Source: Candidatus Omnitrophota bacterium (GTDB taxonomy: Bacteria; Omnitrophota; Gorgyraeia; Gygaellales; Profunditerraquicolaceae). From it: a stretch of DNA of 64,000 nucleotides. Within the stretch, counting starts at the first letter, position 1, and the number at the start of each line of letters is the position of its first letter. The stretch is taken from assembly GCA_029561735.1 (NCBI GenBank), contig JAKQWZ010000019.1:19388-83387 (forward strand). Reading direction: 5' to 3'. Shown piece after piece: positions 1 through 64,000 of this stretch. The position numbers and the translations under genes are program-made. Under the pieces are notes generated by a model. It was not told where the DNA came from. It did not search any database and saw only the letters and a program-made list of their open reading frames with translations.

Positions 1-1112
1 CGTCCGTTCTCGCCGAGCCTTTTGGCATAACCCGGGCTGTTCAATAACTGCTTTATCGCAAAACCCGCCCCGTCTATTGAATGGCAGAGCAAGCCCGAAT
101 ACTTATGTTTTATCTGCAAAGGAATACCGCCCACATTAGAAGCTACGACCGGCTTGGCTTTCCATAGCGCCTCGGCAACAGTAAGGCCAAAACCCTCTTT
201 CAGCGACTTCTGGATAATAACATCCGAGGCCCTCTGCAAGGCATTCACCTCTATATCATTTTGAGACAATAATAATATATGGATATCGCTGTCGCCCTTG
301 GCTTTTTCTATAACTTCATCAATGACCTTTGCGCCTTCCGGGTCATCGGCAGCTGTGCCTCCGGCAAGTATCAACTGGCAATCAATATATTTCTTAACCA
401 GAGAATACGCATCTATTACCCCTAACGGATCTTTTAAGCGGTCAAAACGCGATATCTGAGTTATAATCGGTTTATTTCTGATAATGCCGTATTTTTTCAA
501 TACAGCATCAATTATTTCAGGCGCAAGCTCCATATTTTTCTCGCTTAAGGGGTCAATTGAGGGAGAAATAAGAAATTGCCTTATCGGCAGCTTCTGGGCA
601 AAAGACGGAGAGGAAAAAACAGCCGAATCATATTTAACGATAAAATCCATCAGGAATTCCCATACCCTTTTATTCGGGTTTGAAACATCTATGTGGCAGC
701 GCCAGATCCATTTATTGCCGGATTTTTTATTTACCAGGGCTATCGGCTGAGGGTCATGGATAAACATTATGTCTGCCTGGGTTTCCATGCTTTCTATATT
801 ATGCCGGCTTGTTTCCATAAATACCTCAAAATCCTTATCCGTTACCTCTTCCGGCCTGCCGTGCAGGACATTATGGAATTTTTTTGTCACTTCAAAAAAC
901 TGCTCGCCGCCTTTTATCACATCCCATTTTGCGTCTACACCTAAATCTTTTATCAAAGGAGACATGCGGCTTAATATCTCGGCGACCCCGCCACCTACAG
1001 AAGTAGAATTTATATGCTGGATAGTTTTGCCTTTCAGCTTATCTGCCAGCAATCTCAAATCATCAATAATAGACTGTCCTACTATGGGGATATATTCTTC
1101 AAGCTTTGCCAT
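1..1112 (-). CDS. treT: Trehalose glycosyltransferring synthase TreT (GT4 family). The 3' end is cut by the window edge. ATG at 1110-1112.
   Basis: Hand translation of the minus strand from 1112 gives MAKLEEYIPIVGQ...INSTSVGGGVAEIL...WRCHIDVSNPN...SPSIDPLSEKN...PIITQISRFD...KEGFGLTVAEALWKAKPV. From memory these match the conserved blocks of archaeal and bacterial TreT. The gene is absent from the ORF track because no stop codon falls inside the window. Confidence 0.75.
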   Translation of the reverse strand, partial: MAKLEEYIPIVGQSIIDDLRLLADKLKGKTIQHINSTSVGGGVAEILSRMSPLIKDLGVDAKWDVIKGGEQFFEVTKKFHNVLHGRPEEVTDKDFEVFMETSRHNIESMETQADIMFIHDPQPIALVNKKSGNKWIWRCHIDVSNPNKRVWEFLMDFIVKYDSAVFSSPSFAQKLPIRQFLISPSIDPLSEKNMELAPEIIDAVLKKYGIIRNKPIITQISRFDRLKDPLGVIDAYSLVKKYIDCQLILAGGTAADDPEGAKVIDEVIEKAKGDSDIHILLLSQNDIEVNALQRASDVIIQKSLKEGFGLTVAEALWKAKPVVASNVGGIPLQIKHKYSGLLCHSIDGAGFAIKQLLNSPGYAKRLGENG

Positions 1113-1784
1113 TTATTCTAAGATCCTTTTTTCAATTATATGGATTATATTATTGCGCAGGTCTTCCAGGGTGCGGGTATACGGGTCAAAAGAACAAATC
1201 TCATCTGCCAGCAGTTTATCCCCCAGGGAATCCTCTATCCAGAAAGAAAAATCATTTGACGACCTTTCAAGCCTGAGCCGCGCCTCAAAAATATGAAAAT
1301 AAATAGAATCAATAGTGATCTTTTTCAATATTTGTACAAAATCTTCCAGATTATAAGCAACATAATCTGTGGGCAGGATAAAACTTACGGATTTGACAAA
1401 ATGGAACTCTTCTCCGGACCTGGCAAATTTAAGCTTGGCCATAGGGTTATTTTGCAGGTACTCCTCTATTGTCCGGGTTATTTTCGCCCTCAAGCCGCTG
1501 ATAGTTGAAAACTCCATAGTGTCAATACTCGCCAAGTTCTCTCCTAATTCATCTTCTCCTAATATTTCGCTCACCCAATAGGCGAAATCATTGGGCGGTT
1601 CCGGAGAAAGATACTGATGCTGCTGTAGAAACCTGTGGGTATGGTGGTAGATGCATGAACCGGGCACTTCTTTAATAAGCGTTACAAACTGGCTTAGGGT
1701 CGTTGCCCTTAAGCCGGTTAATTCCGAAAGATGCAATCTTGTGCTGAATCTAAACGGGCCCTTTGCTTGCCGGTGTTTAATCAT
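1113..1784 (-). CDS. Hypothetical 223-aa protein inside the trehalose operon, with no recognised motif.
   Basis: Complete ORF. Its stop overlaps the treT start and its start overlaps the otsB stop (ATGA-type coupling). No signal peptide or transmembrane segment. Confidence 0.5.
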   Translation of the reverse strand: MIKHRQAKGPFRFSTRLHLSELTGLRATTLSQFVTLIKEVPGSCIYHHTHRFLQQHQYLSPEPPNDFAYWVSEILGEDELGENLASIDTMEFSTISGLRAKITRTIEEYLQNNPMAKLKFARSGEEFHFVKSVSFILPTDYVAYNLEDFVQILKKITIDSIYFHIFEARLRLERSSNDFSFWIEDSLGDKLLADEICSFDPYTRTLEDLRNNIIHIIEKRILE

Positions 1785-2578
1785 TTTTCTTTTATCAACT
1801 CCAGATCCTGTAATAATTGCGCAACCTGCGCAGGGTTTTTTACATAATATTGGGCTTCGGATTGCCCGGATTCGCCCACAAATACAGTCAGCCCTTTGCC
1901 CCTTAGCGCCTTAAAAGCATCCTCATCCGTAACATCATCTCCTATATAAATGGGAAAGACCTGCTTATCTTTGGATGCAAATACCTGCCGGGATAAAAGC
2001 CATAACACAACTTTGCCCTTGTCCCATTGCACTGCAGGGCAAACCTCAAATATCTTCTTGCCGTACTTGACTTTGAGCCCTGCATTCTCCTTATACGGCG
2101 CTAATGCCTCCTCAAATATTGCTTTTATCTGCGGTATTTGGCTCTCTTCTGCCATCCGGTAATGCAGGCTTAAACTCAAGCCCTTGTCCTCAATCAGCAG
2201 GCCTTTAATAGAAGAATAATTCCCGGCCAAAACACCTTTTATTTGTTCAAGATTTTTCCTGAAATCCGCGGCAACGGTATAGACAAACTTTATTTTCGGC
2301 CCTTCAATCTCCAGGCCATGGTTGCCGGAATATATTATATTATCTATCTTTATTTTTTCTTTCAGGTCGCTTATACTGCGGCCGCTAATAAAAGCCAGGC
2401 AGATTTGGGGGTTAGCGGCCAGCTTTTTGATCAGCCCGCTGGTTTCATCGCTAAGGGTAGCCTGGTCCGGAGTTGCGGTAATAGGCGCTACTGTGCCGTC
2501 AAAATCCAGAAATATGAACAGATATTTATCTTTGAGGCTTTCCTGGATCCGGCCCCAATTATCAAACAGATAATCCAT
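1781..2578 (-). CDS. otsB: Trehalose-6-phosphate phosphatase (HAD family)
   Basis: HAD motif I FLDFDGTV near the N-terminus, a C-terminal GDDVTDEDAF motif, 265 aa. Translationally coupled to otsA upstream. Confidence 0.8.
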   Translation of the reverse strand: MDYLFDNWGRIQESLKDKYLFIFLDFDGTVAPITATPDQATLSDETSGLIKKLAANPQICLAFISGRSISDLKEKIKIDNIIYSGNHGLEIEGPKIKFVYTVAADFRKNLEQIKGVLAGNYSSIKGLLIEDKGLSLSLHYRMAEESQIPQIKAIFEEALAPYKENAGLKVKYGKKIFEVCPAVQWDKGKVVLWLLSRQVFASKDKQVFPIYIGDDVTDEDAFKALRGKGLTVFVGESGQSEAQYYVKNPAQVAQLLQDLELIKEK

Positions 2579-2582
2579 ATTT

Positions 2583-4823
2583 TTATGGCTGGTTTTTGTT
2601 TAAAGCGGTTAATTCCGTGATTATGTTGCCTGCCCAGCGGTAAATGTTATTTTCTGCCACTATCTTGCGCATATTCTGCATACGCCGCAGCCTTTCCTCT
2701 ACGGGCATTTCCACGGTAAACTTAATAGCGTCAGCGAATTCTTCTATTGAATACGGGTTTATCTGCACTGCATCAGTCAATTCTCTGGCAGCTCCGGTAA
2801 AGCGGCTAAGCATCAAAGCGCCGCTTGAATCAGACCGCGAAGATACATATTCTTTTGCCACCAGGTTCATTCCGTCGTGCAATGAGCTGACAATACAGAT
2901 ATCCGCCAAAAGATAATATGGCTTGACTTCTTCAGGAGAGAAATACCTCTTAAGATAAATTATCGGCCTCCAGATACCGTCGGAATATTTCCAATTTTTC
3001 TTTTCCACCAGCTCATCTATCTCGCCTATGAGGTCATGATAACGTTTTATGTGCGTACGGCTGGGGGCGGCCAGCTGGATAAAGACAAATTTATCCTTGT
3101 ATTGAGGGTATTTTTCTAAAAACCGGTCAATAGCAAGTATCCGCTCGACTATCCCCTTGGTATAATCTATCCTGTCAACTCCGACGGCGACTATCTTATC
3201 CTGCAGCTGCAATTCATGGCGGATTGATTCTATCTTTTCTGTCTCAGCTTTAGTCGTTTTAACATTGGCGTACCCGTCAACGCTGATCGGAAAAGACCTG
3301 ACAAACGTCTCCCTGCTGCCCCTGATAACGCTGAACTTTTCCGTATCAACGCGGCATTCAATCAGCCGGTTTGCCGTATCCAAAAAGTTATTGCAATGCA
3401 CCTGCACATGAAAACCGATCAGATCGCATGAGAGCATACCGTCAAGTATCTCATGCTGATAAGGACAGATGGCAAATACTTCGGGGTTCGGCCATGGTAT
3501 ATGCCAGAATAAGGCTATAGTGACATCAGGCCTTTTCTCCTTAATCATTTTGGCCAGCAGAGTAAAATGATAATCCTGTATGAAAACAAAGGGGTTCTTT
3601 GCAGGCAGTTCTTCTAAAACGCTATTGGCAAATTTCTGGTTGACCTCTTTATACATCTGCCAGTCAGTTTCCCTGAATATAGGGCGCGTATGGGTAACAT
3701 GGCATAGCGGCCACAGGCCTTCGTTGGAAAAACCATAGTAGTAACCGTCCTCTTCTTCTTTGTTCAGCCAGACCCTTTTTAGAATATAACGGTTATCTTC
3801 CGGAGGAACGCCTAATTTGTTCTTGGAGTTTATGAATTTTCTATCTGCATCGCCGCTCCCGTGGGCAATCCAGGTGCCACCGCATGCGCGTAATATCGGG
3901 TCTATGGCAGTGACAACGCCGCTGGCAGGGCGCACGCACTTAGGCGTGCCGCTTATATCATTAGAAACATGCATATAAGGCTCCCTGTTAGATACTACAA
4001 TAAAAGTATTCTCTCCGAGCTTGGCATGAATGAGGTCCCTTAATTTATCTTCTGTCCAGGCCTCTTCTTTTTGAATGCGGGCATGCGCTTTTTCGGATAC
4101 GGCCTTGCGGGCAACCCTCAAGCCCAATGCCACCTGCTCCACTTCGCTTACCAGTTTGCCAAATTCTCCCTTTTCCTCAAATGGGCGGAGTTTTTCCAGC
4201 TCGCCTTTTTGAAAATGAGTAAACCATTGCGTAAGCCTTCGCACAGGCAGAATAAAAATCTGCCTCTGGATTAACAGGGCAATCCCAATAATAGATACTA
4301 TTAGAATAATCAGGGTAATGCTTATCCTTTTCCACAAAACAGCCAGAGTGGTGAACAAATAGGATGTATCATAAACAACCTCTACTGCTCCCAGTAAACT
4401 TTCATCGTCTCCTAAAATCGGCAGGATATAGCTATACACCGAATAATCCCCGAATTTTTCTATTCCCCCGCGGGCAGCCCTGGCATTAAAAGAATCTTTG
4501 ACATAAGGCTTATCTTTCTGCCCCCAGCCGGAGATCCTTTCGGTAATAGCCAGGATCGCGCCTTCCTTATCATAAACTACGCAACCCTGCATCCTCTCTC
4601 TCTTCTGGAAGCTTTCCGCCAGGCGCTTAATTGATTTTAAATCATTATTAATCAGCGCATACCTTGCTGATAATTCAACGCTTTCAGCAACGGTCTTGGC
4701 CTTCCTTTTCAGGTCATCCATCAGCTTATCCTCTTCGTATTTGACCTGAATTATGCCGAAAATGGTCAATGCAGCCGATACTATAATCAAAATCGGCAAT
4801 ATGAATAATAAAATCCTCTTCAT
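2583..4823 (-). CDS. otsA: Trehalose-6-phosphate synthase (GT20) with an N-terminal TM-sensor-TM-HAMP module
   Basis: The C-terminal ~470 aa carry the GT20 signatures VVSNREPY, GGLWPLCH and IQDYHFTLL. The N-terminal ~280 aa contain two hydrophobic helices (about residues 5-25 and 165-188) around a ~140-aa predicted extracytoplasmic domain. A HAMP-like stretch follows (PVRRLTQWF...GEFGKLVSEVEQVALGL). Confidence 0.8.
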   Translation of the reverse strand: MKRILLFILPILIIVSAALTIFGIIQVKYEEDKLMDDLKRKAKTVAESVELSARYALINNDLKSIKRLAESFQKRERMQGCVVYDKEGAILAITERISGWGQKDKPYVKDSFNARAARGGIEKFGDYSVYSYILPILGDDESLLGAVEVVYDTSYLFTTLAVLWKRISITLIILIVSIIGIALLIQRQIFILPVRRLTQWFTHFQKGELEKLRPFEEKGEFGKLVSEVEQVALGLRVARKAVSEKAHARIQKEEAWTEDKLRDLIHAKLGENTFIVVSNREPYMHVSNDISGTPKCVRPASGVVTAIDPILRACGGTWIAHGSGDADRKFINSKNKLGVPPEDNRYILKRVWLNKEEEDGYYYGFSNEGLWPLCHVTHTRPIFRETDWQMYKEVNQKFANSVLEELPAKNPFVFIQDYHFTLLAKMIKEKRPDVTIALFWHIPWPNPEVFAICPYQHEILDGMLSCDLIGFHVQVHCNNFLDTANRLIECRVDTEKFSVIRGSRETFVRSFPISVDGYANVKTTKAETEKIESIRHELQLQDKIVAVGVDRIDYTKGIVERILAIDRFLEKYPQYKDKFVFIQLAAPSRTHIKRYHDLIGEIDELVEKKNWKYSDGIWRPIIYLKRYFSPEEVKPYYLLADICIVSSLHDGMNLVAKEYVSSRSDSSGALMLSRFTGAARELTDAVQINPYSIEEFADAIKFTVEMPVEERLRRMQNMRKIVAENNIYRWAGNIITELTALNKNQP

Positions 4824-4886
4824 TAAGCTCTCCTTAAAATAAAATTGCCACCTTGCCCTTAATGCAAGATGGCGGCCCGGCCATCT

Positions 4887-4914
4887 GAAAAAATCCTCCG
4901 GGAATATACCCCGG
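4887..4914 (-). terminator. Putative intrinsic terminator downstream of nadE
   Basis: On the minus strand there is a CCGGG/CCCGG stem with a 7-nt loop, followed by AGGAUUUUUU. It lies between the nadE stop (4955) and the otsA start (4823). Confidence 0.3.
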
Positions 4915-4954
4915 ACCCTTATTTATTATAACATTATATTAACAATTATCAAGC

Positions 4955-6631
4955 CTACCCCTTATACCCGTTAGTGATGGGCATGCGGCGGTCCCTGCCG
5001 AATGCCTTGGGCGTAATCTTAATGCCCGGCGGAGACTGCCTGCGTTTATATTCGCTCCTGTCCACTAAACGCATTACATCCAAAACCGTTTCTTTTTTAA
5101 AGCCGGACTTTACAATCTGATTTAACTCCTTATCTTCTTCCACATATGCTTTTAAAATAGGATCTAATTCCGCATAAGGCGGTAGCGTATCTTCGTCTTT
5201 CTGGTTATGCCTGAGTTCTGCCGTAGGCGGCTTGGTAAAAATACGTTCCGGAATGATCTGATGCACGGAATTTTTCCACCTGCAGATCTTATAAACCAGC
5301 GTCTTAGGGACATCTTTGACTACGGCCAGGCCTCCTGCCATATCCCCGTAAAGAGTGGCATATCCTGTGCTCATCTCGGATTTATTTCCTGTGGTAAGCA
5401 CCAGCCAGTGGAATTTATTAGATAAAGCCATAAGGATATTGCCGCGTATGCGGGCCTGAAGGTTTTCTTCGGTGATGTTTCTTTCCAGGCCAGCAAAATG
5501 AGGCTCTAATATCATCAAATACATCTTATATGCCTGCTCAATAGAAATATTTATAAATTGTATCCCTAAATTCCGGCAAAGCTGCTTAGCGTCAATCTCG
5601 GATTCCGGGGAAGAATAATGCGTAGGCATAAAAACGCCCGTAACATTATCTTTTCCCAATGCATCGGCAGCCACAGAAGCAACCAGCGCCGAATCAATCC
5701 CTCCGCTTACGCCGATAACTGCTTTGCCAAAACCGTTTTTACCCGCATAATCCTTTACTCCCAGCACCAGGGCCCGGTAGACCTCTTCCGGAGCAGTCAA
5801 AGCCTGAAAATGCCGTTTTGGCAATTTAGGTTTTTTCCGTAACGCCGGGTATTTTTCCAATAATATAACTTTTTTCGATCCAGCCCTGGCAGGAACCACC
5901 TTGAGGTCAACCATAAGCAAGTCCTCTTCAAAAGCAGCAGCCTTTTGAATAATATTCCCTTTTGCCGATACAACCATGCTTTGGCCGTCGAAAACCAGTT
6001 CATCCTGCCCTCCGGAAAGGTTCACATAAGCAATATCCACCCGGCTCTTTTTTGCCTGCCCTCTTAATATGGATTCCCTTAACTTTACTTTTCCGGCATA
6101 ATACGGCGAGGCATTAATATTTAAGACAAGTTTTGCGCCCAATTTCGCATGCATCATTGCCGGGCCGTCTTTATGCCAGATATCCTCGCAAATATTCACT
6201 GCGAACACCAATCCGCCGTAATTAAAAACCATGGTTTTTTCACCAGGTTCAAAATACCGCTCTTCGTCAAACACGCCGTAATTAGGCAAGAACATTTTAT
6301 GGTATATTCCGCGGATTTTGCCTTTATATACAATTGCTGCCGCATTATATAAAGACCCTCCATGCCGGTCTACAAAACCGATAACTGCGACTATGTCCCT
6401 GACTTCTCCGGCCAACTGCTTAAGTTCATGGATATTATCGGCGATAAATTTAGGTTTTAACAATAGATCTTCCGGCGGATAACCGGTAACTGCCAATTCC
6501 GGAAAACAGGCTATATCCACTCCGGCGTCTTCGCACCTTTTAAGATAATAGCGTATCTTGGAACAATTTGCCTCCAAGTCGCCGACTCGGCAATTAATCT
6601 GGGCTAAAGCTATTCTTATATTATTTTTCAT
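4955..6631 (-). CDS. nadE: Glutamine-dependent NAD+ synthetase (N-terminal nitrilase/CN-hydrolase domain plus C-terminal NAD synthetase domain)
   Basis: 558 aa. N-terminal carbon-nitrogen hydrolase region (CFPELAVTGYPPEDL). C-terminal PP-loop GVSGGIDSALVASVAA. Confidence 0.85.
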   Translation of the reverse strand: MKNNIRIALAQINCRVGDLEANCSKIRYYLKRCEDAGVDIACFPELAVTGYPPEDLLLKPKFIADNIHELKQLAGEVRDIVAVIGFVDRHGGSLYNAAAIVYKGKIRGIYHKMFLPNYGVFDEERYFEPGEKTMVFNYGGLVFAVNICEDIWHKDGPAMMHAKLGAKLVLNINASPYYAGKVKLRESILRGQAKKSRVDIAYVNLSGGQDELVFDGQSMVVSAKGNIIQKAAAFEEDLLMVDLKVVPARAGSKKVILLEKYPALRKKPKLPKRHFQALTAPEEVYRALVLGVKDYAGKNGFGKAVIGVSGGIDSALVASVAADALGKDNVTGVFMPTHYSSPESEIDAKQLCRNLGIQFINISIEQAYKMYLMILEPHFAGLERNITEENLQARIRGNILMALSNKFHWLVLTTGNKSEMSTGYATLYGDMAGGLAVVKDVPKTLVYKICRWKNSVHQIIPERIFTKPPTAELRHNQKDEDTLPPYAELDPILKAYVEEDKELNQIVKSGFKKETVLDVMRLVDRSEYKRRQSPPGIKITPKAFGRDRRMPITNGYKG

Positions 6632-6736
6632 GATATGAATATTCTACTCTTACTGCCAACTACTTCAAGCGGAAAAATCACCTTAAAGCCGCTTTGCAGG
6701 TCAGGCTTAAACCTGCCCTGCAATAATCTCCTGAAG

Positions 6737-7231
6737 CTAATTAGATTCTTTAATTAACTCTTGGATTATTTCTTTTAAATGCATTACAGCGTGCTTGACC
6801 TCTTCGCTTACTTGAGCAGAAAATTTGACTGATTTAGGCTGGATACCGATGACCATTATATCGCTCTTCAGGCTCATCCGCAAATATTGCGCAAGCATCT
6901 TCAGCGGCAGGCGGTGTGTAGAAAACGAGTCTCCCGCAGTTTGTTCCGGGTCAAAAATCCTGATTGTCCCCGGTTTTTCCTGCAAGTCAGCGCAATCTAT
7001 AATAATTAAATGTGTGGGGCTATACTTTTTTATTTCACCGGTGAGGTTTTCCGGGGCAGTGGCTCCGATAAAAATGCGGAATTTTCCGGTATTCTCCAGC
7101 CCTTGAACAGCCAAAAGCCCTGCCGCATCATCGCCTTTTAAATCCGAACCTATTGCCAAAAGCGCGACTCTCTGTGCTGATCCCAGCCTATTCTCCAGAG
7201 CTTTCTTTATTTCCTGCAATACTTGGGCCAT
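6737..7231 (-). CDS. [NiFe] hydrogenase maturation endopeptidase (HycI/HyaD-like)
   Basis: 164 aa with LLAIGSDLKGDDAAGL (the GNxxxGDDGxG-like motif of this protease family). It is the last gene of the hydrogenase operon. The annotated start overlaps the upstream gene by 44 nt, so the true start is probably internal. Confidence 0.6.
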   Translation of the reverse strand: MAQVLQEIKKALENRLGSAQRVALLAIGSDLKGDDAAGLLAVQGLENTGKFRIFIGATAPENLTGEIKKYSPTHLIIIDCADLQEKPGTIRIFDPEQTAGDSFSTHRLPLKMLAQYLRMSLKSDIMVIGIQPKSVKFSAQVSEEVKHAVMHLKEIIQELIKESN

Positions 7232-7580
7232 CGGTCAGGGTAATTTTTAACTTCTTGGGGTCTAATTGGGCGAGCTCAAATTCAGAGGTTAACCCTAAGG
7301 CTTTTTTCAGGCAAGAATCAACGCACTGGCCGCAATAAATACATTTACCCAAATCAAGGTCAGCTTCAAATTTTTTCTCTCCTACCTGCCTGATCACTAT
7401 AGCGCCTGTGGGGCAGTCTTTCATGCACATCTTACATCCTATGCACTTAGATGCGTCAAATTTTAATTTGCCGCGAAACCCTTTAGGCATGCCTGACTTA
7501 TCAGCCGGATAATTCACAGTTGCCGGTTTTTTAGTCAAAGAGCTCAAAAGTTGCCTGATCATTGCCCCGGGCCAGATCAT
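7188..7580 (-). CDS. 2x[4Fe-4S] ferredoxin-like hydrogenase subunit (NuoI/MbhN/EchF-like)
   Basis: Two cysteine clusters, CIGCKMCMKDCP and CIYCGQCVDSC, in a 130-aa protein. Confidence 0.7.
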   Translation of the reverse strand: MIWPGAMIRQLLSSLTKKPATVNYPADKSGMPKGFRGKLKFDASKCIGCKMCMKDCPTGAIVIRQVGEKKFEADLDLGKCIYCGQCVDSCLKKALGLTSEFELAQLDPKKLKITLTDGPSIAGNKESSGE

Positions 7581-8518
7581 TTGAATAAAGCTCCTTTAAG
7601 AATAAGGTTTATTATAACCTGCAAGAACGCCAGCGGAGCAAACACTCTCCAGCATAAATTGATCATCTGGTCAAGCCTCAAGCGGGCAAAAAGCGAACGC
7701 AGTAATGAAACCAGAGAAATAAGCGCCGCGACTTTTAACACATAGATAATAAAACCGGCGATTGGCCCGGCATCCAACCACCATGGCATAAATACCGCTG
7801 CCAAAAGGCTGATACCGACTACCATCTCAATATTTATGGATAATCTGAATAATGCCAGGAGCCGGCCGCTATATTCGGTAAAACTGCCGGCAACGATCTC
7901 TGTTTCAGCTTCGGGTATATCAAAAGGGACTTTTTCCAATTTTCCTAAAAGCGTAATTTGAGCGATTACAAACCCAAGGATATTAAATACCCAATACCCC
8001 GGATGCGCGCTGTAAAATGCGGCCATTTTGCTTAAAGACCAGGTATCTGCCAAAAGCGCTGCAGCAAGTATGGTCATAAATAGCGGGACTTCATAGGCAA
8101 AAAGCTGGGTCAAAGACCTGACTGCCCCGATCATTGAAAACACCGAACGCGAATACCACCCTCCGAGAAAATAAGTCAAGATCGGCACAGTCAACAGGTA
8201 TAATACAACAACTACGTCGCCGTTAAACGAATAAAGCGCATTTTTTCCCCAAAGCGGGATATAGAAAAAAGCGCAAGACACAGAAGTAAGCGCAAAAACC
8301 GGCATCAGTTTAAAAACCCGGTTATCTGCCTCTTCAGGAATAATATCCTCCTTGCCCAAAAGTTTGATAAAATCAGCCAGCGGCTGAAACCACGGAGGGC
8401 CGACCCTGTTTTGCAGGCGAGCACCCAATTTACGGTCGAAGAACTCAGCAGCTAAGCTGAAAAAAAACAAAAACAGCAAACCGGGGAATATCAGGATATT
8501 AAAAATCGGCATTAACAT
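7577..8518 (-). CDS. Membrane subunit of group-4 hydrogenase (NuoH/MbhM/EchB-like)
   Basis: 313 aa, polytopic. The NuoH-family motif RKLGARLQNRVGPP is present. Confidence 0.75.
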   Translation of the reverse strand: MLMPIFNILIFPGLLFLFFFSLAAEFFDRKLGARLQNRVGPPWFQPLADFIKLLGKEDIIPEEADNRVFKLMPVFALTSVSCAFFYIPLWGKNALYSFNGDVVVVLYLLTVPILTYFLGGWYSRSVFSMIGAVRSLTQLFAYEVPLFMTILAAALLADTWSLSKMAAFYSAHPGYWVFNILGFVIAQITLLGKLEKVPFDIPEAETEIVAGSFTEYSGRLLALFRLSINIEMVVGISLLAAVFMPWWLDAGPIAGFIIYVLKVAALISLVSLLRSLFARLRLDQMINLCWRVFAPLAFLQVIINLILKGALFK

Positions 8519-8521
8519 TTT

Positions 8522-9739
8522 TTAGAAAGTTTTATTCAATTTTGCAAAATCTATCCCCCGCTTCTTGTACCACTCAATACTATCGCGGTGGATCTTTTCC
8601 CATTCAAATGTATTTTTGGAATTATGATCAACATAATTTATGCTAACCAGCCTGTCTGTGCATGAAAAACACGGGTCAATTGCCGCTACCACTATCGGCA
8701 TATCAGCCAGGTACCTGTCCTCAAGCATAAGCGCGACTGCCTGCACATTAGCTAAAGTCGGAGCGCGCACTTTTACGCGGTCCGGTTTATCTGTCCCGTT
8801 GGCCCTGACATAATGCAGGTCTTCTCCTCTGGGCGCTTCATAACGGCTGACAGCTTCTCCAACAGGGATCTTCCTTGGCGCCCGCACTGAAATCGGCCCC
8901 TCAGGCAATTTAGCCAGCAGCTGGCGTATTATTTGAAAAGATTCCATCAGCTCTAGCACCCTCACAATGGTCCTGCCATAAACATCGCAGGTATTGTGCG
9001 TGATCACTTTAAAATCAATATCAGCATAAGCAGCATAGGGATCGTCTTTTCTTACATCGCGCTGCACTCCTGATGCGCGCGCAGTCGGGCCTACCGCGCC
9101 CATGCGTATTGCGTCTTCATAAGAAAGCATGCCTACTTTGGACAGCCTGTTGATCAGGGTAGGCTCCTCGCCGGCAATCTTAATATAATATTTTGTCCTT
9201 TCTTCCAGCGTATCCACTCCCTTAAGGACTTGAGGTATCTGCTCAGCTTTTATATCGCGCCTTACTCCGCCGATAGTATTCATACCATAATTCACCCGGT
9301 TCCCGGTCAGTTGTGCCAGAATATCCATAACCACTTCCCTGTCGCGCCAGGTATACATCAATAAAGTGTCAAATCCGATCTCATGCCCGGCAACGCCCAA
9401 CCACAAAAGATGGCTGTGGACCCTTTCTAATTCAGCGACTATTGTGCGGATATACTTTGCCCGGGCCGGTATCTCAATACCGGCAATCTCTTCCACTGCC
9501 TGAGCAAAAGCAGTTGAATGCGAATGCGAGCAAATCCCGCATATCCGTTCAATCAAATAAAGATCTTGAATATAAGTCCTGCCCTCGCAGGCCTTTTCTA
9601 TACCGCGGTGATTATAACCGATTTTAACCGAAGCGGCGGTGATCTTTTCGCCGCGCAAGGTCAGCAAAAAACTCTCCGGTTCTTTTAATGCCGGGTGCTG
9701 CGGGCCTATAGGGACTTTCACATCTCCTGTATTATGCAT
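8522..9739 (-). CDS. [NiFe] hydrogenase large subunit, group 4 (MbhL/EchE/NuoD-like)
   Basis: N-terminal Ni-binding motif RICGICSHSH and C-terminal DPCFSCTDR. Both Ni-Fe ligand cysteine pairs are present. Confidence 0.85.
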   Translation of the reverse strand: MHNTGDVKVPIGPQHPALKEPESFLLTLRGEKITAASVKIGYNHRGIEKACEGRTYIQDLYLIERICGICSHSHSTAFAQAVEEIAGIEIPARAKYIRTIVAELERVHSHLLWLGVAGHEIGFDTLLMYTWRDREVVMDILAQLTGNRVNYGMNTIGGVRRDIKAEQIPQVLKGVDTLEERTKYYIKIAGEEPTLINRLSKVGMLSYEDAIRMGAVGPTARASGVQRDVRKDDPYAAYADIDFKVITHNTCDVYGRTIVRVLELMESFQIIRQLLAKLPEGPISVRAPRKIPVGEAVSRYEAPRGEDLHYVRANGTDKPDRVKVRAPTLANVQAVALMLEDRYLADMPIVVAAIDPCFSCTDRLVSINYVDHNSKNTFEWEKIHRDSIEWYKKRGIDFAKLNKTF

Positions 9740-10211
9740 CTGCGCCCTCCAGTTTCATCTCAAGGCCTGCCCCTTTCCAATCTTTGCGTAAGGGGTGCTC
9801 GCCTTTTGGCCATCCATCAGGAAGCGGGTATCTTCTTCCTTCAGGCAGGCCATCAACATGAATACCTAAAAGATCTTCCAGCTCTCTCTCATACATCTCG
9901 GCTATCGGAAAATACTGCATGATGCTTTTGATATGAGGTTTTTCGCGGGAAATCTTTACTTTTAGATTAACCATAATTTTACCTTCCGGGCTCATATGAT
10001 AGATCGCGGCAAAATTCTCTACCTCGTCTAAACCGGTAATGCCCGAAAGCATAGCACAGCGCATTTTCTTGATCATGTAATCCAGCACATCGTGAAAACG
10101 CTCAAAAGGCACATCAACAAAAATACGCCTTGCCCTTTTAATCGTTATATTGCCATTCAAAAAATCAAATTTTCTTTCCAGATCGTTCTTAATTGCCTCT
10201 TCCGGGCTCAT
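9732..10211 (-). CDS. NuoC/MbhK/EchD-like 30-kDa subunit
   Basis: 159 aa with ERELEDLLGIHVDGLP, a NuoC-type motif, sitting between the small and large subunit genes. Confidence 0.7.
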   Translation of the reverse strand: MSPEEAIKNDLERKFDFLNGNITIKRARRIFVDVPFERFHDVLDYMIKKMRCAMLSGITGLDEVENFAAIYHMSPEGKIMVNLKVKISREKPHIKSIMQYFPIAEMYERELEDLLGIHVDGLPEGRRYPLPDGWPKGEHPLRKDWKGAGLEMKLEGADA

Positions 10212-10257
10212 ATATTATCCTCCAATAAAATACCATAATTGCCAATAGGGCATTATG

Positions 10258-10704
10258 CTATTTTTTCTTGGGGCTCTCCTCCAAACTGTTAAGCAGCTTC
10301 GTTACCCCGTCAATAAGCGCCTTTGGGCTTGCCGGGCATCCGGGAATATACGCTGACACCGGAATAACCGTATTTATTCCGGCTTTTACATTATAACAGC
10401 CTTTAAAAACCCCTCCTGTGCAGGCACAAGTCCCTACGGCAACAACAAATTTCGGTTCAGGCATCTGTTCATAAATCATTTTCAAACGGGATTCAATCTG
10501 GCGCGTAACCGGTCCGGAACATAAAAGCACATCCGCATGCCGGGGGGTACCTTTAAGCAAGACCCCGAAACGCTCCAGGTCATATGTCGGCGTCAGGCCG
10601 GCAATGATTTCTATATCGCAGGCATTACAAGCCCCGGTATTAAAATGCAATACCCACGGAGATTTACGCCTGCCCCAATTGACTATTTTTGTAATAACCC
10701 CCAT
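10258..10704 (-). CDS. Hydrogenase small subunit / NuoB-like [4Fe-4S] subunit (MbhJ/EchC)
   Basis: CNACDIE...GTCACTGGVF...IPGCPASP cysteine pattern typical of NuoB or group-4 small subunits. Confidence 0.8.
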   Translation of the reverse strand: MGVITKIVNWGRRKSPWVLHFNTGACNACDIEIIAGLTPTYDLERFGVLLKGTPRHADVLLCSGPVTRQIESRLKMIYEQMPEPKFVVAVGTCACTGGVFKGCYNVKAGINTVIPVSAYIPGCPASPKALIDGVTKLLNSLEESPKKK

Positions 10705-11052
10705 TTATTCTCCCTTCTTGCCCAATAAGACAAATAAGCCCGTAACCGCGCCCATAATATAAAAAAGCGCTATAGTAAAGGTATTGACGCTTTCAATAGG
10801 CACGGTAGCAATAACCAGCGCAACCACATGCAGGATAGTAAAGAAAAAAGCAAAAGGAAAAAACTGGCTGTAATCCGGCTGGATCATATGGCCTGTAAAT
10901 TCTTCGCCGCAGGAATAGGCTTTTTTCTCATCAGCGCTCTGGGCGGTCTTTCTCCTGAAAGAAAGCCGCGAAAACAAAAGTGCCGTAAAAAATATCACCA
11001 CAAAAAGTATTGTAAATGCGACTGCCGGGGACAATAGAAAATCTCTGGGCAT
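10705..11052 (-). CDS. Small integral membrane subunit of the hydrogenase/Mrp module
   Basis: 115 aa with three hydrophobic helices, in operon context. Confidence 0.4.
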   Translation of the reverse strand: MPRDFLLSPAVAFTILFVVIFFTALLFSRLSFRRKTAQSADEKKAYSCGEEFTGHMIQPDYSQFFPFAFFFTILHVVALVIATVPIESVNTFTIALFYIMGAVTGLFVLLGKKGE

Positions 11053-11053
11053 A

Positions 11054-11377
11054 TTATCCTTTAAGGTTCTTTAATTTTCTGGTATCAATGGAGTGGTTAT
11101 GCTTATACAGGCACAGGATAACCCCTCCTGCAGCCACCATTATAACTACTTCAATGACAATTAGAGTAATGACTATTGCCTGGGCCAAAGCCTGGCGCCC
11201 GGTTAACTGGCCGCAGACGATTATCAACAGAGTAGCTGCCTTGATCAAGATCTCTACTCCAACCAAAACCCGGATAAGATTAAAAGTCGCCAAAACGCAA
11301 TAAAGCCCGGTTATGAATAAAAGGGCGGCAAATATGCTGTATAACCAAAATACCTGCGATAATTCCGGGGTCATCAT
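11054..11377 (-). CDS. MnhC/MrpC/NuoK-like membrane subunit
   Basis: 107 aa, three TM helices, typical size and hydropathy. Confidence 0.5.
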   Translation of the reverse strand: MMTPELSQVFWLYSIFAALLFITGLYCVLATFNLIRVLVGVEILIKAATLLIIVCGQLTGRQALAQAIVITLIVIEVVIMVAAGGVILCLYKHNHSIDTRKLKNLKG

Positions 11378-11859
11378 TTACGCGGCTCCTTAAATAAAAT
11401 AACCACTGCAAAAGCCCCTGCTAAAAGTATAACAATCTGGCCCAGTAAATCCAAATGCCGCACATTCCAAAGCAACAGGCGCACATCAGTTTCACCTGCG
11501 GCAGCAGGAAGCATCAACGCCGGTATCTTTAACCAGCGTAAAAGCGCTAAACCCGCTACGACTACGATGACGGGCAAAAGAAAAAACCTGATAAAACGTT
11601 CTCTCCTGCGTTCCTGTATCTGCGACTTGGCAATACGCTGAGTAAAACTTATCGTGGTAATAAATATGACCGGGATAAGCCCTGCGCAAACCGATAATTC
11701 AAAAACAGCAGCTACGGGAGAATTCAGCCGGAAGATGATTATTGATAATACCGCGCTGGTCAGCGCCAGCCCGACCACAGAACGCAATAACCGCGTGGTC
11801 ATAACCGTCCACAATGCCGCTGCAAGAAGGCCCAGTAATAATAAAATTTCCATCGCCAT
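11374..11859 (-). CDS. MnhB/MrpB-like membrane subunit
   Basis: 161 aa, polytopic, overlapping neighbours by 4 nt. Confidence 0.45.
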   Translation of the reverse strand: MAMEILLLLGLLAAALWTVMTTRLLRSVVGLALTSAVLSIIIFRLNSPVAAVFELSVCAGLIPVIFITTISFTQRIAKSQIQERRRERFIRFFLLPVIVVVAGLALLRWLKIPALMLPAAAGETDVRLLLWNVRHLDLLGQIVILLAGAFAVVILFKEPRK

Positions 11860-11860
11860 A

Positions 11861-13288
11861 TTATCTTAAAATTTCCTGTATCGGTAAAATTAATTTATCC
11901 AGCACCCAAAAAAAGCCTACTCCTGCTGCCACGGTAATTCCCGCCAGTAATGCCGCCGGAATAGTTATTCCGGCGCCGGCCTCTTTAACAGATTCCAGGC
12001 TTAACGCAAGCTTGCCAAAGAAAACCCTTCGCTGCATAGAAAGAAAATATGCCAGGGTCACCACGCTGAATATGACCGCTATATAAGCATAAGCAAAATT
12101 CCCGGCGCTCCACAAAGCCATTATTATGATCAGCTTGCTCCAGAACCCGGCTAAAGGCGGTATCCCGGCTGTAGATAATAAGGCAATAACCGAAGTGGCC
12201 CCGGTCACAGGCATTTTTTCCGAAAGGCCTCCAAGATTATCCATATGGATTGACCCGGCCTGTTTCTCAACTGCTGCGGCATTGATAAAAAGAAGGGTCT
12301 TGAATATTGTATGGTTAAAAAAATGGAATGCCGCGCCCGCAATAGCCAAAGGAGTTGCGCAGCCCAGGCCTAAAATTATATACCCGACCTGGCTGATACT
12401 TGAATATGCCAGCATACGCTTAAAATCATGCTGGGTCAATGCTGCCAATGCCCCGAAGGCAATAGAAACTGCCCCGGCCAGCATAAGCAGGTTTTGTATC
12501 GCCGGATTTATTCCAAAGACCGAAATCACCAGCCGCATCAATACATAGACGCCGGTGACTTTAGTAATAATGCCTGCCAACAGCACTGATACTGCTGACG
12601 GCGCTGCTGAATACGCATCCGGCAGCCATCCGTGAAACGGCACAAGCCCGGATTTAATAAACAAGCCGCATAAGAAAAGCCCGATTGCCAGCTTGACTAT
12701 CGGATTTCCTGACTGCGCGCACAAACCCGAAGCAACTACTCCGAAATCAGTGTCCCCGCAAACCAGAATTATCAAAGCTATTGAAACCAGCATTAAACAA
12801 GTGGCTATGGAAGACATTACCATATACTTAAATGCCCCTTCCAAAGCCAGGCGGTCTTTCTGTATTGATATAAGCACAAAAGACGATACGGCAACAATCT
12901 CCATAAAGATATACACCGAAAATAAATCCGCGGCCAGGACAGTCGCATTCATCCCTATCACTGCAACCATCAATAAATTAATAAAATTGCTCTTCTGGGA
13001 TTTTTCCCTGAACAGGTTATTTCCTGCCAACAGGGCGGCAAAAGCCGCAACGCCGATAGAAAGAAGCAATAACAGGCTTAGAGGGTCCAGCGACAGTTTA
13101 AAAATAAAAATCCGGCTCAACTGCCTGGCAACCGGATTAATTATGCCGGTTGAGAATAGTAATGCCAGGGCCGACTGGGCTATGAATAAAAAAGCGGACC
13201 AGAACAAAGCCAGCCGGGTAGAATGCTTCCCCGGAATATTGAATACAATCAAACTTAAAAAAGGTATTGAAACAAACAACGACAACAC
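11861..13288 (-). CDS. NuoN/MrpD-like antiporter-type subunit
   Basis: 475 aa, polytopic, with the conserved block WLPDAY..AP found in the NuoL/M/N proton-pumping family. Confidence 0.7.
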   Translation of the reverse strand: MLSLFVSIPFLSLIVFNIPGKHSTRLALFWSAFLFIAQSALALLFSTGIINPVARQLSRIFIFKLSLDPLSLLLLLSIGVAAFAALLAGNNLFREKSQKSNFINLLMVAVIGMNATVLAADLFSVYIFMEIVAVSSFVLISIQKDRLALEGAFKYMVMSSIATCLMLVSIALIILVCGDTDFGVVASGLCAQSGNPIVKLAIGLFLCGLFIKSGLVPFHGWLPDAYSAAPSAVSVLLAGIITKVTGVYVLMRLVISVFGINPAIQNLLMLAGAVSIAFGALAALTQHDFKRMLAYSSISQVGYIILGLGCATPLAIAGAAFHFFNHTIFKTLLFINAAAVEKQAGSIHMDNLGGLSEKMPVTGATSVIALLSTAGIPPLAGFWSKLIIIMALWSAGNFAYAYIAVIFSVVTLAYFLSMQRRVFFGKLALSLESVKEAGAGITIPAALLAGITVAAGVGFFWVLDKLILPIQEILR

Positions 13289-13304
13289 TTTATCTGGCTC
13301 CTTT

Positions 13305-15134
13305 TTATTGCTTCAGCAGAAAAATAACCGCTGCTACACTGGCTAATATTGCCCAAAAAACATATACCGCGTAATACCCGGACTGGAACTGCCGTAGCCT
13401 TAAAGAAGAAAAATGCGCCACCTTAACAATAAGCCCGTCATAAACCCAGTCTATTGCCCGGTCAACCCTCCAAAGCGCTTGAGACCCGGCTACAGCCAGC
13501 TTTAATCCTATGTCATAAGGATCAAACATTCTCTTTTCTGCCCGATCATAGACGCCGATAAGAACCGGAGAATAATGGATATGGTCAACTGCCTTAAGGC
13601 CGCTTCCTCCGATTTTTACCCCTATCACATGGTTGATCAAAGCCGCGATCAAAACTACAATAGTCATAACAATCAGCATTACATTTGACGGCATTCCATA
13701 AAAAACATGGCCTCCCAACTTTTCAGCCCCTAAGACCGGCTGGATCAGAGTTTCCAAGGGCAGGCGGTTATATAACCCGAACAGGACACAAACGCCGGCT
13801 ATTGTAACCATCGGGGCAAGCATAGGCCAGGAGGATTCCTTGACGTTATTGTTTTCCGAACTTATTTTTCCCAGAAACGCGGCATGGCCTAATTTTAAAA
13901 ATGACGCCGCAGTCAAGAAAGAACCGACAAGTGCGGCTAAATAAAATATAACGCCCCTCTCCAAAGCCCCGTCATAAACCAGCTCTTTAGAGAAAAACCC
14001 GTTAAAAGGCGGCACGCCGGAGATCGAAGCCGCTGCAATAATAAAGCAGATAAAAGTTACCGGCATCTTCAATCCTAATCCGCCGAGTTTTTCTAAATTG
14101 GTAGTGCCGGCCTGCTTCTCCACTGAACCGCCTGTCAAAAATAAACAGGATTTATAAAGCGCGTGGTTTATCATATGGAATAATCCGCCGATAATACCGG
14201 CAGGTACGCACGTGCCGATACCCAAGATCATGTATCCGACCTGGCTGATGGCGTGGTAAGAAAGCAGGCGCTTGTAATCTTTCTGGATCAAGGCCATCAT
14301 CACTGCCAGCAGGATTGTCACGCAGCCAATAACCATTAAAAGCATGCTTAAACTGCTTGCCGGGTTTAATTTAAACATATCAAGGCTGATACGGGCCAGA
14401 AAATATATTCCCAAAAGCTTCTCCAAAGAAGCCGGTAAAAACGCCATAAACGGCAGCGGGGCATCATTTGCCGCGTCCGGTATCCAGCTATGAAAAGGCA
14501 TTGCCCCGGCCTTAGCAATCGCGCCGATCATCAGCAGTATAAACGCAATACCGCCCAGTTTTGTTATCGGCAGGCTGATCTGAGAAATATTCAAAGTGCC
14601 TGCCAGATATCCGGTCAATCCTATCCCTGCCATCAAGCACAGGTCGGAAATACCCACTATGATAAAGGCCTTGGTTGCGGTTTTAAACGCGGACTTATTT
14701 CCGATAGCGATCATTCCAAAAAGCGTCAACAATAACCCTTCCCAGAAAAATAACATCAGTATCAGGTTATCCGCAAGCACTGCACCGCTGGTAAGCCCTA
14801 ACGTAATTAACAGGTACGAATAAAACTGCTTATGCGCGGGCTTTTCGCGCATAAAGCTTAAAGAATAAACACAGACGCAGGCAGCGAAGAACGCCGCAGC
14901 CAGCAGGATAAAACCGCTGAACTGATAAATCCTTAATTTAAATTCCATGCCAAACCCCAACCAGGGCATCTGGAAAACCGCATCTGCCTTAAACAAGGCA
15001 ATTGCGCAAGCCAGATTAATAGCCACAGCCAGAATAGACAATGCCTCCCGGGCCCGGCGCCAGGCAGCCGGAGTAACCAAGGCTGCCAAAGCAAAAACAA
15101 CAGGTAAAAGTACAGGTAAAAGTAATAGTTTCAT
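13305..15134 (-). CDS. NuoL/MrpA-like antiporter-type subunit
   Basis: 609 aa, polytopic, with HSWIPDAANDAPLP and HAISQVGYM blocks. Confidence 0.7.
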   Translation of the reverse strand: MKLLLLPVLLPVVFALAALVTPAAWRRAREALSILAVAINLACAIALFKADAVFQMPWLGFGMEFKLRIYQFSGFILLAAAFFAACVCVYSLSFMREKPAHKQFYSYLLITLGLTSGAVLADNLILMLFFWEGLLLTLFGMIAIGNKSAFKTATKAFIIVGISDLCLMAGIGLTGYLAGTLNISQISLPITKLGGIAFILLMIGAIAKAGAMPFHSWIPDAANDAPLPFMAFLPASLEKLLGIYFLARISLDMFKLNPASSLSMLLMVIGCVTILLAVMMALIQKDYKRLLSYHAISQVGYMILGIGTCVPAGIIGGLFHMINHALYKSCLFLTGGSVEKQAGTTNLEKLGGLGLKMPVTFICFIIAAASISGVPPFNGFFSKELVYDGALERGVIFYLAALVGSFLTAASFLKLGHAAFLGKISSENNNVKESSWPMLAPMVTIAGVCVLFGLYNRLPLETLIQPVLGAEKLGGHVFYGMPSNVMLIVMTIVVLIAALINHVIGVKIGGSGLKAVDHIHYSPVLIGVYDRAEKRMFDPYDIGLKLAVAGSQALWRVDRAIDWVYDGLIVKVAHFSSLRLRQFQSGYYAVYVFWAILASVAAVIFLLKQ

Positions 15135-16579
15135 TATTTAAATATCCCCGGCAGCCCTGCGCAGGACAACTGCGCGATTTCATTCGGATAGCGGATAAAT
15201 ATTCCGCCTGCCAATGAAAGAACCGCCAAAAGTGCAACGCTAAAGACCATGACCGGCTCCTTCTCTCCCGGCGCAGAAGTTTTCACTTGGCCTAAAAATA
15301 CCATATTAAAAGCGCGGAACAGGTAAAGAATAGTCAGGAACGCTCCGATAATAAAAATTGCCGCGATTATAAAATGCCTGCCGCCTAAAGTAGCCGCGAT
15401 TACCATGTATTTAGCAAAGAAACCGCCGAACGGAGGGATCCCCATAACTGAAAAAGCACAGAATAAAAATGAAATTGCAGTAACCGGCATTGCCGTAATC
15501 AGTCCTCCGAGCTTGGTGATATCTTTGGTCCGGGTATTTTGTTCAACAATACCGGCGCATAAAAATAATCCGGCTTTGGCCAGGCCGTGCATCAGTATAT
15601 ACAGCAAACCTCCGGCAAAACCCAATTCGCTGCCCATAGAAAGGCCTAAAAATATGAATCCGATCTGGCTGATAGTAGAATACGCTATAATCCTCTTTAA
15701 ATCCGTCTCCACTAACGCAGCCCCTGCGGCAACTAAGGCGCTTATCCCGGCAGCCATAGGTACTGCCGCGTGCCAAAATTGCGTCAAAGGTATTGTAGCT
15801 ACAAAAATCCGGGCAAAAACATAAACGCCGATCTTAACCAGAACTGCTGCGTGCAGCAAAGCCGTAACCGGCGAAGGCGCCACGCCCGCATCCGGCAGCC
15901 ATGTTTGAAACGGCAGGGTCGCTGATTTAGAAAATATTCCTGCCAATATTAAAGCGATCGTAACATTGGACACAGGATGAATACTTATTGCGTCCTTAAT
16001 CACAAAAAGATCATACGAGCCCATTTCCTGTCCCAGCCTGATAAAACCGACCAGCATTAAAAGCGCGCCAAACACAGTGACCATAAAAGCCTTGTCTGCG
16101 CGTAAAACATGCTGTTTTTCCCGGAAGAAACCGATCAGGCGCCAGCTGGTAATCGCGGTAATCTCCCAGAATATATATAGGAATATAAGATTGGCTGAAA
16201 ATACCAGCCCCATCATCGCCCCCAAAAAGAGCACGACCATCAGATAATATTCATTTTGATTTTTGTAATGGCTGATATAGCCGAAGGAATAAAGAATGAT
16301 TACTGCGCTGATAAAAGACGATACTATTGCCATAAAAACCGCCAGCGGATCAGCAATAAAACTGAAATTAAAACCCAGCTGCAGGGCCTTAAAGACATTG
16401 ATAATATCGCCCTTTAAAACAGCGGGCAAGAGCGCTGTTGAGCAGGCAAACGCAGCCAGCGCCAGCAGCAAGGCAAATACATTCCGGGCATTCTGGCGCA
16501 GCTTGCCGATAAACGGCAAGGCAAAAGCCAGGCATAAAGGGATAAAAACCGCCGATAAGATCAGATTTTGATTAGTCAT
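15134..16579 (-). CDS. NuoM/MrpD-like antiporter-type subunit (first gene of the hydrogenase operon)
   Basis: 481 aa, polytopic, with TWLPDAGVAPSPVTALLHAA. Confidence 0.7.
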   Translation of the reverse strand: MTNQNLILSAVFIPLCLAFALPFIGKLRQNARNVFALLLALAAFACSTALLPAVLKGDIINVFKALQLGFNFSFIADPLAVFMAIVSSFISAVIILYSFGYISHYKNQNEYYLMVVLFLGAMMGLVFSANLIFLYIFWEITAITSWRLIGFFREKQHVLRADKAFMVTVFGALLMLVGFIRLGQEMGSYDLFVIKDAISIHPVSNVTIALILAGIFSKSATLPFQTWLPDAGVAPSPVTALLHAAVLVKIGVYVFARIFVATIPLTQFWHAAVPMAAGISALVAAGAALVETDLKRIIAYSTISQIGFIFLGLSMGSELGFAGGLLYILMHGLAKAGLFLCAGIVEQNTRTKDITKLGGLITAMPVTAISFLFCAFSVMGIPPFGGFFAKYMVIAATLGGRHFIIAAIFIIGAFLTILYLFRAFNMVFLGQVKTSAPGEKEPVMVFSVALLAVLSLAGGIFIRYPNEIAQLSCAGLPGIFK

Positions 16580-16707
16580 ATTCAGGCGCTAAAAATAAAA
16601 AAGCCTTCCAGGAAACATATATGCCAGAAGACTTCTGTGTCTTTGACTTGCGTAAATTATTTACGCAGAATTGTAACACTTATTGCTGATATGTCAAAAC
16701 AAAAATT

Positions 16708-17424
16708 CTATTTGCCTTTGATATCTTTCGCCAAAATAATAGCTTCGGCTACTTCGCGCATAGTTTTGCGCTTATCCATGCTTTGTTTCTGGATCAGCCT
16801 GTAGGCCTCAAAAGGCGGGATGTTGGCTTCCTGCGCAAGTATGTCCTTAGCCCGTTCCACCACCTTGCGGGTAACAAGGGCTTCTTCGGCGCTGCGCGCC
16901 TTCAGATCCAGCTCTGCGTTTTCAATGGCTACTGCTGCCTGATTAGCCAAAGCAGTTAAAACCTGTATTTCGTGCCTGGTAAATTCATGTTTTTTGGAAG
17001 TATAGCAGTTAAGCACGCCTATAATCTTACCCTTTACCGCCATGGGCACGCTGGCCAAAGACACCAGGGATTCTTTTTTGGCAATATCGCGGCTGACATA
17101 CCGCTGGTCCTTACGCACATCCAAAACAACTATCGGCTTATTCATTGAAGCAACTTTGCCGGCAATACCTTCGCCTAATTTTATATTTGCTTTTTTATTA
17201 TAAGCTTCGGAAATGGACTGCGTTGCCCTTACCACCAGCTCTTTACTTTCCGGGTCCAAAAGCATAAGCGAGCTGACCTTAGAATTCATTACCTCGGCAG
17301 TTACCTGCACGATAAGGCGCAATAACTCGTCAAGATATAACCCGGAGGTGATCAAATTGGCTATCTTTGAGATAGCCTCAATCTGCTTAAGGTAAGCATC
17401 GTATTTGTGGACTGTCTTTGCCAT
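16708..17424 (-). CDS. GAF-ANTAR RNA-binding antitermination-type regulator
   Basis: N-terminal GAF-like region and C-terminal ANTAR helix pattern (AKDILAQEANIPPFEAYRLIQKQSMDKRKTMREVAEAIIL). Confidence 0.7.
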   Translation of the reverse strand: MAKTVHKYDAYLKQIEAISKIANLITSGLYLDELLRLIVQVTAEVMNSKVSSLMLLDPESKELVVRATQSISEAYNKKANIKLGEGIAGKVASMNKPIVVLDVRKDQRYVSRDIAKKESLVSLASVPMAVKGKIIGVLNCYTSKKHEFTRHEIQVLTALANQAAVAIENAELDLKARSAEEALVTRKVVERAKDILAQEANIPPFEAYRLIQKQSMDKRKTMREVAEAIILAKDIKGK

Positions 17425-18602
17425 TACTTTTTATTCTTTAAAAAAGTTTCAATCCTGCTTATTGCCTCTTTTAAATTGTCCAGGCTGGAGGCATAAGAAA
17501 TCCTGATATAATCTTTGGTGTTTTCGCCAAAAGCTGTCCCCGGGACAATAGCTACTTTCTGCTCCTTAAGCAGTTTCTGGCAAAACTCCATTGAACTCAT
17601 CCCTGTTTTCTTTAGCGTCGCAAAAGCATAAAAAGCGCCCTGCGGCTTGGAACAAACAAGGCCGATGCGGTTTAATTCGCCAATAATATATTCCCTGCGC
17701 CTTTTATATTCCCGTTTCATCTCTTCCACAGAGCGCCTTCCTGCCTGTAAAGCCTCGCAAGCAGCCATTTGGCTGGTTATCGGCACGCACATTATGGAAT
17801 ACTGGTGGATCTTGGTCATAGCCGCAATTATTTCTTTGGGGCCGCAGGCAAAACCTACGCGCCATCCGGTCATAGCATAGCTTTTAGAAAATCCGTTCAA
17901 GTATACTGTATTATTTTTTGCCCCTTTTAGAGACGCAAAACAGGTATGCTCAAAATCATAGGTAAGGTCTGCGTAGACTTCATCCACTATGCAGATCAGG
18001 CCGTGCTTTAACAGGATTTTTTTAATCTCTTCCAGTTCTTTGCGGGTATACGACACACCCGTAGGATTAGCCGGATAGTTCAAAATTATCCCTTTAACTT
18101 TCTTATCAATATGTTTTTCAAGGACGCCGGGCTTTAATTTAAACCCGTCTTTGGATGTATCAATATAAACCGGCTCTCCACCTGCCAATTCGGTCATCGG
18201 GCCGTAAGATACATAGCAAGGCGTGGGTATCAAAATCTTGTCTCCGGGGTTAAGCAGGGCGCGCAAAGCCAGATCCAGCCCTTCACTGACCCCTACGGTA
18301 ATAAGCATCTCCTCGTCCGGGCAATATTCCACGCCGTATTCGGATTTTAAAAAACGGTTCAGGCCCAACCTTAATTTATACAGCCCCTTATTAGATGTAT
18401 ACGAAGTATAACCCTGTTCAAGAGAATAGATCCCTGCCTCGCGGATCTGCCAGGGAGTAACAAAATCCGGCTCTCCTACTCCGAGGGAAATCACCTCTTT
18501 CATCCCCAGGACAAGGTCAAAAAACGCCCTTATCCCAGAAGGCTGCATGTTTTTTACTTTGGTTGAAATAATATTTTTCATCTTCCTAATATGATATTGC
18601 AA
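17424..18602 (-). CDS. Class I/II pyridoxal-phosphate aminotransferase (aspartate/aromatic type)
   Basis: 392 aa with NGFSKSYAMTGWRVG, the Lys-bearing motif of the family. Confidence 0.8.
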   Translation of the reverse strand: MQYHIRKMKNIISTKVKNMQPSGIRAFFDLVLGMKEVISLGVGEPDFVTPWQIREAGIYSLEQGYTSYTSNKGLYKLRLGLNRFLKSEYGVEYCPDEEMLITVGVSEGLDLALRALLNPGDKILIPTPCYVSYGPMTELAGGEPVYIDTSKDGFKLKPGVLEKHIDKKVKGIILNYPANPTGVSYTRKELEEIKKILLKHGLICIVDEVYADLTYDFEHTCFASLKGAKNNTVYLNGFSKSYAMTGWRVGFACGPKEIIAAMTKIHQYSIMCVPITSQMAACEALQAGRRSVEEMKREYKRRREYIIGELNRIGLVCSKPQGAFYAFATLKKTGMSSMEFCQKLLKEQKVAIVPGTAFGENTKDYIRISYASSLDNLKEAISRIETFLKNKK

Positions 18603-19071
18603 TCCTCTTATTCTCTTCTCTATGTTTAAGCACTACTCCGTCTTCCTTATATTTTTTGAGCAGAAAATGCGTTGCCGTACCCCTGATATTCTCCAGAGGC
18701 GCTAACTTTTCCGAAACAAATCCGGCTACCGAATGCAGGTCCTTGCCTTCAACTATCAAAAGCAGGTCATACGTGCCTGAAATCAGGTAACAGCTGGTAA
18801 CTTCAGGAAAAGAATATATCCTTTCAGCTATTTTCTCAAAACCAAGGTCTTTTTGCGGAGTAATATTGACTTCAATCAAGGCCCGGACGCGGGAACCGGC
18901 ATCTTTTATTAATTCCTTGTTAATCATAGCCTTATAGCCTAAGATAACCCCTTCTTTTTCATATTTCTTGATTGCCTGTTTAATGTTTTCAGGCTTTTTC
19001 TTAAGCATTTTAGCTATATCCTGGGCAGTTGCGCAACCGTCTTTCTCCAGAATCTCAAGTATCTCGTCCAT
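18586..19071 (-). CDS. Lrp/AsnC family transcriptional regulator
   Basis: 161 aa with an N-terminal HTH (ILEILEKDGCATAQDIAKML) and a C-terminal RAM/AsnC_trans region. Overlaps the aminotransferase gene by 17 nt. Confidence 0.7.
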   Translation of the reverse strand: MDEILEILEKDGCATAQDIAKMLKKKPENIKQAIKKYEKEGVILGYKAMINKELIKDAGSRVRALIEVNITPQKDLGFEKIAERIYSFPEVTSCYLISGTYDLLLIVEGKDLHSVAGFVSEKLAPLENIRGTATHFLLKKYKEDGVVLKHREENKRIAISY

Positions 19072-19153
19072 TTTGCCTCCTGTTTATAGTGGATTATAAG
19101 ACATTCAATGATAACACACTCATTGGCAAGGGTCAAGGCTATCTTAGGCGGGA

Positions 19154-19819
19154 TTAAGCCAGGCTTTCGGGGTGGTGTTTGACTACTTTAGCCTCAACCA
19201 TATAAATGACATCTTCGGCTATATTAGTTGTATGATCGCAGATGCGCTCAAGATAGCGGGCAATCAGCAATAAGGCCACTGCCCTTTCGGCGCTTTTACT
19301 GTCTTTCTTCAGCAATTCAACCAATTCATCCACAATCATATTGCGCAATTTGTCAGCTTCAGGGTCAGTGAGCATGACCTTTCTGGCTAAATCCGCGTCT
19401 TTCTTGATAAACGCTTCAATTGAATCCCGGACCATATTCTGGGCTATTCCGGAGAGTTTCGGGATATCAATCAGGGGTTTAAGCAGCGGTTTATCCGCAA
19501 TTTCCAATACCCGCTGGCAGATATCCACGGAAATATCGGCAATGCGCTCCAGTTCCGCATTTATCTTCATTCCGGTGGTGATAAAACGCAAATCTCCTGC
19601 CATAGGCTGATACCGGGCAATAAGGTCAATACAACGCTCATCAATCAAAAGTTCCAGCTCGTCTATTTTATCGTCATTATCTATTACTGCCTGCGCCTGG
19701 GCCTTATCCCTGTTTTTCAGGGATTCAATTGATTTATAAATCGCTTCTTCAGTCATCACCCCGATCTTGAGGATGTCTTTGTGAAGTTCCTGCAATGCTT
19801 CGTCAAAATGCCTTTCCAT
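19154..19819 (-). CDS. phoU: Phosphate signalling regulator PhoU
   Basis: Two PhoU repeats. Start chosen at the internal ATG (19817-19819), which is preceded by GGGAGG and gives ~221 aa. The longer ORF start would overlap pstB. Confidence 0.8.
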   Translation of the reverse strand: MERHFDEALQELHKDILKIGVMTEEAIYKSIESLKNRDKAQAQAVIDNDDKIDELELLIDERCIDLIARYQPMAGDLRFITTGMKINAELERIADISVDICQRVLEIADKPLLKPLIDIPKLSGIAQNMVRDSIEAFIKKDADLARKVMLTDPEADKLRNMIVDELVELLKKDSKSAERAVALLLIARYLERICDHTTNIAEDVIYMVEAKVVKHHPESLA

Positions 19820-19829
19820 GGGGCCTCCC

Positions 19830-20585
19830 TTAACCAAACCTTCCCGTAATATAATCTTCAGTTTGCTTGTTTTTTGGTGCTGTAAATATGTCTTGTGTCT
19901 TGCCGAATTCAATCAGTTCGCCTAAAAGCATAAATCCGGTATCGTCGGAAACCCTTGCTGCCTGCTGCATGCTGTGCGTGACTATTATTATAGTATAATT
20001 ATTTTTTAGTTCACGCATTAATTCTTCTATTCTGGCAGTTGCCTGCGGATCCAGCGTTGAACACGGCTCATCCATAAGCACTATATCCGGCTGCACGGCG
20101 ATTAACCGGGCAATGCATAACCTCTGCTTTTGCTCCAAAGAAAGGCTTAGCGCTGATTTTCTTAATTTATCCTTTAATTCATCCCATAAAAGCACGGATT
20201 TAAGGCTGTATTCCACGATGCCGTCAAGTTTGTCCCGGCTGATTTTGCCGGCATGCACCTTTTCTCCAAAAACAATATTTTCATAAATACTCAAGGGAAA
20301 AGGATTGGGCCGCTGAAAAACCATACCTACCTTTTTACGCAGCGCCACTAAGTCAACTCCCGGTTCAACCGCATTCCGGCCATCAATTAAAATCTGCCCG
20401 CCTATGCGCACGCCGTCAATCAGGTCATTCATCCGGTTGAATGTGCGCAACAGCGTAGACTTACCGCATCCGGATGGACCGATAATAGCGGTTATCCTGC
20501 GCTCCTCTATGCTTATATTGACATCTTTAAGGGCGTGGAAGTCTGCGTACCAGAGATTCAAACTATTAGTTGATATCTTAGCCAT
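19830..20585 (-). CDS. pstB: Phosphate ABC transporter ATPase, second copy, with a degenerate ABC signature motif
   Basis: Walker [10 protein letters not shown]. The signature reads [11 protein letters not shown] instead of the LSGGQQQRL seen in the adjacent copy. Confidence 0.8.
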
Positions 20586-21331
20586 TAGCCAAACCTTCCC
20601 CTGATATACCCGTCGGTGCGCTGGTCTTTAGGGACCGTGAATATCCTGTCAGTGGTATCAATTTCAATTAATTCGCCTGATAGAAAAAACGCAGTCCTGT
20701 CTCCTACGCGCGCAGCCTGTTTAACATTGTTAGTGACAAGCACGATAGTGTATTCTTTTTTCAGCTCCAGCATCGCCTCTTCCACCTTGGCAGTAGAAAT
20801 CGGGTCCAGCCCTGAACAAGGCTCATCAAATAATATGACCTCCGGAGCTACTGCCAACGTCCGGGAAATGCACAAACGCTGCTGCTGGCCGCCGGACAGC
20901 TTAAATGCCGATTCATCAAGGCGGTCTTTTACTTCATCCCATAAGTATGATTGTTTTAAAGAACGTTCTACTATCTGGCCAATCTTTGCCTTATTTTTTA
21001 ATCCGTGCATCCTTATCCCGTAAGCGATATTTTCATAAATAGATAACGGCAGCGGCAGCGGCAAAGCAAATACCATTCCCACTCTTTTGCGTAAAGCTTC
21101 AACATCGGTATTCCTGATATTTAACCTGTCTAACTCAACGATCCCGCTCATCCTGAAATGCGGATTAAGCTCATTCAGCCGGTTTAGCATTCTGATAAAA
21201 GTGGTTTTTCCGCTATTAGAAGGCCCGATAATGCTAAGGATCTCATTCTGGCGCACCTCTATATTGACATTCTTAAGCGCCTGGGCTTTTTCAAACCACA
21301 CATTCAAATCATGCACTTCGAATTTTACCAT
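20585..21331 (-). CDS. pstB: Phosphate ABC transporter ATPase (canonical)
   Basis: Walker [10 protein letters not shown] and signature [13 protein letters not shown]. Confidence 0.85.
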
Positions 21332-22173
21332 TTTTTCTTTTTCCTAAACCGGTAACGGATGATAATTGCCACTAAATTCATAAATAAAACTAAAACTAAT
21401 AACACCAGCGCAGTTCCATAGCGCACTTTCTCATCCACATTCGGGACCTGCGTCGAGATAACATACAAATGATACGGCAGGGCCATTGCCTGATCAAAGA
21501 TTGACTTGGGCAGCTGAGGCAGATAAAATGCCGCAACAGTAAAAAGTATCGGCGCAGTTTCTCCTGCGGCGCGGCCCAAACCAAGAATAGTTCCGGTCAA
21601 TATTCCGGGAATGGCATTGGGCAAGACAATGTGGCGGATAGTCTGCCATTTGCTTGCGCCCAAAGAAAGGCTTACTTCTCGAAATGACTGCGGAACACTT
21701 TCCAACGCTTCCCGCGACGTAGTAATTATTATCGGCAAGATCATTATGCCCAGAGTCAAAGAGCCGGAAAGAATAGACGCCCCGAATTTAAAGAATACAA
21801 CGAATAATGCCAGGCCAAAAAGTCCGTAGACCACAGACGGAACTCCGGATAAATTTACAATCGCCAGCCGGATAATCCGGGTCAAGAAATTATCCCGGGA
21901 ATATTCGCTTAAATATATGACCGCCAGCAGCCCTATAGGCAAAGCAAATACTATTGCCCCCAATACAAGATAAATCGTCCCTATTATTGCCGGAAAAATC
22001 CCCCCGGTACGCATGCCCTGGCGCGGGATATCCGATAAAAACTGCCAGTTTATCGCCGGCAAACCTTTTTGCACAATGATAACCACGATCATCCCTACCG
22101 GCACGACTATCAGAAGCGTTGCCAGAAGCATAAGGAAAAAAGCGATTTTTTGTGTCCTTTTAGTATTGCGCAT
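21325..22173 (-). CDS. pstA: Phosphate ABC transporter permease PstA
   Basis: 282 aa, polytopic, in pst operon order. Confidence 0.8.
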   Translation of the reverse strand: MRNTKRTQKIAFFLMLLATLLIVVPVGMIVVIIVQKGLPAINWQFLSDIPRQGMRTGGIFPAIIGTIYLVLGAIVFALPIGLLAVIYLSEYSRDNFLTRIIRLAIVNLSGVPSVVYGLFGLALFVVFFKFGASILSGSLTLGIMILPIIITTSREALESVPQSFREVSLSLGASKWQTIRHIVLPNAIPGILTGTILGLGRAAGETAPILFTVAAFYLPQLPKSIFDQAMALPYHLYVISTQVPNVDEKVRYGTALVLLVLVLFMNLVAIIIRYRFRKKKKW

Positions 22174-23036
22174 TATTGCCTCTTATGCAAAAATAAATCT
22201 GCCGTCACATTAATAATAAAACTTATCACAAACAAAACAATCCCTATTGCAAATAATGCAAAATAGTGTTCGCTCCCTACTACTGCCTCGCCCATTTCAG
22301 CGGCAATCGTAGCGGTTAAAGTACGCACCGGCTGCAAAATACTGTGCGGGATTATTGCGGAATTCCCGGTTATCATCATCACAGCCATAGTCTCGCCGAT
22401 AACCCTTCCTATCCCCAGCATCACAGCTGCCACAATGCCGCTGGATGCCGCAGGCAGCATTACGCGGTATATTGTCTGCCAATGAGTCGCACCAAGGGCA
22501 AAAGCCCCTTCTTTGTAATTTTTTGGCACTGAATATAAAGCATCTTCGGCAACTGAGACGATCGTCGGCATAGCCATAAAGGCAAGCATAATTGAGCCGG
22601 ACAAAGCAGTTAAACCTGTGGGCAGATGAAAAACGCTCTTTACCCACGGAACAAGAGTAACCATTCCGATAAAACCCAAAACAACACTGGGTATAGCGGC
22701 CAAAAGCTCAATTCCGGATTTTAATATTTCTTTGGTCTTTGAGGGCGCAACTTCGGAAATATATACGGCGCAGGCAACGCCTATAGGTATAGAAATTATA
22801 GCCGCGCCCAAAGTGACTAACAGAGAGCCTAAGATCAAGGGCATGATCCCCAGCTGGGCCGGTTCAGAAATAGGATACCAGCTCTTTCCGAAAATAAAAG
22901 CAAAGGGATTGACGCTCTTAAAAAGCGCCAATCCCTCTTTTAGCAGAAATAAAAAAATCAATACTACAAAAAATATTGCGGCTAAACCGCAGACAAGTAT
23001 TAATTTTTCTATGATAAATTCTTTCAGTTTACGCAT
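22173..23036 (-). CDS. pstC: Phosphate ABC transporter permease PstC
   Basis: 287 aa, polytopic, in pst operon order. Confidence 0.8.
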   Translation of the reverse strand: MRKLKEFIIEKLILVCGLAAIFFVVLIFLFLLKEGLALFKSVNPFAFIFGKSWYPISEPAQLGIMPLILGSLLVTLGAAIISIPIGVACAVYISEVAPSKTKEILKSGIELLAAIPSVVLGFIGMVTLVPWVKSVFHLPTGLTALSGSIMLAFMAMPTIVSVAEDALYSVPKNYKEGAFALGATHWQTIYRVMLPAASSGIVAAVMLGIGRVIGETMAVMMITGNSAIIPHSILQPVRTLTATIAAEMGEAVVGSEHYFALFAIGIVLFVISFIINVTADLFLHKRQ

Positions 23037-23053
23037 CTATTCCCGGTTTCCGG

Positions 23054-23905
23054 TTATTTTACCGGAACAAAATCCGTCTGCAGGACTATCTCCTGCCCTT
23101 CTTTTGACAGCGCATAATCTATGAATTTCTTTACCGCGCCTTGCGGCGCACCGTCAGTATATATAAACAGCGGCCTGGATATAGGATACTTTCCGCTGAC
23201 AACATTGCTTATTATAGGTTCTTCATATTCAGATTTTTCATCCTTGGCCACAAAAACAGCTTTCTGTTTAGGTGAAATATAACCCATACCATAATAACCG
23301 ATTGCCGACGGATTAGAAGCCACTTCATCTGCAATTGCCTGCGACGAAGGCAGCATAAGGGCTGAAGGAGCAAACTCCTCCCTGCTGTTAGGGTTATTGC
23401 CTCTTAACACATGTTCCTTAAAATAAACATGCGTCCCGGAATTGACTTCCCGCGATAATATTACTATTTTCTGGTCAACTCCGCCCACATCCTTCCAGTT
23501 GGTAATTCTTCCGCTAAAAATACCGGCCAGCTGTGCCAAAGTAAGCCTGCTTACGGGATTTTTCGGGCTGACTACTACTGCCAAGCCATCAAGGCCGACC
23601 TTTATCTCATTTGGATTTTTTCCCTTTTTTTGAGCAAGAGCTATCTCTTTTTCTTTGATATTTCTTGAACTCATCGCTATATCGCATGTTCCGCTGATAA
23701 GGCTGGAGAACCCGGTACCTGAACCACCCCCGGTTACTGCAATAAATTCAGCCGGGTTTTTTTCCATATACCTCTCTGCCCACGCCTGGGCAAGGTTAAC
23801 CATGGTGTCCGAACCTTTGATTTGTATCGCATCGCCGGCAGCAACAGACCTTATTAAACCTAACACTAATGATAGTATTAAAACTAAAATTGATTTTCTA
23901 AACAT
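23054..23905 (-). CDS. pstS: Phosphate-binding protein PstS
   Basis: 283 aa with a signal peptide and periplasmic binding-protein fold motifs (TGGGSGTG, SR). Confidence 0.8.
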   Translation of the reverse strand: MFRKSILVLILSLVLGLIRSVAAGDAIQIKGSDTMVNLAQAWAERYMEKNPAEFIAVTGGGSGTGFSSLISGTCDIAMSSRNIKEKEIALAQKKGKNPNEIKVGLDGLAVVVSPKNPVSRLTLAQLAGIFSGRITNWKDVGGVDQKIVILSREVNSGTHVYFKEHVLRGNNPNSREEFAPSALMLPSSQAIADEVASNPSAIGYYGMGYISPKQKAVFVAKDEKSEYEEPIISNVVSGKYPISRPLFIYTDGAPQGAVKKFIDYALSKEGQEIVLQTDFVPVK

Positions 23906-23953
23906 AGCTCCTCCCCTGTTTTAAATAGTATATGCTGTTTTGTTTAAATATAG

Positions 23954-23979
23954 ATGTAATCAATGTTAAATCAATGTAA
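23954..23979 (-). promoter_or_regulatory. Candidate Pho box upstream of pstS
   Basis: On the minus strand the sequence TTACATtgatt-TAACATtgat-TACATC gives three direct hexamer repeats at 10-11 bp periodicity, 50-75 nt upstream of the pstS ATG. This is the architecture of OmpR/PhoB/PhoP-family sites. Confidence 0.35.
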
Positions 23980-23981
23980 AA

Positions 23982-24650
23982 TCAGAAAGCTAACTTTAGG
24001 CGGGTGCCGAGTATATTGGCATCTATCCATTTACCATTACTGCCTTTATCGCTTTTGAGCATATAATAAAGCTCGGCTTTGAGATTTTTAAGCAGGCTCA
24101 TGCCTAACCCTGCTGAAAACCGGTTTTGATTTATTTGAGTAGTGCCTGCGCTGGCAAAGGGAGCCAGTATTTCATCGCTGATATACGGCCGAAGCTCTAA
24201 TTTCGTAAACTTCCATGGAAATTTAAGGGTAAATTTATTGCGGTATCTCCAGGAATCTGTTTTGAAATCAAAATTCCTGTATTCCAGGCGGCTGCGGCTA
24301 TCAAAAGAAAAACCAAACTTTTCTAAAAATAACGTGGCGGTTAAAAACGGCTCATTGGACTGCCTCCATTTATTCCCGGACAGTTCATAAACATCGCGGT
24401 ACCCGGCTCCAAGACCCCAATTCTGATTTAACCTATAGGATAACCCGATATCATAATGCTGATAAGAAAATTCGCCGGCATTGTCCATCCAACGGAATTC
24501 CTGCTCATAGGCGATTTTTAATTTTTTACTTACGCTCCACTCTAGAATATCGGTATTCCAGACTTGAAAATCATGGTTATCATAAGCATAAATACCGGAC
24601 GCAAACGAAAAAAATAATAACCCCAAAACCGCAAACTTAACCTTACGCAT
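23982..24650 (-). CDS. Putative small outer-membrane beta-barrel protein (possible Pho-regulated channel)
   Basis: 222 aa with a signal peptide (MRKVKFAVLGLLFFSFASGIYA), alternating amphipathic strands, an aromatic-rich sequence and a C-terminal Phe. Confidence 0.45.
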   Translation of the reverse strand: MRKVKFAVLGLLFFSFASGIYAYDNHDFQVWNTDILEWSVSKKLKIAYEQEFRWMDNAGEFSYQHYDIGLSYRLNQNWGLGAGYRDVYELSGNKWRQSNEPFLTATLFLEKFGFSFDSRSRLEYRNFDFKTDSWRYRNKFTLKFPWKFTKLELRPYISDEILAPFASAGTTQINQNRFSAGLGMSLLKNLKAELYYMLKSDKGSNGKWIDANILGTRLKLAF

Positions 24651-24729
24651 ATTGCCCTCCTTATTTGTAATTATACCACAGCCATTGATACCGATTATAA
24701 AATATGGCTATTAAATAGTATTGAGGAAT

Positions 24730-24752
24730 GGGTTAAATGTAGGTTAAATAAT
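24730..24752 (-). promoter_or_regulatory. Second candidate Pho-box-like direct repeat upstream of the outer-membrane protein gene
   Basis: The minus strand reads ATTTAACctacATTTAACc, a 7-nt repeat with a 4-nt spacer, ~85 nt upstream of the ATG. It shares the TTTAAC core with the pstS site and overlaps the phoR stop. Confidence 0.25.
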
Positions 24753-25856
24753 TAAAGGAAGGGTAAACCAAAATTTTGAACCGGCGCCTTCAACGCTGTC
24801 AACGCCTACTGTGCCCGCATGAAGCTCTACAATATGTTTGACTATGGATAATCCCAGGCCTGTACCGCCTAATTCCCGGGAGCGGGCCTTATCCACACGG
24901 TAAAAACGCTCAAATATCCGCGCAATATCCTTTGCCGGGATCCCTGCGCCTGAATCTTCAATTATAATCTTTATTTTATCACCAAGATCCTCTGCGGATA
25001 TCTTGATAAAACCTTTATCTTGGTTAAACTTAATAGCATTGTCAATCAAGTTAACTAAAACCTGCTCCAGCCTGTTTTTATCGGCCTTTACCGATAAGCC
25101 CTGCGGGATAATGTTTTCAGTAAGTATAGTTTTTTTCTTAAGCTGGGATTTAAAAGCCGACAAAATTTTATCTACAAACCCGCTTAACTTGATTTCTTCA
25201 AGCTCAAGCCCCGAATTTGAGGATTCTATGCAAGATAATTCCAACAAATCATTGATCAGGCTGTTTAATCTTCGGGTATGCTCTTTTATTATTTCCAAAA
25301 AATGCCGGCTGTTTTCTTTGTCTTCCAACGCACCTTCAAGCAGCGTTTCTACAAAACCGCTTATTGAGGTAAGCGGGGTCTTTAATTCATGCGAAACATT
25401 AGCTACAAAATCCCTGCGCATTGCTTCAAGCCTGCGTATTTCAGTTATGTCGTGAATAGCCAAGAGGCAGCCGCTGACTGCGCCTGCCTCAAAAAGAGGT
25501 GTAGCATTTAGCTGAAATATCCGCTTCACCGGCCAGACTAAATCCAGCTCCTTAGAGGCAGTTTGAGCGCTGCTTAAGACTGCGCTGGCTATCTCAAAAA
25601 TGTCATTATTTTTTATAACCTCAAGCAGGAGCCTGCCTTCAGCGTCTTTTTTTGAAATACCGAATATCTGCTCAATAGCCGGATTTATTGAAATGATATT
25701 AGCATGCCTGTCCACGGCAATAACGCCCTCAATCATACTATTTAAAATGGCCTGGATCTGATTGGCCTGTTTCTCAAGCTCTTGAATGCGGGAATTCAAG
25801 CCGGCAACCGCTGAATCAATTTTACGCTGAATTTCTTTATTGGTAGTAATTAACAT
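24744..25856 (-). CDS. phoR: Sensor histidine kinase, PhoR-like (PAS, HisKA, HATPase)
   Basis: H-box SHELKTPLTSI. N-box, G1 and G2 (GGTGLGLSIV) are present. Confidence 0.75.
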   Translation of the reverse strand: MLITTNKEIQRKIDSAVAGLNSRIQELEKQANQIQAILNSMIEGVIAVDRHANIISINPAIEQIFGISKKDAEGRLLLEVIKNNDIFEIASAVLSSAQTASKELDLVWPVKRIFQLNATPLFEAGAVSGCLLAIHDITEIRRLEAMRRDFVANVSHELKTPLTSISGFVETLLEGALEDKENSRHFLEIIKEHTRRLNSLINDLLELSCIESSNSGLELEEIKLSGFVDKILSAFKSQLKKKTILTENIIPQGLSVKADKNRLEQVLVNLIDNAIKFNQDKGFIKISAEDLGDKIKIIIEDSGAGIPAKDIARIFERFYRVDKARSRELGGTGLGLSIVKHIVELHAGTVGVDSVEGAGSKFWFTLPLII

Positions 25857-25858
25857 TT

Positions 25859-26554
25859 TTATTCTTCGCCCATTTCAAAACGGTATCCGTAATTCTTAAC
25901 TGTTGTTATCCGCTTGGCCTCGGATTTCAATTTTTTACGTAAAGTCCTGATATGGACATCCACTGTGCGGGTCTGAATCTCAATGGCATGGTCATAACCC
26001 CATATTGTATCAAGCAAAAAATCCCGGGATAAAACCCTGCCTTTAGCGCCAATCAATGTCTTTAACAGTTCAAATTCCTTGGAAGTCAATTCAACAGGCT
26101 TATTATTGATGCTTACAGCTATCCTGGAAAAATCAATGCTTATATTGCCGATATTTAATATCTCCGGCAGCTTCTCTTTATCTTTTACCCGCCGTAAAAC
26201 CGCCTTAATCCGGGCAATTATCTCCCGCGGGCTAAACGGCTTAGTAACATAATCATCCGCGCCCAATTCCAAACCCACGATTTTATCCGCTTCTTTAGAT
26301 TTAGCAGTAAGCATGATTATCGGGATACGGGAAGTTTTGTCCTCTTTTTTCAGCTGGCGGCACACCTCTAAACCGTCTATTTCCGGCAACATCAGGTCTA
26401 GCAAAATTATATCCGGCCGCTCACGCACAGCCATATCCAGGGCGTCCTCTCCGTCATAAGCAAGAAGCGTTCGATACCCTTCTTTTTTTAAATTATAATC
26501 CAGTAACTTAACAATGTCTTTCTCGTCATCCACAATCAGGATTTTCTCTTTCAT
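25859..26554 (-). CDS. phoB: OmpR/PhoB-family response regulator
   Basis: Receiver domain (DDEKDIV...LLDLMLP...K) and C-terminal winged helix (TVKNYGYRFE). Confidence 0.8.
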   Translation of the reverse strand: MKEKILIVDDEKDIVKLLDYNLKKEGYRTLLAYDGEDALDMAVRERPDIILLDLMLPEIDGLEVCRQLKKEDKTSRIPIIMLTAKSKEADKIVGLELGADDYVTKPFSPREIIARIKAVLRRVKDKEKLPEILNIGNISIDFSRIAVSINNKPVELTSKEFELLKTLIGAKGRVLSRDFLLDTIWGYDHAIEIQTRTVDVHIRTLRKKLKSEAKRITTVKNYGYRFEMGEE

Positions 26555-27237
26555 AGCATTCTCGCTTTACGGTCCTGCCGGCAGGCATTAACGCACACAC
26601 CGCAGATATACTGATCCACTAATTTATTTTTCTGAAATTCCTTCAATTTTTCAAAACACTTAATATGGTCAAAATCCTGCGGGCTATTTTTTATAGCTCC
26701 TGCCGGGCATAGATTAACACATAAACAACAGGCGCCGCAATCTCTTTTTAACGGTTTATCGGTTTTTAAAGGCATATCGGTCAGAATAGTGGCAAGCCTT
26801 AACTGGCTGCCCAGTTTTTCGCTGACTAGCAGATTATTCCTTCCTATCCATCCCAACCCGGCTAATTGCGCTAATTTTTTATGCGATAAATGCGCGGTCT
26901 GGTTCTGCCAATCAAGTATTACCGAAGCCGGTATAGGAAAAGCCAGAAAGCCTTTTCTTTGGATGTAATTGGCGATTCTTAAAGCCGTTTGGTCCAGAAA
27001 AGCATTGGCTGTACGGTAATGATGAAAATAAATTTTGGTAGGAGCGTCAATTATTTCCTCTAATACCGCCTTTGAAAGCCGCGCACCTAAACAGACGGCC
27101 TTATCCAGTTTTTTTGAAACATCCTCCTTAATTGCAAATTCTTTACGTATGGCCGAAATATCCGCCACACCAAATAGATCAAGCCCTGCCGCAAGGCTGA
27201 ATTTCTTCAGGTCAGAGTAGTTTTTATTTTTATCCAT
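26551..27237 (-). CDS. queG: Epoxyqueuosine reductase QueG-like short protein (4Fe-4S)
   Basis: AGLGWIGRNNLLVSEKLGSQL block and CGACCLCVNLCPAGAI ferredoxin motif. At 228 aa it is shorter than canonical QueG, which usually carries an additional N-terminal cobalamin-binding domain. Confidence 0.45.
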   Translation of the reverse strand: MDKNKNYSDLKKFSLAAGLDLFGVADISAIRKEFAIKEDVSKKLDKAVCLGARLSKAVLEEIIDAPTKIYFHHYRTANAFLDQTALRIANYIQRKGFLAFPIPASVILDWQNQTAHLSHKKLAQLAGLGWIGRNNLLVSEKLGSQLRLATILTDMPLKTDKPLKRDCGACCLCVNLCPAGAIKNSPQDFDHIKCFEKLKEFQKNKLVDQYICGVCVNACRQDRKARML

Positions 27238-29089
27238 GTATTTTTCTTAAATAAACCATCAGCAAGCTGATTGCCGCCGGAGTCACCCCTGAAATTCGGG
27301 ATGCCTGCCCCAGATTTACCGGTTTAAAATTCTTAAGTTTTTCTTTTATTTCCCGGGATAAACCGTTTATCCCGGAATAATCAATATTGCCGGGGATACG
27401 GATCTTTTCCAGATTTTTAAACTTAGCCACCTGCGCAGACTGCCTTTTAATGAACCCTTCATATTTTACCTCAATTTCTATCTCTTGTTTAGCAAAATCC
27501 GGGATGTTAACCCGGCTTATCCGGGAGATTTTATCCAGGCCCATCTGCGGGCGCCTTAATAATTCGGCCAGGCTGACAGGATGGCTTATTTCAGCTGTGT
27601 TAAAATCAGCTAAAGCAGAATTTATCTGCGTATTGGGTTTGACCCGGGTAGTTTTTAACAATCTTATTCCGCTAAGAATCGCTTTTTGTTTTCTTTGGTT
27701 AGCCAGATATACTTTTTTGTTAACCAGCCCGTATTCATAGCCGGTTTTGCACAACCGCAGGTCAGCATTATCTTCTCTTAGAAGCAGCCGGTATTCTACG
27801 CGCGAAGTAAACATCCTGTAAGGCTCTTCAGTGCCTTTGGTTGTCAGGTCATCAATCAATACGCCGATGTAACTTGACGCGCGGTCTAAAATTAATGCCC
27901 TTTTGCCTTTGATTTTGGCTGCGGCATTAATCCCGGCAATCAGGCCTTGAGCAGCTGCTTCTTCATAACCGGTTGTGCCGTTGATCTGGCCGGCCAGAAA
28001 TAAATTTTTGATTAATTTTGTTTCCAAAGTCGGGTATAACTGGGTCGGCTCAACCACAGCATGCTCTATGCCGTAACCGAACCGTAATACCTTTGCCTTT
28101 TCCAGCCCCTGTATTGAATGTATAATCTGAAGTTGGACTTCCTCCGGCAAACTGGTAGATATTCCATTGGGGTATATTCTGCTGCAATGTAGGCCTTCCG
28201 GCTCCAGGAACACCTGGTGGCGCGGCCTGTCAGGGAATTTTACTATCTTATCTTCTATTGACGGGCAATACCTTACTCCGGTTGCCTTGATAATCCCGGC
28301 ATAAAGAGGCGACTTGTCCAGATTATCCATTATAATCTTGTGGGTCTGGGGATTAGTATAAACAATATGGCAGGGGACCTGCCGGCGTGTTATTTTTTTA
28401 GTTAAGAATGAAAACGGCTTGGCCGGATTATCCGGCTCCTGGATAACAGCCTTTGAAAAATCAATGGTATTCTTATCCAGCCTGGGGCAGGTGCCTGTTT
28501 TAAACCTTAATAAATTAAAACCCAGACTTTTTAGCGATTCCCCCAGCCCTATGCTTGCCGGCTCATCAATGCGCCCGGCACTGCAATGTTTCATCCCCAC
28601 ATGGATAACTCCGTCAAGGAATGTCCCGGTACAGATAATTACTGTTTTAGAATAAAACTCTTGGCCTTCAGTGGCAACTCCGCTTGTTATGCCATCGCGG
28701 ACTAAAATCCTTTTGACTTCTGCTTCTTTAATATCAAGATTTTTTTGTTTTTTAAGCCTCTGCTGCATGTATTGAGAATACAGCTGCATATCAATTTGAG
28801 CGCGCGAAGAATGTACTGCTTTACCTTTAGAGGCATTCAAGATGCGGAACTGTATGCCGCAGGCATCTGCTGCCTTGGCCATTTCCCCGCCTAATGCGTC
28901 AATCTCCTTGACCAGCTGACCCTTGCCCACGCCGCCGATTGCCGGATTACAACTCATCAAGCCAATATTATTCTTTTTAAAAGTCAATACCAGCGTTTTA
29001 CAACCAAGGCGCGAGCTTGCCAGGGCAGCTTCAATACCAGCATGCCCAGCACCAATTATAATCACATCATACTCAGGGACGGTTCTCAT
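27230..29089 (-). CDS. mnmG: tRNA uridine 5-carboxymethylaminomethyl modification enzyme MnmG (GidA)
   Basis: 619 aa with FAD-binding N-terminus YDVIIIGAGHAGIEAA and MnmG blocks throughout. Confidence 0.9.
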   Translation of the reverse strand: MRTVPEYDVIIIGAGHAGIEAALASSRLGCKTLVLTFKKNNIGLMSCNPAIGGVGKGQLVKEIDALGGEMAKAADACGIQFRILNASKGKAVHSSRAQIDMQLYSQYMQQRLKKQKNLDIKEAEVKRILVRDGITSGVATEGQEFYSKTVIICTGTFLDGVIHVGMKHCSAGRIDEPASIGLGESLKSLGFNLLRFKTGTCPRLDKNTIDFSKAVIQEPDNPAKPFSFLTKKITRRQVPCHIVYTNPQTHKIIMDNLDKSPLYAGIIKATGVRYCPSIEDKIVKFPDRPRHQVFLEPEGLHCSRIYPNGISTSLPEEVQLQIIHSIQGLEKAKVLRFGYGIEHAVVEPTQLYPTLETKLIKNLFLAGQINGTTGYEEAAAQGLIAGINAAAKIKGKRALILDRASSYIGVLIDDLTTKGTEEPYRMFTSRVEYRLLLREDNADLRLCKTGYEYGLVNKKVYLANQRKQKAILSGIRLLKTTRVKPNTQINSALADFNTAEISHPVSLAELLRRPQMGLDKISRISRVNIPDFAKQEIEIEVKYEGFIKRQSAQVAKFKNLEKIRIPGNIDYSGINGLSREIKEKLKNFKPVNLGQASRISGVTPAAISLLMVYLRKIHG

Positions 29090-29097
29090 TTTACCTT

Positions 29098-29134
29098 GGG
29101 GACGGTTCTGAAATACCTCACAGAAGTGTCCCCT
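29098..29134. repeat. REP hairpin element (family A), left flank of the RAYT gene
   Basis: gggacggttctgaaatacctcacagaagtgtcccct. An imperfect palindrome in which GGGACGGTTCTG pairs with CAGAAGTGTCCC. Confidence 0.6.
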
Positions 29135-29196
29135 ATTTTAAAAATTATGTTAGAAATTAACATTTGTTGCGTCTATTATCATAGGAGGTGATAGAT

Positions 29197-29673
29197 ATGC
29201 CCAGAACAGCGCGGTTTACAATCGAAAATGGATATTACCATATTATCACAAGGGGAAATCAAAAACAAATTGTTTTCAAGGAAGAGACCGATTACACTAT
29301 TTACTTAAATATTCTAAACAAATACAGGAAGCGCTATAAGGCCAAACTCTACTGCTACTGCTTAATGCCAAATCATGTTCACTTGCTTTTAGAAGTTTCT
29401 GAACCTCAAGCTTTACGCAAATTCATGAGTGGATTAAACTTAAGCTATACGATATATTTCAATGCAAAATACAATAAAGTTGGTCATCTTTGGCAAGATA
29501 GATATATAAGCAGACTGATTCATAAAGATAAATATCTGCTGGATTGTATAAACTATATTGAAACCAATCCAATCCGGGCAAATCTGGTCCAAGATATCAC
29601 AATATATCCCTGGAGTAGCTATACGGCTAAAATGGATCAAAATAACAAAATGTTAGATGTACCCGAGATTTAA
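29197..29673 (+). mobile_element. REP-associated tyrosine transposase (RAYT, IS200/Y1 HUH family). The only plus-strand gene in the window.
   Basis: The HUH motif HVHLL and a downstream WQDRY tyrosine are present. AGGAGGTG lies 6 nt upstream of the ATG. The gene is flanked by inverted family-A REP hairpins, so it is not a TIR-bounded IS. Confidence 0.75.
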
Positions 29674-29685
29674 TAATTAGGCTAG

Positions 29686-29745
29686 AGGGGACACTTCTCA
29701 GCACAAAATCAGAACCGTCCCTAGAGTAATTTGAGAACCGTCCCT
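29686..29745. repeat. REP element (family A), right flank of the RAYT gene in inverted orientation, plus a partial 13-nt copy
   Basis: aggggacacttctcagcacaaaatcagaaccgtccct (29686-29722) and gagaaccgtccct (29733-29745). The partial copy overlaps the apgM stop codon. Confidence 0.6.
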
Positions 29746-31027
29746 ATTCTTTGGCGAACTTCACTAGTAAAGGCATAATATCCATGCCTTTAATTTCACC
29801 AATTGAGCCAAGTTTGGCGGCATTTTCAGAATAAGACTTAGTCCCGTCGGGCTTGATTTTGCCTCCGGCGACTAATAACGGAACGGGGTCTGCTGAATGC
29901 GCTTTTATCGCGCATACAGTAGAATGATCTGCGGTAACTGCAACTATTGTATTATCAATATCTAATTTCGGTAAAATATTGGCAAAAAAATACTTATCAA
30001 TCGCTTCAATAATCTCTTTTTTTAATTTAAAATCTCCGTCGTGTGCTGGCTCATCAGGCCCTTTGATATGCACATAGATACCATCAAAAGTTTTTAAGGA
30101 ATCCAGCGCGATCTTTGCCCAGACCGGATAATCCACGTCAAGATGCCCTGTGGATGAAGGGATATCAATGATATCCATTCCGGTAAGCAGCGCAATCCCT
30201 TTTTCCACCGGCATCTGCACAAAAGAGCCGAATTTCATATTAAACAAACTGGTAATATCCGGGAATTTCGGCAAGTGGTCTCCGGCGTCACGGGATAAAA
30301 TCACGTTACCGGGCATTTTCTTTTCGGAAACTCTTTTTTTATTTATTGCCGCCTCATTTAACACCTGATTGGATTTCTGGGTAAACTCATTTAAAAGCGC
30401 TGCCGCCTCTTTTGCTTCAGCTGAATTCTCATATCCGGGCATGGCTTGAGAAACCGCAACCAGATTCTCAAATTTCTCTTTAGCCACTCCAAAAACGCCT
30501 TCGCGGTCATATGCCGGGTCTGTATTGGTGATCCAACCTGATAATTTTGAACGCATCCCCCTGATAACCAATATTCCGCGGTGGCCTATAGTATTTTTAA
30601 ATTCAAAAGTTCCGTTGGAAAGCGTAACCTTGGAATTGATTTCTTTAGATAATGCGGTTGCCTCTTCAGTAGTCAGATTCCTGCCTACTCTGCGGTCAAT
30701 AATCTTCTTGCCGTCTTGGGCAACAGTGGCAAAATTAACCCGAAACGCCACATCGCCGTCGTTTACCTTTAAGCCTTCGGCAAAAGATTCCAGCGGACCC
30801 CTGCCGGTATAATATTTATGCGCATCGTATCCTAATAAGCTAATAACCGCAATATCTGATTCCGGGGCAATACCTTTGGCAACCGGATAAACTATTCCTG
30901 TTTTACCGCTTTGCGCCAGTTGATCAAGGTTTGTAGTTACGGCTGCCTCAAGCGGGGTTTTATTCCCCAGCTCTTTTACCGGAAGATCGCCTAAACCATC
31001 AAGGACTACATAGAGTATTTTTTTCAT
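29744..31027 (-). CDS. apgM: Cofactor-independent phosphoglycerate mutase, archaeal ApgM type
   Basis: MKKILYVVLDGLGD N-terminus and metalloenzyme-superfamily blocks. Start set at the internal ATG, which abuts the nrdJ stop. The longer ORF start would overlap nrdJ. Confidence 0.65.
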   Translation of the reverse strand: MKKILYVVLDGLGDLPVKELGNKTPLEAAVTTNLDQLAQSGKTGIVYPVAKGIAPESDIAVISLLGYDAHKYYTGRGPLESFAEGLKVNDGDVAFRVNFATVAQDGKKIIDRRVGRNLTTEEATALSKEINSKVTLSNGTFEFKNTIGHRGILVIRGMRSKLSGWITNTDPAYDREGVFGVAKEKFENLVAVSQAMPGYENSAEAKEAAALLNEFTQKSNQVLNEAAINKKRVSEKKMPGNVILSRDAGDHLPKFPDITSLFNMKFGSFVQMPVEKGIALLTGMDIIDIPSSTGHLDVDYPVWAKIALDSLKTFDGIYVHIKGPDEPAHDGDFKLKKEIIEAIDKYFFANILPKLDIDNTIVAVTADHSTVCAIKAHSADPVPLLVAGGKIKPDGTKSYSENAAKLGSIGEIKGMDIMPLLVKFAKE

Positions 31028-31031
31028 AGTT

Positions 31032-33329
31032 TTAACATTTTGAATAACCGCAGGCATGGCATTTAACGCATCCTTCTTCATGCCTGAGCGCTCCCCCGCA
31101 ATCAGGGCATACGCCTATAATATCACCATGGGCAGCATTACTCACCGGTATTTCAGCCACATCGGTATGCGAATGTTTCATCGGCACCTCCACTTCCATG
31201 GCGGCTAATTGTTCGGCTTCATCGCTAACCAGCCTTTTTTCCACTACCCGGGCAATCGCGTCAGAACAAGAAAATATCCTCTGGCCTTTTTCCCACGAAG
31301 GAGACGGGCAACGTATATTACGCAACTGTTCAATGATAGCTTTTACTTCAATCCCTGACCTAAAACCCAGAGAAACCAGCCTTCCGATCGCCTCAAGCTG
31401 GCTGGCAGCGCATCCGCCGGCTTTACCCATCTGGGTAAATAATTCAAAGGGTTTACCGTCTCCATCAGCATTAATAGTCACATAAAGATTACCGCAGCCG
31501 GTTGCAACTTTTGTAGTTGTCCCGGTAACCACTTCCGGCCTTGGCCGCGGGGCAATTTTACCTGCCTCAACTATCTGGGCAGGCTGTTGTTTTAAAGCCT
31601 GCTTGCCGACATTGAGCACCTGTTCTTCGCGGCTTCCGTCGCGGTAAATTGTTATCCCCTTGCATCCAAGCTCATAAGCCGATAAATAAGCATTTCTGAC
31701 GTCTTCAATGCCGGCTTCATGGGAAAAATTGATTGTTTTACTAACGGCATTATTCGTAAACTCCTGAAAAGCCGCCTGCATCTTAACATGCCATTCCGGA
31801 GTGATATCATGCGAGGTAACAAAAACTTTTTTGATATCTTCCGGAATCCCTTCAATATCTTTTAATGAAGAGCTTTCGGCAATCTTTTCCATCAACTGGC
31901 GGCTGTAAAACCCTCTTTCGCGGGCCGCTTCTTCAAAAAGAGGCTCCACCTCAACCAGCTTATCATTATCCATTACATTGCGGTAATAGGAAATAGCAAA
32001 AAGCGGCTCTATGCCGGAAGAGGTCGGGCCGGCAATAATGCTGATAGTGCCGGTAGGAGCGATCGTAGTCAGGGTAGCATTTCTCAATTTTAGCGGATTT
32101 TCTTTTTTATCAAAAATACTGTCCTTAAATGCCGGGAAGGTGCCTTTTTCTTTGGCTAATTCCTGAGATTTCTTCGTAGCTTCTTTGAGTATAAAACCCA
32201 TTACTTTTCTGCCCAACTCAACTGCATCTTGCGAATTATAAGGTATGCCTAAACGTATAAGCATGCTTGCCCAGCCCATTACGCCCAAACCGATTTTACG
32301 CGTGCGTTTAGTGGCTTTTTCAATCTCCGGAATCGGGAATTTATTCACATCAATCAGATTATCCAGAAAATGCACTGCAACGCGTACTACTTCTTTTAAC
32401 CTGTCCCAGTCTATTTCATACCTTGCAGGCCCGACCTTTTTACAGAATTTAATCAGGTTAATTGAACCAAGGTCGCAGCTTTCATAAGGCAATATAGGCT
32501 GCTCTCCGCAGGGATTAGTGCTTTCAATCTTACCTAATTTAGGCGTAGGGTTATCTTTATTCAGCCGGTCAATGAAAATTATTCCCGGCTCTCCGTTTTT
32601 ATGCGCCTGCTTTACCACCAAATCAAATACGTCTTTAGGATTCAGCCTCTGCACGGGCTTTTGCGTATGCGGGTCAATTACATCATACTCCTGCCCCGAT
32701 TTTAACTTCTCCATAAACTCATCGGTTATGGCCACCGATATATTAAAATTATTTATATCCTTATTATTGTCCTTGCATACGATAAATTCCATAATATCAG
32801 GATGGTCTACCCGCAATATACCCATATTTGCGCCTCTGCGGGTGCCGCCCTGTTTTACTGCTTCGGTAGCTGCATCATAAACCTTCATAAAAGAGACCGG
32901 GCCGCTGGCCACTCCTCCGGTAGTTTTGACAACGGAATTTTTTGCGCGCAGCCTTGAAAAAGAAAACCCTGTTCCGCCGCCGGATTTATGGATCATCGCC
33001 GTAGCCTTCAGGGTCTCAAAGATAGATTCCATTGAATCTTCAACAGGAAGCGTAAAACAGGCACTTAATTGCCCTAAGTGGCGGCCTGCATTCATCAGGC
33101 AGGGGGAATTCGGCATAAACTCAAATTCGCTCATTACGCGCAGAAAATCTTTTTCCAGCTCAGCAATCTGTTTTTCTGTTTTATTGTAAAGCTTTTCTGC
33201 GCTTGCCATGGCGCGTGCCACTCTGGTAAGCATTTCCAAAGGAGTCTCTACTACTTTGCCGTTTTCATCCTTCTTCAGGTACCTTCTCTCCAAAACCTTT
33301 AAGGCATTTTCCGATAATTTCAGCGCCAT
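31032..33329 (-). CDS. nrdJ: Adenosylcobalamin-dependent ribonucleotide reductase (class II, NrdJ) with a C-terminal Zn-ribbon
   Basis: 765 aa with an NPCGEQP active-site block and C-terminal CPDCGG...CVKCHACG. Confidence 0.85.
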   Translation of the reverse strand: MALKLSENALKVLERRYLKKDENGKVVETPLEMLTRVARAMASAEKLYNKTEKQIAELEKDFLRVMSEFEFMPNSPCLMNAGRHLGQLSACFTLPVEDSMESIFETLKATAMIHKSGGGTGFSFSRLRAKNSVVKTTGGVASGPVSFMKVYDAATEAVKQGGTRRGANMGILRVDHPDIMEFIVCKDNNKDINNFNISVAITDEFMEKLKSGQEYDVIDPHTQKPVQRLNPKDVFDLVVKQAHKNGEPGIIFIDRLNKDNPTPKLGKIESTNPCGEQPILPYESCDLGSINLIKFCKKVGPARYEIDWDRLKEVVRVAVHFLDNLIDVNKFPIPEIEKATKRTRKIGLGVMGWASMLIRLGIPYNSQDAVELGRKVMGFILKEATKKSQELAKEKGTFPAFKDSIFDKKENPLKLRNATLTTIAPTGTISIIAGPTSSGIEPLFAISYYRNVMDNDKLVEVEPLFEEAARERGFYSRQLMEKIAESSSLKDIEGIPEDIKKVFVTSHDITPEWHVKMQAAFQEFTNNAVSKTINFSHEAGIEDVRNAYLSAYELGCKGITIYRDGSREEQVLNVGKQALKQQPAQIVEAGKIAPRPRPEVVTGTTTKVATGCGNLYVTINADGDGKPFELFTQMGKAGGCAASQLEAIGRLVSLGFRSGIEVKAIIEQLRNIRCPSPSWEKGQRIFSCSDAIARVVEKRLVSDEAEQLAAMEVEVPMKHSHTDVAEIPVSNAAHGDIIGVCPDCGGALRHEEGCVKCHACGYSKC

Positions 33330-33438
33330 TTGCTTCTCCCCGTTGTTAGAAGCCTGCTTATGGACAGGCAGGTGTTAAAGGTTTAATAAAATTATGCCCA
33401 AAGTATAACAGCCTCAATAATTCTTGTCAACAAAAAAA

Positions 33439-33483
33439 TACAATATATTGTGGTTTTTTTTATACACTATACTATCAATTGTG
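33439..33483. promoter_or_regulatory. Candidate NrdR boxes upstream of nrdJ
   Basis: Perfect palindrome ACAATATATTGT inside tACAATATATTGTGg fits the NrdR consensus acaCwAtATaTwGtgt. A weaker second copy, acactatactatcaattgtg, lies ~25 bp away. Both are 110-150 bp upstream of the ATG. Confidence 0.3.
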
Positions 33484-33517
33484 CCTGTAGACCTGCGTTG
33501 CGCCGCGAGGGGCAAGC

Positions 33518-34534
33518 TTAGAGCTTGCGGCAGGACTCTCTGATGACAAGTTCCGTCGGCAAAACAATCTTTTCTACTTTTGCCTCTTTTTTGCTTATAA
33601 TAACGTTTAAACGCTTAACGCTTTCCTGTGCCATCTGCGATAACGGCTGCCTGACTGTAGTAAGCGCAACTGGCCCGTAAAGGCCTGAAGGATTATCATC
33701 AAAACCGACTATTGATAAATCATCCGGAATATGTTTTCCGCTCTCCCTTGCCACAGCCATTACTTCCAAAGCCATAGAATCCGACGCCACAAATACAGCA
33801 GTCGCCGGGTTCGGCATATTGATCAGTTTTTCGGCAGCTGAGCGCGCCTGCCCGCGCGAATAATCAGTCTTAAAAATATACTTCTCTTCCAAAGCAATGC
33901 CGTGTTTCTTTAGCGATTTTTTATAGCCTTCAAACCGTTGCGCCGCCCCTTGCGTAACTATATCCCCGGTAATATGCGCGATTTTCTTATGGCCCAGACT
34001 GACCAGATAATCCACCGCGCTTTCAGCTCCGCCGGTATTATCAATGGAAATGCTGTTTACGTTCAGGTCTTTTACGTAATTATTAATAACCACGCAAGGC
34101 GTGCCTGAGTCAACAGCTTCCTGAATCTGGTCAAGGTTACCGATGACATCAGCAAAAATAATCCCACCCACCCCCCTTAAGTTAAGCGGTGAGCGGCTGT
34201 CCGTCAGATGCAGCAGTAAATCCAGTTTAAGGGCCTCGCAAAGGGTGCCTATGCCGCGGATAAGCTCAAGCGCGTAGAAAGAATAAAAAATCCCCTCATA
34301 CCGGGGGATTATCAAAGCAATAACATTGCTTTTTCCGCTGGCCAGCCGCTGGGCAAATACAGAAGGCTTAAATTTAAGCTGCTTTACAGCCTCAAGAACC
34401 GCGGTTTTATTCCTTGTTTTTACCGAACCGCTGTTATTTATAACCCTGGATACCGTGGTAATTGAAACTCCGGCAAGGCGGGCAACATCTTCAATGGAGA
34501 TATTCTTGGAAGGGCCGACTCTTTTGTGAACCAT
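33518..34534 (-). CDS. LacI-family transcriptional regulator
   Basis: N-terminal HTH ISIEDVARLAGVSITTVSRVINN and a periplasmic-binding-fold sugar domain. Confidence 0.8.
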   Translation of the reverse strand: MVHKRVGPSKNISIEDVARLAGVSITTVSRVINNSGSVKTRNKTAVLEAVKQLKFKPSVFAQRLASGKSNVIALIIPRYEGIFYSFYALELIRGIGTLCEALKLDLLLHLTDSRSPLNLRGVGGIIFADVIGNLDQIQEAVDSGTPCVVINNYVKDLNVNSISIDNTGGAESAVDYLVSLGHKKIAHITGDIVTQGAAQRFEGYKKSLKKHGIALEEKYIFKTDYSRGQARSAAEKLINMPNPATAVFVASDSMALEVMAVARESGKHIPDDLSIVGFDDNPSGLYGPVALTTVRQPLSQMAQESVKRLNVIISKKEAKVEKIVLPTELVIRESCRKL

Positions 34535-34554
34535 ATATGATTATGAAAACTTTT

Positions 34555-35736
34555 TTATCTTATAGTATCGCCGACGGCAAGCGTGGCGCTTTCGTTTTTT
34601 ATATCGCAGGCGGATATATTTTTACGCGTCTGGATTACTTCTAAACTGGCAATAGGTACGCCTTCTCTGTTGTAGGCCTGAAAGGTATCGCCTAGTTTTA
34701 TTCCGGCATCATCGCCCAGGTCAATTACTACAAAATTATTCTCCCTGTTTATGGCTACGATCTTACCGGCAACCGAAAGCATGGCCGGCGAGGGCATTGT
34801 TTGTTTCTGGGCTGCTTTTTCCGGCTGCGGCCTGACAGTTATCGGCGGTAATTCTACGGGCACATCCTTCTTCATCCCGCCTGAAGGCGGCAGGCCTGCG
34901 ACCATGTTCTCTACTTTTGTTTTCAACCCTTCGATCTGGGTGTTCCTGTCCTGAAGAATATTCTGCATTTCATCAATGCGCCTGTTCAGGGACTGATTTT
35001 GCTGCTGCATAGAAACAAGCTTCTCTTCCAGATTATCCTTGCGGTTATTAATAGCCTTGAGCTGTCGGCGTAGCAGTGTATTATCGCTTTTGATTTCTTT
35101 GACGCTGCCTTCAATGGCAAATTTATCGTTCTTTTCCCTTACCAGCTCCTGCGCAATGCTGTCCATTAACTTCTGATTATAGCTTAACTGGCGGCGCAAT
35201 TCAGAAGCCTCCCTGCTCAAATTAGTTACTTCCAACTCCATATTGGCCTTTTCTCTCATTAAGGCGCCGTTCTTTGCCTGGGCATTTTTAAATTCTACGC
35301 GTAAATTTTCCAGCTGGAACTCTAAGTCTGTCTTGGCTTTAACTAAACTGGCCCAATAAGCGTCTTCAGAAGCCGGCATTGAGGATATAGCGGAAGATGC
35401 CTGCATAATCTGGCGCTGTGATTTAGCCGCAGTCAATTGGTCTGCCAGGTCCTGCCTTTCTTTATTTATGATCTGGAATTTCTTTTCCAGCTCTTCCTTT
35501 TCCTGATTAACCCGGCTTAAATCCGTGTTGAAAGAATTCAGCTTATCCGCCAGTCTGCGAGTCTCTCCCATTGCCTCATCGGCTTTGCGCGAAAGAGCCA
35601 TATTCTCTTTCCTAAGCTGGTCCCTTTCTTTCTCAACTGTCTGTTTGGAAGAAAAAGTCTGCAGAGTCACAAAAAGGCTGACGATCAAGATTGCAACTAA
35701 CCCTAAAATAATAATTTTAGTTTTCTGTTCCATCAA
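34555..35736 (-). CDS. Membrane-anchored coiled-coil protein of unknown function
   Basis: One N-terminal TM helix, about 250 aa of heptad-rich Q/E/K/L sequence, and a C-terminal ~80-aa beta-rich domain. Confidence 0.5.
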   Translation of the reverse strand: MMEQKTKIIILGLVAILIVSLFVTLQTFSSKQTVEKERDQLRKENMALSRKADEAMGETRRLADKLNSFNTDLSRVNQEKEELEKKFQIINKERQDLADQLTAAKSQRQIMQASSAISSMPASEDAYWASLVKAKTDLEFQLENLRVEFKNAQAKNGALMREKANMELEVTNLSREASELRRQLSYNQKLMDSIAQELVREKNDKFAIEGSVKEIKSDNTLLRRQLKAINNRKDNLEEKLVSMQQQNQSLNRRIDEMQNILQDRNTQIEGLKTKVENMVAGLPPSGGMKKDVPVELPPITVRPQPEKAAQKQTMPSPAMLSVAGKIVAINRENNFVVIDLGDDAGIKLGDTFQAYNREGVPIASLEVIQTRKNISACDIKNESATLAVGDTIR

Positions 35737-35752
35737 CCCTCCTCATACTAAA

Positions 35753-36985
35753 TCACAATTGGGCGAACAATCTCTGCATAACTATACTGGCAGAGCCTAA
35801 TGCAACCGAATTTTCCCTAAGCTGAGAATAAACTATTTTCAGGTCCTGGCTTATCTCTCTAAAAGTCCAGTCTTTTACCGCCTGAGCCACCTGTTTTAAA
35901 AATTCTTCGCCTGCCTCTTCCAGCCCGCCGCCGATAACCACTACTTCCGGATCCAGCAGGTTAGCCAGATAAGCAATTTTTATCCCCAGCCTTTTTGCCG
36001 CTGCTTCTAGCGCGGATAAAGCAATCGGATTTTTACTGCGCGCGGCTATAAATACGCTTTTTAAATCTATATTTTCTATATTACTGGAGGTCAACTTAAA
36101 GAATTCCAGCGCTGTTTCCTTGTCATTAACCAATAAATTCTTTACGTGGCTGACTATGCCCAGGTCTGTTTCCCAGCGCTTTACAAAGCAGGGGTTTCCG
36201 GCGTTACAATTAAAAGAATCATTTTCTTTATAATTATCTATTGCGATCTCTCCGGCAAATCCATGGGCGCCGTTATAGACCGTGCCGTTAATCATTATTC
36301 CGCAGCCGACCCCGGAAAACATATATATAACGTCTTTATATCCCCGCTCAAGGTCAAGCCAGTGTTCGCCGAAACACGCCGCTGTCGCGTCATTCTCTAT
36401 AAGGACAGGCAGATTGAATTCTTTTTCCAGCATTGCCCGCAAAGGAAGGTCAACTGAAGCGTAAGTATAGACATTGTTCATCTTTTGCGGCCAGCTAATC
36501 GAACCGTCTTTCTTATTGATCAGGCCTGCAATACCCACGCCGATTCCTTTGATATTGGAATCGTAATCTTTAGAGCGGCGCATTATCTCTCGGATAACAT
36601 CAAGGATAGATTCGGCTATATCTTTGACAGAAGAGCGCGGCCGGGCAATCTGGGTTTTAGTTACAATATTGCCCTTGAGGTCAACTAAAAGCCCAACCAT
36701 GCTCATTAGGTTTACGCCTACGCCTATAATGTACCCTGCGCGCGGATTAAGGTCTAAGAGCGCCGGCGGCCTGCCGCCTTCAGATACATCCAGTTCTTTC
36801 TCGTAAACTAAATCGTGTTTTATGAATTCGTCAATATAATTTGAGATGGTGACCACATTTATACCCATCTCTTTGGAGATTTCAGGCCTGCTGATCGGGC
36901 CTTGCTTGCGCAATATCTCTAAAATATCAATATTGCGTTTTTCCTTCTCCGAAAAATCCTCTCTTTGAAGATTTAGCTGGCGCAT
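35753..36985 (-). CDS. ROK-family transcriptional regulator (NagC/XylR-like)
   Basis: N-terminal winged HTH plus a ROK sugar-kinase-like domain with glycine-rich segments (GVGVNL, GVGCG) and a CNAGNPC cysteine motif. Confidence 0.75.
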   Translation of the reverse strand: MRQLNLQREDFSEKEKRNIDILEILRKQGPISRPEISKEMGINVVTISNYIDEFIKHDLVYEKELDVSEGGRPPALLDLNPRAGYIIGVGVNLMSMVGLLVDLKGNIVTKTQIARPRSSVKDIAESILDVIREIMRRSKDYDSNIKGIGVGIAGLINKKDGSISWPQKMNNVYTYASVDLPLRAMLEKEFNLPVLIENDATAACFGEHWLDLERGYKDVIYMFSGVGCGIMINGTVYNGAHGFAGEIAIDNYKENDSFNCNAGNPCFVKRWETDLGIVSHVKNLLVNDKETALEFFKLTSSNIENIDLKSVFIAARSKNPIALSALEAAAKRLGIKIAYLANLLDPEVVVIGGGLEEAGEEFLKQVAQAVKDWTFREISQDLKIVYSQLRENSVALGSASIVMQRLFAQL

Positions 36986-37102
36986 TAAGCTTTCTGCCTT
37001 TCTTATAGATTTAAAAATACTTTTATTATCTTTTATTTATACAACCAAAAGGAATATAAGTCAAGCAATTTTAACAAGTTGGCGAAAAGCGAGGGTTACG
37101 GA

Positions 37103-38719
37103 TTACTTAATATCTACGATGGCTATGCTGCGGTCAATAATTCCGGTGGGAGTCATTACAACCACTGATATAACCTTGGTTCCGGGTTCGGAAAACTGTG
37201 TGGAGAAATCCGGATCCTTGCTGGAAGGCGAACCTGCCCCCAGGTCTCCGCTCCAAAGATAATCCATCTGCACCTGCATACATCCGCTCTGCTCGGCAAA
37301 GGCAGTTGAGCCAAGCTCAACCGCAGAATCAATAGCCGCAGAAACCGGCTTTGCCGCTAAATCCACTTTGCTCATATTTAAATTAGAATTTTCTTCTTTA
37401 AAAGTTGCGTCAAGAAAGACTTTCAGGTTATATTCCATTGGCTTTCCGTTTTCTATCTCGCCGAGCCTTGCCTGAGCCATTGACAGTGTTTGAGGAAAAT
37501 CTGTTTTTGCCAATTCAATTAATTTACCGTAATATTTCCCGGCAGACTCATCTTCTTCCTGCCACTGGCTCAATAATCCCAGCTGATACAAAGAAGCAAT
37601 ACGGTATGCAGCAGCAGTATCATCCCCGGAAAGGGCGGAAAAGGCCTCTGTTGCCGCTTTAATATCGCGCAAAACATAAGCATTTATAACCGCGACCTTA
37701 AAACGGGCTTCGTTAGCATATATACCCTCGGGAAAACGCATCAATAACTCCGAATACCTGTCTTTGGCACCGCTGAATTCCTTACTCTTCTCTAAGTTAT
37801 AAGCGCGCTGATAAAGCAGCTCTTCATCAAAATCCTGAGCAATACCCAAACCGTCAAGTTTCTGGAACAATTTTTCGGAGTATACCGGATCAGGCAAAAG
37901 CGAATTCGCATAAGAATAAGCAAAGCCGAATGACTTAGCTATATCGCTTAGGATCAACCCGGACTTTTCCTTAGGCAGTGTCTTTAAGAACCTATCAATA
38001 TAAATATCATAAATTGTTTCGGATAATTCCAGATTGCCGTCTTTGCGGAATTCGCCGGCTGATTTGATCAGGTCATCGTCGCTTATATTAGATATAACCA
38101 GATTATCAGCATAGATCTTATACAGCTGCTGGGCCTTTGCCTTTTCGCCCAGAGCCTGTAATTGTGCTGCAATTTCTTTGACCAGCTGCATATCCACAGG
38201 GCCTTTTGCGTATTCCTGCACGCCGCTCATTAAAGATGCCAGCGCCTGCTGGCTGAATGCATCCTGCTGGCTGGCGTGGAACTGCCAGAGAATAAACCTT
38301 GTCTTCAGGTTCAGCTCATCTTTGGCTTGCGTGGATTCCAGCACCTTCTGCGCGCTTTCAGTTATATCACTGCGGTAATCATTGCCTTTAGAAAAATATT
38401 CGTCCCAGTTCTGCTCCTGTTCCAGGTATTTAAGCTGGCTAAAGCGGCTAAGGGCAATATAATAATTTGCACACAGGTTTAGCCCCTGTTTTTTGGCAAT
38501 AAGCGATTTAAGAAAATCTGCAAATTCAGAATATTTATAATTTTTAAAATATAAATCTTTTGCCTGCTCCAAATAGGGCATGGCCTGAGCACAATCACCG
38601 GAGTCCATTATCTGTTTGCTTAAAACAGCAATCCTGTCCTCTTGGGAATAGGCGCTTGCAACCAAACCGGAAAATAGAATAATTAAAGTTAATAATACGG
38701 ACAATTTAGCGGTTTTCAT
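37103..38719 (-). CDS. Secreted hypothetical protein (signal peptide, helical repeat-rich)
   Basis: Signal peptide MKTAKLSVLLTLIILFSGLVASAYS. 538 aa with no catalytic motif recognised. Confidence 0.5.
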   Translation of the reverse strand: MKTAKLSVLLTLIILFSGLVASAYSQEDRIAVLSKQIMDSGDCAQAMPYLEQAKDLYFKNYKYSEFADFLKSLIAKKQGLNLCANYYIALSRFSQLKYLEQEQNWDEYFSKGNDYRSDITESAQKVLESTQAKDELNLKTRFILWQFHASQQDAFSQQALASLMSGVQEYAKGPVDMQLVKEIAAQLQALGEKAKAQQLYKIYADNLVISNISDDDLIKSAGEFRKDGNLELSETIYDIYIDRFLKTLPKEKSGLILSDIAKSFGFAYSYANSLLPDPVYSEKLFQKLDGLGIAQDFDEELLYQRAYNLEKSKEFSGAKDRYSELLMRFPEGIYANEARFKVAVINAYVLRDIKAATEAFSALSGDDTAAAYRIASLYQLGLLSQWQEEDESAGKYYGKLIELAKTDFPQTLSMAQARLGEIENGKPMEYNLKVFLDATFKEENSNLNMSKVDLAAKPVSAAIDSAVELGSTAFAEQSGCMQVQMDYLWSGDLGAGSPSSKDPDFSTQFSEPGTKVISVVVMTPTGIIDRSIAIVDIK

Positions 38720-40068
38720 TTTTTATTATTTTTTTTACCGTTAGAAAAATTAGGGTTCTTCCAGAATTCTTTTATAACATAATACGCCTTGCGCGGAACA
38801 CGTTTATTTACGCCGTCTTTTAGCTCCGGAGAAAGCGCTACAATGCCAAACCACTCTTCATTCATATTTTTATTATCTTTGGCTTTGATATCAAAATAAT
38901 AGCTCCCGTTAGACCAATTGGAAACAGTATCATGCCTTTCCCAGCCTTGCGGGTTTGATTCATCGTGTTTCCACCACTCATCATTCCATTCAAAACTCGT
39001 CCCGCCTATGCAGTTGCCGGAGCCGTCTTTATTCGTAGCCAGATTCTGGTATATCAGCCGCCACTGCGACTCAAGGAAAAAGGCCTGCATATTCTGGTCC
39101 TCTTTATCCAGATAAGCATCGTAAGCATCAGCGCCGAATTCGCTCAAATACAACGGCTTATCAAAAGTGGCTTTTAAAGAATTAAAAAGGTTACCGAAAG
39201 TCTTGCCGCGATAGATAATACAAGCCACTACATCCACATCCTGACAATATTTATTTGCCTGATCCAGCCCGATCAGCTCGCCGTTACCCAAAGCAACCGG
39301 ATGGTCCGGGTCAATTGCATGTATTGCTTTGCTTATCTCATTGACAAAAGAATAATATATCTTATAACGCATTTCTTTCTGCTTCTGGGGGTTTATTTCT
39401 TTATCTATTTCCGGAGTTGACCAGGCATTGACCTGCCCAAGGCAGGAATAATTGTTCTCATTGCCCAAAACCCACATCAATACCCCGGGCTCATCTTTCA
39501 GGGCTTTGACCATATCAAGGATTTCCTGTTTTATCTTATCTTCAAACCCTTTATCCCCGTAAAACGGGCAGGGATACTGCCAAAACCCCAGCCAATTACC
39601 GATAATTGTGCGTATGCCGAATTTTTCATATAAATCCCTAATGACTATTTTGACTTTTTCAGCATCTTCATGAGATTCATAAAGCCTGATGGTATTGACA
39701 CCCATCTCTTTCATCAATTTTCCGTCAACTAGCCACGGCTTATTCGGGTCTGACCACCAGTCATACGAACTGGTCTGGCCGATCGGAATAGGGCTGTAAC
39801 AGACGCCTTTAATTACGTACGGCTTGCCGTCAACAATAAGCTGATAACGGCTTCCCGGAAGTTTTTTGATAAAGGCTTTGGGCTGTGGCCTTTTAGCCAT
39901 GCCCAATAAAAAAGCCGCCAATACACAAATACACAAAGTCACCGGGATAAATCCGGTGACCTTGTGATTTGCGGCTTGCCTGCCTGCCGGACAGGCAGGC
40001 AGCTTGCGGTTTTTTTTATTCGTACTTAATTTCGTCAAGATAGAATGTGCAGCCTTCGGGATTAGCAT
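38716..40068 (-). CDS. Putative clan GH-A (TIM-barrel, GH5-like) glycoside hydrolase. The N-terminus is uncertain.
   Basis: Candidate acid/base WVLGNENNY and nucleophile LYLSEFGADAY motifs. It is a paralogue of the C-terminal domain of 41254..43611. The 5' 170 nt carries a palindromic element and hairpins, and an alternative start exists at 39900. Confidence 0.55.
   Translation of the reverse strand: MLIPKAAHSILTKLSTNKKNRKLPACPAGRQAANHKVTGFIPVTLCICVLAAFLLGMAKRPQPKAFIKKLPGSRYQLIVDGKPYVIKGVCYSPIPIGQTSSYDWWSDPNKPWLVDGKLMKEMGVNTIRLYESHEDAEKVKIVIRDLYEKFGIRTIIGNWLGFWQYPCPFYGDKGFEDKIKQEILDMVKALKDEPGVLMWVLGNENNYSCLGQVNAWSTPEIDKEINPQKQKEMRYKIYYSFVNEISKAIHAIDPDHPVALGNGELIGLDQANKYCQDVDVVACIIYRGKTFGNLFNSLKATFDKPLYLSEFGADAYDAYLDKEDQNMQAFFLESQWRLIYQNLATNKDGSGNCIGGTSFEWNDEWWKHDESNPQGWERHDTVSNWSNGSYYFDIKAKDNKNMNEEWFGIVALSPELKDGVNKRVPRKAYYVIKEFWKNPNFSNGKKNNKK
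39920..39960 (-). terminator. Hairpin plus U-rich tract downstream of the tandem-domain gene, inside the annotated 5' end of the GH ORF
   Basis: On the minus strand GUCACCGG-auuuauc-CCGGUGAC (8-bp stem) is followed by UUUGUGUAUUUGUGUAU. Confidence 0.3.
39975..40003. repeat. Family-C palindrome in the 5' region of the GH gene
   Basis: gcctgcctgccggacaggcaggc followed by cttgcgg and T8. The same core, cctgcc(t)gccgg(a)caggcagg, occurs at 48677-48696 and 63269-63288. If translated it reads LPACPAGRQAA. Confidence 0.5.
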
Positions 40069-41263
40069 CTAAGTTAGTTGCCCAGCAGAAACCTCCTATA
40101 ATATAGGAAAGGTCTTTGCCTTTCAGGTCAATCGTATACTGGGTCCATTCCTTATTCAGGATAACCGGGCCCACTCCGGCTGTATCAGAGTCGGAAAACT
40201 CTCCCATGATACCGCCGATTTTAAACTCCTCTATGCGCTCGCCGCCGTTTGCGCCTCGCGCCCAGAAAGTGACTTTCGTTGCTTTAGAAAGGTCAAAACC
40301 TGCATCAACATTTCCCCAGTTATTTGCGGGATTCTGCCAATAAATGCCTGCCCAGCGCGCGCCCTGAGAAGCCTTGCCTGAATAAACAATCTTTAAACAG
40401 GTATCTCCCAGATACGGATCGTCACTTGAAGCAGTATCAATTTTGATATCGCCGTAATCACCCATCCAGCCTGAAGGGATGAAGTGGTTATTCATTGACC
40501 TCTTGTCAGCATAAACATAAAACGGCATGCCTTCCTGCTTCTTACCTTCCGGCTTTACAGTCGGATCAGCTTCAAATTTTATATTATCAATATAAAATCT
40601 GGCTCCGTCAGGATTGGTATCCGCATTGACTACAAAACCAAAACCGCCGATTATTGAAGAAAGGTCTTTACCGGCGAGGTTAATGGTGTACTGTTTCCAG
40701 GTATCAGTCAGCTCAATCGGGCCCATTTCAACAGTTGCCGTATCAGCATAAGTGCCCTTGATTCCGCCGACGATAAATTTCTGGATCACTTCTCCGCCTT
40801 TTGCTCCCCTTGCCCAGAAAGTTACCTTGGTCATTCCGGTAAGGTCAAAACCGCCTTTCTTAGTCCCCCAGTTATTTGCGGGATTCTGCCAATACACTCC
40901 TGCCCAACCCTGATTCTGGGTTTTTTTGCCGCTGTAGTTAATCTCAATGCTTGTTGTGCCTGCTTGAGGATTATCCGCTGACTGATCATTTAATTTGATG
41001 TCACCGTAATCGCCCATCCAGCCTGAAGGGATATAATGGTTATCGCGGGCGTTTTTATCCGTATAAACCACAAATTCCTTCAATTGAGTCTTTGCTGCCG
41101 AACCTGAAGCAGCATAATCTTCGGCTAATGCGCATACAGGCATTGCCAAAAGTAACGCTGCCAGAACTACTAATAATTTCTTCATACCTGCCTCCCTTTT
41201 AATTTTTTTTATTATAACTCTGTCAACTATTAACTGCCGGCTGATTCCCTCCTTTACCTCCAC
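40016..41263 (-). CDS. Secreted protein with two tandem ~175-aa carbohydrate-binding-like domains
   Basis: Signal peptide present. An internal duplication covers YVVYTDKNARDNHYIPSGWMGDYGDIK...GWAGVYWQNPANNWG and YVYADKRSMNNHFIPSGWMGDYGDIK...RWAGIYWQNPANNWG. Confidence 0.5.
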   Translation of the reverse strand: MEVKEGISRQLIVDRVIIKKIKREAGMKKLLVVLAALLLAMPVCALAEDYAASGSAAKTQLKEFVVYTDKNARDNHYIPSGWMGDYGDIKLNDQSADNPQAGTTSIEINYSGKKTQNQGWAGVYWQNPANNWGTKKGGFDLTGMTKVTFWARGAKGGEVIQKFIVGGIKGTYADTATVEMGPIELTDTWKQYTINLAGKDLSSIIGGFGFVVNADTNPDGARFYIDNIKFEADPTVKPEGKKQEGMPFYVYADKRSMNNHFIPSGWMGDYGDIKIDTASSDDPYLGDTCLKIVYSGKASQGARWAGIYWQNPANNWGNVDAGFDLSKATKVTFWARGANGGERIEEFKIGGIMGEFSDSDTAGVGPVILNKEWTQYTIDLKGKDLSYIIGGFCWATNLDANPEGCTFYLDEIKYE

Positions 41264-43611
41264 TCCTCTTTATACATAAAATAAGCCTTACGCAGCTGCC
41301 TTAAAAACGGGCTGAGGCTGCCATCGCCCTGACCGGCGATGCCCAGCCATTCCTCATGCATATAGCCATCAGGAAACGGGCCGGTAAACAAACCTTTTTT
41401 ATCATGCACAAACGGCTCATAAGACTTCCACCACTCATCAAGCCATTCAAAGATCACTCCGCCGATAGAATTGCCTTCGCCGCCCTTAAATGCAGAATTG
41501 CCGTATATATCGTCCCATGCGGCTTTATGGTATTCTGCCTGCATATTTTCTGCCGTTTCTTCACTCATGCCTTCGGCATATGCCGGACAGCCGTATTCGG
41601 TTATAAAAACAGGCTTATCTGCCTGTTCTTTAACATCCCTCCAAAGGCGGATAAAGCCAAAATTTCCGCGATAAGCGTTTGTTCCGAAAATATCCACATC
41701 CGGGCAGTTTTTACCGAACTTATCAAGGTAAAGGACGTCACCGTTGCATATGGCTACGGGGTGCTCCGGGTCAATTAATTTGACCGCTTGAGCAACTTCA
41801 TTGGCAAATTTAAAGAACGCGTCCGGCTCCTTATCCGCATTACAGGCATAACCATAGACGTTTTCATTGCCTAAGAGCCAGAACAGGATAAACGGCTCAT
41901 CCTTATATTCAAGGACCATGCTGATCACCGACTGCATCATCTTCTTTTTCTGCTCAGGATCGTTATAGTCGGTGCCGGGGTCCCAGGAAGCGCCTGAGCC
42001 TATGGCGTACTTCCCGAGGAAATCACCCATAATAGTAAGTATACCATAATTTTGCGCTAAATCCCGTAAAAGTTCTTTGTTTACCGGGAAAGGCTGATGA
42101 TACTGCCGGATGGTATTTATCCCCATATCCTTCATCAATTCAAAATCCCCTACTGTCGGCTCGTCTTTATCCTGAATATTATTCCGGTTTTTATCTACAA
42201 ACGAATCATAAGGCCCGTCTATCCTGCAATTTTCATTAAAATCATCAGTCATCCAGTTAGTCTGGGTCCCGTTATCAGGGGACTGTCCGACTTTTGTCGG
42301 CGCATAAGTCACTGCCTGAATCATATAGGGTTTTCCGTCCCTGATCAACTGCCAGTCGCCGTTGTGATACTGCACCAGATGCACTTTGCCTTTGCCTAAA
42401 CGCCTCTTAATGTTCAAAAGGTCGGGCGCAGGCTTAGGTTTGAATTTCTCCAGAGGGCTAACTTTGATAAATTTCCCCGGTTTGACCACAGGGACATCAT
42501 TTGATATCTCATTATCGTAACTGTTTTCAATACGGATATCCGCATCAACCAGCTTATATCCTATCTGCGGATTATGTTTTAATAAATAATTGATTTTCGC
42601 GATTGCAGCCGGGCCGATATACCACGGCGTATGCCAGTAGGTCCAGCCATAACTGCCTGGAAAATGGACAATTACCGCATAATAACATTTTAAGGCATGC
42701 TTTATTAACCCGGCTTTTTCCAGTATCAATCCGAGATAATACAGCTTTACGCCTTGCGGCTCTGTGGAAATGGCCCATTTAAGGAAAGCCGCTTCAATAT
42801 CAGGCGATTGCATAAAATCCCACTGGCTGCCCTCAAGGCGCTTTTCTTTCATTGCCTTTTTAAATTCCGGGTCCCACCTGACAGAAGTTGTATTGGGATA
42901 TATCCCTTCTCCTACAGCTGCGCTCAATCCCTCCTGATCCTTGACAATATATTTATAATCTTTGGTGCCGATATTTTTAAACTCGCCGTATTTTTCATAA
43001 TTGACAATTTCTTCTTTGCCCGGGTCATACAAAATAATCTTAGTCGGAACCTGGCTTACCTTTATCTCAGGGGCTGCAGGCCCGGCCATTATCTCTGGGC
43101 AAGGCGAAACTATTTTCTCATCAGGATTAAGTTTGAGGATGCTTTCTTTTGCCGCCTTAGCCACCTGCCAGAACCAGCCGCGCGGGTCCCAGGCCTGCGA
43201 AAAACAATATTTTTCAACTACGACTTTAAAAACTTTTATTGCTTCGGCGTTCTTGCCCTGATTCCGGAATGATTCTCCCTGAATAAAATAGCATGTTCCC
43301 ACATCGTTTAAAATCTGCACTGCTTCAATATCTTTGCGGTAAGGCGGCATAGTCTTTAACGAAGCCTGTTGCTTGGCTGCTTCAAGGCCGTAAAGATCAA
43401 TACACTCCTGGGTATATTTAAAAGTAGCCTCAACATCTTTTTTACCGTGCGCAGCCCAGGCTTTTACCGTGAGTTCGGAACTGGAAGGCTTATCCTCGGC
43501 AACAGCAGAAAGCCCTGTAAACAAAAAGGCAGCGACAAAGAGAAAACCGAGTATTTTATTTTTACTCTTCGCCGGGCTTGGCATTTTGTCCTTGTTTATC
43601 CGTAATTTCAT
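41254..43611 (-). CDS. Large secreted glycoside hydrolase with an N-terminal unknown domain and a C-terminal clan GH-A catalytic domain
   Basis: Signal peptide present. The C-terminal half carries WLLGNENVYGY and FITEYGCPAYAEG motifs homologous to 38716..40068. Confidence 0.55.
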   Translation of the reverse strand: MKLRINKDKMPSPAKSKNKILGFLFVAAFLFTGLSAVAEDKPSSSELTVKAWAAHGKKDVEATFKYTQECIDLYGLEAAKQQASLKTMPPYRKDIEAVQILNDVGTCYFIQGESFRNQGKNAEAIKVFKVVVEKYCFSQAWDPRGWFWQVAKAAKESILKLNPDEKIVSPCPEIMAGPAAPEIKVSQVPTKIILYDPGKEEIVNYEKYGEFKNIGTKDYKYIVKDQEGLSAAVGEGIYPNTTSVRWDPEFKKAMKEKRLEGSQWDFMQSPDIEAAFLKWAISTEPQGVKLYYLGLILEKAGLIKHALKCYYAVIVHFPGSYGWTYWHTPWYIGPAAIAKINYLLKHNPQIGYKLVDADIRIENSYDNEISNDVPVVKPGKFIKVSPLEKFKPKPAPDLLNIKRRLGKGKVHLVQYHNGDWQLIRDGKPYMIQAVTYAPTKVGQSPDNGTQTNWMTDDFNENCRIDGPYDSFVDKNRNNIQDKDEPTVGDFELMKDMGINTIRQYHQPFPVNKELLRDLAQNYGILTIMGDFLGKYAIGSGASWDPGTDYNDPEQKKKMMQSVISMVLEYKDEPFILFWLLGNENVYGYACNADKEPDAFFKFANEVAQAVKLIDPEHPVAICNGDVLYLDKFGKNCPDVDIFGTNAYRGNFGFIRLWRDVKEQADKPVFITEYGCPAYAEGMSEETAENMQAEYHKAAWDDIYGNSAFKGGEGNSIGGVIFEWLDEWWKSYEPFVHDKKGLFTGPFPDGYMHEEWLGIAGQGDGSLSPFLRQLRKAYFMYKEEWR

Positions 43612-44462
43612 CCTACCAGCGCTCCTTGCGTAACTCCCTTGACGATATATTTCTGCATCAGGATATAGACTATAATAATAGGTAAGGCGGTAATTGTCAG
43701 CCCTGCCATTAACAAGGGGTATTTTGTAATAAATTCTCCCTGAAAGGTCATCAAGGCCACCTGCAGAGGCATAAGGTGCTTACTGTCAAAAATAATCAAA
43801 GCCAAGACGTATTCGTTCCATACATTTAAAGCATTAAATACTACGACAACTGCCAAAACCGGTTTTGCCAGAGGCAAAGCCACATTCCACCATATGCCTA
43901 ATTTATTACAGCCGTCAATTCTGGCGGCATCCTCCAGTTCCTTTGGCATTTTATCAAAAAAGGTCTTAAGCAGGAAAATGCTGGTAGACAGCCCGACGTT
44001 AATCATGCAAAGGACATAGCCTATGCTGGTATCCCTTAAATGCAATTTATTCAGCAAAACATACAACGGAACAAAACTTCCCGGAATGGGTATCATCATT
44101 GCCGCCATAAACATTATAAAAAGAATTGTCCTGCCCGGGAATTTAAAACGGGAAAAAGCATAAGCCGCCAGTGACGAAATCACCACTATCCCTACGACTA
44201 CCAGAGACGTATAAAGAATGCTGTTTATAAAATACCTCCCGAATCCGCCTTCAATCCAGGCATGGTAATAATTCTCAAAATGAAACTCCCGCGGGATCAA
44301 AGACATATCCCTGAATATCGTCTCCTGTGTTTTCAGGCTGGAAACGACCATCCAGATCAGCGGCAAAAGGCAGGTCACTGAAACAGAAATCAAAAATAAA
44401 TGTATCAATACATTAACGCTTACTTTTTTAATTTTGTAATAAATAACCGACTTTACTTTCAT
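43608..44462 (-). CDS. Carbohydrate ABC transporter permease (MalG/UgpE-like)
   Basis: Six TM helices with the EAA loop LEDAARIDGCNKLGIWWNVALPLAKP. Confidence 0.8.
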   Translation of the reverse strand: MKVKSVIYYKIKKVSVNVLIHLFLISVSVTCLLPLIWMVVSSLKTQETIFRDMSLIPREFHFENYYHAWIEGGFGRYFINSILYTSLVVVGIVVISSLAAYAFSRFKFPGRTILFIMFMAAMMIPIPGSFVPLYVLLNKLHLRDTSIGYVLCMINVGLSTSIFLLKTFFDKMPKELEDAARIDGCNKLGIWWNVALPLAKPVLAVVVVFNALNVWNEYVLALIIFDSKHLMPLQVALMTFQGEFITKYPLLMAGLTITALPIIIVYILMQKYIVKGVTQGALVG

Positions 44463-45338
44463 TTAAGCTCTTTCCTTTTTGGAGAATCTATACTGGATAA
44501 ATGAAATGGCAACCAAAATTACGCCGAAAGTAATTCCCTGCGCGCAGGCGTAGCCAAAACGCGAGGATGCCCGCATTGACGCCAGTATCCTTAACACCGG
44601 CACCTCTGTATGGTAAGCCGGCCCGCCTCCGGTCATGGCTATGATCAAAACAAATGCCTGCATTGAACCCAATATAGTCAGGATACCCACCAGAACAGCA
44701 ACCGGTATCATCAAAGGTATAGTCACATTTTTAAAAGACTGTCCTGCATTTGCGCCGTCAACGCGCGCTGCTTCATAAAGTTCGCGGGGTATGGTCTGCA
44801 ATCCGGCGAGAAATATCAAAAAGCCCCAGCCAAATCCTTTCCAGCAATGGACTATGGCAACTGCGGTCAAAGCAGTATTGGGGTCAGACAGCCAGTTATG
44901 CGCCAGCCCGGGCAGGCCTATGCCCCGCAGCCACGTATTAAACATGCCGTAATTGCCGTCAAGTATCCACTGCCAGACCAGCCCAACGACTACTTCGGAT
45001 AATACCGGAGGGATAAAAAATATCAACCGGTAGAAATTTTTCATCTTGATTTCGCGGTCGCAGGCAAGCGCCAGTAAAAACGCCACGGCATTCTGAAAAG
45101 TCAGGGCTATCAAAGTAATGTATCCGGCGTTAAGCATCGCATTCCACCAGATCTTGTCCTGTGTGAATATCTCAATGAAATTGCTTAAGCCGATAAAAGT
45201 TTTGGTGGGCAGAATACCGTCCCATTCAAACATCCCGAGCTGAAAAACATAAAGAAACGGTATGAGGTAAAATATAGAAAATATTACTACTGCGGGTGCG
45301 ACAAAAGCGTAGTTTTCTAAAGTATCTTTTATGCGCAT
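44463..45338 (-). CDS. Carbohydrate ABC transporter permease (MalF/UgpA-like)
   Basis: Six TM helices with the EAA loop YEAARVDGANAGQSFKNVTIPLM. Confidence 0.8.
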   Translation of the reverse strand: MRIKDTLENYAFVAPAVVIFSIFYLIPFLYVFQLGMFEWDGILPTKTFIGLSNFIEIFTQDKIWWNAMLNAGYITLIALTFQNAVAFLLALACDREIKMKNFYRLIFFIPPVLSEVVVGLVWQWILDGNYGMFNTWLRGIGLPGLAHNWLSDPNTALTAVAIVHCWKGFGWGFLIFLAGLQTIPRELYEAARVDGANAGQSFKNVTIPLMIPVAVLVGILTILGSMQAFVLIIAMTGGGPAYHTEVPVLRILASMRASSRFGYACAQGITFGVILVAISFIQYRFSKKERA

Positions 45339-46636
45339 TATCTTTTTTTGGCTAATTCTCTCTCTTTAACGCTCTGCACATGCTGCGCTACCTGTTCCGG
45401 AGTTTTTTCTCCGATGATTATAGATTGTATACCTTTATCAAATGCTTCAATGACTGCCGGAAATTCCGAAACCCCCCAGACATTAGGGTGGGTGCTTGAT
45501 TCAATGGCTCCGGCAAACTGCGCCAGGACTTCAGGTAATTTATTTAAGGTATTCTTATTGGAAGGCAGGTTGTTGGTGGCTTCAGCCAGATACTGCTGCT
45601 GCTCTTTGCCGGTAAGCCACTGCAGGAACTTCACTGCCTCTTCTTTTTTACCGGATTTTGCATTAACCATAAAAGAAGAGCCTGCCCCGCCCCAAATACT
45701 CATCGGGAACTTTTCCGAAACTTTAGGCGGCAGCATTGCCCCGTAATTAAGGTTCGGGTTCATACCTTTATAAACATTTACGCACCATGAGCCGTTGAAC
45801 GCAAACACTGCCCTGCTGTTGGCAAAAAGCTGTTCGGCGTTTTTATTGATCATAGTGACCAGCCCAGTTGCCAATATTCCGGAATCCTGCATATCTTTAA
45901 ATAAAGAAAGTACTTTTACCCAGTCGGGATCAGTATAAGCAACTTTTCCTTTTATTGTATTCAAGACTTTTTCTTTGCCCATTATATTAAAGGCATAGCC
46001 ATTGGCAAAACAGTCTATCATCCAGACCTCTCCCCATCCGGAGACAAGCCCCTGCATTTTGGCCTCTTTTATCTTCTTGCCTATTTCCAGGAATTCCGCA
46101 AAATCTTTCGGAGGTTTATTAAACCCGAGCTGTTTTAAAAGGTCTTTATTGTAAAGCATCTGGATAGTCATTACATCTATGGGCACGCCGTATATCCCCG
46201 GCGGGGTTGAATAATTATTCCCGGGAGCAAACTCATTTACAGCCAAAGCCTTACTGAAAAACTGGTTTTTCCATTCGGAATTATTTGCCAGCATATAAGG
46301 AGATAGGTCAAGAATATGCCCGGCCCTGATAAATGCGCCGAAATCTCTTTTCTCGCCGAGGATACCGAAAACATCAGGAAGGGTGTTGCCTTGGGTTGCT
46401 GCGCGGACTTTCTGGGAATATGCGTCTGAAGGAGCGTAAAGCTCAAAGTTTACTCTGACCCCGGTTTTAGCTTCATAACGCTTGGCAAGCTCCATAAACG
46501 CGGCTTCCCGGTCAGTCATCCAGTGCCAGACCGTGATATAATTCGCATTTTTAGAACCATGCGGAGCGCAACCGGAAATCAATATGCCTGCCGCTACAAT
46601 ACAGATTGCAAATGAAACAAGATAAAATTTTCTCAC
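45338..46636 (-). CDS. Extracellular sugar-binding lipoprotein of the ABC transporter
   Basis: Lipobox LISGCAP. 432 aa, family-1 solute-binding protein. Confidence 0.8.
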   Translation of the reverse strand: MRKFYLVSFAICIVAAGILISGCAPHGSKNANYITVWHWMTDREAAFMELAKRYEAKTGVRVNFELYAPSDAYSQKVRAATQGNTLPDVFGILGEKRDFGAFIRAGHILDLSPYMLANNSEWKNQFFSKALAVNEFAPGNNYSTPPGIYGVPIDVMTIQMLYNKDLLKQLGFNKPPKDFAEFLEIGKKIKEAKMQGLVSGWGEVWMIDCFANGYAFNIMGKEKVLNTIKGKVAYTDPDWVKVLSLFKDMQDSGILATGLVTMINKNAEQLFANSRAVFAFNGSWCVNVYKGMNPNLNYGAMLPPKVSEKFPMSIWGGAGSSFMVNAKSGKKEEAVKFLQWLTGKEQQQYLAEATNNLPSNKNTLNKLPEVLAQFAGAIESSTHPNVWGVSEFPAVIEAFDKGIQSIIIGEKTPEQVAQHVQSVKERELAKKR

Positions 46637-46773
46637 TTGAGCTCCTTTCTCTTACCTATATTATAGAGACACGAAAATGTATTGTATCACAGAAAACCCC
46701 TCAATCAAGCGTTAATTACAACGGGTTTTCCAAATTTAACACAAGATTCGGTATCGGTCAAGGCTTAATTTAT

Positions 46774-47481
46774 CTAACATACCCTCAAAACCCGGCTCAA
46801 GCCCATAAGATCGGCTTTTTCCAGATTTACACCCATGCGGAATTCATTGACTCCGGAAGCCTTTGACCAGACTACGTTTCCGCGGGTGTACAAAGGCGCT
46901 CCCTTATCCGGAACATCCAGCCATATTTCCAGCGGAGTGCGCTCTTTAAGCTCTTCAGAAGCGGTAAATCCTACGCCTTTAGCGCTGATATCCACTGTCC
47001 GGGCTTGGATCTCGCGGTTGTTGTTCAAATCAATCAGGCGCATAGGCATGCTGGCGGCAAAACGCTCAAACACTCTCTTGTCCAGCTCTCCTAAATTCTT
47101 CATATTCTCACCCCCCTTTTCTTCTGACTTGAAATGCTGCTGGTCCATCTGCTTGCTAAAATGTTTGCGCATAAATTTATAAATATGTTCCTTATCCGCA
47201 TCCTTGATCTTAGAAAAATAAAGCCCGTAAGTATAAACTCCTTCGCTTGTCTTATGCCAGACTACCCATACCTGCACATCAATTATCAGCTCATTAGTCA
47301 GCTTTAGCTTGAATTTCACAAAAGAATCATCAGGCAATTTCATGCGTAGTTTAATTTTCATGCCTTTGAAATTCAGGTCGCTAAGCAGGCAGTCGCAAAA
47401 ATGCTCCGCCCCTTCAAGCTTTATCTTAGCCTGCCAGTCTGTCTGCCACCTGTTTATTTGCCTGCGGTTACGTATATCCAT
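46774..47481 (-). CDS. Tandem PilZ-domain protein (putative c-di-GMP receptor)
   Basis: Two RxxxR ... D/NxSxxG patterns: RRQINRW...LSDLNFKGMKIKL and RVFERF...TVDISAKGVGF. Confidence 0.6.
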   Translation of the reverse strand: MDIRNRRQINRWQTDWQAKIKLEGAEHFCDCLLSDLNFKGMKIKLRMKLPDDSFVKFKLKLTNELIIDVQVWVVWHKTSEGVYTYGLYFSKIKDADKEHIYKFMRKHFSKQMDQQHFKSEEKGGENMKNLGELDKRVFERFAASMPMRLIDLNNNREIQARTVDISAKGVGFTASEELKERTPLEIWLDVPDKGAPLYTRGNVVWSKASGVNEFRMGVNLEKADLMGLSRVLRVC

Positions 47482-50400
47482 TTATCTTATCCTACCTACA
47501 GGGACTGTCCCCGAGGAGCCATTGTTTACTTCAGGCGACGAAGGGGACTGTCCCTTACTCGGGGACACTTCTGTGAGGGATTTCAGAACCGTCCCTACTT
47601 TGCCGCGGACAAATAAATTGCAAGCAGGCGCTAATTCAACCGGCATCCGGCCCCGGCTCTCAATCCTCTGCCAATCTTGGCCAGAGCTATTAAATTTCAT
47701 CGCATCTTCAACATCAGCAATAACAGTTTCTACATATTCAAAAATACCCCGTGCCTGGCAATGAAGCAATAATGATAACTGCGGTTTGGTCAGGGGATAA
47801 CGCAAAGCCACATAATTTCCTTGTCCTGCCTGTTGGGCAGCCCAATCTACGATTTTGCACCACGTCTTTACGCGTTCATAGAAATTCTGGCAGAATGTGC
47901 TGATAGATAAATATAAGCTATTATCCGACGTGGTCAAGATTGCTCCGGCTACAGCCACAAACCTGTTGTTGTGCTCGATCAAATATACGTTCCTGTTTAA
48001 GGCGCGCATGATAAACCCTTCGCCGAGGTTCGTATCATGACCAGTAAGCGTAGTGCCCCACTGAGCCGTAGTCATGTCTGCGTATATATTAAAAGCTTCT
48101 TTTAATAATTCCAAAAACGGCAAATCTTTATCGCTGACAAATTTAATCGCAAATGCCGGATTATTAGTTTTAAAAGATAGCCACAACATCATTATCACTA
48201 TTTCGGCGATTGCGTTTTTTACCAGCCTGTCCGGATTGCTGCCAAGTATCACCAGCAGGCGGCTGGCAACCCTTTCAATAAGCAAAGGGTTATCCAGGCA
48301 AAGTTGAACTAAAGCATTTGTCAAATCATGATTAATACAGCATGGCTGCATATTGATATCAGCAGAATTAATGATCATCTGATCGATATCTTCATCAGTT
48401 GGTATAGTCAAACCATCTTTTACTTGCGATTTAGGCATGACCGAGCCCTCTTTTTCATTTTGGCGAGGGAATCCCGAGCCGCTTCCATTAGGCTTTGAGC
48501 GGCGAGGGGCTCCGCACCCCCCGTCCGCCGGCGGTTCAGGACGTTTGCCTTCTGCAGGATATGTGCCACCCAAATCTTCAATAGCTGTAGGGACTGTCCC
48601 CGCCGTGTCATTTTGCTGGGCGCTCAAAGGGGACTGTCCCTTATCCGGGGACACTTCTGTGAGAGATTTCAGAACCCTGCCTTGCCGGCAGGCAGGCGTC
48701 CCTCCTTTTATATATCCGATTTCAAAAGCATAGGTTAACAAATCAGTGTTGTTGCGCTCAAACCATCCGGATAACTCCTTGAACTCTAGCTCTATATAAT
48801 GATGCAGATACATCCTGCCGATGCTGGTATTAACATAAACGTTGTATTCAAACTGGCGCTTTGGATAACGCAACCTGTTGATCTCATCTCCGAATATTGA
48901 ATCAATATTATTCCACCAAAGATTATGGCACCCTAAAGAACAAGGATCATCGCAAGGCCGGTCTTTGCCCAGCTCATACGAAAAACTTCTACCCGCTCTA
49001 AGCATCACTATAGTAAAATCATCTTTTTGCCAGGGAATAGCCAATCGATTTTCACCGCTGACATAAAAATACCTTTGGCAAACTCTGCCCCTCCAATTTG
49101 AACGGTTAAATCTCAAATGGATGAGCGGAAATAAATTTCGCAGTAAATATTTGAAAGAGGCCGGATAGGGTATCTGTTCCCAGCAATCTACTTCTTTATA
49201 TGTAGTATCCATTAAGCCATCTCCGCCCATACTATCATCAACAAACAAAAGGTTAACAGTGCTTTGGGCTACTATCTCTGCCCATTTATCCATAAATATT
49301 AAATCCGCCTCGCTCTCATGCAGCGAAGGAAGAACTTCGATGGTTGTATCCAGATAATACTCAATTTTTCCCTCATCCAGCCACTCTTGAGCCAAGATAA
49401 ATTCTGCCTGTTTTAACGGTATTCTCCTCTGCTGCGATAACTGCGCAGCAAGCCGGTCAAACTCAAGCTTAGCCTGTTCGGGGTTTTCCAACTGCTGCCA
49501 CCATTGATCAATTGCCCAGACATACGGGACTCCGCTGCGGGCCATGCCAATGACCAATACTGATTTTTTAGTCTGCCTGCTTAAATCAATAGCTACATCA
49601 TTGACATTGCCGGCATCAGCTGCGCTGTGGGCAATCAAACCCTCCAACTGCCAGCGCCGGTAAGCGCTTCCCCGGCTAAAACGGGCTAACTTAATTTCTT
49701 CATCTAATAAATACAGCTGGCTTTTTGTTTCCTCCTGCTTTATTTCCAAACACTGCACTCCCGGGCAAGACGGAATCATTAACAACGGTTCCGGCCCTGG
49801 ATCAATACCGCGAAAAACATTGATCAGAAAATCAAATGCATCCGGATCTTGCTGCGGATAAATTTTACGGATCATGCCGGCCAATTGCTCGCCTAAACAG
49901 TATCCGATTTTGCCTTCTACTTCTTCTACTTCAATTAATTCAGTGCCTTGCGGATTAAATGCAAGGATATATTCCCGAACCCTTTTTATTGCTTCCTCTT
50001 GCGGCAATCCTACTAAAGTAGAACCAAAATTTGATCCTTGCTCATAATTATCTCCCTGCCGCACCCAGCCCGAAGCCAAAACAGCAAAACAAGTGGCAAA
50101 ACAATTATTAGTATCACTATCACACAAACCTAACGCGCATTCCAGGAAATGGCCTGCTTCATGGCAAAATGTATGTTTTTGCCAATGATCTTGCAGGCTT
50201 ATATACTTCCCATATCTGCTATGCTGGCCGTTTATCATGCAATCCGGCAGATTATTAATTTCTTTTTGTGTATCTATTACATAATCTAATGAAAACCAGG
50301 AAAACATGCCTGAAACAATTGTCATAACATAAAATATGAACCAATGATGGCTGTGGAGAACAGGATATAATAACGACAAATATAAGGATATATTAATCAG

Positions 50401-53400
50401 TTCGGCTAATGCTATGCAATTTCTCTGGCGCAACATATAATTACGCATTGAATTAATGCTATAGCCTTTTATTTTTTTGACGATTTCTGCGGCTTCCTTG
50501 GAGCCGGGATCAATAAAGCGCTTTAATAATTCTGCCAGATACGGCTTTACTTCTTGCCAATTATCTAAATTGTGATCAACCCTTACCCTTTCAACTGCTT
50601 TTTGGAAATCTACTGCCGGCGCAGGCAATGGTTTTTCAAAAAGAGAGTAATAAATTCTGACTTTATCCTGAGTAAACATATCATGGTAGAAACTGGCCGC
50701 GTGCTGTTGAACAAAGAATTCGCTCTTGCGCGCATCGCTATAACGCAAACCTAATTTTCTGCCTGCGTTTTTCAGATCTCTAACCAGCCGGGCATATTCT
50801 GTTTCTAAATATAATTTCCCTCCGGGCTTCAAAACTGCAAGAATACCGTTCAAGTTAGCGTAAAAGCTCTCCGTTGGTTTTTTTCGGGAAGTATATTTGA
50901 ATACTGCATCGTCGCCGTTTAAATTAGGGAATTGCACAATGACAAAATCCGCTGTTGAGGGTTCGATCTGCCCCTGCAGTACTCTCAAACTATCTCCGTG
51001 GAAAATATGTATATTCTTTATTCCCAGCTTATCTGCCTCAGTTTGCAATTTTTCAACCAAATATTGATCTACTTCTATCAGATAATAATCAATATCCGGA
51101 TTGTTAATCGCCCGCTGGATTGCTGCCTTGCCATTGCCAAACCCGAGCTCAATACCTATCGCCCTATCAGAACTTGTGGCTTCCTGCCCTTCAAAAAATG
51201 CCGGGTCATTGGCAAATGCGTGGCCTACACCGTAGCGTTTTTCGCTGTACTTTATGGTATAAGAATTTTCTAATTGCCTAACCTGCTCAATATCGCTGCC
51301 GGGAATCAGCACAAAAATAAAATCACCGCTGCGTAGTTCATAATATGCCTTTATTTGTGTGTTGCCGCCTAACTTGTGATAAACCTCAAAAGGATAGCGC
51401 CAGATTTTTGGCCGGGCGGTTAAAGAGCGTTTTATCCAAAGCTCGCCATCCTCATCGTCTTCTACGGAAAAAAGCAATTTATCCGCTGCTCCGGACAGAT
51501 CATTTTCATAGACTGCCAGCTCAATTGCCCCTTGCTGCCATAATTTATGCCGCGCAATCCGCACGCACATCCGGCTATCTTCGCCAGCGCCTAAACGCCA
51601 TGATGTATTGGTGAAAAATGCTCCGTCATTGGCAAATGCGTGGCCTACACCGAAACGCGGCTGTGCAAGATCAATCAATCGCTGAAGCCCAACAGGCATA
51701 CCTCTGGAAGTTTTTTCTTTTAGCCGGTAATGCATTAATAACCCGCCTAGAGTTTTGCCTGCGCATCTTTTAATCGGTACGGAAAAATCAGCCAGTTTTT
51801 CCACTGGCCTACCCAGCTCTTCTACCAATAACCTGATAAACCCTATTTGTATATCTTCCGGAACATTATCCCAGCGGTTAATTCTGCCTTTGCTTAGCTT
51901 CTTGACAAAATAATCCAGTGTCAGATTCTGGTTGAGTCCTATCCTCTCCTTAATATGAGCTAAAACATCAGCAGCGCTCTCTTTTGGATACTGCTTTCGA
52001 TAATATTTCCATAATGACATTAATGATTTATTGCCTAATGCCTTTACCTTCAAGGTAAAATCAGTGCTGCTTAATTCGCCGGCGTCTTTTTTCTTATGTT
52101 TTAAGGCAAGCTCAATAAAATATCGTTGCACATCCAAAGGCACCTGCTCCCATTTATCAAAATGCTTCTGCCTGATAAAAAATCTTATCCACTCTTCGGC
52201 GCTAACCGGATGCTCTTTGATACCTAGCACTTCTTTTATTTTTAATACCACCTCCGGGCGGGATAATTCCGGATACCTTCGGCAATAATAAGTAAGCATC
52301 CCACCCAGGCTTTTTCCCGCTAATAATTTTAATGGCGCTACAAAGTTATAAACCATCACCTGGAAAGATAATTTTCCGCGTTCTTTCGCGGCCTCTTCAA
52401 CAAATTCTCTTTGAATATCTAATGGCGCTTCCGACCAGCAATGGAGCATGCCACTCTTTACTTTTTCCACCCATTCACTAAAACTTAATCCCTGCTGCTT
52501 GATTCCTAGCTTTTTCATAATCAACCGGTTAATCTCATCAGGGGTTGCCGGCTGATGCTGACGGGCATAATAACTGAATAATCCGCTAAGCTGCCTGTTG
52601 CCTAAAATAGCGATCGGCTTGCGGTAATCCTCGCTTTTAAACTGCCCGGGCAGCTTTCCTAATTCAGCAGCTGCCAATTCAATAAATCTTTTCTGCGCTC
52701 TTTCCGGGATTTTGCGCCAAAGAGTAAATTGTCTTTTTTGAATAAAATCAGTAAATATTTTTTCCGGCATTGCCCCTATTGCTACCGGCAGGCTAACCAA
52801 ATCCTCTTGTTCTGTACCTTCTGGCTGCCTGTGATAAATCCGGACCATTGCCCGGTGAATAAAATCTTCCCAGTTATCAGGCGCTATTGCTCCTGCAGCG
52901 ATAAAATTATCCACGCAATACAATGCCCTATTAAGGCATTCGGCTAACAACTCTTCAGTTTTGCCCTCTTGGATCATCCGGTCAAGGCGGGCTAACTCTA
53001 TAATTGATTCTTTGCGCCACGGCGTTGCCTGTTGAGTAGCTTTTTCCTGCCCAAGCAATGCTCCCAGGCAAAACACCGGAGAAACGAAAAGCCCAAAGGA
53101 TGAATGATGATGGACGAGGAGCGATAGAAGGGCCAATATCAATATGCCGGCAAGCAATCCGGATTCGCCGGCTGAGCTTTGCAGCGCCTTTATAATTTTT
53201 GTTTTGGCTCTTTGCAAAGCGTTATCTATTTTTTTGACCCCGACTTTTAAAGTTTCTGCTGCTTCGGCATATGAATCGCCCATGCGCGCTTTAAGCTCAA
53301 AAGCTAGCCTCTCAATCGGCGATAAATTAGCTGCGGCTATCAATTGCCTGAGAACTTCCTGGTTAATACTATGCATAAATGCGTCTTCGGCAGGCGGATC

Positions 53401-56400
53401 AGGAAGCTGGTCGCCGATTTCTTCACTATCATCTTCAAACCTGTATCCGTTTAAAGAAAGATTATTCGGATCCCTTAAGTAGCTCTTAATAGCGCTGCGC
53501 ATAGCATTTTGAGCTGCCCCGCGTAAGTACTTCGCTAAGCTTCCCTTATTATGGTCATATCTTCCGGAGCGTAGCGCCTGATCCATCCTTTCTTCGCATA
53601 GAACAATTAATTCATCTGTTTCCAAACCCGGATAATCTCTGTGTGTTTTCACAGCCTCTATGCGGGCTATCCATCTGTGCTTTTCTAAAATATCTTCTTC
53701 ACTTTCGCCAAATCCGTTTAGCTCATTACTCCTTCTGGTAATCCGGCGCAAAATATCCCGGCGCTCTTTTTTTCTGCCTGCTTCGATAAATAAAGCCACC
53801 TCATCATTGGCTAATTGTTTTTCGGCTTGAACTAATTCTACGTCTGACAAAGCGCTTTCTGCGGGCTGATTAGCCTCTGCAGCCATCGCCTCTGCCTCCA
53901 AAGTTAAGCCGATCTGCCTGCGCACCACATAAGCCACATACTGCTTCCACATCATTTGCTGGTGTTTAGCTACTATAGCTTCCCGGCGCCTTCTTTCTAA
54001 TCGCGCTTTCTGCTCTGCTCTTTCTTGCTGCCGGGATATCCGCGCTGCTTTACTGGCTTCTTTTTGCGCCAAGCGCTCTACTTCTTTTGCCTTTTTAAAT
54101 TCCGCAACAGCATTATCTGCATCTCTGCGGATTTCCTCCTCCCATTCCCCGGGGCTTTGCGCAATAAAATCCAATCCGGTATGGGTTTCAAAAACTTGCG
54201 GTTGCATTTCTGCTTCAATTTCAAGCTTACGCACTTCCAAGCTCTTTAAAGCCCTGCCTACTCCGGATATATGCCAACCACTCTTTCTCTGCCCAGAACT
54301 GGAATAAATCCTTACCGGAGCCATGTCAGCTAAAATAGCTCTGACTTTATCTGCATCAACGCCATATTTTTCCAGCAACTTAACCAAATTTTTAGCCGCC
54401 ACATTACGCATACTGAATACCGAATCTTTAGTTTTATCCATTGCCTGCATTATGGCCGGCATATTCTGTTTATCAACAAAATATGCTTTTAGTATCGCGG
54501 TATTGTCTTTGGTGAATTTCAAGCCGTCTATCACCCAGCCTCCGGCGATAACAGCTTCCAGCTCAACAATAATCTGGCCCAAGTATTTTGGTAAATCTGC
54601 TAACCTATCTTTAGTTAAAACCGGCCCGATTATCTTTTTATCCAGCTCCGATTCCAGTATTTGGTAAACCCTGCTTTTTGCTTCACCCAAAGCCCGGGCA
54701 ACTGCTTTTACTCCGTCGCAGCGGTAAGCAGCGATATTCTGCACTCTTTCTAACTCAAAATTTGCGGCAATCTGCTCTTCAGTTAAAGCTTCCAAATAAT
54801 ACAGTTTTAAAGTTTCCCTCCACACCGGCCTCAGGCCTTTAACCGAGGCTTGCGGATTTGTTACAATCCTGATTATTTCCCGGCTTAATTCCTGATCAGT
54901 TATTACAGGAACAACTGATCCATTTTGCACCAGCCCGAACAATACAGGTAACCCTACAAGTAGGGACGGTTCTGAAATTACCTTCAAAGGTGTCCCCGAC
55001 AGGAACGCTTCTGTGAGGGAATTCAGAACCGTCCCTAAAGAGGCAACAAGCTCGCGGCCAAAGAGCAAGGCCGCCAGAGCCAGCAAGCCTACAACCACCG
55101 CAGCAATAACTCCTATACGACCCTTGCTATCTAGAAGTAGGTTATCGGCAACCGCTTTAGCTGCCCAAAATTCTTCAGCATAAAATCTTTCCAGCTCTGC
55201 TCTTTTATTGCGATAAGCCGGATTAAAAGCAGGGATATTATGCGGCGGCACTGCGGGATACCGGAAATACCCCATCAGATCATCGATCATCGGGAATACT
55301 TCACTATGAATAGTATCATCGTCTTCTAAATACATCTGCTCCTGAGCTAGCCCTATATCCTTAAAGGCAAGGCCAAAATCAGCAACGTGCATAATTTTTA
55401 GTTTACCGTCAGGCTCTCTAATAAGCCTGAAATTACCCTTATGCATATCAGAACGCGGAGCTGTTATTGTTCCGTTTCCTAAAACAGAGGTTTTCATCCT
55501 TGAGTTAATCCAACCTAAAGCGTGCAAACGCGCAAGAATGCTTAACACCTGCTCCGACACGCTCTGCGCCTGCTCAAAATCAAGCATATCCGGACGGATA
55601 TTTTCCAGCCTTTTCGCGTCCTGATATTCAAAAGCCGTGATAACCAGCGGCCCTTGCGCAGTGTAGACGATCTGCCTGCCAAAGGCGTCAATCACACAAT
55701 CGGTATTGACTAATTTAAAAATGGGCAATGTTACCCCTGCGTTAGCGCCAAAATTATTTACCAGATCAGCAGAAACATCAAAATCACTTTCCGATAAGAG
55801 ATGCCTGCCGTATTCAAACATATCCCCGGTCATTTTAAATTCCATAGCATCAGTCACAACACCTGACTGCATGATAAAGATTATCATCCTGCGGAAAGAT
55901 TCGGTTATAGGCGTCATATATACATCTCCAAATAAATGCGTGTATATACCATTATCCAAAGCGTATTGCAACGGCGGACGCGGATCTTTGGCGCTTATTT
56001 CAGGCGGATATTCCTGACGTAATTCACTGCCCAAATGGATAAGCTCGCGCAAATTCTGCATATCAATGAACAAATTCAGGATACCCGGATGTTTCTGCGC
56101 AAAACTACTAACAGCTATATCTTCTCCGGAATCAAGGAAAGTAAATTTACTGCAGGAAGTAGCGATTACAGCAATCAAACATACCGCAAGCAGGGACGGT
56201 TCTGAAATTACCTTCAAAGGTGTCCCCTCTGGTGACAGTTGTGTAAAGAAAATCAAAACCACCCCTAACAATATCACTTGCATAGGTTTTTCACTAACAG
56301 CGGTACGGATTTTACCCGATAGCCGATAAAACCAATCTTTTACTCTGGTAAATAATTCCGGCCAGCAAGAAAGTTCTTTGGCTTCTTTATGGAGAGAAAT

Positions 56401-59400
56401 AACTCTATGGAATATTTCATCGTGGCCATGGAAAACCTGATGCTGCAGCGCCCTTAATGCGTAGTGGCATTTTACGGATTCCGGGACGTTTTCCGGGGTA
56501 AAACCGTTTTCTTCCAGTTTTTGTTCGTAGAATCTCTGGTCAGTTACAAAAGCAAGGATTTCGTCTGCGGTAATTAACTCTGCGGCATTGGCTGCGTGGC
56601 CTAATTCGTGGAACTGGGCAAGCGGATTATCAAAAATACTGCTGTGTAAGCCGACTACCGGCGCACCGTCATACATCGCGGCAAAACCGGGAATATCCAG
56701 ACTACGGTCAATTTCTATCAATAAGGAACGCGGGTCTTCGGTGATATCTACAAGGATTATCTCTAAGGCGCTGTCAATATCACTGATCCCTATACGGGTA
56801 AAATCCGCAAATCTCTCCGGAGGCGCGCGTATGCCGTGGATAGTGGCTTCTTCTTTTTGCTTAGCCCCAAACCTGCGGATCATCGCCTTGATTATCACCT
56901 GATCATCCGGCAAAATCTCCAGCGACTCTATTTCTATACTCTCATATTTTCCTATAGCACCGCATTTTGGCTCAGTTTCAGCTGATTCCCGTGCAGAAAC
57001 AGGGACAGAATTATTGCTTCCGCCTCCAGACAACTTCCAAAGCGCTAATCCGGCTATTGCAATTAATCCAGCAAACGAAGTGGCAAGTGGCAAGTTGCAA
57101 GTTACAAGTGGGATGGAAAATGCTGGAGAAGCAATAAACAATAAAACTAATAGTGGTAATACAACAAATCTAAATAGCGGAGCCCAATTTATTCGGGATT
57201 TTCCCTGCTCCACAATGCCTCTTTGTTCCAATAATTTCTCGATATTCCCGTTTGCTTCAATCAAGTCTGAATGCGTTACCACCCGGGCAAGCAATTCTTC
57301 ATATAGATCCTGAGAAATAGCCCTGCCCTCCTTTGCAACTTTTAATCCCGATTCAAAGAATTCTTTTTCTTCATCAATAATCAAGTATATGAGATGTAAT
57401 TTGCGCGGAATGCCGAATATATAATGATACCAAGGATAAGCTGCAGCTTCTTTGACAATTGCACGATATTGAAAGCCTCTCATAAATAAATAGCCGCATC
57501 GGCTGAATTCTTCAATAGTCTCACCTTCAAATCCGCGGGCAAAAGATGAACCATCGCAATAATACTTTGCCAGATAGATTAAATTACGCAAAGCAATTGC
57601 TCCTAAAAGATAAAATACAATACTATAATTACAATGATATAAACAAAATACTCCCAACCCGAATAATAGAACCAATGTAAATGACTTAACGCCTATTCTA
57701 GAATCAAGCCCGGGATGGATTCTTCCAACAAGCATAATATTAAGCAGATTATATTTCCCGCCGTAATCCGCCGCGGCTGTATGCTGCCAATAATTTGTGC
57801 TTTGCGCTAATTCTTTAATTCTCTCATTCTGACTTAGTATCTTCTCTTCTATATCATTATGCTCACGCCAATTTCGTCCTCTTTCCCACCCACCCCAACT
57901 GCCGGGAGCAATGCCAAGAAAACCTACAAGATCCATTGGCCAGCCAAATAATTTATAAATAAACTTCCTTACTTGAACAGATAAGCTATTGGCCTGACAT
58001 TTAAACTTATCAGATATATCAATTCCCAGATAGCTGTAAACTCTTTTGACGTTTTTCCAACTTTGTTGATCTAGGTAATTGATATTACAAATGACAAGTT
58101 CAGTGGCGGCAATAGATACGTCTAAAATAGAAAAAATAATTTCGTCTAAACAATGCCAATGATATTCACCTATCCTTGTTGGCCATACTAATAAGGCTTC
58201 TACGATCTGATCGGGAGAAATGATATAGCCTGCCTGTCGGCGGATAACTTCTGCGGCTATTGAGAAAGTCCTGCCGACTAACTCCGGCGGGATATCTTTT
58301 GACTTAATATCTTTAAATTCTTCCTTGAGCAATTCAATTTCCCGCTTTAGCTGATTTTCGGATATCCCTTGAAGAAGTTTTTCGCGTAAAGCAAGGATAA
58401 ACTGCGCCTGTTCTTTTAAGTCTTCCGGCCAGATATATTCTGACGCGAATACTGTTCCGTCTTCAGTTACCGGCGCAACGACCTTTGGAACCGCAGAACC
58501 AATTACATTTGGCTTTTTCTGGAAAAATCCGGCAATCACTAACATTGCCAAAACAGCTAATCCAACTATTGCAATTAATTCAGCTGCGCCTGCGGGTGGA
58601 GCGTGGGGCTGGACCGATTTCCAGAACTGCTCAAGGCCGCCCGAGTAAAAACCATCCAACATGCCGGCAAAAGGAAGGACTAATAAAAACGGCATCCCAG
58701 ATTTAGCAGCCGGCACATTAGTAACTTGGGCGGCTCTTTCTGACAGCTGCTTACCCTCCTCAATTATCTGCGAGTAAAGATGCAAGGCTTGTTGCGAGTC
58801 GCGATCCAATACAAAATAATAAATGGATAATAATTCCTTATCTGTCAGATGGGCACGCCCTTTGTAGAAATACTTAGCCAATAAGCCTTCAAAATATTTT
58901 ATTTGCATATCAGTATAGCCGCTGCGGGCTTTGAATTCGTTTCGTTTTTGGCGGGCATACCTAGCTTCCTTAACTAATACACAGCTTACGTAAATAACCG
59001 ATATTGCTATCCATGTAATAGCCAAAATCACCAGCCACTCGGATAAACTTCCCGGCCAGCCAATAGCTACAAATCCTAAACAGCCCATGCCTTTCCATAA
59101 ATCATCAGGGTTGTCGCGCATCAGGCTGCGGATTGTTTTAGCAAATTCCTGGGGAGAAAAACTGAATTGCTTCCCGCTACTTTGGTTACCCCAGCCAGGC
59201 CATAATTTTGCCATCCTGCGATTAATGGTCAGATTAGCGCGGTAAAATCTCCCCTTGACTGTAGGCACACTTACACCCAGTAATCCGGCTATTTCTCTTA
59301 AATTGTAGCCTTGCATTGCCAAAGCCACTACTTCCCGGCGTTCTGACGGCAATGATCTAATAATATCCTGTATTGCTAAAACCTGCTCTGCACACGCCAT

Positions 59401-62400
59401 GTCCGAAGCAAAAGTATCAGCTTGCGCCGGAGTAAGTTCGTCATAAAGCTGAGCCTCGCTCTTAGGTGATCCCATTGCCTCATTATAAGGTAAATCAACG
59501 ACTAACGCCTCACGCCTGCGTTTTTTGACGGCGTTATAAATCAGGTTATGTATAGAGGCATAAATGATGGTTTTAAAGCTCGAGAGGCATTTGAAATTGC
59601 GGCAGCATTTTAAAAATACTACTTCTAGATCAGCCAGCTCAATTTCCAGCTCTTCCAATCTAAAGCCAAATCCGGCGGCGAAAGTAAAGGCAGTGCCCAT
59701 TAAATAGGTATTCAGGCCTTTTTTGCAGTCTTCATTGATAAACCTCTGTACTTCTTGACGCGCTGCCTCGCTCTTAAAGCCGATTTTATCGTCTTCTATC
59801 TGCACCCTAGCCAGATCCGGCCCGCCGCCGTAATTTATCGGGCCGTCATACGGAGCCACATCCGGCCTTGACCCGCCTTCGCTAGTAATAGAAGAAATTA
59901 CCTCGGAAGGATGCGTATAAAACACCTGTTCATAAATGCTGTAGCCTTTATCCAGATCAATGCTGCCAACGCGCTCCCTGAAACACAGAGGAAAGATTAT
60001 TTGCGGCTCCCCGGGCAATTTTGTCATTTGTAGAATAAAGTGCGCGTCTTTAGCCTCAACTGTCTTGATGCCAACTGCCCTGCATTGTTTATTAAGAAAA
60101 TCTATAATTCTGTCGTAATCAACGCTTGTGACAATGGCACTGTTATCAGTATTCCTGGAGTTTAATATCTTGCGCGGGTCAAAATGCAAAGAGGATATCC
60201 CGTCTACCTGCAAAATCCGATGCGCCTCTTCAAAAGCAATAACCGGATCATAAACGTAAGGCAAGGCATAAGTAGACATTACTATATGGAATGAATCATA
60301 GGCAAAAGGCAGGTTCTGACTGTCCGCGCAGACAACATGAATCCCTTTCCCGCGTAATTCTTCGCTGCGCTGCTGTGAACTAAAATTACGCAGCGTTGTG
60401 CCCACCACAAAGATCTTATCGCCGAAAACCTCTTTAATTTCTTCCAAGGCAACTGCCCGGCCGCAGCCGATATCGAGTATACGCAGTGGATTTTCAGCAG
60501 AAGCGTTGAAATATTTTATCATTGCCGAAATTATGTTATAGAAATTTACTCCGTGGATTTCGTTATATCCGTCCTCTCCGCGCACTCCCCGTAGAGTCTT
60601 CATCTTACCGGATAATTTTCCTGATTGAAATACTGCCCCCAGGCCCTCAATATATTGCTGGCTCGAATAGAATTTACGATATTCCGGGTCATTGCGGCGC
60701 CCATACTGACGCATAGCATGAACACTGCGCCAAACTTCATCTACAACAGGTTTAACCGGCTCTTCTGTTTCAGGAGCAACAATGCTTTCTTCTTTAATTA
60801 CTCCCTGCCAATAGGCAAAATTCTCTGTCTCCAAAGCCACAAACTCATCTATATCGCTTCTTAATCCTCTATTTCTTCCTGCGACAAAAGCCGGGAATAG
60901 AACCGCGTAATACTGCCGGCTATCCAGGAGGCCTGAATCTACCAAGGATTTTCCGAATTTAAAATAGGCGCAAGCTGCCTCAAGCACATCGTCATTGATA
61001 TTGGCTTCCTGCAAAAGATGTTCTACTGTCTCCCCTACGTAACAGAATGCCTTGGCATACTGATTGGCATCCATAACTAAATGCAGGAAACGCAGACTCT
61101 CTTCTTCGCGCATAAGGCATTCACCGCTAGCTATCATCAGAGGCAGATACAAAGGCTTGTCGCCTGCGGAATAAGAAAAATTGTATTCCGGAAAATCTTC
61201 ACAAATAAAAGCATTACTGTCTAAACCTGATAATTCTCCCAAGCCGCGCCTAATTATACGCTCGTGCATGCGCGTGCCAGGAAAAGATATAACTTGCGGG
61301 CTAATCGGGCCTAAGCCGCCTTCCAGTGCCGGCATAACAATACGGCTTACCCGGCGTAAAGCATCAATATCTTCCGAAGAAACAGAACCCGGATTAACCA
61401 GAATATAATTTGCATCCTGACTGCCGCGCATAAGCTCTATTACGCCCTCCGTAAGATCCTGCCTGTGTTCACTTGCTCCGTTTAATATAACCAGCCTCGT
61501 TTTTTCTTTGAAACTGCGGTCATCCACAGCCACCGCCAGATTACGAATAGTCTCAAGCACGTCCTTAAGCCGGGTGTCAATGTTGGTTAAAATAAGATAC
61601 TGAATACTGGGGATGCCCAGATGGCGCAGGCATACCACTACTTTTAAGATATCTTCAAACTTGTAACCCTTATTTTGCCGCGCCAATTCTTCGTCGGTAA
61701 ATGCATCTGTGCCGATGGCTAATCCCATCTCCGAGAATATATAGTTATTTTCGCCGTAAAGCGCATGCAATTTCTGCACAAAGTCCGTGTTGATCTCATT
61801 TTGTACTTTTCCCGCAGCATCACTGTGTTTCTCCAGAAATACATTATCGGAAGTCTGGATATGGCGCACGCGCAATTTCGCTAAACCCGGATCACTTGCC
61901 CATTTCCTTAATATCTCCAAACCGCGCTCACCGCACTCTGCCAGGAAAAAGTCATCATCTACAAAATCCACCACACAGAAATTTTCTATATCTATACCAT
62001 GAGTTTGTGCATACTCCGCAAACCTCTTCAACTCCCTTATCACTGCTTCAGGCGGCATTGCCCTCACATGCTTTCCATGCACGGCGGAACAGAAAACACA
62101 CCCACGGTTACAGCCGCGCGAAGTCATCAGCTGCAGAATAATTGGCGGCGTGTTGGTTAGATCAAGGAAAGAATAATCAAGTTCGAGGTTGGTTAACTCT
62201 TCGACACTAAGGCGATTGGGCTGGCCGCTTGCGCAGTCTATCAATACATTGCCCTGTCTGAAGATAAATCCTCCGAGTTCCAACAGCTCCGTTAATATCC
62301 GGCTGGGAACGCTGTGGCTACCCATGATCTTAAGCATTCCCGGAAAAACAATTTCTGCTTCTCCGGCAAAAACAATATTCGCCTCGGGAAGCTGGGCCGC

Positions 62401-63987
62401 GCAAATTTCAGGCGTCATAGTTGCCATCGGCCCGCCCACAGCAATAAGCAACTCTGGGAACCGCTTACGGATATGCGCTAATAATATCTGCATCTCATCA
62501 AGCCCGGCAGCATAAACAGTAAATCCGAGAAGAGACGGATTTGCTTTTTCAATAGCCGCGTCAATTTCAGTGAATAAAAACTTACCTTGATTTTTTTGTA
62601 TCCCCGCACAGGTTATTTCTGTAGGTATACCTGCTTTGCGCAAACTAGAGCCAAGATAATGGCTTGAGACTGAAATAGCACCCTGGTCCCTTCTATCACG
62701 AGAGAATACGGGATTGGAGAATAAAAGCACTTTGCTTTCTACTCCGGGCATAGCTAGATTACCGGCAACCCCTACTCTTGTTTCCTTTAACGCTTCTTTT
62801 GCTTGGTTAATATAAATCCTTTGCTCCTGCCTACTTAAATAAAGAAATTCCTGCTGCAGGCGGACGATCAAACGCGGATTATCCCATGAAATATCTTTCG
62901 CTATCTCTATAACTTCTTGTAGCGACTGAGAAGATCCGATATAAATGACACCGCCGCTTATTACCCTACTCTTAATCTCATCTTTAAAGATAACTTCCAT
63001 CGAGCGGATCAGCCTAAAATATGCCTGCGAAGGTATCTCTATCAATTCCGGATTAAAGGCAAGCCACTTGCCGGAACATCCTACCGGCTCCATAATAATT
63101 TTCCCCTCGTCATCAACCACAGGGATTCTTCTTATTGGTTCGCGGATCTCCTCACAAGCTGTGCCATCTTCTATTGCCGGCCCGCCGCCGTAATTTATCG
63201 GGCCGTCATAAGGTCCAACATCCGGCCTTGAGCCGCCTTCCGGATTATCCACAACGTAGGGGACTGTTCCTGCCTGCCGGCAGGCAGGTAAACCTCCCCT
63301 GCGGCTGTTAATAACTTCGAAATCCGGCGCGCCGGTAGGCGGCATTTGCTCCAGCACTTGCGGGCTTCCCAACTTATTGCTTATCCAGACATAATAATAA
63401 CGGATAAAACCGCAAAGCTCATAAAGATTGGCAGCAATTTCTCCCCAGCCGTAAAGATGCGCTGGCTCGTGAAATCTTTGTTTAGTATATTGAAGATTTT
63501 CCGGCAAATGCTTAAAGGCAGGGTCACAGAATATATGCGATATTCCTTCGTGGATAATTGATTGACTGACAGGCATAAACAGATACTTGATAATCAGCTT
63601 AACTTGCTCCAGCGGAGGGCCGCGCAAGCCATATTCTTTAATCATTGCTCTTAAAGTAAAAAGCCCGTTATACTGAAAATATATACTTGCGGCAAATATA
63701 GCCAAACCAATAATCCAGCCGTAGGCCAGTCCGATAAAAGATAAACTCAACAGATAAAGCGCACCTGCCAATGCCAGCGCTGCGGCAGCATTGGAAGGCA
63801 TAGATTGTGGCTGCCTACCTTGAGCCGGGTAATTTTTCAAATGGCTAAACATCAGAGAATATTTTGACCATAAGCGCAGGATAATTTTTACCGGGCCTTG
63901 GCCGCCGGATTTATATAATTTCCCGTCAATATATACTTGCCAATAAGCACCTGAATATTCTAATTCGGCTATATATTTATAATCCAC
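47482..63987 (-). CDS. Giant 5501-codon multi-module ORF. The upstream end is not closed within the window.
   Basis: 16,506 nt without a stop in the standard code. The ATG at 63985-63987 has no in-frame stop above it before the window edge. Recognisable modules, by protein position:
- N-terminal TM helices.
- B12-binding radical SAM at ~440-900 (CNRGCVFCSA).
- Class I SAM methyltransferase at ~1130-1330 (ILDIGCGRAVA).
- ECF-sigma-like sigma2+sigma4 at ~1395-1600 (REVVALAMQGYNLREIAGLLGVSVPTVKGR) followed by a TM helix.
- HELGH motif at ~2461.
- Kinase-like DMHKGN...ADFG at ~2780-2890.
- Second ECF-sigma-like module at ~3430-3600 (LSPIERLAFELKARMGDSYAEAAETLKV) followed by TM helices.
- Four tandem ~95-aa repeats at ~3780-4100.
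- TrmB-like MTase at ~4270-4420 (IGIELGFGNGK).
- HEAGH motif at ~4609.
- A C-terminal ~270-aa module.
REP palindromes are embedded in-frame. Whether it is translated as one polypeptide is unresolved. Confidence 0.6.
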   Translation of the reverse strand: MDYKYIAELEYSGAYWQVYIDGKLYKSGGQGPVKIILRLWSKYSLMFSHLKNYPAQGRQPQSMPSNAAAALALAGALYLLSLSFIGLAYGWIIGLAIFAASIYFQYNGLFTLRAMIKEYGLRGPPLEQVKLIIKYLFMPVSQSIIHEGISHIFCDPAFKHLPENLQYTKQRFHEPAHLYGWGEIAANLYELCGFIRYYYVWISNKLGSPQVLEQMPPTGAPDFEVINSRRGGLPACRQAGTVPYVVDNPEGGSRPDVGPYDGPINYGGGPAIEDGTACEEIREPIRRIPVVDDEGKIIMEPVGCSGKWLAFNPELIEIPSQAYFRLIRSMEVIFKDEIKSRVISGGVIYIGSSQSLQEVIEIAKDISWDNPRLIVRLQQEFLYLSRQEQRIYINQAKEALKETRVGVAGNLAMPGVESKVLLFSNPVFSRDRRDQGAISVSSHYLGSSLRKAGIPTEITCAGIQKNQGKFLFTEIDAAIEKANPSLLGFTVYAAGLDEMQILLAHIRKRFPELLIAVGGPMATMTPEICAAQLPEANIVFAGEAEIVFPGMLKIMGSHSVPSRILTELLELGGFIFRQGNVLIDCASGQPNRLSVEELTNLELDYSFLDLTNTPPIILQLMTSRGCNRGCVFCSAVHGKHVRAMPPEAVIRELKRFAEYAQTHGIDIENFCVVDFVDDDFFLAECGERGLEILRKWASDPGLAKLRVRHIQTSDNVFLEKHSDAAGKVQNEINTDFVQKLHALYGENNYIFSEMGLAIGTDAFTDEELARQNKGYKFEDILKVVVCLRHLGIPSIQYLILTNIDTRLKDVLETIRNLAVAVDDRSFKEKTRLVILNGASEHRQDLTEGVIELMRGSQDANYILVNPGSVSSEDIDALRRVSRIVMPALEGGLGPISPQVISFPGTRMHERIIRRGLGELSGLDSNAFICEDFPEYNFSYSAGDKPLYLPLMIASGECLMREEESLRFLHLVMDANQYAKAFCYVGETVEHLLQEANINDDVLEAACAYFKFGKSLVDSGLLDSRQYYAVLFPAFVAGRNRGLRSDIDEFVALETENFAYWQGVIKEESIVAPETEEPVKPVVDEVWRSVHAMRQYGRRNDPEYRKFYSSQQYIEGLGAVFQSGKLSGKMKTLRGVRGEDGYNEIHGVNFYNIISAMIKYFNASAENPLRILDIGCGRAVALEEIKEVFGDKIFVVGTTLRNFSSQQRSEELRGKGIHVVCADSQNLPFAYDSFHIVMSTYALPYVYDPVIAFEEAHRILQVDGISSLHFDPRKILNSRNTDNSAIVTSVDYDRIIDFLNKQCRAVGIKTVEAKDAHFILQMTKLPGEPQIIFPLCFRERVGSIDLDKGYSIYEQVFYTHPSEVISSITSEGGSRPDVAPYDGPINYGGGPDLARVQIEDDKIGFKSEAARQEVQRFINEDCKKGLNTYLMGTAFTFAAGFGFRLEELEIELADLEVVFLKCCRNFKCLSSFKTIIYASIHNLIYNAVKKRRREALVVDLPYNEAMGSPKSEAQLYDELTPAQADTFASDMACAEQVLAIQDIIRSLPSERREVVALAMQGYNLREIAGLLGVSVPTVKGRFYRANLTINRRMAKLWPGWGNQSSGKQFSFSPQEFAKTIRSLMRDNPDDLWKGMGCLGFVAIGWPGSLSEWLVILAITWIAISVIYVSCVLVKEARYARQKRNEFKARSGYTDMQIKYFEGLLAKYFYKGRAHLTDKELLSIYYFVLDRDSQQALHLYSQIIEEGKQLSERAAQVTNVPAAKSGMPFLLVLPFAGMLDGFYSGGLEQFWKSVQPHAPPAGAAELIAIVGLAVLAMLVIAGFFQKKPNVIGSAVPKVVAPVTEDGTVFASEYIWPEDLKEQAQFILALREKLLQGISENQLKREIELLKEEFKDIKSKDIPPELVGRTFSIAAEVIRRQAGYIISPDQIVEALLVWPTRIGEYHWHCLDEIIFSILDVSIAATELVICNINYLDQQSWKNVKRVYSYLGIDISDKFKCQANSLSVQVRKFIYKLFGWPMDLVGFLGIAPGSWGGWERGRNWREHNDIEEKILSQNERIKELAQSTNYWQHTAAADYGGKYNLLNIMLVGRIHPGLDSRIGVKSFTLVLLFGLGVFCLYHCNYSIVFYLLGAIALRNLIYLAKYYCDGSSFARGFEGETIEEFSRCGYLFMRGFQYRAIVKEAAAYPWYHYIFGIPRKLHLIYLIIDEEKEFFESGLKVAKEGRAISQDLYEELLARVVTHSDLIEANGNIEKLLEQRGIVEQGKSRINWAPLFRFVVLPLLVLLFIASPAFSIPLVTCNLPLATSFAGLIAIAGLALWKLSGGGSNNSVPVSARESAETEPKCGAIGKYESIEIESLEILPDDQVIIKAMIRRFGAKQKEEATIHGIRAPPERFADFTRIGISDIDSALEIILVDITEDPRSLLIEIDRSLDIPGFAAMYDGAPVVGLHSSIFDNPLAQFHELGHAANAAELITADEILAFVTDQRFYEQKLEENGFTPENVPESVKCHYALRALQHQVFHGHDEIFHRVISLHKEAKELSCWPELFTRVKDWFYRLSGKIRTAVSEKPMQVILLGVVLIFFTQLSPEGTPLKVISEPSLLAVCLIAVIATSCSKFTFLDSGEDIAVSSFAQKHPGILNLFIDMQNLRELIHLGSELRQEYPPEISAKDPRPPLQYALDNGIYTHLFGDVYMTPITESFRRMIIFIMQSGVVTDAMEFKMTGDMFEYGRHLLSESDFDVSADLVNNFGANAGVTLPIFKLVNTDCVIDAFGRQIVYTAQGPLVITAFEYQDAKRLENIRPDMLDFEQAQSVSEQVLSILARLHALGWINSRMKTSVLGNGTITAPRSDMHKGNFRLIREPDGKLKIMHVADFGLAFKDIGLAQEQMYLEDDDTIHSEVFPMIDDLMGYFRYPAVPPHNIPAFNPAYRNKRAELERFYAEEFWAAKAVADNLLLDSKGRIGVIAAVVVGLLALAALLFGRELVASLGTVLNSLTEAFLSGTPLKVISEPSLLVGLPVLFGLVQNGSVVPVITDQELSREIIRIVTNPQASVKGLRPVWRETLKLYYLEALTEEQIAANFELERVQNIAAYRCDGVKAVARALGEAKSRVYQILESELDKKIIGPVLTKDRLADLPKYLGQIIVELEAVIAGGWVIDGLKFTKDNTAILKAYFVDKQNMPAIMQAMDKTKDSVFSMRNVAAKNLVKLLEKYGVDADKVRAILADMAPVRIYSSSGQRKSGWHISGVGRALKSLEVRKLEIEAEMQPQVFETHTGLDFIAQSPGEWEEEIRRDADNAVAEFKKAKEVERLAQKEASKAARISRQQERAEQKARLERRRREAIVAKHQQMMWKQYVAYVVRRQIGLTLEAEAMAAEANQPAESALSDVELVQAEKQLANDEVALFIEAGRKKERRDILRRITRRSNELNGFGESEEDILEKHRWIARIEAVKTHRDYPGLETDELIVLCEERMDQALRSGRYDHNKGSLAKYLRGAAQNAMRSAIKSYLRDPNNLSLNGYRFEDDSEEIGDQLPDPPAEDAFMHSINQEVLRQLIAAANLSPIERLAFELKARMGDSYAEAAETLKVGVKKIDNALQRAKTKIIKALQSSAGESGLLAGILILALLSLLVHHHSSFGLFVSPVFCLGALLGQEKATQQATPWRKESIIELARLDRMIQEGKTEELLAECLNRALYCVDNFIAAGAIAPDNWEDFIHRAMVRIYHRQPEGTEQEDLVSLPVAIGAMPEKIFTDFIQKRQFTLWRKIPERAQKRFIELAAAELGKLPGQFKSEDYRKPIAILGNRQLSGLFSYYARQHQPATPDEINRLIMKKLGIKQQGLSFSEWVEKVKSGMLHCWSEAPLDIQREFVEEAAKERGKLSFQVMVYNFVAPLKLLAGKSLGGMLTYYCRRYPELSRPEVVLKIKEVLGIKEHPVSAEEWIRFFIRQKHFDKWEQVPLDVQRYFIELALKHKKKDAGELSSTDFTLKVKALGNKSLMSLWKYYRKQYPKESAADVLAHIKERIGLNQNLTLDYFVKKLSKGRINRWDNVPEDIQIGFIRLLVEELGRPVEKLADFSVPIKRCAGKTLGGLLMHYRLKEKTSRGMPVGLQRLIDLAQPRFGVGHAFANDGAFFTNTSWRLGAGEDSRMCVRIARHKLWQQGAIELAVYENDLSGAADKLLFSVEDDEDGELWIKRSLTARPKIWRYPFEVYHKLGGNTQIKAYYELRSGDFIFVLIPGSDIEQVRQLENSYTIKYSEKRYGVGHAFANDPAFFEGQEATSSDRAIGIELGFGNGKAAIQRAINNPDIDYYLIEVDQYLVEKLQTEADKLGIKNIHIFHGDSLRVLQGQIEPSTADFVIVQFPNLNGDDAVFKYTSRKKPTESFYANLNGILAVLKPGGKLYLETEYARLVRDLKNAGRKLGLRYSDARKSEFFVQQHAASFYHDMFTQDKVRIYYSLFEKPLPAPAVDFQKAVERVRVDHNLDNWQEVKPYLAELLKRFIDPGSKEAAEIVKKIKGYSINSMRNYMLRQRNCIALAELINISLYLSLLYPVLHSHHWFIFYVMTIVSGMFSWFSLDYVIDTQKEINNLPDCMINGQHSRYGKYISLQDHWQKHTFCHEAGHFLECALGLCDSDTNNCFATCFAVLASGWVRQGDNYEQGSNFGSTLVGLPQEEAIKRVREYILAFNPQGTELIEVEEVEGKIGYCLGEQLAGMIRKIYPQQDPDAFDFLINVFRGIDPGPEPLLMIPSCPGVQCLEIKQEETKSQLYLLDEEIKLARFSRGSAYRRWQLEGLIAHSAADAGNVNDVAIDLSRQTKKSVLVIGMARSGVPYVWAIDQWWQQLENPEQAKLEFDRLAAQLSQQRRIPLKQAEFILAQEWLDEGKIEYYLDTTIEVLPSLHESEADLIFMDKWAEIVAQSTVNLLFVDDSMGGDGLMDTTYKEVDCWEQIPYPASFKYLLRNLFPLIHLRFNRSNWRGRVCQRYFYVSGENRLAIPWQKDDFTIVMLRAGRSFSYELGKDRPCDDPCSLGCHNLWWNNIDSIFGDEINRLRYPKRQFEYNVYVNTSIGRMYLHHYIELEFKELSGWFERNNTDLLTYAFEIGYIKGGTPACRQGRVLKSLTEVSPDKGQSPLSAQQNDTAGTVPTAIEDLGGTYPAEGKRPEPPADGGCGAPRRSKPNGSGSGFPRQNEKEGSVMPKSQVKDGLTIPTDEDIDQMIINSADINMQPCCINHDLTNALVQLCLDNPLLIERVASRLLVILGSNPDRLVKNAIAEIVIMMLWLSFKTNNPAFAIKFVSDKDLPFLELLKEAFNIYADMTTAQWGTTLTGHDTNLGEGFIMRALNRNVYLIEHNNRFVAVAGAILTTSDNSLYLSISTFCQNFYERVKTWCKIVDWAAQQAGQGNYVALRYPLTKPQLSLLLHCQARGIFEYVETVIADVEDAMKFNSSGQDWQRIESRGRMPVELAPACNLFVRGKVGTVLKSLTEVSPSKGQSPSSPEVNNGSSGTVPVGRIR
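47501..47596. repeat. REP cluster (two family-B gggactgtcccc units plus one family-A unit) inside the 3' end of the giant ORF, immediately before the PilZ start
   Basis: gggactgtcccc (47501-47512), ggggactgtccc (47543-47554), ggggacacttctgtgagggatttcagaaccgtccct (47561-47596). Translated as VGTVLKSLTEVSPSKGQSPSSPEVNNGSSGTVP. Confidence 0.6.
48590..48705. repeat. REP cluster (B, B, A) with a nested family-C palindrome inserted into the A unit
   Basis: The cluster has the same B...B...A organisation as 47501-47596. The A unit ggggacacttctgtgagagatttcagaacc is interrupted by ctgccttgccggcaggcagg (48677-48696), then resumes with cgtccct. Confidence 0.6.
54963..55036. repeat. Family-A REP dimer (REPIN-like: forward unit, 11-nt spacer, reverse unit) in-frame in the giant ORF
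   Basis: gggacggttctgaaattaccttcaaaggtgtcccc gacaggaacgc ttctgtgagggaattcagaaccgtccct. Encodes GTVLNSLTEAFLSGTPLKVISEPSLL between two hydrophobic segments. Confidence 0.6.
56193..56266. repeat. Family-A REP unit plus a decayed partner copy in-frame in the giant ORF
   Basis: gggacggttctgaaattaccttcaaaggtgtcccc followed by the degenerate gtgtaaagaaaatcaaaaccacccct. Encodes EGTPLKVISEPSLL. Confidence 0.55.
59817..59880. repeat. 64-nt coding repeat, copy 1 (copy 2 at 63177..63240)
   Basis: ccggcccgccgccgtaatttatcgggccgtcata is identical in both copies and ~90% identity holds over 64 nt. Encodes GGSRPDV(A/G)PYDGPINYGGGP at giant-ORF residues ~1371-1390 and ~251-270. Confidence 0.7.
63177..63240. 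repeat. 64-nt coding repeat, copy 2
   Basis: See 59817..59880. This copy lies directly adjacent to the B/C element at 63258-63300. Confidence 0.7.
63258..63300. repeat. Family-B-like unit fused to a family-C palindrome in-frame in the giant ORF
   Basis: ggggactgttcc tgcctgccggcaggcagg taaacctcccct. Encodes GGLPACRQAGTVPYV. Confidence 0.5.
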
Positions 63988-64000
63988 TTCATTTTTCCAT

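Follow-up and report, generated by a model that had tools for sequence, protein, structure and literature searches.

In this study, a giant protein of an Omnitrophota bacterium was found to carry two real but divergent sigma-70-family modules, each a complete sigma-2/linker/sigma-4 unit, and we hold this anatomy with high confidence. The protein is encoded on the minus strand of the 64,000-nt window, the whole stretch of DNA analysed, by an open reading frame (ORF) of more than 5,505 codons without a stop codon (47482..64000), and its N-terminus lies beyond the window. The ORF as listed covers 47482..63987 (minus strand) with a GTG start; four in-frame codons upstream of this GTG (WKNE) are open and match a homologue, P0001 (..WKNEIDNKYIAELEYSG..), so that the gene extends beyond the window and the residue numbering used here is an offset rather than a true position. 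Over the 16.5 kb, this frame is the best by codon-usage log-odds in every 200-codon segment, and the initial annotation, which had placed the sigma modules in one very long, enzyme-rich ORF, is borne out in this respect and in its residue-to-nucleotide mapping. The domains recognised are B12-binding and radical SAM, Sigma70_r4_2 (twice), two methyltransferases and, faintly, SecA_DEAD; downstream of the sigma modules, repeats and a TrmB-like methyltransferase continue the series of cytoplasmic-type modules.

Module 1 (59188..59790, minus strand; residues ~1400-1600) is ECF-like, with sigma-2, a linker of ~30 aa and sigma-4. Its region 4 helix-turn-helix (HTH; 59236..59376, minus strand; residues 1538-1584) matches Pfam Sigma70_r4_2 at 39.9 bits (E 3.3e-10), where the gathering score is 25.7, and in the AF2 model (pLDDT 81.6) sigma-4 superposes on region 4 of E. 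coli sigma-E (2h27) with 1.0 A rmsd over 60 residues. Against NCBIfam TIGR02937 (sigma70-ECF; profile length 165, cutoff 42.9 bits), residues 1459-1590 align with profile positions 40-163 at E 8e-11 and 41.8 bits, 1.1 bits short of the cutoff, and about 57 more sigma-factor models match the module (58 families altogether), many of them ECF. It shares with classical ECF sigmas its matches to RpoE, SigW, SigM and SigH models and structures, and its top 50 Foldseek matches in the PDB are all sigma factors (ECF), including holoenzyme and sigma-anti-sigma entries matched via the sigma chain. Sequence searches found no homologue of module 1, which is thus an orphan.

Module 2 (53179..53715, minus strand; residues ~3425-3603) is SigH-like rather than classical ECF, and consists of a SigH-like sigma-2, an acidic linker of ~35 aa and sigma-4. 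Its region 4 HTH (53194..53331, minus strand; residues 3553-3598) also exceeds the Sigma70_r4_2 gathering score (28.5 bits), and the module as a whole scores exactly at the TIGR02937 cutoff (42.9 bits, E 3.8e-11), covering profile positions 3-165 of 165. When 1.84 billion representative proteins were scanned with HMMER, module 2 matched one giant protein and 48 others, of which nearly all are stand-alone sigmas of ~190 aa aligned end to end, a few are longer and one is a low-complexity false positive; phmmer E-values against stand-alone sigmas, which are the best matches outside the giant, range from 2e-8 to 1e-3. With the stand-alone SigH-like sigmas (PRK08295 / B. subtilis SigH) it shares end-to-end alignment, the same fold and the region-4 signature KxIDNALQRAKxK, and all of the top 50 PDB matches of its AF2 model (pLDDT 87.0) are sigma factors, some via the sigma chain of complexes, with B. 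subtilis SigH first. Region 4 retains 12 of the 14 family-conserved positions. Overall retention is 53%, against 83 +/- 12% in stand-alone members, and the lost positions are concentrated in region 2, where the DLxQEG motif, through which sigma mainly contacts the beta-prime clamp helices, is replaced (ELIVLC).

Pfam Sigma70_r2 itself gave no match in either module at thresholds up to E<=10. When 37 stand-alone homologues were used to make an HMM of region 2 only, it matched module 2 at residues 3425-3512 (E 1.2e-9) and module 1 marginally (E 0.09). The initial annotation had claimed sigma-70 regions 2 and 4 in two ECF-sigma-like modules: the observation holds, with region 4 recognised by Pfam in both and region 2 by the dedicated profile in module 2 and marginally in module 1, and the ECF label holds for module 1 but not for the SigH-like module 2. 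On the question of generic versus sigma-like HTHs, the models (pLDDT 82 and 87) retrieved sigma factors only, in a fold test that is not fully independent because the input alignments for AF2 consisted of sigma factors. With a mutual identity of only 14%, the modules are not duplicates of each other, and both differ from stand-alone sigmas in being embedded, in their divergent region 2 and in TIGR02937 scores at or just below the cutoff.

Hydrophobic segments closely following both modules had likewise been foreseen, and hydropathy places a 39-aa stretch with K/R-rich flanks behind each region 4, starting 50 residues further on in module 1 (58972..59088, minus strand; residues 1634-1672) and 11 residues further on in module 2 (53047..53163, minus strand; residues 3609-3647). 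The first is uncharged except for a lone residue, E1650, at its putative turn, with KEARYARQKRNEFKAR next, and a second hydrophobic cluster follows at 58519-58665 (minus strand; residues 1775-1823); the stretch behind module 2 is uncharged. Along the giant protein, nine such hairpin-like clusters of 32-73 aa, uncharged or nearly so and K/R-flanked, were counted at module boundaries; judged by hydropathy, they are consistent with hairpins, by which every large module would stay on the same side. Since similar hairpins separate most modules, membrane segments beside the sigma units are a general architecture and not specific to sigma.

The block that holds module 2 opens with another hydrophobic hairpin (54898..55116, minus strand; residues 2958-3030), whose loop is encoded by an in-frame REPIN-like palindrome (54957-55038) of repeat family D2, with inverted repeats I1-I4 and an RNA fold z of -5.1. 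The arms of this palindrome were also seen to flank a Y1 transposase gene. Next comes a helical region (54208..54900, minus strand; residues 3030-3260) that contains one or two HTHs weakly resembling region 4 and is conserved at 58% in P0001 and at 82% in L082, a syntenic contig. This is the third, lone region-4-like segment of the initial annotation; it resembles region 4 of sigma factors weakly (residues ~3050-3100: PF04545 E 0.065, TIGR02937 E 0.014, TIGR03001 E 0.004; hhalign against the sigma family, probability 12%, E 0.0024). A Lys/Arg/Glu-rich spacer, predicted from its sequence to be a coiled coil (53788..54207, minus strand; residues 3261-3400), joins the HTH region to module 2, with a dN/dS of 0.16 against L082.

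Comparison with relatives adds information on conservation. P0001 is an independent giant, 43% identical, that reaches at least 5,714 aa before its contig stops, with the shared modules in a different order. Residues 2965-3652, a block that includes the coiled-coil spacer, correspond to its residues 4644-5344, and both module 2 and the hairpin behind it are kept there; the P0001 block also has a hairpin after it, and its copy of the module retains the Q of DLxQ. P0001 further carries another sigma-like module, which resembles group 3 (TIGR02980 E 2.6e-10; Sigma70_r3 E 4.5e-4), so sigma modules recur in this protein family. L082 is 82-88% identical and conserves both module 2 and its hairpin, the latter being kept in position in both relatives with a diverged sequence (dN/dS 0.44). 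Against L082, module 2 has a dN/dS of 0.05, the lowest measured in the protein, where other modules range from 0.15 to 0.44; region 2 shows no nonsynonymous change in 96 codons at a dS of 0.15 (dN/dS 0), and the linker between sigma-2 and sigma-4 a single change in 32 codons at a dS of 0.60 (dN/dS 0.02). Such constraint on the linker would be expected of a working sigma rather than of a bare HTH. In L082 the ORF is broken in two by a 1-nt deletion that lies ~30 codons before module 2, so the fusion may not be obligatory, and a ~460-aa block of repeats in the giant protein is absent from L082.

Taken as a whole, the best explanation, which we advance tentatively, is a giant protein with two membrane-tied sigma modules that are sequestered covalently and released by cleavage. 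The hairpins would return the chain to the cytoplasm, so that both sigma modules would lie on the cytoplasmic face, covalently tied to the inner membrane on both sides and adjoining SAM- and ATP-dependent enzyme modules. In the most likely working model, covalent membrane sequestration would replace an anti-sigma factor, with the tethered module unable to join freely diffusing RNA polymerase, and once the linkers or hairpins on either side were cut, a sigma of ~20 kDa would be set free to redirect transcription. As the modules are internal, release would need two cuts, and our confidence in the release mechanism is low to moderate. The cleaving agent could be a cellular intramembrane or processive protease, or possibly the giant protein's own HExxH modules, which are unannotated. 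Three HExxH motifs are present, against 0.17 expected from shuffles (P = 0.0015), at 63457-63471 (residue 173), 56596..56610 (minus strand; FHELGHAAN, residue 2460) and 50149-50163 (residue 4609). The module around residue 2460 is 66% identical in P0001, and Pfam and PDB searches recognised no peptidase domain around any of the three. Inactive, membrane-associated sigma precursors activated by a membrane protease are known in Bacillus sporulation (pro-sigma-E and pro-sigma-K); these differ in having short N-terminal pro-peptides on ordinary sigma genes instead of being embedded within a giant protein.

It is less probable, though still worth weighing, that the modules are domesticated sigma derivatives which never leave the giant protein and are not initiation factors, serving as membrane-anchored DNA-binding or protein-docking units that might, for instance, tie DNA or RNA polymerase to the giant scaffold or control transcription like membrane-bound regulators of the ToxR/CadC type. 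The canonical region 4 of module 2 beside a region 2 deprived of DLxQEG, the silence of Pfam Sigma70_r2 on both modules, the extra weak HTHs and coiled coil upstream in the conserved block, the internal position with anchors at both ends and the lack of an anti-sigma domain all fit such a reading. However, region 2 and the linker are the most constrained parts, which is hard to reconcile with a role in which only the HTH matters; the Q kept in P0001 and the full-length alignment of module 2 with stand-alone sigmas also speak against domestication.

The initial annotation had read the topology as a sigma factor fused to its membrane anti-sigma, and a canonical fusion of the IutY or ECF52 type, with the C-terminal membrane part as the cognate anti-sigma sensor, now appears improbable. 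Such fusions share the broad layout of sigma followed by membrane segments, and module 1 has a 50-residue spacer before its membrane segment, but searches for anti-sigma domains such as zf-HC2, RskA and FecR gave nothing at E<=10 in residues 1591-1900 and 3604-3996, and with just 11 residues between sigma-4 and the hairpin there is no room for one in the module 2 gap. Moreover, the segments resemble hairpins returning to the cytoplasm rather than a sensor with a single membrane pass, hairpins of this kind also border modules other than sigma throughout the protein, and what lies downstream is of cytoplasmic type. Equally doubtful is passive cargo, in which sigma genes were fused into a growing ORF, possibly at REPIN-bearing intergenic junctions, and are functionless there, or the giant ORF does not yield a single polypeptide: module shuffling between relatives, the repeat block missing in L082, in-frame REPIN-like palindromes at module junctions, the L082 frameshift and the orphan status of module 1 would suit it, but the selection on module 2 already contradicts it for that module, and the conservation of module 2 and its hairpin over a 43%-identity distance and the single coding frame over 16.5 kb speak against it.

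With reference to known systems, sigma factors with transmembrane-containing extensions have been described, namely IutY (ECF243) of Pseudomonas putida, the sigma/anti-sigma fusions ECF48, ECF52 and ECF53 (e.g. SCO4117), and ECF263, which has a C-terminal extension of 5-7 transmembrane helices; in IutY and ECF48/52/53, the membrane-tied sigma is thought or shown to be unlocked by regulated proteolysis. Like the giant protein, all of these join sigma-2 and sigma-4 to subsequent membrane-spanning segments in one polypeptide. The IutY and ECF fusions have 300-700 aa, an N-terminal sigma, an anti-sigma or zinc-finger domain before the membrane helix and an extracytoplasmic sensor, whereas the sigma modules of the giant protein lie within a chain of more than 5,500 aa, between large cytoplasmic modules, and have apparent hairpins and no anti-sigma domain. 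The giant protein itself is a member of a described class, the membrane-stapled multi-enzyme giants of Omnitrophota, for which many transmembrane helices, methyltransferases, radical SAM and divergent SecA_DEAD domains have been reported. As in those giants ('Archaeovorin'-type; 'multi-enzyme metabolic clusters'), transmembrane segments separate cytoplasmic-type enzyme domains, methyltransferases and radical SAM among them, a faint SecA_DEAD-like stretch is present, sequences are poorly conserved and the set of modules varies, though the protein, with at least 5.5 kaa visible, is smaller than those of 10-147 kaa. MnmG, with 66%, has its closest counterparts in Omnitrophota MAGs. We found no report of sigma modules in Omnitrophota giants: the word 'sigma' does not occur in the main texts of the giant-protein papers or of a huge-protein survey, and in the Nature Microbiology Omnitrophota paper it occurs once, as a supplier name. 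The view that the arrangement had not been described thus needs narrowing: both giants and transmembrane-extended sigmas are on record, and it is sigma modules inside giants that we did not find described. As to what they do in such a protein, we infer that the candidate functions are a membrane-sequestered sigma or a sigma-derived regulator.

Two modules related to sigma factors were recognised within the giant protein, each with a region 4 helix-turn-helix (HTH), as the initial annotation had proposed. The Pfam family Sigma70_r4_2 (PF08281, gathering score 25.7) matched residues 1538-1584 of the ECF-like module 1 (residues ~1400-1600) with 39.9 bits and residues 3553-3598 of the SigH-like module 2 (residues ~3425-3603) with 28.5 bits. 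The sigma-70 region 2 expected in both was recognised less evenly. Against the whole-sigma model TIGR02937, module 2 scored 42.9 bits, which is also the cutoff of the model, over profile positions 3-165 of 165 with region 2 fully covered, and module 1 scored 41.8 bits, 1.1 below that cutoff, in an alignment that starts at profile position 40 and covers region 2 partly. In all, 58 sigma families match module 1, about 57 of them besides TIGR02937, including RpoE, SigW, SigM and SigH (NCBIfam). Pfam Sigma70_r2 (PF04542) was silent on both modules at E<=10. A region-2-only HMM, built from the stand-alone homologues of module 2, matched module 2 with E 1.2e-9 and module 1 marginally (E 0.09), with no other match in the giant protein. 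The core-binding motif of region 2.2, DLxQEG in the family, reads ELIVLC in module 2, DLEVVF in module 1 and DLQQI in the giant homologue P0001; by this comparison the conserved DLxQE motif is lost in module 2. Sigma factors contact the beta-prime clamp helices chiefly through this DLxQEG motif. The two modules share 14% identity, which indicates separate origins and rules them out as recent duplicates. A third region-4-like segment, placed by the initial annotation at residues ~3060-3100, is weakly supported: its similarity to region 4 is slight and a PDB sequence search gave nothing useful, yet the region is well conserved in relatives.

The AlphaFold (AF2) models, with pLDDT of 87.0 for module 2 and 81.6 for module 1, display in both cases two helical bundles joined by a low-pLDDT, disordered linker of ~25-35 residues, and the sigma-2 helices of both modules were modelled at pLDDT ~78-97. 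The predicted architecture is thus that of sigma-2, a short linker and sigma-4, lacking region 1.1 and a full region 3. When the models were compared with the PDB by Foldseek, the top 50 matches of each module were all sigma factors, or complexes matched via their sigma chain, though the AF2 input alignments consisted of sigma factors and the fold comparison carries that bias. These alignments, ECF sigmas among them, extend over ~160-260 columns (gaps included) and span both sigma-factor domains. The sigma-4 domain of module 1 superposes on the E. coli sigma-E region 4/DNA structure 2h27 at 1.0 A, and PDB sequence searches with the sigma modules gave weak but consistent sigma-factor matches.

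The open reading frame that harbors these modules is uninterrupted on the minus strand from 63987 to 47482 (5,501 codons), and its frame is preferred in every 200-codon window by codon-usage log-odds, with the remaining 35 window genes as training set, indicating one continuous coding region and ruling out a chance or non-coding open frame. Between 63988 and the window end, four more in-frame codons contain no stop; they encode WKNE, in agreement with P0001 (..WKNEIDNKYIAELEYSG..), so the gene starts outside the window. The GTG listed as its start is produced by the window edge, the residue numbers used here are offsets, and the full protein exceeds 5,505 aa. Its visible length of at least 5,505 aa compares with lengths above 10,000-30,000 aa for Omnitrophota giants, the N-terminus lying beyond the window. 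Pfam domains comprise B12-binding/radical SAM, Methyltransf_11 and Methyltransf_4. We also observed a faint SecA_DEAD-like stretch (PF07517) on the minus strand at 58015-58419 (residues ~1857-1991; E 0.03-0.09, 12-14 bits, well under the gathering score of 24.6), which resembles the divergent SecA DEAD domains published as typical of Omnitrophota giants. About four tandem helical repeats of ~115 aa, with the motif W-x-x-IP-x-x-x-Q-x-x-FIELA, directly follow the hydrophobic hairpin behind module 2 (minus strand, ~51630-53050, residues ~3655-4118); they are weakly similar to residues 2043-2250 of P0001 and without a family match. A word-index search with the whole protein (4,841 aa) returned nothing at E<=1e-5, a search in which very long queries probably fail, and a shorter query retrieved P0050; the genome-contig scan with the giant protein gave no match.

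A HMMER scan of 1.84 billion representative proteins with module 2 disclosed only one giant protein, P0001 (43% identity), and almost all other matches were stand-alone SigH-like sigmas of ~190 aa, aligned end-to-end with E 2e-8 to 1e-3. One further candidate for a multi-sigma protein, P0011, was rejected as a low-complexity, Cys-rich false positive. The metagenome-contig scan with the module 2 alignment gave no match, and for module 1 neither the protein search nor the metagenome-contig scan returned a homologue. P0001 (GCA_041663985.1, contig JBAYLQ010000017.1) has at least 5,714 aa and is cut by the contig end. Several modules are common to the two giants at 48-66% identity in a different order, and the unit of hairpin, HTH region, coiled coil, SigH-like sigma and hairpin is kept whole (residues 2965-3652 here, 4644-5344 in P0001; 48% identity). 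P0001 harbors a second sigma-like module, of group-3 type (residues ~2480-2650, ~7700-8230 of its contig; TIGR02980 SigB/F/G E 2.6e-10, Sigma70_r3 E 4.5e-4), which leads straight into an HExxH module without an intervening membrane segment; the two giant proteins thus contain three different sigma lineages between them. A JGI metagenome contig, L082, is syntenic with the window, with 98% nucleotide identity in the downstream genes, and covers the giant gene from residue ~2703 onward. Its reading frame is broken by a scaffold gap (a run of N) at a repeat, where the window has a REPIN, and an apparent 1-nt deletion at L082:1960-2030 (window ~53810-53860), real or an assembly error, lies ~30 codons upstream of module 2 and would leave the sigma of module 2 starting a separate 1,979-aa ORF. 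Together with the absence of the ~115-aa repeats of residues ~3655-4118 from L082, the gap and the apparent deletion indicate that the giant gene is plastic.

Each module is soon followed by a hydrophobic segment, in agreement with the initial annotation: by hydropathy, a 39-aa stretch with one charged residue (E1650) occupies residues 1634-1672, 50 residues after region 4 of module 1, and an uncharged 39-aa stretch occupies residues 3609-3647, 11 residues after region 4 of module 2. That these are sigma factors fused to a membrane anti-sigma, as had been suggested, is not upheld. No anti-sigma domain (ASD, zinc-finger or FecR-like) was matched by Pfam at E<=10 in residues 1591-1900 or 3604-3996, and the gap of 11 residues between sigma-4 and hairpin in module 2 leaves no room for one. 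The giant protein carries nine (nearly) uncharged hydrophobic clusters of 32-73 residues, most of them flanked by K/R on both sides, a signature of helical hairpins, and we regard them as putative hairpins. They lie at most module boundaries (in the N-terminal part, the sigma-1 part, the HExxH module, the kinase-like module, the sigma-2 block and the C-terminal part), so that a membrane segment beside a sigma module reflects the general build and not a sigma-specific pairing. Covalent tethering of the modules to the membrane is real, the membrane segments themselves being predicted from hydropathy. The sequence downstream of the modules consists of cytoplasmic-type modules, which argues against an extracytoplasmic sensor. 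Hairpins that return the chain to the cytoplasm would place both sigma modules on the cytoplasmic face, where they would adjoin the radical-SAM, methyltransferase and kinase-like modules, whose required cofactors are cytoplasmic. We infer covalent membrane sequestration as the best-supported model: the sigma would be held at the membrane as part of the giant protein and would act after proteolytic release from it. Sequestration and proteolytic release have a parallel in the IutY/ECF52-type fusions, from which the giant protein differs in having no anti-sigma domain. In the known sigma/anti-sigma fusions (IutY, ECF48/52/53) the membrane segment is C-terminal to the sigma, as hydropathy places it in both modules here.

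With regard to selection, the comparison of the window with L082 gave a dN/dS of 0.05 for module 2, against 0.15-0.44 for the other modules and 0.44 for the hairpin, which shows that module 2 is functional and the most constrained part measured. All 96 codons of its region 2 keep their amino acid at dS 0.15, and its sigma-2/sigma-4 linker has one change in 32 codons at dS 0.60. Considering the positions conserved in >=70% of the stand-alone relatives, module 2 keeps 53% and the P0001 copy 47%, compared with 83 +/- 12% among stand-alone members, and region 4 of module 2 is nearly canonical, with 12 of 14 conserved positions kept. This retention of 53% and the loss of the DLxQEG motif from region 2 speak against a simple reading of module 2 as an ordinary sigma factor. 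The main rival explanation is domestication, in which the modules derive from sigma factors but would serve, still tethered, in DNA binding or docking. It is favoured by the divergence of region 2 and by the extra HTHs nearby, whereas the extremely strong constraint on both region 2 and the sigma-2/sigma-4 linker tells against it.

If a sigma factor held at the membrane were to be released by proteolysis, the HExxH motifs of the same protein come into consideration. Three were found where 0.17 are expected (P 0.0015), on the minus strand at 63457-63471, 56596-56610 and 50149-50163, ~40-145 residues downstream of the hairpins at residues 59-112, 2274-2317 and 4530-4567. The first two can also be seen in P0001, where the HExxH module of residue 2460 has 66% identity. 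These modules had no Pfam match at E<=10, a PDB sequence search gave nothing useful, and since no recognisable peptidase domain is present, proteolysis in cis remains speculation. The HExxH modules may be unrecognised membrane-proximal metallopeptidases. A bolder and rather improbable extension of sequestration is that such giants are covalent sigma reservoirs, in which at least three lineages (ECF-like and SigH-like here, SigH-like and group-3-like in P0001) would have been captured independently, stored inactive between hairpins and freed by regulated cleavage, for example on contact with a host or prey. If this were true, one polypeptide would couple membrane events to a transcriptional switch with no anti-sigma factor.

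Repeated sequences were also noticed at the module junctions. The only plus-strand gene encodes a Y1 (IS200-like) transposase (29188-29673) and is flanked by inverted REP-like sequences at 29075-29112 and 29708-29745 (arm AGGGACGGTTCTGAA), the arrangement expected for a REP-associated tyrosine transposase. REP/REPIN copies lie in frame within the giant ORF, in both orientations, at 47541-47596, 48627-48682, 54957-55038 and 56187-56268; their translation reads GTVLKSLTEVSP or GTPLKVISEPSLL, and at module junctions they supply the loop sequence of two membrane hairpins. Folded as RNA, they would form 16-bp hairpins (z = -5.1 and -3.65). A distinct REPIN variant (GTPLKLILEPCLAGRQASL) occupies the homologous junctions of P0001, which suggests concerted evolution or a role of REPINs in joining modules. 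A direct repeat of 64 nt (59817-59880 and 63177-63240, 92% identical; residues 1370-1391 and 250-271) encodes EGGSRPDV(A/G)PYDGPINYGGGP, and one copy immediately precedes module 1, the other the radical-SAM module. P0001 carries a related peptide, EGGSRPAQ(S/P)RPEDYPYDPLNNGG, twice at its junctions. The 64-nt repeat has no RNA structure (z = -0.8) and no further copies within the window; its peptide may serve as a conserved linker between modules or as a site of processing.

The host is probably a deep-branching member of the Omnitrophota, judging from one marker, MnmG, whose best matches (66%) come from MAGs that bear the label Candidatus Omnitrophota or, for third-party assemblies, 'uncultured Planctomycetales', and whose next matches (57-58%) are mostly Omnitrophota. 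The other genes of the window include PilZ, a sugar ABC transporter, GH2, ROK, LacI, RNR, MnmG, Pst/PhoU/PhoR-PhoB, a Mrp/hydrogenase-like complex, NadE and OtsA/OtsB. A phage or plasmid origin was rejected, as this is ordinary bacterial chromosome gene content and blastn with the window found no match in the phage collection. An nhaA-I RNA (Rfam RF03057, 47.3 bits) was detected on the minus strand at 4867-4918, upstream of a trehalose-6-phosphate synthase-like (glycosyltransferase-20) gene that is followed by a trehalose-phosphatase gene; it may be an ion-responsive riboswitch for compatible-solute synthesis.

With reference to the literature, Omnitrophota are well known for giant multi-TM, multi-enzyme proteins, poorly conserved, in which methyltransferase, radical SAM and divergent SecA_DEAD domains occur, and sigma factors with membrane-spanning extensions are already known. 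The nine hydrophobic clusters and the radical SAM and methyltransferase domains fit the published descriptions of Archaeovorin-type giants, whereas the part visible here is smaller. The claim that the arrangement had not been described therefore holds in part: both components are known, but sigma modules inside giants were mentioned neither in the main texts of the giant-protein papers searched ('sigma' occurs once, in a supplier name) nor in one searched giant-protein supplementary text or a huge-protein survey. The precomputed Pfam list of P0001 already carries PF08281, so the match exists in databases, though undiscussed. Discussion of the Omnitrophota giants has centred on roles as adhesins, degradative 'coats' or metabolic scaffolds, and sigma modules that are strongly constrained, recurrent and diverse in lineage would add a transcription-regulatory role to them. 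They would also suggest a new form of sigma control, in which covalent membrane tethering within a polyprotein takes the place of an anti-sigma partner; if the modules are domesticated DNA-binding domains instead, they would represent a clear exaptation of the sigma fold.

Follow-up and report, generated by a model that had tools for sequence, protein, structure and literature searches.

One open reading frame of 16.5 kb in the window (the whole 64,000-nucleotide stretch of DNA that we analysed) is probably the 3' part of a single translated gene, whose product we read from its sequence as a chain of modules, 'beads on a string', that is anchored in the inner membrane and at least 5,505 residues long. 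Large loops between paired transmembrane (TM) helices would face the cytoplasm and carry cofactor-dependent modules: a B12-binding radical SAM (rSAM) domain, a class I methyltransferase, an ECF sigma-like module, a possible degenerate SecA remnant, an HExxH...H domain, a kinase-like domain, more sigma-like HTH modules, four 94-residue repeats and a TrmB-superfamily methyltransferase, with two or three additional modules that have no assigned role completing the string. The protein may serve as a platform tethered to the membrane, on which enzymes predicted to modify macromolecules, by protein or RNA methylation or by phosphorylation, are joined to sigma-like modules that would bind DNA or RNAP.

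A giant gene in an Omnitrophota genome

The ORF lies on the minus strand (47482..64000) and comprises 5501 codons from a GTG at 63987 (16.5 kb, 47482..63987; stop codon 47482-47484) plus four in-frame sense codons up to the window edge, which cuts off its 5' end. The W-K-N-E-V codons upstream of GTG 63987 match 'PWKNEID' at about residue 340 of an orthologue, P0002, which suggests some 340 more N-terminal residues beyond the 5,505 codons inside the window. The gene is real, and a single frame is coding over its full extent: no other frame reaches the codon score of frame 0 in any 150-codon window of the ORF, and 5,501 codons without a stop at 44% GC are beyond chance. At 0.26 per codon, against 0.34 in the genes around it, codon bias is comparatively weak, with a minimum at residues ~1950-2175.

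The sequence from nt 56618 down to the stop is also present in the independent assemblies L001, L002, L003 and L005, and the last 9 kb of the ORF are colinear in four other assemblies at 98-99.7% identity. In L002, the ORF remains open across an in-frame replacement of ~290 residues. Relative to L002, the C-terminal part carries 136 SNPs, 73 of them synonymous and 63 non-synonymous, where about three quarters of random changes are expected to be non-synonymous; this synonymous excess over the random expectation suggests purifying selection on the C-terminal part. Both the recurrence in other assemblies and the SNP excess cover the C-terminal ~3,000 codons.

By sequence similarity, the host is an Omnitrophota bacterium. 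Every named match to MnmG among the 120 listed comes from a Candidatus Omnitrophica/Omnitrophota MAG (67-71% identity; most matches are nameless), and the sole GTDB match to the rSAM module, L004, is from an Omnitrophota MAG. The neighbouring genes are housekeeping genes (PilZ, sugar ABC transporter, GH2, ROK).

A simple hydrophobicity scan finds ~16 TM helices, arranged in pairs, in the giant protein. From the pairing of the helices, together with modules that need SAM, ATP, Fe-S or DNA, we infer that all the large modules are cytoplasmic. Pfam leaves most of the length unmatched; models of five different families exceed their cutoffs, and two new domain families can be added to them.

Enzyme, sigma-like and novel modules

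An earlier note on this DNA, made from the letters, had picked out six motifs along the reading frame, and all six are present where it had placed them. The most N-terminal is a B12-binding domain followed by a radical SAM core, the order seen in class B (B12-binding) radical SAM methyltransferases. The B12-binding domain (62341..62661, minus; residues 443-549) matches PF02310 at 35.3 bits against a cutoff of 32.1 and aligns to P0001 and to L004, a stand-alone Omnitrophota B12-rSAM protein. The radical SAM core (61288..62145, minus; residues ~615-900) matches PF04055 at 35.6 bits against 29.5, over model positions 3-44 only. Its cluster motif, CNRGCVFC (residues 626-633, nt 62089-62112), is the sole CxxxCxxC in the protein, compared with ~0.014 expected from composition. 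The remainder of the core aligns at 30% identity to L004, which itself matches positions 2-162 of the 166 in the Radical_SAM Pfam model; the alignment includes TSRGCxxxCxFC, DFVDDDFFL and IGxDxFTDEEL..KGY. TIGR04072 also matches residues 755-851 of the giant protein. None of the curated rSAM families searched (TIGR04072, ApyD, rSAM_ocin_1, HpnR, BchE and others) was reached, the best being TIGR04072 at 51.8 bits against 360; ApyD scored 40 against 750. Unlike known class B enzymes, then, this module sits inside a giant membrane protein, is at most 30% identical to its nearest relatives and reaches no curated family.

Two further modules are methyltransferases by their profiles. The class I SAM methyltransferase (60196..60477, minus; residues 1171-1264) matches PF08241 (Methyltransf_11) at 44.7 bits against 21.2 and has a glycine-rich motif I, ILDIGCGRA; judged by eye, it lacks the acidic residue that normally follows strand 2, the sequence there reading VVGTTL. 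The TrmB-superfamily module (50776..51162, minus; residues 4276-4404) matches PF02390 (Methyltransf_4) at 53.8 bits against 24, over model positions 3-125 of 173. It shares with TrmB, the tRNA (guanine46-N7)-methyltransferase, the PF02390 match, the GxGxG motif and the acidic strand-2 residue (IELGFGNG...LIEVD), but differs in being partial on the model and in not standing alone, and it misses the equivalog level (TIGR00091, 47.1 bits against 112.65; PRK00121, 21.7 against 132). Canonical TrmB carries FPDPW at the place where this module reads FPNLN (FPNLNGDD).

The first of two ECF sigma-70-like modules (59218..59613, minus; residues 1459-1590) matches Sigma70_r4_2 at 36.6-41.1 bits against 25.7, and TIGR02937 at 38.2 bits, below the cutoff of 42.9. 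The second (53182..53700, minus; residues 3430-3602) scores 28.7 bits against the same 25.7, and 41.6 against 42.9 for TIGR02937 over model positions 3-165 of 165. In both, as expected of ECF sigma-70 factors, the region 4 profile (Sigma70_r4_2) is above cutoff, and TIGR02937 falls just below its own. ECF factors, however, are free, soluble proteins of ~200 residues that bind RNA polymerase, whereas each of the two modules is embedded in the giant ORF with TM helices after it (a helix at residues 1651-1672 after module 1, a pair at 3609-3647 after module 2). Profile searches thus bear out four of the earlier proposals, each with Pfam models above their gathering scores: a CxxxCxxC radical SAM core behind a B12-binding-like region, a TrmB-like motif, a class I methyltransferase, and sigma modules.

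The remaining motifs fall in Pfam-dark sequence. The segment with a kinase-like HxGN...DFG pattern lies in what we call the K module (55153..56145, minus; residues 2615-2945), where it reads DMHKGN...DFG (residues 2847-2872). No model of Pfam or NCBIfam, those of kinase families (Pkinase, APH, ABC1, RIO, Kdo) included, matched the isolated sub-segment even at E<=10, and a profile of the K family found nothing among PDB sequences. That family comprises 112 domains in 107 proteins; across 31 of its sequences D2847 is near-invariant, and N2852 and D2870 of the DFG are invariant. Its conserved signature is D2847-x-H-x-x-N2852, with Asp and Asn five residues apart, D2870 and an ESFRR motif. An AF2 model of the module is confident (pLDDT 90.5, pTM 0.89), and Foldseek returned 53 PDB matches at E<=1e-3 (best E 4.4e-5), of which the 50 shown are all protein kinases, with modest TM-scores of 0.3-0.45. 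The nearest structures, Rio2, PINK1, haspin and YabT, share with the model the bilobal fold and with the family the catalytic-loop D-x4-N and the DFG aspartate; unlike members of the protein kinase-like superfamily, the module has no sequence-level match to kinase Pfam models or PDB sequences, and it has traits of its own (the ESFRR motif, a DGKRL motif and a beta-hairpin insert before the catalytic loop). We conclude from the modelled fold that the K module is an atypical protein-kinase-like domain with a presumed activity. The kinase-like call therefore stands even though HMM searches gave it no match, since the confident model resembles only protein kinases and the catalytic residues are conserved.

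The H module (56353..56997, minus; residues 2331-2545) contains HELGH at nt 56596-56610 (residues 2460-2464). In its family of 17 sequences, H2460, E2461, H2464 and H2508 are invariant, as is a G-K pair. The AF2 model of the module has a pLDDT of 85.6. As in zincin metallopeptidases, the helix with the HExxH comes after three beta-strands and another helix, and a later helix carries one more invariant His, 44 residues further on. Unlike zincins, the module matches no peptidase in fold, profile or Pfam: nothing was found by Foldseek in PDB or BFVD, by profile among PDB sequences or in Pfam. By its sequence, it is a new HExxH...H domain family, present in no database. The second such motif, HEAGH (nt 50149-50163; residues 4609-4613), lies with a TM pair in a strain-variable cassette (49753..50616, minus; residues ~4458-4745). 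No homologue of the cassette and no Pfam match to it were found, and HEAGH is absent from strain L002, 99.7% identical, which has ~50 residues in frame in place of the ~290-residue segment. The cassette is no copy of the H module. The isolated HELGH and HEAGH segments had no Pfam or NCBIfam match even at E<=10. A third motif, HEPAH, is conserved and sits beside the first TM pair, bringing the count of HExxH in the giant protein to three, against ~0.15 expected from composition; as with the single CxxxCxxC, such a count is unlikely to be chance. The earlier proposal of two zincin-like motifs can be defended only by half: HELGH is an invariant family signature for which no zincin fold match was found, and HEAGH, standing alone in a cassette that a strain can do without, gains no support. 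The HMM check that the note had named as decisive for its motifs gave significant Radical_SAM and Methyltransf matches and no peptidase match.

K and H domains occur in many long metagenome proteins, with up to four copies per protein. Elsewhere they mostly lack flanking TM stretches, so the TM bracketing seen here is, by this comparison, lineage-specific.

Three other stretches can be delimited. A possible degenerate remnant of the SecA N terminus (57784..58419, minus; residues ~1857-2068) matches PF07517 weakly (12-15 bits, E 0.011-0.09, below the cutoff of 24.6) and aligns to E. coli SecA in two weak colinear BLASTP segments; it has no PDB sequence match and no visible Walker A or B motif. 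Four tandem repeats of ~94 residues each follow at 51718..52755 (minus; residues 3745-4090) and occur also in P0002, at another position. The C-terminal module (47608..48585, minus; residues ~5135-5460) lies between two direct REP copies and falls in the stretch with the synonymous SNP excess. The possible SecA remnant and the 94-residue repeats had gone unmentioned in the note, as had the 5' truncation, the ~16 TM helices, the third HExxH and in-frame REPs.

Variable cassettes and in-frame repeats

The orthologue P0002 (5714 aa), from a different species, is colinear with the giant protein and 50-66% identical over four blocks. It has CheR-type, PrmA-like and HAD modules and lacks the rSAM module. 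These comparisons indicate that enzyme cassettes vary between strains and species, and a conserved scaffold (the N-terminal TM region, H, K, the sigma region, the repeats and the TrmB-like module) would carry them as exchangeable units.

Short DNA repeats coincide with several of the module boundaries. A REPtron at 29075..29745 (plus) holds a RAYT gene (29188..29673; Y1_Tnp, PF01797, 67.3 bits) between inverted REPs at 29075-29134 and 29686-29745. It lies 18 kb from the giant ORF, which has REPs of the same family inside it; the REP copy at 29099-29133 is 97% complementary to an intragenic copy at 47561-47595. A 17-mer of the REP has 11 matches, against 0.21 expected, in the RAYT-flanking REPs and four further loci. 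All four of these non-REPtron loci in the window fall within the giant ORF, in its reading frame. Copies inside the gene read AAGTAGGGACGG and are of the GTAG type, whereas the RAYT-flanking copies lack GTAG.

Two of the four loci encode loops of TM pairs. A degraded REPIN at 56187..56268, translated in frame as 'SPEGTPLKVISEPSLL', forms the loop of the TM pair at residues 2568-2613. An intact REPIN of two inverted REPs at 54957..55038, also in frame, forms the loop between the helices at 2958-2977 and 3007-3030; the element folds into a hairpin whose outer stem is 16 bp long (dG -23.6 kcal/mol, z -6.2), and the orthologous boundary in P0002 has the same REP-coded peptide. The other two loci are composite elements, one at 48582..48705 with the in-frame translation 'PACRQGRVLKSLTEVSPDKGQSP...GTVPT' and one at 47493..47600 that encodes the last ~35 residues of the giant protein. 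In L001 and L003, the 47493..47600 copy carries the sequence of the upstream copy; the contigs of both begin inside a REP, and the end of the C-terminal module is joined to its start within the first 130 nt of L001. A separate 64-nt direct repeat (63177..63240, encoding 'EGGSRPDVGPYDGPINYGGGP', and 59817..59880; 92% identical) brackets the rSAM and methyltransferase block, and P0002 holds two copies of its own version. The extra modules of P0002 sit just N-terminal of REP-coded TM loops.

The Y1 transposase gene with inverted REPs, the GTAG start of intragenic copies and the REPIN hairpin are as in described REPIN/RAYT systems (Bertels & Rainey 2011; Di Nocera et al. 2013, PMC3733652). In-frame REPs inside genes are documented in other bacteria as exceptions to the extragenic location (PMC3733652). 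The window differs from those systems in that all its non-REPtron copies are inside one giant ORF, at module boundaries, and in that copies encode TM-pair loops and recur at the same boundaries in the orthologue. The in-frame repeats at module boundaries, both REP/REPINs and the 64-nt repeat, are probably substrates for in-frame recombination. A stronger proposal, which we offer as speculative and rather unlikely in its full form, is that REP/REPINs, which the RAYT would mobilise or homogenise, and other short repeats alongside them act as in-frame joints for the insertion, loss and swapping of cassettes, their translated products having been domesticated as TM-hairpin loops. The link between REPs and shuffling is correlative and comes from two species and a few strains. 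If true, it would give a concrete mechanism for building and diversifying Omnitrophota multi-enzyme giant proteins.

Alternative readings and relation to known giants

The membrane-anchored platform has to be weighed against other accounts of the same ORF. It might be a polyprotein that is cut, with its HExxH modules as the possible proteases, into separate enzymes and sigma factors that can be released; we regard this as unlikely but worth keeping in mind. TM helices follow each sigma-like module, an invariant HExxH...H domain is present, a conserved HEPAH sits beside the first TM pair, and self-cleavage has been raised for giants with peptidase domains (West-Roberts et al. 2023, bioRxiv 10.1101/2023.11.21.568195). 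Against it, the H module has no detectable link to a peptidase fold or family, and the repeated linker peptides are accounted for by DNA repeats. Such processing would resemble the regulated proteolysis of membrane-tethered sigma/anti-sigma pairs and would be compatible with the main explanation. It is doubtful that the ORF is a row of captured gene fragments with little function, most of its modules inactive, whose frame survives only through weak selection or a scarcity of stops. The SecA-like, TrmB-like and methyltransferase modules do have motifs that look degenerate by eye, so some may be inactive; most of the length lacks Pfam matches, codon bias is weaker than in the neighbours, REPs are tolerated inside the ORF, and strains and species differ by gain and loss of cassettes. 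Decay is, however, hard to square with 5,501 stop-free codons at 44% GC, the C-terminal excess of synonymous SNPs, H and K residues invariant in distant relatives, confident folds for both domains, and a scaffold kept at 50-66% identity in the orthologue. A chimeric contig or an annotation that fused genes is extremely improbable: REP repeats do break contigs, L001 and L003 starting in one, and the start of L001 does join the two ends of the C-terminal module, but over its last 9 kb the ORF runs colinear with four other assemblies at 98-99.7% identity, a different species has a colinear orthologue, and the coding signal is continuous.

Two further accounts can be weighed in the same way. An exported or surface effector, with mostly extracellular modules acting on prey or host cells as for Archaeovorin-type giants, would suit the many TM segments and the prediction that most giant-protein domains are extracellular and linked to a predatory lifestyle (West-Roberts et al. 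2023, 10.1101/2023.11.21.568195). We find it quite improbable here: the recognisable modules need SAM, ATP, Fe-S/B12 or DNA/RNAP, paired TM helices bring the chain back to the same side, and a Pfam search detected no adhesin, dockerin or glycoside hydrolase domain. The earlier note had pointed to RiPP or antibiotic tailoring and RNA modification, a suggestion that gains nothing from our searches, in which no curated RiPP, antibiotic or tRNA-modification family was reached, or from the housekeeping neighbours. As a dedicated tailoring or RNA-modification megaenzyme with its own regulators, the protein would be very improbable. B12-rSAM and methyltransferase domains are present, with weak sub-threshold likeness to ApyD, rSAM_ocin_1 and TrmB, but all curated family scores are far below cutoff, and PilZ and sugar-uptake genes are found nearby instead of a precursor peptide, a transporter/peptidase pair or another biosynthetic gene. 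Apart from generic likeness to methyltransferase and B12 sequences, a search for defence systems gave no match. The rSAM cassette is, moreover, missing from the orthologue and hence would not be the core of the system.

The membrane-anchored reading fits a kind of protein already described in two preprints, the multi-enzyme giants of Omnitrophota. West-Roberts et al. (2023, 10.1101/2023.11.21.568195) reported that giants of Omnitrophota have numerous TM regions, that their SecA_DEAD domains are divergent and that Radical_SAM ranks in the 20 commonest domains. Nielsen & Lui (2026, bioRxiv 10.64898/2026.06.07.730766) described a 'multi-enzyme' class with recurring PF08241, PF04055, PF13419 and PF07517 and favoured a TM-anchored cytoplasmic reading. 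The protein studied here shares with these multi-enzyme or Archaeovorin-type giants the host phylum, many TM helices, divergent enzyme domains on one polypeptide, large Pfam-dark stretches, PF08241 and PF04055 (the orthologue adds a HAD module, PF13419) and the TM-anchored cytoplasmic reading. A divergent SecA_DEAD domain may be present too, its PF07517 signal staying below threshold here. It differs in size, at least 5.5 kaa against catalogues of at least 10,000 aa (2026) and more than 30,000 aa (2023), in its ECF sigma-like modules ('sigma' is absent from the text of both preprints), in REP/REPIN-coded TM loops at module boundaries and in strain-level cassette replacement.

The giant protein would thus be one more, smaller example of a phenomenon already reported. 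What it adds is that the enzyme inventory of such genes may be less a fixed pathway than a conserved membrane scaffold with exchangeable, highly divergent cassettes, and it defines two recurrent domain families absent from databases, one atypical kinase-like and one HExxH...H. The link between REP/RAYT elements and module boundaries, if general in complete Omnitrophota genomes, would explain how very long genes are assembled.

A giant coding sequence on an Omnitrophota chromosome

The window is a segment of a bacterial chromosome. Nearly all of its substantial ORFs lie on the minus strand (ORF listing), a megablast of 24 kb of it against phages found no match, and a tRNA scan returned zero tRNA genes. 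Every named match among the best 120 listed for MnmG was a Candidatus Omnitrophica/Omnitrophota MAG (67–71% identity). At 6737-16579 we observed clustered genes that look like those of a membrane-bound [NiFe] hydrogenase / Mrp-type complex (Complex1_49kDa/NiFeSe, NADHdh, three Proton_antipo_M subunits and a HycI maturation protease). Three adjoining ORFs of 785, 415 and 450 aa lie beside a sugar ABC transporter at 38716-43611; the first and third have weak or partial GH2 TIM-barrel matches and the second none, and DNA repeats common to the ORFs (38969-39031 with 41426-41488; 40442-40491 with 40994-41043) suggest paralogous duplication.

The region holding the catalytic motifs of an earlier note is a single minus-strand ORF of 5501 codons, 47482..63987. 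No in-frame stop occurs between its listed GTG at 63987, from which we number residues, and the window edge (63988-64000), and the four codons ahead of that GTG (W-K-N-E), read together with its "start" valine, align with PWKNEID around residue 340 of P0002, a 5714-aa orthologue. The gene is thus cut by the window edge, and the protein is probably longer by about 340 residues or more at its N-terminus.

To score coding potential in 150-codon windows, we trained a codon model on 28 genes of the neighbourhood. The annotated frame scored highest in all windows of the giant ORF, with a mean of 0.26 per codon, versus 0.34 in the neighbours, and a minimum at residues ~1950-2175. From nt 56618 down to the stop, the gene was found again in four independent metagenome assemblies at 98-99.7% identity; metagenome scans with the protein's N-terminus did not find the locus, and those with a REP 35-mer (see below) again found the same locus only. 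Compared with one of these assemblies, L002, across the C-terminal ~3,000 codons only, the gene carries 136 SNPs, 73 synonymous and 63 non-synonymous, where about three-quarters would be non-synonymous at random, suggesting that these codons are under purifying selection. Finally, in L002, a strain 99.7% identical elsewhere, ~290 residues (4458-4745) comprising a TM pair and the HEAGH motif are replaced by ~50 with the frame kept (L002 5994-6818 against window 49069-50625). From the coding signal, the recurrence, the SNP split and this frame-preserving replacement, we conclude that the giant ORF is real coding sequence under selection, and no artefact.

Enzyme modules and two undescribed domain families

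All of the motifs lie where the earlier note had placed them, and its B12-radical-SAM, class I methyltransferase, TrmB-like methyltransferase and sigma modules were borne out by Pfam. Five families exceed the gathering score: B12-binding (443-549), Radical_SAM (622-659), Methyltransf_11 (1171-1264), Methyltransf_4 of the TrmB family (4276-4404) and Sigma70_r4_2 (1538-1584 and ~3553-3598). In NCBIfam, residues 1459-1590 and 3430-3602 gave near-threshold full-length ECF sigma matches, and the rSAM and TrmB-like modules reached no curated functional family; additional sigma-like HTH segments occupy residues ~3030-3250. A 44-nt direct repeat (89% identity; 51194-51237 and 51614-51657), coding for R[YF]GVGHAFAND.AFF, flanks a ~120-aa module just upstream of the TrmB-like domain.

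The rSAM region aligns over ~350 residues, at 30% identity, with a stand-alone 806-aa Omnitrophota protein, with TSRGCxxxCxFC, DFVDDDFFL and IGxDxFTDEEL..KGY in common. Because that protein matches the Pfam Radical_SAM model over its full length, the short match in the giant protein is not a fragment. A word-indexed search with the rSAM region gave a single weak match, and the sole match to the module in GTDB was from Omnitrophota. Phmmer and profile searches of PDB sequences gave nothing useful for the rSAM, SecA-like, HELGH-bearing (H) or kinase-like (K) segments.

The HELGH, kinase-like and HEAGH segments had zero Pfam or NCBIfam matches, even in separate scans of each segment at E≤10, and a word-indexed search with residues 2250-3020 was equally empty. 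An index-free HMMER search with residues 2320-2960 against 1.84 billion representatives recovered 121 proteins, which split into two undescribed domain families, K and H. The K family (giant residues 2615-2945) comprises 112 domains spread over 107 proteins, of which 41 reach 2000 aa or more; a single protein carries as many as four. Two residues, N2852 and D2870, never vary in the family and D2847 hardly does, which gives the D-x4-N...D(FG) spacing seen in the catalytic loops of kinases, and the family has motifs of its own, ESFRR and DGKRL. A confident AF2 model (pLDDT 90.5, pTM 0.89) retrieved protein kinases throughout its best 50 PDB matches, including PINK1, Rio2, ERK7, haspin, PKR and YabT, with a best E of 4.4e-5 and TM-scores of just 0.3-0.45. 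The modelled fold and conserved catalytic residues thus support the kinase-like fold proposed earlier, though not membership of any known kinase family.

The H family (giant residues 2331-2545) counts 23 domains from 17 proteins, up to three in any one, and its invariants are G-K, H2460-E-x-x-H2464, H2508 and Q2515. Its model is also confident (pLDDT 85.6) and places three strands and a helix before the HExxH helix, with H2508 on a later helix, an order that we take to be reminiscent of minimal zincins. Of the two zincin-like motifs proposed, then, HELGH is a genuine signature of its family, which is at most a candidate zincin family, and HEAGH is without detectable relatives; comparison with the H family ruled out HEAGH as a diverged H-module copy. 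Bracketing of K and H by TM helices was rejected as a general trait, since their relatives mostly do without it. We also observed a third HExxH, HEPAH (residues 173-177, window 63457-63471), directly after the first TM pair; absent from the earlier list, it is kept in P0002.

Probable membrane tethering, cassette exchange and REP elements

Hydrophobic segments without charged residues span positions 59-112, 1651-1672, 1804-1823, 2102-2133, 2274-2317, 2568-2613, 2958-3030, 3609-3647 and 4530-4567, and are predicted to form ~16 helices, in pairs. Every pair would bring the chain back to the same membrane side. Since the rSAM, methyltransferase, kinase-like and sigma modules all depend on cofactors or partners of the cytoplasm, we infer from the sequence that all of the large modules are cytoplasmic loops on one membrane-tethered chain. 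A weak SecA_DEAD match (residues 1857-1991) lacks Walker motifs, and E. coli SecA (an approximate query) gave two weak colinear BLASTP segments. Four ~94-aa tandem repeats (residues 3745-4090, window 51718-52755) share 26-36% identity. The C-terminus holds two further modules; residues ~4746-5097 (window 48697-49752), without a Pfam match and with synonymous SNPs in excess, show by eye a phosphoribosyltransferase-like pattern, VLVIGMARSG ... LLFVDDSMGGDG.

Four blocks of the giant protein are also present in P0002: the N-terminal TM region at 54% identity, H and K at 66% each, and the sigma region at 50%. By Pfam the end of P0002 is TrmB-like and B12-rSAM is absent. Its modules include instead a CheR-type methyltransferase; a PrmA-like methyltransferase separates H from K, and a HAD hydrolase separates K from the sigma region. 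Its 94-aa repeats lie elsewhere along the protein. Together with replacement of the HEAGH cassette, these differences show a conserved scaffold carrying exchangeable enzyme modules. The suggestion that the modules serve RiPP or antibiotic tailoring did not hold up: exchangeable modules argue against one fixed pathway, the housekeeping neighbourhood is a further point against it, and the rSAM module reaches no curated functional family. A defence system was ruled out, since PADLOC gave only generic methyltransferase and B12 similarity.

A Y1 transposase (RAYT) gene at 29188..29673, a rare plus-strand gene of the window (Y1_Tnp, 67 bits), is flanked by inverted REPs to form a REPtron (29075-29745). 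The REP 17-mer is matched 11 times across the window, against 0.21 expected, and all REP/REPIN copies outside the REPtron are in the giant ORF, in frame and at module boundaries (47541-47600, 48627-48683, 54957-55038 and 56187-56268). These copies start with GTAG and are translated as 'GTVLKSLTEVSP..' or 'SPEGTPLKVISEP..'; the copy at 54961-55037 folds into a REPIN hairpin (z -6.2). In the TM pairs flanking K, the loops are encoded by the two REPIN doublets. At both of these K boundaries P0002 has its own version of the REP-coded peptide, in copies closer to each other than to those of the giant protein, and in two of the other assemblies, L001 and L003, one REP copy is overwritten by another; both findings point to concerted evolution. 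Another direct repeat, of 64 nt and 92% identity, flanks the rSAM and methyltransferase block.

An apparent loss of the C-terminal module from between REP copies in L003 was rejected, as in L001 and L003 the terminal REP carries the upstream copy's sequence and the contigs break within the repeat. At the start of contig L001 (1-130), the end of the C-terminal module runs through a REP into the start of that module, which may reflect a tandem duplication, the junction of an excised circle or an assembly loop at the repeat. Intragenic REPs are already on record in other bacteria (PMC3733652) and are in themselves nothing new; that they coincide with module boundaries in a giant gene merits testing.

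Place among the Omnitrophota giants

Full-length giant genes of Omnitrophota encode numerous TM regions, divergent SecA DEAD domains in most cases and other highly divergent domains, with Radical_SAM within the 20 most frequent (West-Roberts et al. 2023, bioRxiv 10.1101/2023.11.21.568195). Nielsen & Lui 2026 (bioRxiv 10.64898/2026.06.07.730766) defined a "multi-enzyme" class with recurring PF08241, PF04055, PF13419 and PF07517, for which they favoured an inner-membrane-anchored cytoplasmic reading. The giant protein fits this class. It is too short for the length cutoffs of those studies, and its SecA match is sub-threshold. It also carries sigma-like modules; the word "sigma" is absent from both preprints. 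It is thus a new, smaller Omnitrophota membrane-anchored multi-enzyme giant, and we infer that it may serve as a cytoplasm-facing, membrane-tethered platform of putative protein- or RNA-modifying enzymes, possibly processed.
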